Assembly: GCA_043797665.1 (NCBI GenBank)
Contig: JAZDPL010000051.1
Coordinates: 1 to 26,120, forward strand
DNA: 26,120 nucleotides
Reading direction: 5' to 3'
From: Candidatus Omnitrophota bacterium
GTDB taxonomy: Bacteria; Ratteibacteria; UBA8468; MWAK01
In this document: positions 1 through 26,120 of the stretch, in pieces
Layout of the letters: every line of letters starts with the position of its first letter
Position numbering within the stretch: the first letter of the stretch is position 1
Notes under the pieces: model-generated
Database searches by the model: none
What the model saw: only the letters and a program-made list of their open reading frames with translations
What the model was told of the DNA's origin: nothing
Position numbers and translations under genes: made by a program

Positions 1-13
1 CTGCGACTACTGC

Positions 14-45
14 TGGATTCCGGCTACAGACATACCGGAATGACA
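14..45. repeat. Right half of a TGTCA...TGACA-type palindromic element (cut by the window edge)
   Basis: TGGATTCCGG-ctacagacata-CCGGAATGACA resembles the right halves at 2921-2952, 5652-5683 and 19495-19553. Confidence 0.7.
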
Positions 46-65
46 ATTGAAAGGATACACGCAGA

Positions 66-88
66 CGGGAGCGGTAGGACCGGTAGGT
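66..88. repeat. 23-bp direct repeat, copy of the nspC 3' end
   Basis: CGGGAGCGGTAGGACCGGTAGGT is identical to 456-478. Confidence 0.9.
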
Positions 89-99
89 AAATCTTGTTT

Positions 100-309
100 T
101 TAAACCGCTACATATTCGGCGATGGTCTGAGTTTCCGGAATGGGTAATCCGTCCTCCAGTAAACCCTGGATATGCATTTCAATTGCCTTATGCATATTCT
201 CTTCTGTCTCGCCCCGAGTAGTTCCGGTAGCAACACAACCAGGTAGATCTGGAGAATAAGCGGAATAGTTTCCATTAGCCTTTTCAACCACAATCAAAAA
301 CCGGTGCAT
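100..309 (-). CDS. hicB: HicB-family antitoxin (short form, 69 aa)
   Basis: YSAYSPDLPGCVATGTT..E......AIEMHIQGLLEDGLPIP is the typical HicB pattern. Confidence 0.9.
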   Translation of the reverse strand: MHRFLIVVEKANGNYSAYSPDLPGCVATGTTRGETEENMHKAIEMHIQGLLEDGLPIPETQTIAEYVAV

Positions 310-383
310 ACTATTTTACCCCTGGTAACCACCAAGTACCATCCATCTTTTTCTATTATCTTAATAATTTCACGTACTTTCAC
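294..383 (-). pseudogene. hicA: Truncated HicA toxin remnant
   Basis: From GTG at 383 the frame reads MKVREIIKIIEKDGWYLVVTRG (HicA N-terminus). It then loses the expected GSH motif and stops after 29 codons, inside hicB. Confidence 0.8.
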
Positions 384-397
384 TTTTTTGTATATTT

Positions 398-427
398 ATT
401 ATACCTTTTGACCTTAAATTACGTCAA
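398..427 (-). promoter_or_regulatory. Sigma70-type promoter of hicAB
   Basis: TTGACG-N18-TATAAT on the minus strand, 14 nt upstream of the hicA GTG. Confidence 0.65.
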
Positions 428-445
428 TAGGCGTTGTCTGTTGTT

Positions 446-1591
446 TTACGAGAGGCGGGAGCGGTAGGACCGGTAGGTGAAGGTTTTGATAATTTTGACT
501 TTTTGGGTGTTGGGATAATAGACCGCGATGGAAGGCAGGCGCACACCGTTGAAGGTGTTGTTCTTGACCATTGAATAGTGCGCCATATCAAGAAAGACAA
601 GTTTGGAACCAAATTTTAGCGGTTCCGGAAAGGAATAGTCGCCGATAATGTCGCCGGCCAGGCAGGAGAGTCCTCCCAAACGGTAGGTGTAAGAATATTG
701 TCCGGGTTTACCCGCACCAACAATCTCCGGCCGGTACGGCATCTCCAGAACGTCCGGGATGTGAGTGGCGGCCGAGGTGTCCAGAATGGCGATGTCCATC
801 TCGTTATGGACGATGTCCAGAACCGAGGCAACTAAATAACCGGCATTGAGAACCACCGCCTCACCCGGCTCCAGATAGACCTCCACGCCATACCGGTTCC
901 GGAAATCAATAATCAAACGACATAATCGCTTAATATCGTAGTCATTTTTGGTGATGTGGTGTCCGCCGCCGAAGTTCATCCACTCCATCCGTTCAAGGTA
1001 CTTCCCGAACTTTGCCTCTACAGACTTTAGTGTCCGTTCTAAGGCATCGGAATTCAATTCGCACAGGGTATGAAAGTGGAAACCGGTTATTCCGTCTAAT
1101 TTATCTCTCTGGAAATTCTCCGCGGTAATTCCCAACCGGGAGTACTTACTACAGGGGTCATAAAGCGGTACCGTTACCTCAGAATGCCGGGGATTGAGCC
1201 GAAGCCCGCACTTAATTGATGCCTTTTTTCGATATTTTTCAACCTGGGGTTTAAACCGCTGCCACTGGGAAAAGGAGTTAAAGACGATGTGGTCAACGTA
1301 AGTGATAATCTCCGGGAACTGGTCTGGGCAATAGGCGGGTGCGCAGAGGTGTACTTCCTTGCCGAATTCTTCAAACCCCAAACGGGCTTCGTCTAAGGAA
1401 CTGGCTGAGGTACCGGCTAAGTATTTCCTCATCAGGGGAAAGACACTGAAGGCAGCGAAGGCTTTAAGCGCTAAAAGAATTTTAGCGCCGGATTCCTTCT
1501 GGACCCTGGCGAGAATCTTCAGGTTTCTCTGAAGCGCGACCTGGTCAATGAGGTAACAGGGAGTGGAAATTTTATTCAGGGGTAAAATCAT
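446..1591 (-). CDS. nspC: Carboxynorspermidine decarboxylase
   Basis: LLALKAF (PLP lysine), YDPC...SRLG, GFHFHTLCE, NFGGGHHIT, EPGEA, DVLEMPY, SCLAGD and YSMVKNNTFNG motifs; adjacent to its dehydrogenase partner. Confidence 0.95.
   Translation of the reverse strand: MILPLNKISTPCYLIDQVALQRNLKILARVQKESGAKILLALKAFAAFSVFPLMRKYLAGTSASSLDEARLGFEEFGKEVHLCAPAYCPDQFPEIITYVDHIVFNSFSQWQRFKPQVEKYRKKASIKCGLRLNPRHSEVTVPLYDPCSKYSRLGITAENFQRDKLDGITGFHFHTLCELNSDALERTLKSVEAKFGKYLERMEWMNFGGGHHITKNDYDIKRLCRLIIDFRNRYGVEVYLEPGEAVVLNAGYLVASVLDIVHNEMDIAILDTSAATHIPDVLEMPYRPEIVGAGKPGQYSYTYRLGGLSCLAGDIIGDYSFPEPLKFGSKLVFLDMAHYSMVKNNTFNGVRLPSIAVYYPNTQKVKIIKTFTYRSYRSRLS
456..478. repeat. 23-bp direct repeat within the nspC 3' end
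   Basis: Identical to 66-88. Confidence 0.9.
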
Positions 1592-1599
1592 ATTTTTTT

Positions 1600-1649
1600 G
1601 TAGGGGCGCGATTTATCGCGCCCGAGGGCGCCATGAATGGCGCCCCTAC
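1600..1649. repeat. 50-bp GTAG-REP doublet; supplies the TAG stop of the dehydrogenase gene
   Basis: GTAG GGGCGCG ATTTAT CGCGCCC GA GGGCGCC ATGAAT GGCGCCC CTAC; CTA at 1646-1648 is the stop. Confidence 0.95.
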
Positions 1650-2857
1650 ATTACCTCTTTTATCACCCAGGGGAGGCCGTGGAGGTTCATCTTCTCCATA
1701 AACGGGTCAGGGTCAAACTCCTCCACGTTGAAGACGCCCTTTCCTCTCCAGACCCCGGTCAGCATCAACATCGCGCCAATCATCGCGGGAACGCCGGTGG
1801 TGTAGGAAATCGCCTGCGCCTTCACTTCCCGGTAACATTCGGCGTGGTCACAGACGTTGTAGATATACACCGTTTTCTTCTTCCCGTTCTTTACGCCTTC
1901 TATCCAGCAGCCGATGTTGGTCTTGCCTTTGTAGTTGACGCCAAGCGAAGATGGTTCCGGCAGAACCGCCTTGAGAAATTTTAACGGTATAATCCTGTTG
2001 TCTTCAAAATCAATCGGGTCAATGCGGGTCATACCTACATCCTGAAGGACTCTAAGGTAGTTCAGATATTTTTCGCCGAAAGTCATCCAAAACCGAATCC
2101 GCCTTAAGCCCTTGATGTTCTTGACCAGGGATTCCAATTCCTCGTGGTACATCAGGTACATCTCCTTAGGACCAACCTCCGGAAAATCAAAGGTCTTGTG
2201 TACTGATAACGGGTCGGTCTCAAGCCACTTTCCATCTTCCCAGTACTTCCCGCGCTGGGTAATCTCCCGGATGTTAATCTCCGGGTTGAAGTTGGTGGCA
2301 AACGGGTGGCCGTGCTCTCCGGCGTTGCAGTCCATAATGTCCACGCAGTGGATTTCGTCAAAGTAGTGTTTCTGACCGTAGGCACAGAAGATATTGGTCA
2401 CGCCCGGGTCAAAACCGCAGCCCAAAAGCGCCATAATCCCTTTGTTCCTGAACCGCTCCTGATAATCCCACTGCCACTTGTAGCAAAATTTCGCCTCGTT
2501 CGGCGGCTCATAGTTTGCGGTATCCAGGTAGTCAACGCTGGTCCGGAGGCAGGCGTCCATAATGGAGAGGTCCTGGTAAGGTAAGGCAACGTTAATGACC
2601 AGAACCGGTTTGAACCGGTTGATTAAATCCTCCACCTCGGCAACATTATCCGCATTAACCTTTGCGGTCTGGATGGGTTTACCTGCCGTAGCCTTGGCGT
2701 AGGCAGGCCGGTGGCTTATCTGTTCCTTGATCTTTTCGCACTTTTCCAGTGTCCGGCTGGCTAAACAGATTCCGGTAAAGACTTCCGGTACCTGGGCGCA
2801 CTTGTGAGTCACCACGCCGCCGACACCGCCTGCTCCGATAATTAACACTCTTCCCAT
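1646..2857 (-). CDS. Saccharopine-dehydrogenase-family protein, likely carboxy(nor)spermidine synthase
   Basis: MGRVLIIGAGGVG Rossmann motif, NVALPYQDL, YLDTANYEP, GFDPGVT and FATNFNPEINIREI. Start moved to ATG 2857 (AGAGGGAGG upstream); the ORF-track extension runs through a repeat. Confidence 0.92.
   Translation of the reverse strand: MGRVLIIGAGGVGGVVTHKCAQVPEVFTGICLASRTLEKCEKIKEQISHRPAYAKATAGKPIQTAKVNADNVAEVEDLINRFKPVLVINVALPYQDLSIMDACLRTSVDYLDTANYEPPNEAKFCYKWQWDYQERFRNKGIMALLGCGFDPGVTNIFCAYGQKHYFDEIHCVDIMDCNAGEHGHPFATNFNPEINIREITQRGKYWEDGKWLETDPLSVHKTFDFPEVGPKEMYLMYHEELESLVKNIKGLRRIRFWMTFGEKYLNYLRVLQDVGMTRIDPIDFEDNRIIPLKFLKAVLPEPSSLGVNYKGKTNIGCWIEGVKNGKKKTVYIYNVCDHAECYREVKAQAISYTTGVPAMIGAMLMLTGVWRGKGVFNVEEFDPDPFMEKMNLHGLPWVIKEVM
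2682..2707. repeat. Short imperfect palindrome in frame within the dehydrogenase (PAYAKATAG)
   Basis: CCTGCC-gtagccttggcgta-GGCAGG, in the loop before PIQTAKVNADN. Confidence 0.6.
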
Positions 2858-2873
2858 CTTCCTCCCTCTTGGG

Positions 2874-2952
2874 GTCATTCCTGTATGTAGTAAACAGGAA
2901 TCCATTGAAAGTGCTTGTACTGGATTCCCGCTAAACACTTGCGGGAATGACA
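2874..2952. repeat. GTCATTCC...GGAATGACA double-hairpin element
   Basis: GTCATTCCTG..CAGGAATCC, spacer, GGATTCCCGC..GCGGGAATGACA; similar to 5612-5683 and 19450-19553. Confidence 0.9.
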
Positions 2953-2963
2953 GATGCATTGTT

Positions 2964-2993
2964 ATTTTACTCTTTTTAGAATTTAAAATTCAA
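2964..2993 (-). promoter_or_regulatory. Putative promoter of the spermidine operon
   Basis: TTGAAT-N18-TAAAAT on the minus strand. Confidence 0.45.
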
Positions 2994-2996
2994 GCC

Positions 2997-3096
2997 AAAT
3001 CCCCCTTTTCCCCCCTACCTTGATGGTAGTGTACCCGCCTTTTGCAAAGGCGGGTACACTTGCCATAGGATTGGCAAGGGGGAGGTAAGAGAGATT
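2997..3096. repeat. Composite ATCCCCC...AAGGGGGAGGTAAG element with a nested 15-bp-stem hairpin
   Basis: AGTGTACCCGCCTTT-tgc-AAAGGCGGGTACACT (3028-3060). Shares CCCGCCTTTTGCAAAGG and AAGGGGGAGGTAAG with the reverse complement of 11311-11344. Confidence 0.7.
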
Positions 3097-3103
3097 AGAT
3101 GAG

Positions 3104-3112
3104 TGGTATAAT
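3104..3112 (+). promoter_or_regulatory. Extended -10 (TGgTATAAT) immediately before polA; probable leaderless transcript
   Basis: TATAAT ends at 3112, ATGATG is at 3116-3121, and there is no Shine-Dalgarno in between. Confidence 0.55.
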
Positions 3113-3115
3113 ATA

Positions 3116-5587
3116 ATGATGGAAAAAGTATTTTTAATCGATGCCAATGCGGTTGCCTACCGCTCATTCTTTGCCATCAAAGACCTGGCTACTTCTTATG
3201 GCCAGCCAACCAATGCGGTCTACGGTTTTATCAATACCCTGAACAAGATTATCCGGGAAACTGAACCTGATTATCTGGTCTGTGCCTTCGATGCGCCGGG
3301 TGAGACCTTCCGGCACAAAATCTTTGCCGAGTATAAACTCCAACGACCCGGCATGCCGGAGGGGCTTATCTCCCAGTTGCCTTTGATTAAAGAGGTCCTC
3401 TCTGCCTACCGCATCCCGGTTGTGGAACAATCAGGTTTTGAGGCTGACGATATCCTGTATTCTCTCGCAGAAAAAGGAAAGGAAAAGGGTATCGCGGTCT
3501 ATATCGTTACTGCAGACAAGGACCTGCTTCAGTTGGTCTCGGATGTGATAAAAGTCTTCCACCCTCAGACCTACGAAACCATTGACCTTCAAAAGGTGGT
3601 GGAAAAATTTGGCGTAACACCGGAAAGGATTCCGGACTTAATGGCTTTAATCGGTGACAGCACCGATAACATCCCCGGCGTTAAAGGTATCGGCGAGAAG
3701 ACCGGCGTGCCTCTGATTCAGCGTTTCGGTTCCCTGGAAAATTTATATCAGCATTTAGCGGAAGTACCCGGGGAGGGGCTGCGCCGTAAATTGGAAGAAG
3801 GCAGAGAAACGGCATTTTTGAGCAAGCGGCTGGCAACGCTCTCTCCCTCACCTCTGTCCTCGGAAGGTAGGGGCGCCATTCATGGCGCCCGCGGGTCGGA
3901 TGAATCCGACCCCTACTGGGAAGAATTCCGCCTTCAGGAACCGGATAAAAAGAAGTTAGCCGAACTATTCCGGCGTTTAGAATTCCGCAAGATGTTGAAA
4001 GAGGTAGAGCCGGAAGGTTCCCCGGACTATTTTCTTCTGGTGCCGGGCGGAAAGATCGTTTTTGAAGATATCCTTAAAGATCCGTCCGCGTTTACCCCGG
4101 CACTCTCTTCTGACCGGGTGCTCAAGGCCGGCACTGATCTTAAGGAGAAATTAAAGATCCTTCCCCCCGGTCTCGCAATTTCCGGGCCCTTCTTTGACTT
4201 TGGCGTAGCAGCCAGCCTCTGTGAAAAACAGGCTTCTTCCGGAGAGCCGGAAGAGACTCTGCAGTTTTACCGGAAAGAACTCAAAAATTTGGGCTTACAG
4301 AAACTCTTTGAAGAAGTAGAGATGCCGCTTTTGCCCATTCTAACTGAGATGGAAAAAACCGGCGTCTATCTTGACGTTCCTTATCTGGAAAACCTGAGAT
4401 GCCATTTTACGGAAGTCCTCCAAGAACTTGAATCCAAAATTTTCCAATTGGCCGGGAAACCTTTTAACATTAACTCTCCCCGGCAATTGGCAATCATTCT
4501 CTTTGAAGAGTTGAAACTCCCCTTCGTCAAAAAGACCAAAACCGGATTTTCCACCGACAGTTCGGTCTTAGATGCTCTGGCTCCTCTTCATCCGGTAATT
4601 CCCTTAATTCTCAACTACCGCCAGATTGCTAAACTGAACTCCACCTATGTTGATACATTGCCCGCAATGGTTGACCCGAAGGACGGAAGACTCCACACTA
4701 TCTTCAATCCTGTTGGCGCGGTAACCGGTCGTCTCTCCAGTGAAAAACCCAACCTCCAGAATATTCCGGTAGAAACACCGGAAGGTGGTTCTATCCGTCG
4801 GGCTTTCTGCCGGCAAAAGCAGGGCGATATTCTCTGCGCCTTCGACTATTCCCAGATTGAACTGCGAATACTGGCTCACCTTTCTGAAGACCCTGCCTTA
4901 ATCCAAGCCTTTCAGGAGGATCGGGATATCCATACGGAGACCGCCAGGGCCCTTTTTCGCAAAGGTAGGGGCTCGATTCATCGAGCCTGCGGGTCGGATG
5001 AATCCGACCCCTACATTTCGCGGGTGGGGGTGAATGATGTCTCCGCGGCAGAACGCCGGGCAGCCAAAATCGTTAACTTCGGCATCATCTACGGAATGAG
5101 CGCCTTTGGTCTCAGCCGGCAGTTAGGCATCTCTCCGGAAGAAGCCCAGCACTTCATTAACACCTATTTCCAACAATATGCCGGGGTCAAGGAGTTTATC
5201 ACTCAAACACTTGATTTTGCACGAGATAAAGGTTACGTTACCACTATCCTGGGCCGGCGCAGGTCCATTCCGGAAATCAAGAATAAGCGCAGTCAGGAAC
5301 GTATGTCAGCGGAACGAACCGCAGTCAATACGCCGGTTCAGGGTAGTGCCGCTGACGTGATTAAGTCCGCCATGGTAAAATGTGCTTCTCTCTTGACAAC
5401 CAGAAATTTAAATAGTAAAATGTTACTTCAGATTCATGATGAACTGCTCTTTGAATCTCCGGAAACCGAAAGAGAGGTTTTGGTCCCTCTGGTAAAGGAG
5501 GCAATGGAAACCGCGGTTCCGCTCTCCATCTCTTTAAAAGTAGACGCAAAAAGCGGTATCAACTGGCAGGACTTGACAAAGATATAA
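3116..5587 (+). CDS. polA: DNA polymerase I with a shortened central (3'-5' exonuclease) region and two REP-derived insertions
   Basis: 5'-3' exonuclease motifs (LIDAN..YR, EADD, GDSTDNIPGVKGIG) and polymerase motifs TGRLSS..PNLQNIP, DYSQIELR, RRAAKIVNFGIIYG and LQIHDEL. Confidence 0.97.
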   Translation: MMEKVFLIDANAVAYRSFFAIKDLATSYGQPTNAVYGFINTLNKIIRETEPDYLVCAFDAPGETFRHKIFAEYKLQRPGMPEGLISQLPLIKEVLSAYRIPVVEQSGFEADDILYSLAEKGKEKGIAVYIVTADKDLLQLVSDVIKVFHPQTYETIDLQKVVEKFGVTPERIPDLMALIGDSTDNIPGVKGIGEKTGVPLIQRFGSLENLYQHLAEVPGEGLRRKLEEGRETAFLSKRLATLSPSPLSSEGRGAIHGARGSDESDPYWEEFRLQEPDKKKLAELFRRLEFRKMLKEVEPEGSPDYFLLVPGGKIVFEDILKDPSAFTPALSSDRVLKAGTDLKEKLKILPPGLAISGPFFDFGVAASLCEKQASSGEPEETLQFYRKELKNLGLQKLFEEVEMPLLPILTEMEKTGVYLDVPYLENLRCHFTEVLQELESKIFQLAGKPFNINSPRQLAIILFEELKLPFVKKTKTGFSTDSSVLDALAPLHPVIPLILNYRQIAKLNSTYVDTLPAMVDPKDGRLHTIFNPVGAVTGRLSSEKPNLQNIPVETPEGGSIRRAFCRQKQGDILCAFDYSQIELRILAHLSEDPALIQAFQEDRDIHTETARALFRKGRGSIHRACGSDESDPYISRVGVNDVSAAERRAAKIVNFGIIYGMSAFGLSRQLGISPEEAQHFINTYFQQYAGVKEFITQTLDFARDKGYVTTILGRRRSIPEIKNKRSQERMSAERTAVNTPVQGSAADVIKSAMVKCASLLTTRNLNSKMLLQIHDELLFESPETEREVLVPLVKEAMETAVPLSISLKVDAKSGINWQDLTKI
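3867..3916. repeat. 50-bp GTAG-REP doublet in frame within polA (GRGAIHGARGSDESDPY)
   Basis: GTAG GGGCGCC ATTCAT GGCGCCC GC GGGTCGG ATGAAT CCGACCC CTAC. Confidence 0.95.
4965..5014. repeat. 50-bp GTAG-REP doublet in frame within polA (GRGSIHRACGSDESDPY)
   Basis: GTAG GGGCTCG ATTCAT CGAGCCT GC GGGTCGG ATGAAT CCGACCC CTAC. Confidence 0.95.
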
Positions 5588-5602
5588 TATTTAAGGTACA
5601 AT
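5573..5602 (+). promoter_or_regulatory. Sigma70-type promoter of the prepilin gene
   Basis: TTGACA-N18-TACAAT overlapping the end of polA. Confidence 0.65.
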
Positions 5603-5611
5603 AGATTCAGG

Positions 5612-5683
5612 GTTATTCCTGCGGATAGTAAGCAGGAATCTAAACTCTGTATGGATTCCCGCCTAAAGCATGCGGGAATGACA
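5612..5683. repeat. GTYATTCC...GGAATGACA double-hairpin element in the prepilin 5' UTR
   Basis: GTTATTCCTGC..GCAGGAATC, spacer, GGATTCCCGC..GCGGGAATGACA. Confidence 0.9.
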
Positions 5684-5712
5684 CAATGACATAAACGAAA
5701 GGGGGTGAAAAA

Positions 5713-6336
5713 ATGAAGAACATGAAAAAGAAAGGGTTTACGTTGATTGAGCTTCTGGTTGTTATTGCCATTATCGCCATTCTTGCGGCGATGCTTCTCC
5801 CGGCATTAGCCAGAGCCCGAGAGCAAGCCCGAAGAGCCAACTGCATCAGCAACCTGAAACAGATGGGACTGGCTACCCACATGTATGCCCAGGACTACAG
5901 CGAAACGTTCCCGGTAGCATGGCCCTCGGGGGGTAGAACAGCCGCAACGGACCTTACCGCCTTGGTTGCGGGTAACTACATCACCGCAACGAAAACCTAT
6001 GTCTGTCCCAGCAGCAGCGATAAGGCCACTACCACGACCTCCCTTAACGTCGGCTACCTCTCCTATGCCTATGCAAAGGATTTGACGGAAACCACTACCG
6101 TAGACAGTGTGGTGCTGATTGACCAGTCCGGTTCAACTGTCAGTCTCTGGACGGGTACCTATTCCAGCAACAGACTGACCGCTACGCCCCAGAACCACAG
6201 CAGTGGTGAGGGTATAAACGCCCTCTACGTCGATGGCCACGTATCGTGGATAACCGCGGGTAAGGTGGACTCTACAACTGTACCGCAGTCGGGTTACGCA
6301 CACACGACTGGTGCTCTCCGGAATCCGGGAACTTAA
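5713..6336 (+). CDS. Prepilin-type N-terminal cleavage/methylation protein, DUF1559 / H-X9-DG-like
   Basis: [32 protein letters not shown]...C.SNLKQ.GLA..MY..DY and C-terminal NH....[12 protein letters not shown]-like GGGGGTG upstream. Confidence 0.93.
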
Positions 6337-6354
6337 TCTCTGCATCTAGGATAA

Positions 6355-6404
6355 GTAGCGGTCGGATTTATCCGACCCGCGGGCTTGATAAATCAAGCCC
6401 CTAC
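6355..6404. repeat. 50-bp GTAG-REP doublet, intergenic
   Basis: GTAG CGGTCGG ATTTAT CCGACCC GC GGGCTTG ATAAAT CAAGCCC CTAC. Confidence 0.95.
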
Positions 6405-6415
6405 AATACATAAAG

Positions 6416-6444
6416 AAGGCGTAGATTAAATCTACGCCTTTTTT
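6416..6444 (+). terminator. Rho-independent terminator after the prepilin gene
   Basis: AAGGCGTAGAT-taa-ATCTACGCCTT followed by a T run. Confidence 0.8.
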
Positions 6445-6456
6445 ATTGCACCCCCC

Positions 6457-6495
6457 TGTCATTCTGAGCCCTGTATTTTAGGACGTGGCAACCTC
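6457..6495. repeat. Degenerate half TGTCA-type element
   Basis: TGTCATTCTGAG...GACGTGGCAACCTC resembles the elements at 10559, 12701 and 8356. Confidence 0.5.
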
Positions 6496-6510
6496 ATTTC
6501 TTTTTTCGCT

Positions 6511-6560
6511 GTAGGGGTTCGATTCATCGAACCCGCGGGCGCCATGAATGGCGCCCCTAC
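6511..6560. repeat. 50-bp GTAG-REP doublet; supplies the TAG stop of the ligase gene
   Basis: GTAG GGGTTCG ATTCAT CGAACCC GC GGGCGCC ATGAAT GGCGCCC CTAC; CTA at 6557-6559. Confidence 0.95.
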
Positions 6561-8527
6561 TTTTTATTCGCTTCCTCTAAATTCCACCGGGCGTATTTAA
6601 ACTCCGGGTCTAAAGCGAGCGCCTTAAAAAACTCTTCACGAGCCGGATGAACCTTTCCTGTTTGGAGATATAAAGCACCTAAACTGTTGTGCACTATCGG
6701 CTGGTATGGGTCTAACTTAAGGGAATAAAGGTAGTAATCTTCCGCCTCCGCAAACCGTCCCGCCTTAAATAACGCCAGCCCTAAGTTACCGTACCCCTGA
6801 AACCAATAAGGATGATAAACGGTTACCCGGTAGTAACTTTCAATTGCCTTTTCAAACTTGCCCGTGGCAAGATAGATATTGCCGGCTAAGGTCAAAAGGT
6901 ATTGGTCCTGGGGCTGAAACTCAACCGCTTTCTCTATTTCAATTAGCGCACTATTACGGTTCCCGGCAAGATAATGTTCCAGACCCCTTCGGCCGTGAAA
7001 GTCCGCTAAGAACGGCAGATAACCGAAATAGTATGCGGAAACACCCAAAAAGGCAGTAAGAGAAAATAATATTTTGTCCCGGACCTTAGGATTTAAACTG
7101 AAACCGGGAACTTCCTCCCGGCTCAAAACTACACTCCAGGCGACCAGAAACCAGAAAAGAAAAGACGTTACCGGCCTCTGGAACGGAGAAGAAACGATAC
7201 TATCCACTAAAATTCCCAGAATACTTGCGGATAAAAATAGGGGCAGACAATTACCCTTTTTTGCATACCGATATCCCAATCTGAAGGTAAAGTCTAAGAG
7301 AAAGGTTACAAACAACAAAAATGAAATCCCACCCAGGATACCGGTCTCGGCAAAAACCTGGATAAATTCGTTGTGGCTGGTCCCGGCTTCTATTCGCCCC
7401 CGAAAGATATTTTTTAATTTGTCAGAATGGTAAAGCGGCAACACCTCCGGCAAGTTCCCGGTCCCGACTCCAATTACCGGGTGTACTTTAAATGCAGATA
7501 ACGAAGCCTGCCAGATAAGAAGACGGCTCTGTAATGAACCCGGCATCGCAGGGTAGAAACTGGTGGGGGTAGGGGCGCCATTCATGGCGCCCGCGGGTCG
7601 GATAAATCCGACCCCTACTAACTTAAATTTAATCGGCTGCTCTCCGGGGATATGGAAGAAATGGAATAAGAAAAAGACGGTAAAGCAGAAAAGAACGCTC
7701 AGAGTCAAGACCAACCTTATTGCATAGGAATTTCCTTTTGTAGGGGCGCCATTCATGGCGCCCGCGGGTCGGATAAATCCGACCCCTACCGATAAAAATA
7801 ATAAGGCTACCGCCAAACTGACATAGGCACCCCGGGTGTGGGTCAAGATAAAATGAGTGTAAACAACGACCAGAGTCAATAGGCTGAAAATCCGCAAAGG
7901 TTTTACGGGTCGTGTAGGGGTCGGATTTATCCGACCCGAATGAAAAAAAACGAGGTACAAAAGTAAAGGGAGTAGCATCAAAAGGTATTCCGCCACGAAA
8001 TTGCGGTGTCCAAAGGTAGAGATGGCACCGCGAAACGGCCCGGTAAGATGGACAAAATCGTATCCGAACATCTGACAAATTCCGTATAGAGCCACCGGCA
8101 GAGAAGGCAAAACGATTAAAAAAAGAAGGGTAGGGGCTTGATTTATCAAGCTCGCGGGTCGGATAAATCCGACCCCTACGTCAAAATAAGAGGTAACAAA
8201 AAAGTAAAGGCTTAAAACCAGGACTAAATTGGCAATATTTAAAAGCCCCTGGTAAAGACTGACCGCGGTACTTAAAGAGAGGAGGTTAAAAAAAAAGAAC
8301 GCGGCCAAAGGATAAAGAAAAGGAGGGATGGGAACCTTTATTTCCGATTGGGATTGAGATTGCCGAGCTCCTGCTAGTGAGCAGGAGCTCGCAATGACAA
8401 AGATGAGAAATAATCCCCAGCGGAAGATAAACCACTTGGGCAGATCATACCCCTGATAGAGGAAGGACCAGAATATAAGCGGCAAAAGGATGAATAATCC
8501 AACCAAAATCCCCTTTGCAATCTTCAT
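6557..8527 (-). CDS. O-antigen ligase / O-oligosaccharyltransferase-family membrane protein with C-terminal TPRs and five repeat-derived insertions
   Basis: Many hydrophobic helices, STFGHRNFVAEYL, THTRGAY, SRLLIW, GVGTGN and SHNEFIQVFAETGILG motifs; TPR-like C-terminus. ATG at 8527 (alternative TTG at 8536). Confidence 0.88.
   Translation of the reverse strand: MKIAKGILVGLFILLPLIFWSFLYQGYDLPKWFIFRWGLFLIFVIASSCSLAGARQSQSQSEIKVPIPPFLYPLAAFFFFNLLSLSTAVSLYQGLLNIANLVLVLSLYFFVTSYFDVGVGFIRPASLINQAPTLLFLIVLPSLPVALYGICQMFGYDFVHLTGPFRGAISTFGHRNFVAEYLLMLLPLLLYLVFFHSGRINPTPTRPVKPLRIFSLLTLVVVYTHFILTHTRGAYVSLAVALLFLSVGVGFIRPAGAMNGAPTKGNSYAIRLVLTLSVLFCFTVFFLFHFFHIPGEQPIKFKLVGVGFIRPAGAMNGAPTPTSFYPAMPGSLQSRLLIWQASLSAFKVHPVIGVGTGNLPEVLPLYHSDKLKNIFRGRIEAGTSHNEFIQVFAETGILGGISFLLFVTFLLDFTFRLGYRYAKKGNCLPLFLSASILGILVDSIVSSPFQRPVTSFLFWFLVAWSVVLSREEVPGFSLNPKVRDKILFSLTAFLGVSAYYFGYLPFLADFHGRRGLEHYLAGNRNSALIEIEKAVEFQPQDQYLLTLAGNIYLATGKFEKAIESYYRVTVYHPYWFQGYGNLGLALFKAGRFAEAEDYYLYSLKLDPYQPIVHNSLGALYLQTGKVHPAREEFFKALALDPEFKYARWNLEEANKK
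7569..7618. repeat. 50-bp GTAG-REP doublet in frame in the ligase (VGVGFIRPAGAMNGAPT)
   Basis: GTAG GGGCGCC ATTCAT GGCGCCC GC GGGTCGG ATAAAT CCGACCC CTAC. Confidence 0.95.
7740..7789. repeat. 50-bp GTAG-REP doublet in frame in the ligase, identical to 7569-7618
   Basis: Same 50-mer and same peptide VGVGFIRPAGAMNGAPT. Confidence 0.95.
7914..7937. repeat. Single 24-bp GTAG-REP in frame in the ligase (GRINPTPT)
   Basis: GTAG GGGTCGG ATTTAT CCGACCC. Confidence 0.9.
8130..8179. repeat. 50-bp GTAG-REP doublet in frame in the ligase (VGVGFIRPASLINQAPT)
   Basis: GTAG GGGCTTG ATTTAT CAAGCTC GC GGGTCGG ATAAAT CCGACCC CTAC. Confidence 0.95.
8356..8399. repeat. Half TGTCA-type palindrome in frame in the ligase (VIASSCSLAGARQS)
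   Basis: GAGATTGC-CGAGCTCCTGCT-agtg-AGCAGGAGCTCG-CAATGACA, with a 12-bp perfect stem. Confidence 0.75.
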
Positions 8528-8575
8528 ATTCTTCAATCTTCCAAAAGAATTTATACCCCCTTGTTAATCCAAACT

Positions 8576-8625
8576 GTAGGGGTTTGATTCATCAAGCCCG
8601 CGGGTCGGATAAATCCGACCCCTAC
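8576..8625. repeat. 50-bp GTAG-REP doublet, intergenic
   Basis: GTAG GGGTTTG ATTCAT CAAGCCC GC GGGTCGG ATAAAT CCGACCC CTAC. Confidence 0.95.
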
Positions 8626-8631
8626 ATTTTT

Positions 8632-9948
8632 TTAGTAGGCGTTCCGGAAGGCGAATGGCGTAGCCAGAAGTATTACCAGGTCAAGCCAGACACTCCAGTT
8701 TTCGATATAGAACAGGTCATACGCCAAACGTTCTTCCGGCAGTAAATGCCCCCCTCTTAGACCATGCACCTGCGCCCAGCCGGTAAGACCGGGTTTTACG
8801 GTCAGACGACGTTCAAAATAGGAAACCTGAAAATAGGATGCGTCTGCGGTCGCGATAGGCCTGGGACCCACTAAACTCATCTGACCGAAGAGAACGTTAA
8901 ATATCTGGGGTAACTCGTCCAGGTTAAACCGGCGCAAGAATTTTCCTACTTCGGTCAGACGTTCATCGCCTATTTCGGTCCAGGCTTTGCCTTCGCTGGC
9001 GGGAGCCATGGTCCGAAACTTAAAGATGGAAAAAGGCTTTCCGCCAAATCCAATTCTCTCCTGCCGGAAAAAAACCGGACCCGGTGAAGTCAATTTAATT
9101 AAAACGGTGCTAAGGATTAAAAACGGTATAAAGAATAAGGTCAACAAAATTCCAAAAACCAAATCGACCGCCCGCTTGACCAGACGATTGCCAAACCTCT
9201 CCAGCGGCATTTCCGCAAAGGTAAGCAAGGGAAGACCGGCTAAAGAAACAAAAGAAGCGGTACGACGTGCAACCTGGTGGTATTCCGGAAGATAGAATAT
9301 TCTCACCCTTTTTTCTTTCACCTTATCTATCAACCGGGAAAGAATCTCCTCGGGCAACTTCTCGGTAATGATTAGACCGGTTACCCCTTCAGAGAAAGGG
9401 AGGCTATCCAGTTCATTAATACCACCTTCCTGGGAAATGTCCAGAAAACCCCTGACCCGGTACGGAATCCTGTGTCGAATCAGACGGTCCGCTAATTTGC
9501 CGGCGGTTTCCCGGCTGCCCACAATGAGCAATCCTGCGGATTCGCCAAAGAAGGCACCCGCATACCAGGAAATGAGGCGGAAAAAATAAAGTAAAAAGAA
9601 ACTTATCAGAATCGCTATTCCTATCACCAACCGGGAGAATTCAACGCTTCGGTAGAAGAAGGTACCGCTTAAAAGAAGCACGGTTGCCCAAAAAGTTCCC
9701 TGGAGCAGTCTCAAAAGAATCACCAGAAATTCCGGAAAATCATCCTGGCGGTATAGACCAAACCCCTTGAGAATAACCACCCACCCCAATGCGGACAGAC
9801 CAGCCATCTTAGCGTATACCGCCAGAGGCGGGCCAACCCGAACAGGAAAGAGGTTGGTCTCAAACCTGAACCAGTAACTAAAGAAAAAGGAACCAAAGAT
9901 TATACCGGCATCAAGAATAAAGAATGAAAAAACCGTACCTTTTTTCAT
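8632..9948 (-). CDS. Polyprenyl-phosphate sugar-phosphotransferase (WcaJ/WbaP-like priming transferase)
   Basis: KRAVDL, SPGPVFFRQERIG, FKFRTM, LDELPQIFNVLFGQMSLVGPRP, KPGLTGWAQVHG and DLFYIENWS motifs. Confidence 0.93.
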   Translation of the reverse strand: MKKGTVFSFFILDAGIIFGSFFFSYWFRFETNLFPVRVGPPLAVYAKMAGLSALGWVVILKGFGLYRQDDFPEFLVILLRLLQGTFWATVLLLSGTFFYRSVEFSRLVIGIAILISFFLLYFFRLISWYAGAFFGESAGLLIVGSRETAGKLADRLIRHRIPYRVRGFLDISQEGGINELDSLPFSEGVTGLIITEKLPEEILSRLIDKVKEKRVRIFYLPEYHQVARRTASFVSLAGLPLLTFAEMPLERFGNRLVKRAVDLVFGILLTLFFIPFLILSTVLIKLTSPGPVFFRQERIGFGGKPFSIFKFRTMAPASEGKAWTEIGDERLTEVGKFLRRFNLDELPQIFNVLFGQMSLVGPRPIATADASYFQVSYFERRLTVKPGLTGWAQVHGLRGGHLLPEERLAYDLFYIENWSVWLDLVILLATPFAFRNAY

Positions 9949-9964
9949 ATTACATCATAAAACT

Positions 9965-10014
9965 GTAGGGGCTTGATTTATCAAGCCCGCGGGCGCCATG
10001 AATGGCGCCCCTAC
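9965..10014. repeat. 50-bp GTAG-REP doublet; supplies the TAG stop of the fused glycosyltransferase
   Basis: GTAG GGGCTTG ATTTAT CAAGCCC GC GGGCGCC ATGAAT GGCGCCC CTAC; CTA at 10011-10013. Confidence 0.95.
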
Positions 10015-12692
10015 GTTAAATTATTTATAAGGTATTCGTAGTCATTTACTACCTTTTCCCAGGTGTAGAACTCTTTCACCCGCTCCAGAGCCATTTCTTG
10101 ATAATATCTTACCACTTCCGGATTGGCGAGTAAATAACGTACCTTTTCCGCCAAATCGTCTCCATCCTTAGCAAACAACATCCCCGCCCCTTCAACGACC
10201 TCCCGATTGAACGGAACATCCAAAGCCAGCACGCATCTTCCGACGCCCATCGCCTGCAGAAGCGCCGGATTGGTACCACCTACTTCGTGACCATGAATAT
10301 AGAAATAACAGTTCCGGTAGAGTTCCCGGAGATAGCCAGGCTGATAGACCCCTCCCAGAAACCTTACCCGGGATGAACTCAATCTTTGAATCTTTTGGAC
10401 AAAGGGACTCTTCCAGTTGGTGCCACCCACAACCACCAGTACCTTTTCTGTGGCCACTTTCCGGAACGCCTCAATTATCAGGTCCGCATTATTCTCCGGT
10501 TCTAATCTTCCCACCACCAGGAGATACCCGTCTCTTTCCAATCCATATTTTTCAAGCATGTCATTCTGAGGCAACAGCCGAAGAATCCCATTATACTTAA
10601 TGCGAGACCCTTCACTTTGTTCAGGGTGACACATTGAATTATCAAAGAACTCTGCCCCATACGGTATAAAAACTGTCTTTTTCCCGTATCTCCGCCGGTA
10701 ATAGTCGGCAATCGCTCGGGAATCAGAGACTAAAGTGAAACCAGACAGACAGGCTAAAACTTCGCACATCCGAAAATAAGCCCGCGCCACCGGTCCCCAT
10801 TTCCCACGTTTCCACTCTAACCCATCGGTATTAATGATTACTCTCTTTCCAACCATCCGGGCTAAAATGGCAATCGGGCTATTGGCAACGTTAAAAATTA
10901 GAATAACATCAACCGGTTGAATAAAGAGAAGGTAAAGAACCGCAAAGAAGGTATGGGAAAAAGTATCGGTCACCTTTCCCGGAAGAGACGGGGGGAAAAA
11001 CAGAAAAATTCTCTCGCTCCCCCCTCCCGTACCCTTCCCCTCTCCCGATTCAACGGGAAGGGAACCCGCACCAAGGGGGAGGGTAATGTAGGGGGCGGAT
11101 TTATCCGACCCGCGGGCTTGATAAATCAAGCCCCTACCTCTCTGCTCGGGGGTACGGGGCCGGAACTCCGGGTAGAGGTAGCTTCGGCAAGACACATAGA
11201 CCGTATAACCCCGGCTAACCAGTCCTTTCGCTAATTCCTCTGCACAGGTCTCAAACCCGCCGTAACGAGCCGGTATCCCCCGGGTACCGACCAGACCAAT
11301 CTCTCTTCTAATCCCCCTTACCTCCCCCTTTGCAAAAGGCGGGTCCCCTTCCCGTTGAATCGGGAAAGGGGGATTGAGGGGGATTTGGCAAAAGGGGGAT
11401 TGAGGGGGATTTGGCTGAACATCCGTGTAAAGAAGTCCCCCCAATCTGACATTGGGGTCCCTCCATCTTGAAGATGGAGTCCTCGCGCATAATCTATTTA
11501 AAAATATTGCCACCACCATAATTAACCCGAAGTCAAAAGGCAGACGGTAACGTATCCGGGTATATAAGATGGCGTGGGCCAGACCACTAACAAAATACAG
11601 TGTAATCAGAAAAAGTTCCAGGCGACTGATCTTGAATTGCCGCGACCAAAACAGGCGCAGTAAAAAGAGCACCAAAAGCGGGTAATAAGTCAGGAACATG
11701 ACCACATCTTTCCACTTTGCTTCCTCGCGTTTTGTTCCCAACTCATTCCGGTAATTAAAGTAGTTCAGGAACTTTAAAAGATACATCCGGGCTGACTTCT
11801 TGGGGTTATGTCTGATATAAGCAAGCGCTTCTCTCTGGAAGTATTGGTTCCGTTCAATCTCGTTCAGTCCCAACCGGTCCGCTTCGGTTTCGTATTTGGA
11901 GATATCAACATTGACTCCGGCATTAGGAGTAGTATGTTCAGAGTTTCCGTAAAGTAAAACCATTCCGGAATTGGAGTCAATAAGTACCGGTGACCTGAAT
12001 GCCGCATAGTTACGAAAAGTCCATAATCCCACCATCAGGATTACTATCAGAACAATCACCCGGAGATTCCTGAATGGCTCTCTTTTGGCGGTTCCGATCC
12101 AGACCAGAATGGGTAAAATAAGCAGGAGAAAGACGGGTGCCGTCAGGATAAGTGTACCTAACAACAGACCGATAAGAATAAGAGAACGGTTTGATAACCG
12201 GCCGGTATTGGAAATCAGGAAGATAACCGCTAATAAGAGCGTGGTCGCTAAAGTCTGGGGATAAAGGGTACCGGCGGTATATAAAAGTACCGGATAACAG
12301 GGTATCAAAAAAACGCCGATTAAACCAGCCAGACCGGGTGACTCTTTTTTCAGGATACGGTAAAGAAAATAAACGCTGAATGCTAAAGCGATAAAATTAA
12401 GAAACCGAAGGACGATTATATTGGCACCCAGAAAGATGAAGATAGCCAGGATAAAGGGATAGGCAGGACAGTGGTAAGCCGAAGGTCTGACACCATCCAG
12501 GCTACGCTGGAAAGTAGTAGCCAGATTATAACCGATGGTGTAGTAGTCCTTTTCGTCACTGAACCGGAAACCGGGCCCTAACCAGAAGGAGTAGCCTAGG
12601 CCAAAAAGAAGGATGAAAAAAATGATACCGGTCAGGATAACCGGCTCTTTTCTCTTTATAACTCCAAACAGCCCTTCCGGGAAATTTCTCAT
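10011..12692 (-). CDS. Apparent fusion of an N-terminal GT-C (ArnT/PMT-like) membrane protein and a C-terminal GT4 (DUF1972-type) glycosyltransferase
   Basis: The first ~400 aa are multi-TM with DEKDY, PAYPF, W.FRNY and RYRLP. From ~11300 the frame reads IGLVGTRGIPARYGGFET, NTDGLEWKRGKW, VGRLEPENN and HGHEVGGTNPALLQAM. Confidence 0.8.
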   Translation of the reverse strand: MRNFPEGLFGVIKRKEPVILTGIIFFILLFGLGYSFWLGPGFRFSDEKDYYTIGYNLATTFQRSLDGVRPSAYHCPAYPFILAIFIFLGANIIVLRFLNFIALAFSVYFLYRILKKESPGLAGLIGVFLIPCYPVLLYTAGTLYPQTLATTLLLAVIFLISNTGRLSNRSLILIGLLLGTLILTAPVFLLLILPILVWIGTAKREPFRNLRVIVLIVILMVGLWTFRNYAAFRSPVLIDSNSGMVLLYGNSEHTTPNAGVNVDISKYETEADRLGLNEIERNQYFQREALAYIRHNPKKSARMYLLKFLNYFNYRNELGTKREEAKWKDVVMFLTYYPLLVLFLLRLFWSRQFKISRLELFLITLYFVSGLAHAILYTRIRYRLPFDFGLIMVVAIFLNRLCARTPSSRWRDPNVRLGGLLYTDVQPNPPQSPFCQIPLNPPFPIQREGDPPFAKGEVRGIRREIGLVGTRGIPARYGGFETCAEELAKGLVSRGYTVYVSCRSYLYPEFRPRTPEQRGRGLIYQARGSDKSAPYITLPLGAGSLPVESGEGKGTGGGSERIFLFFPPSLPGKVTDTFSHTFFAVLYLLFIQPVDVILIFNVANSPIAILARMVGKRVIINTDGLEWKRGKWGPVARAYFRMCEVLACLSGFTLVSDSRAIADYYRRRYGKKTVFIPYGAEFFDNSMCHPEQSEGSRIKYNGILRLLPQNDMLEKYGLERDGYLLVVGRLEPENNADLIIEAFRKVATEKVLVVVGGTNWKSPFVQKIQRLSSSRVRFLGGVYQPGYLRELYRNCYFYIHGHEVGGTNPALLQAMGVGRCVLALDVPFNREVVEGAGMLFAKDGDDLAEKVRYLLANPEVVRYYQEMALERVKEFYTWEKVVNDYEYLINNLT
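10559..10631. repeat. TGTCA...TGACA doublet in frame within the GT4 domain (CHPEQSEGSRIKYNGILRLLPQND)
   Basis: TGTCATTCTGAGGCAACAGCCGAAGAATCC...GAGACCCTTCACTTTGTTCAGGGTGACA; same architecture as intergenic 12701-12763. Confidence 0.85.
11016..11162. repeat. Nested repeat cluster forming an in-frame stretch of about 49 aa in the GT4 domain
   Basis: Contains the GTAG doublet 11088-11137, a CCCCTCCC...AAGGGGGAGGG element, and a 27-bp motif (11043-11069) that recurs inverted at 11339-11365. Confidence 0.75.
11088..11137. repeat. 50-bp GTAG-REP doublet in frame in the GT4 domain (GRGLIYQARGSDKSAPY)
   Basis: GTAG GGGGCGG ATTTAT CCGACCC GC GGGCTTG ATAAAT CAAGCCC CTAC. Confidence 0.93.
11310..11480. 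repeat. Repeat/hairpin cluster forming the linker of the fused ORF
   Basis: ATCCCCCTTACCTCCCCCTTTG, tandem AAAGGGGGATTGAGGGGGATTTGGC (x2), and hairpins CCCCAAT-ctgac-ATTGGGG and CTCCATCTT-g-AAGATGGAG. Confidence 0.75.
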
Positions 12693-12700
12693 AATGTTTT

Positions 12701-12763
12701 TGTCATCCTGAGCGCCAGCGAAGGATCTCGAGATTCTTCGGGGTTTTACCCCTCAGAATGACA
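12701..12763. repeat. TGTCA...TGACA doublet; supplies the last codons and TGA stop of the radical SAM gene
   Basis: TGTCATCCTGAGCGCCAGCGAAGGATCTC-GAGATTCTTCGGGGTTTTACCCCTCAGAATGACA; TCA at 12753-12755 is the stop. Confidence 0.85.
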
Positions 12764-14237
12764 GATGCTTAGCCCGAGCCTTTATTTCATTGAGAATCAC
12801 CTTGAGTCCTTTGTTAAAAAGCCACGGAACATCTTTCCACCGAATTTGGCGCTCTCTCAGGATAAGTTTCGCCCGCAGAAAAGAGCCTTTCGTCTTTAAA
12901 CGAATTTGTTCCTGACGGGAAATTCCCGGCAAGGCAAAAACATAGGAATCTCTTTTCAACCAGGCTTCCCAATTACCCTGATATTCCGGCCGGATGAGAT
13001 TATGTCTCCCTGTAATTTCATACAGTTTACTGCCCGGATACGGGACGGTAACCGACCAGCCCACATAGTCTAAAAGACCACCTTTGACAAGTCCATAGGC
13101 ATAATCAAGTGTTTTTTTGACTTCAAGGCTCGTTTCGTATTCTAGACGTCCCTTTTCTTCCCAGACGTTGTAAAGCATAAACAAGCCCTGTATCTTAATC
13201 CGGTATCTCTTGAGGAGGCGACAAGCCTTTACTACATAATCCAACGTAATCTTTTTTTCAATCCCCTGAAGAGTCCGTTCGTTTCCGCTTTCAATCCCTA
13301 ACAAGACATACCAGCAACCGGATTCCGCCATCTCCTTGATTAGTTCCTCCGGCAGCCGGTCGACCCGCAGGGAAGTCTTCCACCAAATCTTGAGACCGCG
13401 TCTTTTGATTTCGCGGCAGATCGCCAGAGCATTGGTGATATTATTGTTAAATTCATCGGAACAATCGTTTATCTCCCGTACTCCATACTCCTTGACCAGA
13501 AATTCTATTTCGTCAACGACGTTCTCCGGAGAACGCAGGCGTAAATGTGGTTTGGCCAGCTTCCAGACCAGGTTAGAACAGAAGGTACACCAGTAAGGGC
13601 AACCCCGGCTGGAAAGGATTGGCGCCTCCAAACCCCCTTTGTTCAAATACCAGCCCTTATAATCTTTCAGTTCCAGCAAATCATAAGCCGGAAACGGTAT
13701 GGCGTCAAGTCTTTGAATGTAGTGCCTGGTGGGAGTCTTTATTACCTGCCGGGCGTCGGGAGCAAAAAAAGCTATGCCGGCCACTTCTGAAAATCCATTT
13801 CCCGCAATGGTTCTCTTGCCGGCAACCAGTTTAACCACTTCCAAAAATGTCTCTTCGCCTTCACCCGTAACCAGGAGGTCCGGTTTACAGCGGGCAAAGA
13901 CGTCTTCCGGAAGACTGGTCGCATGGACTCCGCCCACGACGACAAAGGATTCCGGACAGGCTTTTTTGACCGTGTTAACAAACACATAGGCTCCTTCTGC
14001 CTGGGGGGTATAGAAAGAAACCGCCACCACATCCGGGCTGAATCTGACAACTTCTTTAATAGTCTGTTCCATACCGGCAAGCAGACCATCGGTGAACCTC
14101 ATCTCTAAATTACCTTCCCACCTCTTCCTCAAATAGGAGGCCAGATACAGCAGGGAAAGCGGAGGTACCCGCCCCTCACTCAGTTCTCCCAGGCGAAACT
14201 TCTTTAAGGTTGGCGCAAAGACAAAATGTACCTTCAT
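12753..14237 (-). CDS. B12-binding radical SAM protein
   Basis: N-terminal PPLSLLYLASYL / VVGGVHAT / GEGE cobalamin domain; SRGCPYWCTFC (CxxxCxxC), GIESGN and PYPGSKLY. Confidence 0.93.
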   Translation of the reverse strand: MKVHFVFAPTLKKFRLGELSEGRVPPLSLLYLASYLRKRWEGNLEMRFTDGLLAGMEQTIKEVVRFSPDVVAVSFYTPQAEGAYVFVNTVKKACPESFVVVGGVHATSLPEDVFARCKPDLLVTGEGEETFLEVVKLVAGKRTIAGNGFSEVAGIAFFAPDARQVIKTPTRHYIQRLDAIPFPAYDLLELKDYKGWYLNKGGLEAPILSSRGCPYWCTFCSNLVWKLAKPHLRLRSPENVVDEIEFLVKEYGVREINDCSDEFNNNITNALAICREIKRRGLKIWWKTSLRVDRLPEELIKEMAESGCWYVLLGIESGNERTLQGIEKKITLDYVVKACRLLKRYRIKIQGLFMLYNVWEEKGRLEYETSLEVKKTLDYAYGLVKGGLLDYVGWSVTVPYPGSKLYEITGRHNLIRPEYQGNWEAWLKRDSYVFALPGISRQEQIRLKTKGSFLRAKLILRERQIRWKDVPWLFNKGLKVILNEIKARAKHLSF

Positions 14238-15361
14238 CTTCTTAATATTTCTTCGTATACCTGCAGGGCTTTTTCGGCCGAGTCTGCCCAGGTAAACTTT
14301 TGTGCCCGGTCTAAAGAACGTTCTCGCATCCCCTTCTTCAACTCCGGATTGGTAATTACATCCAGAATCCCTTTTGCAATCGCATCAACATCCTGCGGGT
14401 CAACCAAAATGGCGGCGCCGCCGGTTACTTCCGGCAAAGCGGAAATATTAGAAGTAACCACCGGACACCCGCAAGCCATCGCCTCCATCGGTGCAAATCC
14501 AAAACCTTCGTACAAAGAAGGATAAACAAAAACCTCGGCAAAACTATAAAGAGCGGACAGGTCCTCATCAGGCAGATATCCGGTAAAGATAATCCGGTCT
14601 TTATACCGGGAATGCCGGGCTTTTGCCAGTATTTCTTCATATAGCCACAGATTCCTGCCACCAAGGACAAGATTATAATCAAAACCTTCCCGATGGCTGC
14701 ACAAGGAAACAAAAGCCAGAATAAGGCGGGAAAAGTTTTTCCTGGGGTGCAGACTGGCAACCGAAAAGACATACGGCTTGGTAATTCCGTATTTCCCTAA
14801 TACTGCCGCTCTCTTCTCAGCAGAAACCGGCACAAACTTTTTGGAGATACCGTTATAAATAACCTCCACTTTTTCCGGCTTGAGCCGATAGAAAAATAGA
14901 ATCTCTTTTCGGGAAAATTCAGAGACTGTAATGACTTTTTTCGCTTTTCTCACCGCATAACCGACCGAACTCTTCATCTTCCAATACTCTCTTTTGGGAA
15001 TAAGTTGGGAATAGCGCAGGAATGAAACATCGTGGAGGGTTATAACCTCTGGACATCTGCTTACCACTGGCAAATGATATTGAGTGTGGAGCAGGTCCAG
15101 TCTTTTTAAAAAAGTCTGCCGGGGCAGGTCAAAGAAGAGCCGACGGAACGGTTGCAAGGAAATCTTTTCCGTTTCAAAATCCAGCCCTCCGGAAAAGGGA
15201 ATAATCGGTTTTTTCTCACCGGCGAGGAAAAGGAGGAATTGAAATTCCGGAGGAGAAATTTCGTTAATCCCCTCCAGCAGGCCAAAAAGGTAACTTTCGT
15301 TTCCACCCTGCTCCTGACCGAGAGCATGGCCATCCAGACCAACCAAAAACCTCTTTTTCAT
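14234..15361 (-). CDS. GT4 glycosyltransferase (MtfB/WbaZ-like)
   Basis: TLHDVSF, ITVSEFS, PRKN and FVYPSLYEGFGFAPMEAMACG. Start at ATG 15361, an ATGA overlap with the upstream stop. Confidence 0.92.
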   Translation of the reverse strand: MKKRFLVGLDGHALGQEQGGNESYLFGLLEGINEISPPEFQFLLFLAGEKKPIIPFSGGLDFETEKISLQPFRRLFFDLPRQTFLKRLDLLHTQYHLPVVSRCPEVITLHDVSFLRYSQLIPKREYWKMKSSVGYAVRKAKKVITVSEFSRKEILFFYRLKPEKVEVIYNGISKKFVPVSAEKRAAVLGKYGITKPYVFSVASLHPRKNFSRLILAFVSLCSHREGFDYNLVLGGRNLWLYEEILAKARHSRYKDRIIFTGYLPDEDLSALYSFAEVFVYPSLYEGFGFAPMEAMACGCPVVTSNISALPEVTGGAAILVDPQDVDAIAKGILDVITNPELKKGMRERSLDRAQKFTWADSAEKALQVYEEILRR

Positions 15362-16515
15362 TCTAACGTAGCATAGTACACCGCGGTTACGTTTTCCGCC
15401 ACCCTTTCCCACGAAAGAATCTTTGCCTTCTGCCACTCTCCTTCTATAATTTTGTTCCGCAGGTTCAAATCGGATAGAGACCTGATTGCATCAGCAATTT
15501 CATTGATATCAGAAGGGTCTTTAATCACCATACACTCTTCTCTGTCCTTTAACAAGTAAGGTGCACCGACTGCCTTAGAAACGATAACCGGTATCCTGCT
15601 TGCCATCGCTTCCAAAACAGCCAAACTACAAGGTTCATCAAGGGAAAGAAGGGTGAAAATATCACCGGCGTGGTAATAATTCGTTATCTCGGAAACCGCG
15701 CCGGCAAAGACCACTCGTTCAACAAGACCTAATCTCTGCGCCAGTTTCCGGTAAAAAGGAATCCCAAATGGATTATAACCCTTACCCGCAACTAACAGTT
15801 TTGTCTTTTCCGGTAAGAATTTCAGCGCCTTTATTACATAATCCAATCCTTTCCGTTTAAAGTCATGGCCCACAAAAAGAATGACCGAATCATCATCCTT
15901 TATCCGGTAACGCCGCCTCAATTCCTTCCTGATTCTTTCGCGGGTTTCATTCTCTAAGGCAAATTCACTGAGACTGACGCCGTTGGGAATGATTACAATA
16001 TCTTCTTCGGGTACCCGGTATTCCTGGATAAGATGTATTTTAACCAAAGGAGAAACCGCGATTATTCGTTTATAATTCCGCAAACGGTAGTGATATTTTT
16101 CCATCAAAAGAATATAAAAAAACCTGGGCTTCAAAAACCTGCCCAACCGCCGGAAAGGCTCTTTTTTCACCTCAGGGAGCATAATTCTTAATTGACTTTT
16201 CAAACATTCGTGAGCGGTCAGAATACTGTGACGGGAAAAGGTAGTTATTTCTTCCTGGATTACATTAAACTTTTGGCGGGAAAGTCTTAAAAGACTTAAG
16301 AAACTGAAGATGAGAGAGGCAAAAAAGGAAGGTCCTTTTATCATCGGGAGTTTAACAGTTGACACGCTCCCCTCTAACCCTTTATCCCAGGAATTGGCAA
16401 TGATATGGACCCGGTGTTCCCGGGAAAGAGCCTTAGCAAGTTCAACCATGTACCGTCCGGCACCGGTATCCTTCTGGAAAGTATGGGAAACCAGGGCTAT
16501 CTTTAATCTCTTCAT
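15358..16515 (-). CDS. GT4 glycosyltransferase (WaaG/RfaG-like)
   Basis: IIAVS, IPNGV, LFVGHDFKRKGL and EPCSLAVLEAMAS. Start at ATG 16515, a TGATG overlap. Confidence 0.9.
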   Translation of the reverse strand: MKRLKIALVSHTFQKDTGAGRYMVELAKALSREHRVHIIANSWDKGLEGSVSTVKLPMIKGPSFFASLIFSFLSLLRLSRQKFNVIQEEITTFSRHSILTAHECLKSQLRIMLPEVKKEPFRRLGRFLKPRFFYILLMEKYHYRLRNYKRIIAVSPLVKIHLIQEYRVPEEDIVIIPNGVSLSEFALENETRERIRKELRRRYRIKDDDSVILFVGHDFKRKGLDYVIKALKFLPEKTKLLVAGKGYNPFGIPFYRKLAQRLGLVERVVFAGAVSEITNYYHAGDIFTLLSLDEPCSLAVLEAMASRIPVIVSKAVGAPYLLKDREECMVIKDPSDINEIADAIRSLSDLNLRNKIIEGEWQKAKILSWERVAENVTAVYYATLE

Positions 16516-17264
16516 CAATACCATCCTTGTATGTTTCTAATAAAATAGACGAAGGTTTCCTTAAGCAAAAGATACAACGCTCTTAGTTTATGATACTTTT
16601 TTCTAATCGCGTAATTTTCCAGAAGGCAGCGGTAGTGGCCGCTGGCACCGGGTAGGCTGAGGTAGGTAAGTATCTTGTCAAGATAATGGAACTTTATGCC
16701 GGCATTATATGCCTTCCACAAAAGGTCATAGTCCGCACCAATCTTGAACTTTGCATCATAGCGCCAGCGCTGATGTACTTCTTTATGGATAAAAGTAGCC
16801 GAATGAGCAATCTCCAAACTGGAGCGAAAGGGTCTAAATTGACCTAACTCCACCCGGCCTTTCCTTTTTTGCCTCAAACATTGTTTAATTCCAACCGCGT
16901 CTCCAAAGAAGATTCCCGCCTCCCGGCGTTGTTTGTAGGCTTCTATTACCCACCCGACTGCCTCTTTATCATAATAGTCATTACTGCTTAAGACCCCTAT
17001 TAATTCACCACTGGAGAGGTCAATACCCTTATTAATAGCGTCATAGATGCCTTTATCCGGTTCACTAACCCAGTAAGCAATATGCCCGGCATACTTCCGG
17101 ACAATCTTCAGCGTATCATCGGTGGAACCGCCGTCAATAATAATATATTCAATATTGCCGTAGGTCTGGTGGATTACGCTCTGAATTGTCCGTTCTAAAT
17201 GTTTGGCACCGTTAAGGCAGGGAGTAATGATGCTGACTTTCAGTCCACTTTCGGATATCGACAT
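16515..17264 (-). CDS. GT2 glycosyltransferase
   Basis: VSIITPCLN, IIIDGGSTDDT, SEPDKGIYDAINKG and ADYDL. Confidence 0.92.
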   Translation of the reverse strand: MSISESGLKVSIITPCLNGAKHLERTIQSVIHQTYGNIEYIIIDGGSTDDTLKIVRKYAGHIAYWVSEPDKGIYDAINKGIDLSSGELIGVLSSNDYYDKEAVGWVIEAYKQRREAGIFFGDAVGIKQCLRQKRKGRVELGQFRPFRSSLEIAHSATFIHKEVHQRWRYDAKFKIGADYDLLWKAYNAGIKFHYLDKILTYLSLPGASGHYRCLLENYAIRKKYHKLRALYLLLKETFVYFIRNIQGWY

Positions 17265-17289
17265 CGTAAATGGTAAATATTCAGAGGAA

Positions 17290-18558
17290 TTACGTTAACA
17301 GCCATTTCCAGGCCGGAATTACTTTTATTTTGAATCCGTTTTCGCTTATCTCTTCTTCGGATGATTCGGTGATAATTGTGCCCTCTTTCAATCTGAATTC
17401 CTTCAGCGCACGGAGCAAACCGGATACTTCCCGTTTTCTGTTCTGGAGGTTAATTTCGGAGGATACCTGAAGAGCAGAAACTATCTTTCGGCCCTTTTTT
17501 ATAATGAAATCGCATTCCGCGTTTGGATTATCCCAATAGAAAATCTCAAAATCTTCAAGAATGCTTTTTCTTTTGAGTTCAACGGCAACCAGATTTTCAA
17601 GTAACTTTCCTCTGTTTTCGGAAAAGTTGAAACTCAAGGAATTGATGATTCCATTGTCGGAGACGTAAATCTTCTTGAAGGTTGAGGTTTGTTCCTTGAT
17701 TTTATATGAAAATCTACTTATGGAAAAAATGAGGAAGGAGTTTTCCAGATAATTGAGGTATTCTTTGACGGTATGGGAACTCTTAATGTTTAAGTGCCTG
17801 CTTAAATTACGCAATGATATCTTGGAGGTGAAGTAGTTAACCAGCAGCAAAGCCAGTTCCTCAAGGGCGTTGGCGTATTTTACCCGATATCTGACGACGA
17901 TGTCCTTGGTGATGACCGAATTAAAAAGATTCCTGGTGAATTCCTTGCCAAATTTGTAATAATCGAAAATTCCGCCTTCCGCCAGATATTTTGAAAACAG
18001 AACGGACAGTTGACTTCTTACTCTGGTGGAATGCGTTGAGTTTTCGCCCGGGTCAAAGGAATTGAACCGTAAGAACTCTTTGAAACTCAGCGGAAAGATG
18101 TTAAAGGAGATAAATCTGCCCGTTAAGTGTGTCGCCAGTTCTGCACTCAGCAAGTTGGCGTTGGACCCGGTAATTATTATCCTGTATTTATTCCTCAGTC
18201 GATTGACAAACAACTCCCAGCCCTTTACGTTCTGAACCTCATCCAGAATGATGAATTCAAAACCATCGTAGAGTTCGTAGAAAGATTCAAGAATTGTGTT
18301 CAGGTCTTTTGTTTTAAGCCCGATAAGACGCTCGTCGTCAAAATTGATAAAAGCATATTTGTGGCCGCCAACCAACAAATGCGAGAAGAACGATTTGCCG
18401 GCTCTCCTCATTCCGCTTATCAGGAGAATGTTGGGGGCGTTCAGATACTGTTTGCAGCGCTCCAATCCTTCACGGAGAACAATCTTCTCGGTCTTGAATT
18501 GTTCTTGCAATGATTCTCTTTGGTCCGTGATTATATTTTTTAAGTGTTGTTTTTCCAT
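17290..18558 (-). CDS. AAA_14 ATPase with DUF4143 C-terminal domain
   Basis: Walker A GMRRAGKS, Walker B ILDEVQ, ITGSNA.LLS.E..T.LTGR, KIYVSDNG, G.LLENLV and ECDF. Confidence 0.9.
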   Translation of the reverse strand: MEKQHLKNIITDQRESLQEQFKTEKIVLREGLERCKQYLNAPNILLISGMRRAGKSFFSHLLVGGHKYAFINFDDERLIGLKTKDLNTILESFYELYDGFEFIILDEVQNVKGWELFVNRLRNKYRIIITGSNANLLSAELATHLTGRFISFNIFPLSFKEFLRFNSFDPGENSTHSTRVRSQLSVLFSKYLAEGGIFDYYKFGKEFTRNLFNSVITKDIVVRYRVKYANALEELALLLVNYFTSKISLRNLSRHLNIKSSHTVKEYLNYLENSFLIFSISRFSYKIKEQTSTFKKIYVSDNGIINSLSFNFSENRGKLLENLVAVELKRKSILEDFEIFYWDNPNAECDFIIKKGRKIVSALQVSSEINLQNRKREVSGLLRALKEFRLKEGTIITESSEEEISENGFKIKVIPAWKWLLT

Positions 18559-18570
18559 GGCATTGCAAAT

Positions 18571-18600
18571 ATTGTATCATTATGTGCAATGGAAATGCAA
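18571..18600 (-). promoter_or_regulatory. Putative promoter of the AAA ATPase gene
   Basis: TTGCAT-N18-TACAAT with TG extension on the minus strand; TTGCA recurs three times around it. Confidence 0.45.
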
Positions 18601-18630
18601 ATAATATTATATTACTATTATGAAATCTGG

Positions 18631-19419
18631 TTAGATGAAGTAGAAGAGGGCGGTTACGACCAGGTCGGCCAGAATGACCATAAAGAGGGAGATGACCACC
18701 GCCAGGGTGGTGGCACGGCCCACCCCTTTGGCTCCACTCTCGGCAAAAAAACCTTCCCGGCTGGAAACGACCACCACAATCATCCCGAAGATAACCGCCT
18801 TCAAAAGCCCAATGGCAATGTCCTTAAAGGTAATAAAACGGAAGGCTTGAAAAAGAAAAAGACCGGTACTCAGGTTAAGGGTGGTGGTTCCGATGACGTA
18901 ACCACCTAAAATCTGAAGGGCGTCGGAGAGAATCGTCAAGACCGGAAACATCACTAGGCCGGCTAAAAATTTTGGTACGACCAGATATTCCACCGGATCC
19001 ACCGCCAGAGTCTCCAGCGCATCTATCTGTTCGGTAATCTTCATCGTGGCAATCTCGGCCGCAATCGCCGCGCCAACGCGTCCGCAGAGTAAGAATGCCA
19101 CCAAAATCGGACCGAACTCCCTTACCGCAGTAAGGGTTACCACGGTACTAACGTAAAATTCCGCACCGGAGAGTTTCAGAGGGGTGGCGGACTCCATCGC
19201 AATCACCATTCCCATGAAGAAGGAAATGACCGCAACCGTCCAGAAACTGCGGTTACCAAAGATTTCGCACTCCTGCCAGAAAGGCTTCCGGCGTACCCGG
19301 CCGACAAAGAGAGCCTTCAAAACCCGGCCCAGAATTAAAGCAAATGACCCTAAGAAATAGATAAAAGCCAGAACCCGATGGCCAAGGATACCTATAATTC
19401 CGCGTTCCTCCTCAGGCAT
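18631..19419 (-). CDS. mlaE: MlaE-family ABC permease
   Basis: REFGPIL...GRVGAAIAAEIATMKITEQIDALETLAVDP..YLVVP and GAKGVGRATT.AVV. Confidence 0.93.
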   Translation of the reverse strand: MPEEERGIIGILGHRVLAFIYFLGSFALILGRVLKALFVGRVRRKPFWQECEIFGNRSFWTVAVISFFMGMVIAMESATPLKLSGAEFYVSTVVTLTAVREFGPILVAFLLCGRVGAAIAAEIATMKITEQIDALETLAVDPVEYLVVPKFLAGLVMFPVLTILSDALQILGGYVIGTTTLNLSTGLFLFQAFRFITFKDIAIGLLKAVIFGMIVVVVSSREGFFAESGAKGVGRATTLAVVISLFMVILADLVVTALFYFI

Positions 19420-19449
19420 AATTCTTTAATACAAGCACAATGAGTAAGT

Positions 19450-19553
19450 TGTCATTCCTGTGGATAGTAAACAGGAATCAATACTAATAATCACTGGATT
19501 CCCGCTTAACCCCTGCTTACCGCATGCAGGGGCAGACGCATGCGGGAATGACA
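19450..19553. repeat. TGTCATTCC...GGAATGACA element with a nested hairpin
   Basis: Same ends as 2874-2952 and 5612-5683; the loop of the right hairpin carries an extra CCCCTGC-ttaccgcat-GCAGGGG. Confidence 0.9.
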
Positions 19554-19573
19554 TAATAAATATTGCGTTTGTA

Positions 19574-20539
19574 TTAGGTTAGTTCCGCAAAGAGCATCCG
19601 ACCCGTACTGGTCTGGATGGTGTTGGCGATGACGACCTCAATGGTGTCACCCATAAACCGGTGGCCGCCCTCCACCACCACCATCGTCCCGTCGTCAAGG
19701 TAACCCACCCCCTGGTTGGACTCTTTACCTTCCCGGACAATTTTTAATAAAAGGTGTTCACCGGGGAGATATCTGGGTTTCAGAACCGTGGAAAGGTTGT
19801 TCATGTTGAGTACCTCAATACTCTGAACCTCAGCAATCTTAGCCAGGTTGTAGTCGTTGGTAAGTATTTTGGCGCCGGTCGTTCTGGCTAAGTGAACCAG
19901 TTTTGCATCCACGCCCTCAATCTCAGGGAAATCAACATCTTCAATCTGGATATCCAGTTCCGTATCACGCCTCATCCGGTTAAGCATATCCAAACCCCGG
20001 CGTCCACGCTGACGTTTCAGGTCGTTACCGGCATCCGCAATGATCTGCAACTCCTTGATGACAAACCGGGGGACGACCAGCCGGTAATCCAAAAAACCGG
20101 TATGTGCCAGGTCAAGCAGACGTCCGTCAATAATCACGTTGCTGTCCAGAAGGAGCGGAACAACTCGCTCTTCTTCTTTCATCATTCCGGAAAGCAGGGA
20201 CCACTTACCGCCGTAGCGGACAGCGATGGTAATGCCCAAATAAGAAAAAAGATAATAAAGAAATATGCGCACATAGAGTTGGTTTTCGTCGGCGGCCGGA
20301 ATTAAAAAGATAAAGTCCACCAGAAGTTTAACGCTGACCAGACCAACGATGAGCCCTAACGCACCAAAAAGGATACGCCGGACCGGGATATTTTCTAACA
20401 CAATATCCAGTAAGATTACTGTGGCCGCACCGGCCAGACCGACAAATACGCCCACCACCGCCATATTCGGAGGCGAGACAAAATACCCGGTGATAACCAC
20501 CAGGACAGCAAAAAAGAACCGAATGATAATGATACCCAT
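19574..20539 (-). CDS. YacL-like membrane-anchored PIN/TRAM-domain protein
   Basis: N-terminal TM helices, LLDSNVIIDGR, KRQRGRRGLD.L, LTNDYNL.K.A and EGKE..QGVGYLDDGTMVVVE. Start at ATG 20539 after GGGGGAG. Confidence 0.92.
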   Translation of the reverse strand: MGIIIIRFFFAVLVVITGYFVSPPNMAVVGVFVGLAGAATVILLDIVLENIPVRRILFGALGLIVGLVSVKLLVDFIFLIPAADENQLYVRIFLYYLFSYLGITIAVRYGGKWSLLSGMMKEEERVVPLLLDSNVIIDGRLLDLAHTGFLDYRLVVPRFVIKELQIIADAGNDLKRQRGRRGLDMLNRMRRDTELDIQIEDVDFPEIEGVDAKLVHLARTTGAKILTNDYNLAKIAEVQSIEVLNMNNLSTVLKPRYLPGEHLLLKIVREGKESNQGVGYLDDGTMVVVEGGHRFMGDTIEVVIANTIQTSTGRMLFAELT

Positions 20540-20549
20540 AATACTCCCC

Positions 20550-21572
20550 CTATCTTGGGCCGGGACGTAACAGTCGCCAGGGTTTAGCCCGGATGTCACC
20601 CACGAACCCTCTCACTTCATTATAAATTTCGTCGCTGGTCAGAAATTTCCCGACACTCCCCTTGCCTTCCTTAACATCGTTCGCCAAAGAAGCCACATCG
20701 TTGGAAGCCTCGCTAAATTGGGCTAACGCCCGGTTTAATTCGGTCAACGACTGGTCTAATTTCTGATAGATATCAGGAGAAGAAAGCAGACACCCCAGAC
20801 TGCTCTCGTCACTCTGCGCTTTAGCCAGAATGTCGGTAACCTGTTTTGATGCCTGGACAAAGCCGGCGGAAGCAACCTGGAAGTTGAATAACAGACGCAA
20901 CAGGGCCGGCTTAGCCTGCTCCACCGTATCCTTGGCGGAACTAATCAAGTCTTCGGCGCGTGTGCATGCCTCCTTAAGTTCTACCGCGGTCGCTTCAACG
21001 CTCACCAGCGTCCTGGTTCCCTGCACCGATGCGGCTTGAACCTTGTTAAGAGTATCAAAAATCTCTACTTTTAGTTTTGGGTCACCCACTAATTTTTCCA
21101 TAGAAACGGCTAATTTTTGGGCACTCCGGCCCAACTCTTCACCCAGAACCAAAAGGCGGTCTAAAGGTAACGGCTCAACTCCGACAACCGTCTCCCCGGG
21201 TTGAATAAGCGGGGTATCGGTAACGGAGGTGGGAATTATCTCTACGTACTTTTCTCCAATCAATCCGAAACTGCGTATTAAGATTTGCGAATGGTGGCCT
21301 AATTTTACCCCGTAGTCAAGTCCCAGAGTTACGTACGCCAGCGGTGTGTCTTCATAGACTAAATTCACCGCCTTAACCTCACCCACCCGGACGCCGCTCA
21401 CTCTAACCGGTGAACCGCGGTCTACACCCGCTACATACTTAAAGACCACTCTGACCTCATAAGCGGCATGACGAAAGGGTATCTGTCCTTTAACGATGGC
21501 AAAAAGAAATATCAATGCTACGGCTACTATCACCAAAAAACCCACCCTTACTTCCATAGTTATCCGCTTCAT
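20550..21572 (-). CDS. mlaD: MlaD/MCE-family substrate-binding protein
   Basis: EVRVGFLV TM segment, F..VAGV..GSPVRVSGVRVGEV, GLIGEKYVEI and a helical C-terminus. Confidence 0.92.
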   Translation of the reverse strand: MKRITMEVRVGFLVIVAVALIFLFAIVKGQIPFRHAAYEVRVVFKYVAGVDRGSPVRVSGVRVGEVKAVNLVYEDTPLAYVTLGLDYGVKLGHHSQILIRSFGLIGEKYVEIIPTSVTDTPLIQPGETVVGVEPLPLDRLLVLGEELGRSAQKLAVSMEKLVGDPKLKVEIFDTLNKVQAASVQGTRTLVSVEATAVELKEACTRAEDLISSAKDTVEQAKPALLRLLFNFQVASAGFVQASKQVTDILAKAQSDESSLGCLLSSPDIYQKLDQSLTELNRALAQFSEASNDVASLANDVKEGKGSVGKFLTSDEIYNEVRGFVGDIRAKPWRLLRPGPR

Positions 21573-21603
21573 CTTTTACCTCACCTCTGGCAAATAGTCA
21601 ATT

Positions 21604-22359
21604 TTATTGTTCAGCAACCCCCAAGAAATCCGTCTCCTGTGGCCGGAAGAAATTATAAACCGGACTGTTTTTATTTGCTTTAATTTCAGAAACCGGCGCA
21701 AACCCAATAATCTTTCCGTCCGAGAGCAGTCCGATGTGGTTTGCTACCCGCAGGGTGAAATTACGGTCATGGGTAACAACAAGTACGGTGGTCCCTAATT
21801 TTTTCTGAAGGTCGAGAATCAGGTTTTCAATACTTTCCCCGGCAATCGGGTCCAGGCCTGCGGTCGGTTCGTCAAAAAGAATTATCTGGGCAGAAGAAAT
21901 TAAGGAACGTGCCAGAGCCACCCGCTTCTTCATCCCGCCGCTCAACTTGTCCGGCTTCAAATCCTCAACCCCCTTCAAACCGACTAAAGATAAAACGCGG
22001 GACGCTTCTTTACGAATCTCTGCCTGGGAAAGGTCGCTGTGCTCCAGAAGGTAAAAACCAACGTTCTCCCAGGTTGAAATTGAGTCAAAGAGTGCGTTTC
22101 CCTGAAAGACCATACCGATTTCACGCCGGGCTTTGGTCCAATCTCCCCGGGAAAAAAGGGTGGTCTCCTTACCCTGAATAAATATTTTACCCTGTTGCTG
22201 CCGGATAAGACCGAGGACCGTTTTTAAAAGAACGGTCTTGCCGACACCGCTGGCACCGACAATAACCGTGTTCTTCCCTTCCTCAACCCGGAAATTAACC
22301 CCTTTTAAAATCGGCCGCTCAAATTCCACCCAAAGGTCCTGTACTTCAATACAGTTCAT
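21604..22359 (-). CDS. mlaF: MlaF-family ABC ATPase
   Basis: GASGVGKT, FQGNALFDS, LSGGMKKRVALAR, DEPTAGLDP and VTHD. Confidence 0.93.
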   Translation of the reverse strand: MNCIEVQDLWVEFERPILKGVNFRVEEGKNTVIVGASGVGKTVLLKTVLGLIRQQQGKIFIQGKETTLFSRGDWTKARREIGMVFQGNALFDSISTWENVGFYLLEHSDLSQAEIRKEASRVLSLVGLKGVEDLKPDKLSGGMKKRVALARSLISSAQIILFDEPTAGLDPIAGESIENLILDLQKKLGTTVLVVTHDRNFTLRVANHIGLLSDGKIIGFAPVSEIKANKNSPVYNFFRPQETDFLGVAEQ

Positions 22360-22367
22360 CTAAAATT

Positions 22368-22396
22368 AGTATAGCACATCCGGAGATTTTGCACAA
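22368..22396 (-). promoter_or_regulatory. Promoter directly ahead of mlaF (likely leaderless)
   Basis: TTGTGC-N17-TATACT with TG extension, 8 nt before the ATG, no SD. Confidence 0.5.
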
Positions 22397-22454
22397 TCGG
22401 AAGGAAAAATCCAGGAATTGTTTCTCAAAAAAAGAAACATTGTAAGCCGTGAAA

Positions 22455-22530
22455 TGGTAGGCCGCGGGAGACTCGAACTCCCCACACCCGCCTTAAAAGG
22501 GCGGTGCTCTGCCGGATGAGCTAGCGGCCC
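22455..22530 (-). tRNA. tRNA-Lys(UUU)
   Basis: GGGCCGCTAGCTCATCCGGCAGAGCACCGCCCTTTTAAGGCGGGTGTGGGGAGTTCGAGTCTCCCGCGGCCTACCA: 76 nt, cloverleaf, anticodon loop CTTTTAA, TTCGA loop, encoded CCA. Confidence 0.95.
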
Positions 22531-22536
22531 AAAGTC

Positions 22537-23640
22537 TTAATTGACAACAGTTTCCGCAATTTCCATTCTCACATCTTTTTGCTCTGGTGTCCAAATAGTG
22601 TCCATCCCGGAACCTTTCGGGCTCTTGTCCACTAAAAGTTCCACGGCTGTTTTCTTATGGTCCGGGGAAAGGTGAGCATAACGCAAAGTCATAGTAAAAG
22701 TCTTGTGTCCAAGTAGTTCCTGGACAGCCTTCAGATTAACCCCTCTCATTACCAACCTGGACGCAAAAGTATGCCTGAGGTCGTGAAATCTAAAGTTTTT
22801 TATACCCGCTTGCTTTACTATGCTTTCAAACTTATGGCTTATATAGCCTTTACTTATGTGCGTTCCAATGTCCTTTCCAGGGAAAACATAATCAGATTTG
22901 GGTACCCTTCTTATACCCGAAAGAACATCAAGCACAGCGGAATTCATCGGAACCTGTCTTCTTTCGCCGTTCTTGGTATCCAAAAGGGTTATATTCTTCT
23001 GGTCAAAATCTATATCCTGCCACTTTAGGCCCAAAATCTCACTCCTTCTCATCCCCGTATTTAAAGCAATTTCTATGATAGGTTTTAAGAATTCAGGACA
23101 AGCGTCTAACAGTAATATTTCTTCACCTTTCCCCAGGTATCTTATACGCTGGTTATTTTCTTTCAGTAACTTTATTTTAGGTGGCGCAGTCCTTAATTTT
23201 CCCCACTCAACCGCCTTATTCAGAATGTTCCTCAGTACAGAAATTTCTTTATTGACCGTTGCCAGTGCTTTTCCTTCTTCAATCCTCTTTCGTTTGTATT
23301 CTTCAACATCCAGAGCGCTAATCTCATAAATATATTCTGCGCCAAAAATACCGTTTAGATGATTGACAATCCCATCTTTTCGCTCCACAGTAGAAACTCT
23401 ATTATTAACCTGACAATAACTTTTCAAATAAAGGGAAGTCATTTCCCTAAATTTAATCTTCTCATTCCGTCTGATGTCCAGGAACTTTCCTTCGGCAACC
23501 TGCACTTTCCGTTTTGCCAGAACCGTCTCGGCGAGTTTTCGGCTCTTGCCAACCTTTTCCCGCTTCCGTCTGCCGTTGGCGTAGTAATCAATGTAATAAT
23601 TACCGGCTTTCTGAAAGATTCCCATTGGTTTTTGTCCCAC
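22537..23640 (-). CDS. Tyrosine recombinase / phage-type integrase
   Basis: N-terminal arm-binding-like YYIDYYANGRRKR; catalytic TGMRRSE, TKNG, FHDLRHTFAS, LLGH and RYAH all intact. Start may be ATG 23625. Confidence 0.95.
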   Translation of the reverse strand: MGQKPMGIFQKAGNYYIDYYANGRRKREKVGKSRKLAETVLAKRKVQVAEGKFLDIRRNEKIKFREMTSLYLKSYCQVNNRVSTVERKDGIVNHLNGIFGAEYIYEISALDVEEYKRKRIEEGKALATVNKEISVLRNILNKAVEWGKLRTAPPKIKLLKENNQRIRYLGKGEEILLLDACPEFLKPIIEIALNTGMRRSEILGLKWQDIDFDQKNITLLDTKNGERRQVPMNSAVLDVLSGIRRVPKSDYVFPGKDIGTHISKGYISHKFESIVKQAGIKNFRFHDLRHTFASRLVMRGVNLKAVQELLGHKTFTMTLRYAHLSPDHKKTAVELLVDKSPKGSGMDTIWTPEQKDVRMEIAETVVN

Positions 23641-23643
23641 GAG

Positions 23644-23672
23644 ATTTTACCATACCGGCGACTTCCTTTCAA
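23644..23672 (-). promoter_or_regulatory. Putative integrase promoter inside the excisionase 3' end
   Basis: TTGAAA-N17-TAAAAT with TG extension. Confidence 0.5.
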
Positions 23673-23853
23673 AATCTAAGGGTTCGTGAGTATGTTCATC
23701 TATATAATCGTTTAGCCGAGAATGGTCAAACATGGTCCTCTTTCCCATTTTAACAAAAGGGATTCTTCTTTGAGATACCCAGCAGTATAGGGTATTCACC
23801 GGTATCCCCAAGTATTCCGAAGCAGATTTAATATCAATCAACCGCTTTTCCAT
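23647..23853 (-). CDS. Excisionase-like HTH_17 DNA-binding protein
   Basis: LIDIKSASEYLGIPVNTLYCWVSQRRIPFVKMG pattern, directly upstream of the integrase. Confidence 0.9.
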   Translation of the reverse strand: MEKRLIDIKSASEYLGIPVNTLYCWVSQRRIPFVKMGKRTMFDHSRLNDYIDEHTHEPLDFERKSPVW

Positions 23854-23862
23854 AATTTCAGT

Positions 23863-24782
23863 TCACCTGTCGCCCCCGATACTGTCTTCGTTCGACTCAT
23901 CGCTCGAATCTTCGTCATCCTCATCATAGGCCTCTTCCGCGATATCCCAGACGGTCTGATCCCAGCTTTTCCCCGGGTGCTCCTGCAAAGCCTTCGTAAC
24001 CTGCTCGCGCAGAATCTCAGGTACTTTGCCGTCCTCCTTACTGCTTTCCTCGTTTTCGATTTCCTGTATTTTATCGCGCACCCGGCACAGGAAACGCGCC
24101 CGTTTGTAGGCGAGCCGAAGGGCGTCATCATCTTCGGGTATGTACTTCTTGACCCCGACTTCGCTCAACTTCTTTTTCAACCATTCAATGAGCTGTTCCG
24201 AGGTCATGGCATTCAACTCAACACGCTGCCCGCTCCATCCCCGGGAGTCGCCGTTTGTTACGAGGAAGTTCCGTTCCTCCTCCGTAGCCCCACACCGCTC
24301 TAGGTATCTTTTCGGGTCAACCTCTTGCTTGTAGCCGACCTCTTCGCTCTCCAGCCCCTCGGTATCAGCGAGGCGCAATCCCAGGTCAACGACCTCGCAG
24401 CCATGAAAGAGCCGCGTACCTTCTCGGAGCGTCTTCAGAATCTTGAATCCAGCCAAGTCAAAGTCGTGCAGACAATAGACCTTGACACCGCGCCTCGATA
24501 GTGCAACCGCGAGCTCGCAGGCAGCGCCGACCGGCAGTCCCTTCGTCGACATGATAGCAAGATCGAACGTCTCCGCGATATGTTCAGCCTCGAATAGTTG
24601 CTGGAATCCTTCTTTCTCAATGAACATTACGCTTTTAAATCTGTTACCAGGTCCGACAGTGCCCACCATTTCCTTGATGCCGGGAGAGTCGAGCGGGTCG
24701 ATATCATCAGTCCACTTTTGCAAATATTCTTTAATCTCGATCCCGCCGAGTCCGATTGTCTCGCCCGTGAAAGGCTCATGGA
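23863..24782 (-). pseudogene. C-terminal part of a TopoVI-A-like (type IIB / topo VIII-like) Toprim protein, 5' part removed at an IS21 end
   Basis: VMFIEKEG, AIMSTKG, LHDFDLAG and RVELNAM Toprim motifs. The ORF-track N-terminus (24783-24891) is IS sequence. Confidence 0.7.
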
Positions 24783-25061
24783 TGTAAATAGTAATATAAA
24801 AGTAGACCACTTTGAGGTAAAATAGACGTTCAAAAGTAGACCACCTTACCCCTGATTTCCTGTATAATGTGAGACCTATAGTAAAGGTCAACCATTATAC
24901 AGGAGGGAAGGATGGTAACGGTGGAAGAGAAAGAAAGGATACGCAGGGAACATTTTGTACACGGAAAGTCCATCCGTAGGATAGCCAGGGAATTGGGTTA
25001 TTCCCGGACAACAGTCAAAAAAGCGCTACAGGATTCTACGGTGCCGGTATATAAGCGCACC
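24783..25061 (+). mobile_element. Truncated IS21-family element (left end plus istA 5' fragment)
   Basis: Begins TGTAAA; 13-bp AAAAGTAGACCAC repeated at 24798 and 24832; IstA-like HTH downstream. The right breakpoint is approximate. Confidence 0.8.
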
Positions 25062-25112
25062 AGCATCTCAGACAAGAGGGCTAGAACGGCCTCAGGGTCT
25101 GTTGAATGGTGA
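24912..25112 (+). pseudogene. istA: istA transposase N-terminal fragment
   Basis: ERIRREHFVHGKSIRRIARELGYSRTTVKKAL....PVYKR is IS21 IstA-like; SD AGGAGG upstream; no DDE domain follows. Confidence 0.8.
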
Positions 25113-25390
25113 TCAATGAACAGTTCGTTATGAAAAAAGAGCTGGAAGAAGATAAAGTGCTTGCAGTTCTCGTCAAGCGAAATTCCCGCCCTCTGCATAG
25201 ACGCAACGCACTCATTCGCATGTTCAGTTAGAGTAATGGCTTGACACCAGCGTGGGTCGATTTCGAAATTGATCTTGAAGAACGCATGCTTGCAAAAGAG
25301 AGAAAGGCCGTAGAGAAAGAAGAGCTGCTCGCGCTTGTCAATGACCTTTATCTCTTCGCACAGCTCTCCTGCCGACTTCCATTTACTCAT
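24998..25390 (-). CDS. Hypothetical protein, probably 3'-truncated at the IS21 junction
   Basis: ATG 25390 with AAGGA SD and an upstream TTGACC-N17-TAATAT; the last ~20 codons are antisense istA. Confidence 0.45.
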   Translation of the reverse strand: MSKWKSAGELCEEIKVIDKREQLFFLYGLSLFCKHAFFKINFEIDPRWCQAITLTEHANECVASMQRAGISLDENCKHFIFFQLFFHNELFIDHHSTDPEAVLALLSEMLVRLYTGTVESCSAFLTVVRE

Positions 25391-25849
25391 AAATTTTCCT
25401 TTGTAGCTCGGTGTTGGTCCGGGTCGTTTCCTGTTTAGACGCAAACAAATATTAACACTTTGGCTGAATCCGGTCAAATAGAAAAGCCAAAACTAATTGC
25501 GACAGCATGGTGGGGTATTGCCGGAGGGGTTTCTTGTGTTGTCAGAAGGGACCGGACAGATAATCACCAGCAGGGGTGGGGCAGGTCCCTTCTCCCTTGC
25601 AATCCTACGTAGCTACGCATTGCTCTGGTGTAGATTTCCCCCTCTGGGTGGTATCTCTCTATATCACTTCCCCCGAAAAGTCTGTTCCTACCATTCCACT
25701 ATAACTTCTACCATAAGTTCATTCTACCGGCTTCTGGGGGGAGATATCCCTTTAGTGCGAATTATCTTCACTACCTATGGAATGAAGATCCCGGGAACGG
25801 GTGGCTACCTGCGCGTAACACTGTGAGGGGTTGCCGTTGATGGGAAATT

Positions 25850-26119
25850 CTATTTACCCGGATTTTCTTCTTTGTCCTTGCTGGAATTATTCACTTCAAA
25901 AATTCCCATGGAAATAATGGTTTTCAGGGCATCTTCAACGGAAATATCCAACGTTTCTATCTTATCCTCAGGGATTACTACGCAAAGACTGTTCGGCACC
26001 GGGACATACACATTAAAATATCTGGCTCCTTTCATATATTTTGCTTCACTGGTAATAAAACCGATGATGAAGGAACCGGGGAAGAGCTGTACCTTGACAA
26101 CTTTTTTGAAAGTATCCTT
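25850..26119 (-). CDS. DUF502-family protein, C-terminal part (runs off the window)
   Basis: Frame open to the window edge: FKKVVKVQLFPGSFIIGFIT...VYVP...LDISVEDALKTIISMG. Confidence 0.75.
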   Translation of the reverse strand, partial: KDTFKKVVKVQLFPGSFIIGFITSEAKYMKGARYFNVYVPVPNSLCVVIPEDKIETLDISVEDALKTIISMGIFEVNNSSKDKEENPGK

Positions 26120-26120
26120 T

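Follow-up and report, generated by a model that had tools for sequence, protein, structure and literature searches.

Unrelated hairpin repeat families, among them a GTAG-tagged REP, at the same spacers and coding loops of a Candidatus Omnitrophota bacterium and its relatives

GTAG REP doublets and their host genes

The window analysed here is the whole stretch of 26,120 nucleotides of contig JAZDPL010000051.1, and positions without a contig number refer to it. The genome that holds this contig (2.69 Mb) is called G000 and its contigs have C-numbers; G001 is a genome of the same genus and further G-numbers stand for other genomes. Family A is the GTAG REP and a doublet is a head-to-head pair of its arms. 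The window has eleven doublets, each of exactly 50 bp with GTAG at the start and CTAC at the end, and one single arm of 24 bp at 7914; all start positions are as listed in an earlier note that was made from the sequence alone. Genes and repeats are:

1600..1649, unstranded: family-A doublet, stop codon of the gene at 1646-2959 (minus strand); family-B repeat here in G001
3116..5587, plus strand: polA, DNA polymerase I; catalytic motifs intact, two family-A insertions
3867..3916, plus strand: family-A doublet, in frame in the polA linker
4965..5014, plus strand: family-A doublet, in frame in a polA loop
6355..6404, unstranded: family-A doublet, intergenic; right tail common to copies at C15 and C63
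6511..6560, unstranded: family-A doublet, stop codon of the ligase gene
6557..8536, minus strand: O-antigen ligase (Wzy_C) with TPR tail; four family-A insertions and a family-D remnant
7569..7618, minus strand: family-A doublet, in frame in the ligase; family-C motif in the loop in G007 and G003
7740..7789, minus strand: family-A doublet, in frame in the ligase; family D here in G007
7914..7937, minus strand: single family-A arm, in frame in the ligase; family E in G007, G006 and G003, nothing in G004
8130..8179, minus strand: family-A doublet, in frame in the ligase; net +11 aa compared with four repeat-free relatives
8576..8625, unstranded: family-A doublet, intergenic; family B/H repeats here in G001
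9965..10014, unstranded: family-A doublet, GT4 stop codon; present in G001 too
10011..12692, minus strand: 893-aa ORF, an ArnT/PMT-like membrane glycosyltransferase and a GT4 glycosyltransferase fused in frame
10560..10634, minus strand: family-C palindrome, in frame in GT4; D/E repeats in the loop in G001, G005 and G006
11088..11137, minus strand: family-A doublet, in frame in GT4; E in G005, C in G006
11308..11411, minus strand: family F and G palindromes, in-frame junction of the gene fusion

Each family-A arm consists of GTAG, an 8-bp stem and a 4-nt loop, and the two arms of one doublet are usually unlike each other at four stem positions. The earlier note had described two hairpins with 7-bp stems per doublet: two hairpins are present, but the stem has one further A-T pair. 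The four doublets tested all fold as two separate hairpins, and the five copies that were folded all have z-scores of about -5, with 0 of 200 shuffles equally stable. Seven of the twelve copies lie within intact ORFs (two in polA, four in the ligase gene and one in GT4), exactly as previously assigned, and the two purely intergenic ones are those at 6355 and 8576. The remaining three give stop codons: from their coordinates, the copies at 1600, 6511 and 9965 each provide the TAG stop of a minus-strand gene. An assembly artefact, named in the earlier note as one way in which its reading could fail, is contradicted by the 9965 copy shared with G001 and by contigs from an RNA-library run that enter the copies at 1600 and 6355 with 0 differences. 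The RNA-library contigs listed (runs X1-X4 against the window; X1, X9 and X10 against a 20-kb stretch of C40) cover no coding copy, and short RNA-library matches on the element come from other organisms.

In DNA polymerase I, where loop placement rests on alignments, the 3867 copy lies in the variable linker that follows the 5'-3' exonuclease domain (this loop has A3 and E repeats in G008) and the 4965 copy lies in the loop just ahead of polymerase motif B, with a gain of approximately 21 aa compared with Taq; family E is found in the equivalent loop in G003 and G005. In the four relatives that were aligned, each half of the 893-aa ORF is an ORF of its own; here the F and G palindromes link the two. 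All coding sites of the window are loops that vary in length among relatives. Peptides are added at these sites, but not with the fixed length of roughly 17 aa once proposed: the net gain compared with orthologues is about +3 to +34 aa, and it is negative compared with relatives that have a longer repeat at the site. Orthologues were aligned to define empty sites, as the earlier note had suggested: the 8130 site has no repeat in four relatives (a G001 contig runs into the same element there), and at the other six of the seven coding sites one or more relatives have motifs or recognisable peptide of family E, D, C or A3. Further deep-coding hosts in G000 include valS, leuS, mnmG, fmt, murD and cobD. 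The family-A loop peptides are probably translated, and the proteins probably tolerate them as neutral loop sequence.

Abundance of family A and depletion from coding DNA

G000 has 520 family-A arms on most of its larger contigs, arranged as 218 doublets, of which 161 are exactly 50 bp long, and 84 singles; inverted doublets thus outnumber singles. The exact family-A pattern occurs 147 times in G000 and not once when the pattern is read backwards as a control. Among the 31 genomes searched, nine have the exact pattern, with between 2 and 147 copies each, and all nine belong to two families of the class; this is in line with the recent, lineage-specific spread suggested earlier.

Only 36 of 281 family-A copies (13%) are deep-coding, compared with 75% of the G000 sequence; coding copies were recognised by intact ORFs, which leaves gene-breaking copies out of the count, and the 39 deep-coding clusters of a simple ORF caller included three split elements counted twice. 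Blind insertion filtered for frame and stops alone would leave about 40% of copies deep-coding. As the deep-coding share is so small and the window is the 20-kb stretch of G000 richest in family-A copies, proteins are not targeted, and the data do not support a habit of insertion into proteins, as suggested in the earlier note. Deep-coding doublets use stop-free frames and orientations only, consistent with the selection for frame proposed in the earlier note, and the in-frame coding copies are likely survivors of selection.

This restriction is also a point against the idea that coding copies are removed or skipped in RNA (as mini-introns or by bypass), since splicing would not need stop-free frames. 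Removal in RNA, or a selected function such as tuning of Pol I, fits the strong hairpins and the identity of the hosts (polA, leuS, valS, fmt, murD and mnmG; mutator effects are speculated on in PMC3733652), but with the same loops carrying unrelated peptides or none in relatives and with coding DNA depleted of copies, we consider either very improbable.

A RAYT gene and other nuclease genes beside the repeats

The link to RAYT transposases drawn in the earlier note was borne out by a genome search: C47 encodes a 143-aa Y1 HUH protein with visible HuH, WQ and Y-x-x-x-NP motifs, which has family-A arms on both sides and about 60 bp of REP DNA directly duplicated across the gene. With HuH, W and Y-x-x-x-NP motifs (as defined for Y1 HUH classes in the accessible text of PMC6006769), a Y1_Tnp domain and low copy number, it has the features of the RAYT class; its score against NCBIfam NF047646 is 63 bits (E 2.7e-17), under the cut-off of 80. 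The motifs fit class 2 and recall TnpA-Y1 subclass 2.4, which is known for in-frame REP insertions (PMC6006769). Close homologues flanked by family-A REPs are present in G001 and G006. The G001 gene is at a different locus, likewise between direct duplications, and each of the two genomes is without the gene at the site of the other, so that a fixed locus with vertical inheritance is not found between G000 and G001. Relatives with 51-84% identity occur in records of several phyla. As paired GTAG-tagged REPs with a REP transposase gene nearby, the doublets belong to a known kind of bacterial repeat.

Other families also have small nuclease genes next to them. RAYT genes are flanked by family A3 as well as by A; in G000, G001 and G006, single-domain GIY-YIG genes of 96-98 aa have families B and C on their flanks (Ssn-type genes are single-domain GIY-YIG genes of less than 150 aa with hairpin repeats on the flanks), and E- and F-type sequence adjoins DUF559 genes in G008.

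The insertion footprint

The comparison of G000 with G001 (1.3 Mb) covered 908 kb of the latter and gave 578 reciprocal best hits with a median amino-acid identity of 91%. Of 287 family-A clusters in G000, 89 could be anchored on both flanks and four were dropped for gaps, leaving 85 sites: in G001, 17 of these have the same family, 39 another family and 29 no recognised repeat. Where a 50-mer faces a repeat-free orthologue (n=24, some of these G001 alleles holding repeats outside the motif set), the net length difference ranges from -24 to +121 bp and is exactly 50 bp in none, while the doublet core is constant; fixed-length insertion is therefore rejected. There is also no sign of target-site duplication (146 of 209 doublets are without any, compared with 138.9 expected) and no extended inverted flanks above shuffles were found. 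Of the features of a MITE, target-site duplication and fixed ends are absent. A MITE-like outer frame as the mobile unit was likewise rejected: the most frequent frame motif has 50 copies in G000, next to A, B and D cores, but forms an inverted pair only twice, and can be no more than a tail carried along.

The extra bases beyond the 50-bp core are largely non-random, as seen from shared tails: for 147 of the 416 doublet ends, a non-orthologous copy has a matching flank with a score of at least 10, compared with 2-8 in column shuffles, and in 25 copies both tails are common with another copy (in a few via longer duplications). In the window, both tails of the 9965 doublet are common to copies at C14 and C50, the tail behind the 7740 doublet resembles the flank of the REP adjoining the RAYT gene, and an E/G-like tail after the 11088 doublet is also seen behind the fmt and leuS copies. 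Variable net length and shared tails together indicate that the unit is the core plus variable donor flank, replacing a variable stretch of the target. This supports the replacement-type insertion considered in the earlier note, as do the other families at orthologous sites.

Such patches could also be made with no transposase: hairpins may be cut (by host nucleases or by the family's own Ssn or DUF559 nuclease) or may stall replication, repair may switch template to an abundant hairpin, and the RAYT would only set donor abundance. At some junctions the donor tail and the target indeed overlap by 5-8 nt, all families contain nested small hairpins, swaps also occur between families unrelated to GTAG REPs, and SsnA cleaves single-stranded DNA near B-like repeats (PMC11893778). 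However, junction microhomology is present in 12 of 67 cases (three of them duplications) compared with 8.6% expected, an excess that is not significant, and cores are nearly always complete with both GTAG ends (exactly 50 bp in 161/218), suggesting a sequence-specific mover; we regard enzyme-independent patching as improbable.

Different families at the same sites

G000 has about 880 palindrome clusters of ten or more families, with abundances sharply unlike those in G001; 610 clusters have at least two motif hits, compared with one in 702 kb of resampled DNA. About ten palindrome families, family A being one, alternate at the same sites, an observation that goes beyond the earlier note.

Repeats are present in both genomes in 89 of 359 orthologous spacers (62 with wholly different families, 27 with a shared one), in one genome in 62 and 51, and in neither in 157; co-occupancy has an odds ratio of 3.1 (p 3e-6). 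Within a genome, families avoid each other: family A occurs together with any other core in 8 spacers of G000 (15.9 expected, p 0.011) and family B with any other family in 4 spacers of G001 (12.8 expected, p 0.0015). Across genomes there is an excess of A in G000 over B in G001 (19 compared with 10.1 expected, p 0.002) and of C over B (14 compared with 5.3, p 1e-4), and none of A over A2 (8 compared with 7.3). Coding cores give 73 site rows with seven family swaps; on 179,467 aligned columns, 0.09-0.14 swaps would be expected if these were uniform, a null that ignores that few loops tolerate insertion. Swaps occur among non-GTAG families too (F/E, C/B and D/E). As two genomes were compared, most swaps are without polarity, including those in mnmG, leuS, fmt and cobD.

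The main rival to overwriting is the independent filling of permissive slots: selection would keep about one hairpin per slot, old copies would be deleted and a swap would be a loss followed by a gain. Several data fit this. The cross-genome excess disappears among spacers evidently able to hold a repeat (A over B 19 compared with 16.2, p 0.39; this filter biases the test downwards) and may thus just reflect permissive slots, there is no excess for A over A2, many element-free alleles look like scars, and the coding sites of the window are all length-variable loops in relatives anyway. Remnants of displaced repeats are also rare: by a strict test, a remnant of the repeat of the other allele is found in 4 of 62 swapped spacers and the outer frame is kept in one; of these cases, two are convincing. 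Against slot filling are partial overwrites that are directly visible at C79:37459, C17:9926 and C17:9203, and a shared outer frame around different cores at C4:4548 and C14:13947. Moreover, spacers with B in G001 are almost never empty in G000 (8/54, compared with 215/359 overall), and some 62 losses and 62 gains would be needed within 9% amino-acid divergence. On balance we consider independent filling unlikely, if less so than any other alternative.

Variable-length overwriting as the proposed mechanism

We favour variable-length overwriting that is started by the RAYT and followed by selection for frame, with a probability of roughly 60%. For it speak a RAYT with the same REPs on its flanks, the absence of target-site duplication, variable length, shared tails, swaps, exclusion and partial overwrites; against it speak the loss of the excess among open spacers, the lacking excess of A over A2, rare remnants, unpolarised swaps, microhomology not clearly above chance and a RAYT score under the NF047646 cut-off. 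The spreading unit would be the 50-bp core with 0 to about 40 bases of donor flank per side, and the patch would overwrite a short target stretch, often a resident hairpin repeat of another family. In E. coli, TnpA-REP cleaves low-specificity sites at variable distance (PMC3333891), and in the model for this enzyme, flanks are captured and integration takes place at targets that bear REPs (PMC3333891, PMC8266576). By analogy, the RAYT may cut single-stranded DNA, at distances from the REP that vary, and the cut piece may be joined or copied into another hairpin-bearing site; swaps would then arise by overwriting rather than by loss and refilling, and about a third of events would be expected to keep the frame. 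Overwriting and selection together would explain how a 50-bp element lands in frame. The F/E, C/B and D/E swaps are not explicable by the family-A RAYT alone, and with non-GTAG families swapping too, the nuclease of each family probably starts its own events, which host repair would complete.

A wider reading, which we put forward tentatively and hold to be possible rather than probable, is that of a repeat community: each family would be kept by its own small nuclease (HUH RAYT, GIY-YIG Ssn-like or DUF559), the families would compete for slots and new copies would be aimed at existing hairpins of any family. A loop once occupied would then stay a target, its entire peptide being exchanged from species to species, and whole genes could be fused in this way. 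How REPs spread is still open (PMC8266576); on this wider reading, the answer would be hairpin-directed replacement and not insertion. Overwriting would also be a way for loops of core proteins to turn over fast and for their genes to be fused. If slots are filled independently, we are looking at an extreme but ordinary case of intragenic REPs. The genus is a dense natural record for such questions, with sites in the hundreds, some ten families that have cognate enzyme genes, and a neighbour genome near enough for both alleles to be read, and overwriting is testable through strain-level reads and the 143-aa enzyme.

Comparison with known systems

Family A has the characteristics of GTAG REPs: a tag 5' of the stem-loop, dispersed high copy number, mostly extragenic location and a REP-flanked RAYT. 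Intragenic, in-frame GTAG dimers, including some in DNA polymerase I genes, have been described by Di Nocera et al. 2013 (PMC3733652), and family A, set beside these by general features, has much in common with them: the GTAG tag, heterodimers, a spacer of 1-2 bp (as in GTAG-17 of O. terrae), GTAG giving stop codons, copies that lie in frame in genes unrelated to one another, Pol I among them, and dimers inside longer palindromic frames. The accessible text of that paper has no comparison of orthologous sites and no mention of cross-family replacement, donor tails or gene fusion.

As in REPIN-RAYT systems and REPtrons (PMC3116915, PMC5581495, PMC3333891, PMC8266576, PMC6006769), doublets predominate and a single-copy Y1 HUH gene is flanked by cognate REPs. 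In contrast to REPINs, the arms differ in stem sequence and the doublet forms two hairpins rather than one long one, and in contrast to the fixed locus described for E. coli, the RAYT gene has differing loci in two genomes of one genus, with directly duplicated REP DNA on either side. The WQ motif, the in-frame insertion habit and the three G-C pairs at the base of the stem recall TnpA-Y1 subclass 2.4. Rickettsia palindromic elements, as summarised in PMC3733652, also give in-frame palindromic peptides in housekeeping proteins; they are another sequence class, and the present repeats differ from them in having cognate enzyme genes and a core that is no multiple of 3. Families B and C are like the NTS/SRM (CGTC-type) repeats of Ssn nucleases (PMC11893778) in flanking small GIY-YIG genes, a likeness by domain and context; what is accessible of that study concerns cleavage and transformation, not turnover of repeat sites.

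In our search of openly accessible papers, the sole work bearing on overwriting was the REPORTH preprint on Pseudomonas chlororaphis (bioRxiv 10.1101/2024.10.14.618302), and no account was found of swaps between unrelated families or nuclease superfamilies or in coding loops. In P. chlororaphis, REPIN types differ between genomes at conserved sites, and the authors of the preprint suggest that they may be overwritten; as far as the accessible text goes, this concerns three Group 3 REPIN types that are related to one another, in 13 extragenic clusters. In the present genomes, by contrast, unrelated families beside three nuclease superfamilies differ in about 70% of doubly occupied spacers and also in coding loops. 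Intragenic GTAG dimers are known already; what is new are the cross-family and coding-loop swaps, seen from the comparison within one genus.

Palindromes within and between genes

Further features of the window:

10011-12692, minus strand: in-frame fusion of an ArnT-like membrane glycosyltransferase and a GT4 glycosyltransferase, with family F and G palindromes at the joint (junction about 11308-11470)
2874-2952, 5612-5682, 19451-19552, 12702-12762, 21591-21608: intergenic repeats, families B (three), C and I
22537-26120: phage-type integrase, Toprim (Topo VI-A/Spo11-like) protein and unknown ORFs

The two halves of the glycosyltransferase fusion are separate ORFs in four relatives (G003, G004, G005 and G006). 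At L198 (contig C136 of the relative G008), a DUF559 gene and the downstream membrane-protein gene form one open frame via F-type repeats. At locus L001 (1375-2727), in-frame B and C repeats separate a Y1_Tnp-like domain from the membrane-anchored C-terminal portion to which it is fused.

The saccharopine-dehydrogenase-like protein of the window has, at about 2675-2710 (minus strand), ~11 residues more than its G005 counterpart, derived from another palindrome type. In polA of G011, a genome of another family, an in-frame family A doublet (the 50-bp head-to-head GTAG REP doublet) occupies a third polA loop (L028), where G003, G006, G007 and G015 carry repeats of family D or E. The intergenic repeat at 19451 is flanked by a frame motif and has a small hairpin nested inside.

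No palindrome clusters were found in 22537-26120, as expected for a recently acquired island.

Larger forms of the doublet and possible mobility of the RAYT gene

Several copies in the source genome (C12:8948, C21:57236, C49:11233 and C55:29366, also on C11, C36 and C48) are bordered left and right by 40-85 bp that are nearly identical from copy to copy, and so represent a bigger repeated unit that bears the doublet. An 86-bp variant has a third hairpin between the arms (C16:8756, C40:19340, C79:65006, C85:46751, C89:10161 and C92:66462), with two of these copies in frame.

The RAYT gene (143-aa Y1 HUH protein; L002:1318-2016 and L217) has direct duplications of REP DNA on its two sides and its locus differs between two same-genus genomes, which together suggest that the gene is itself mobile.
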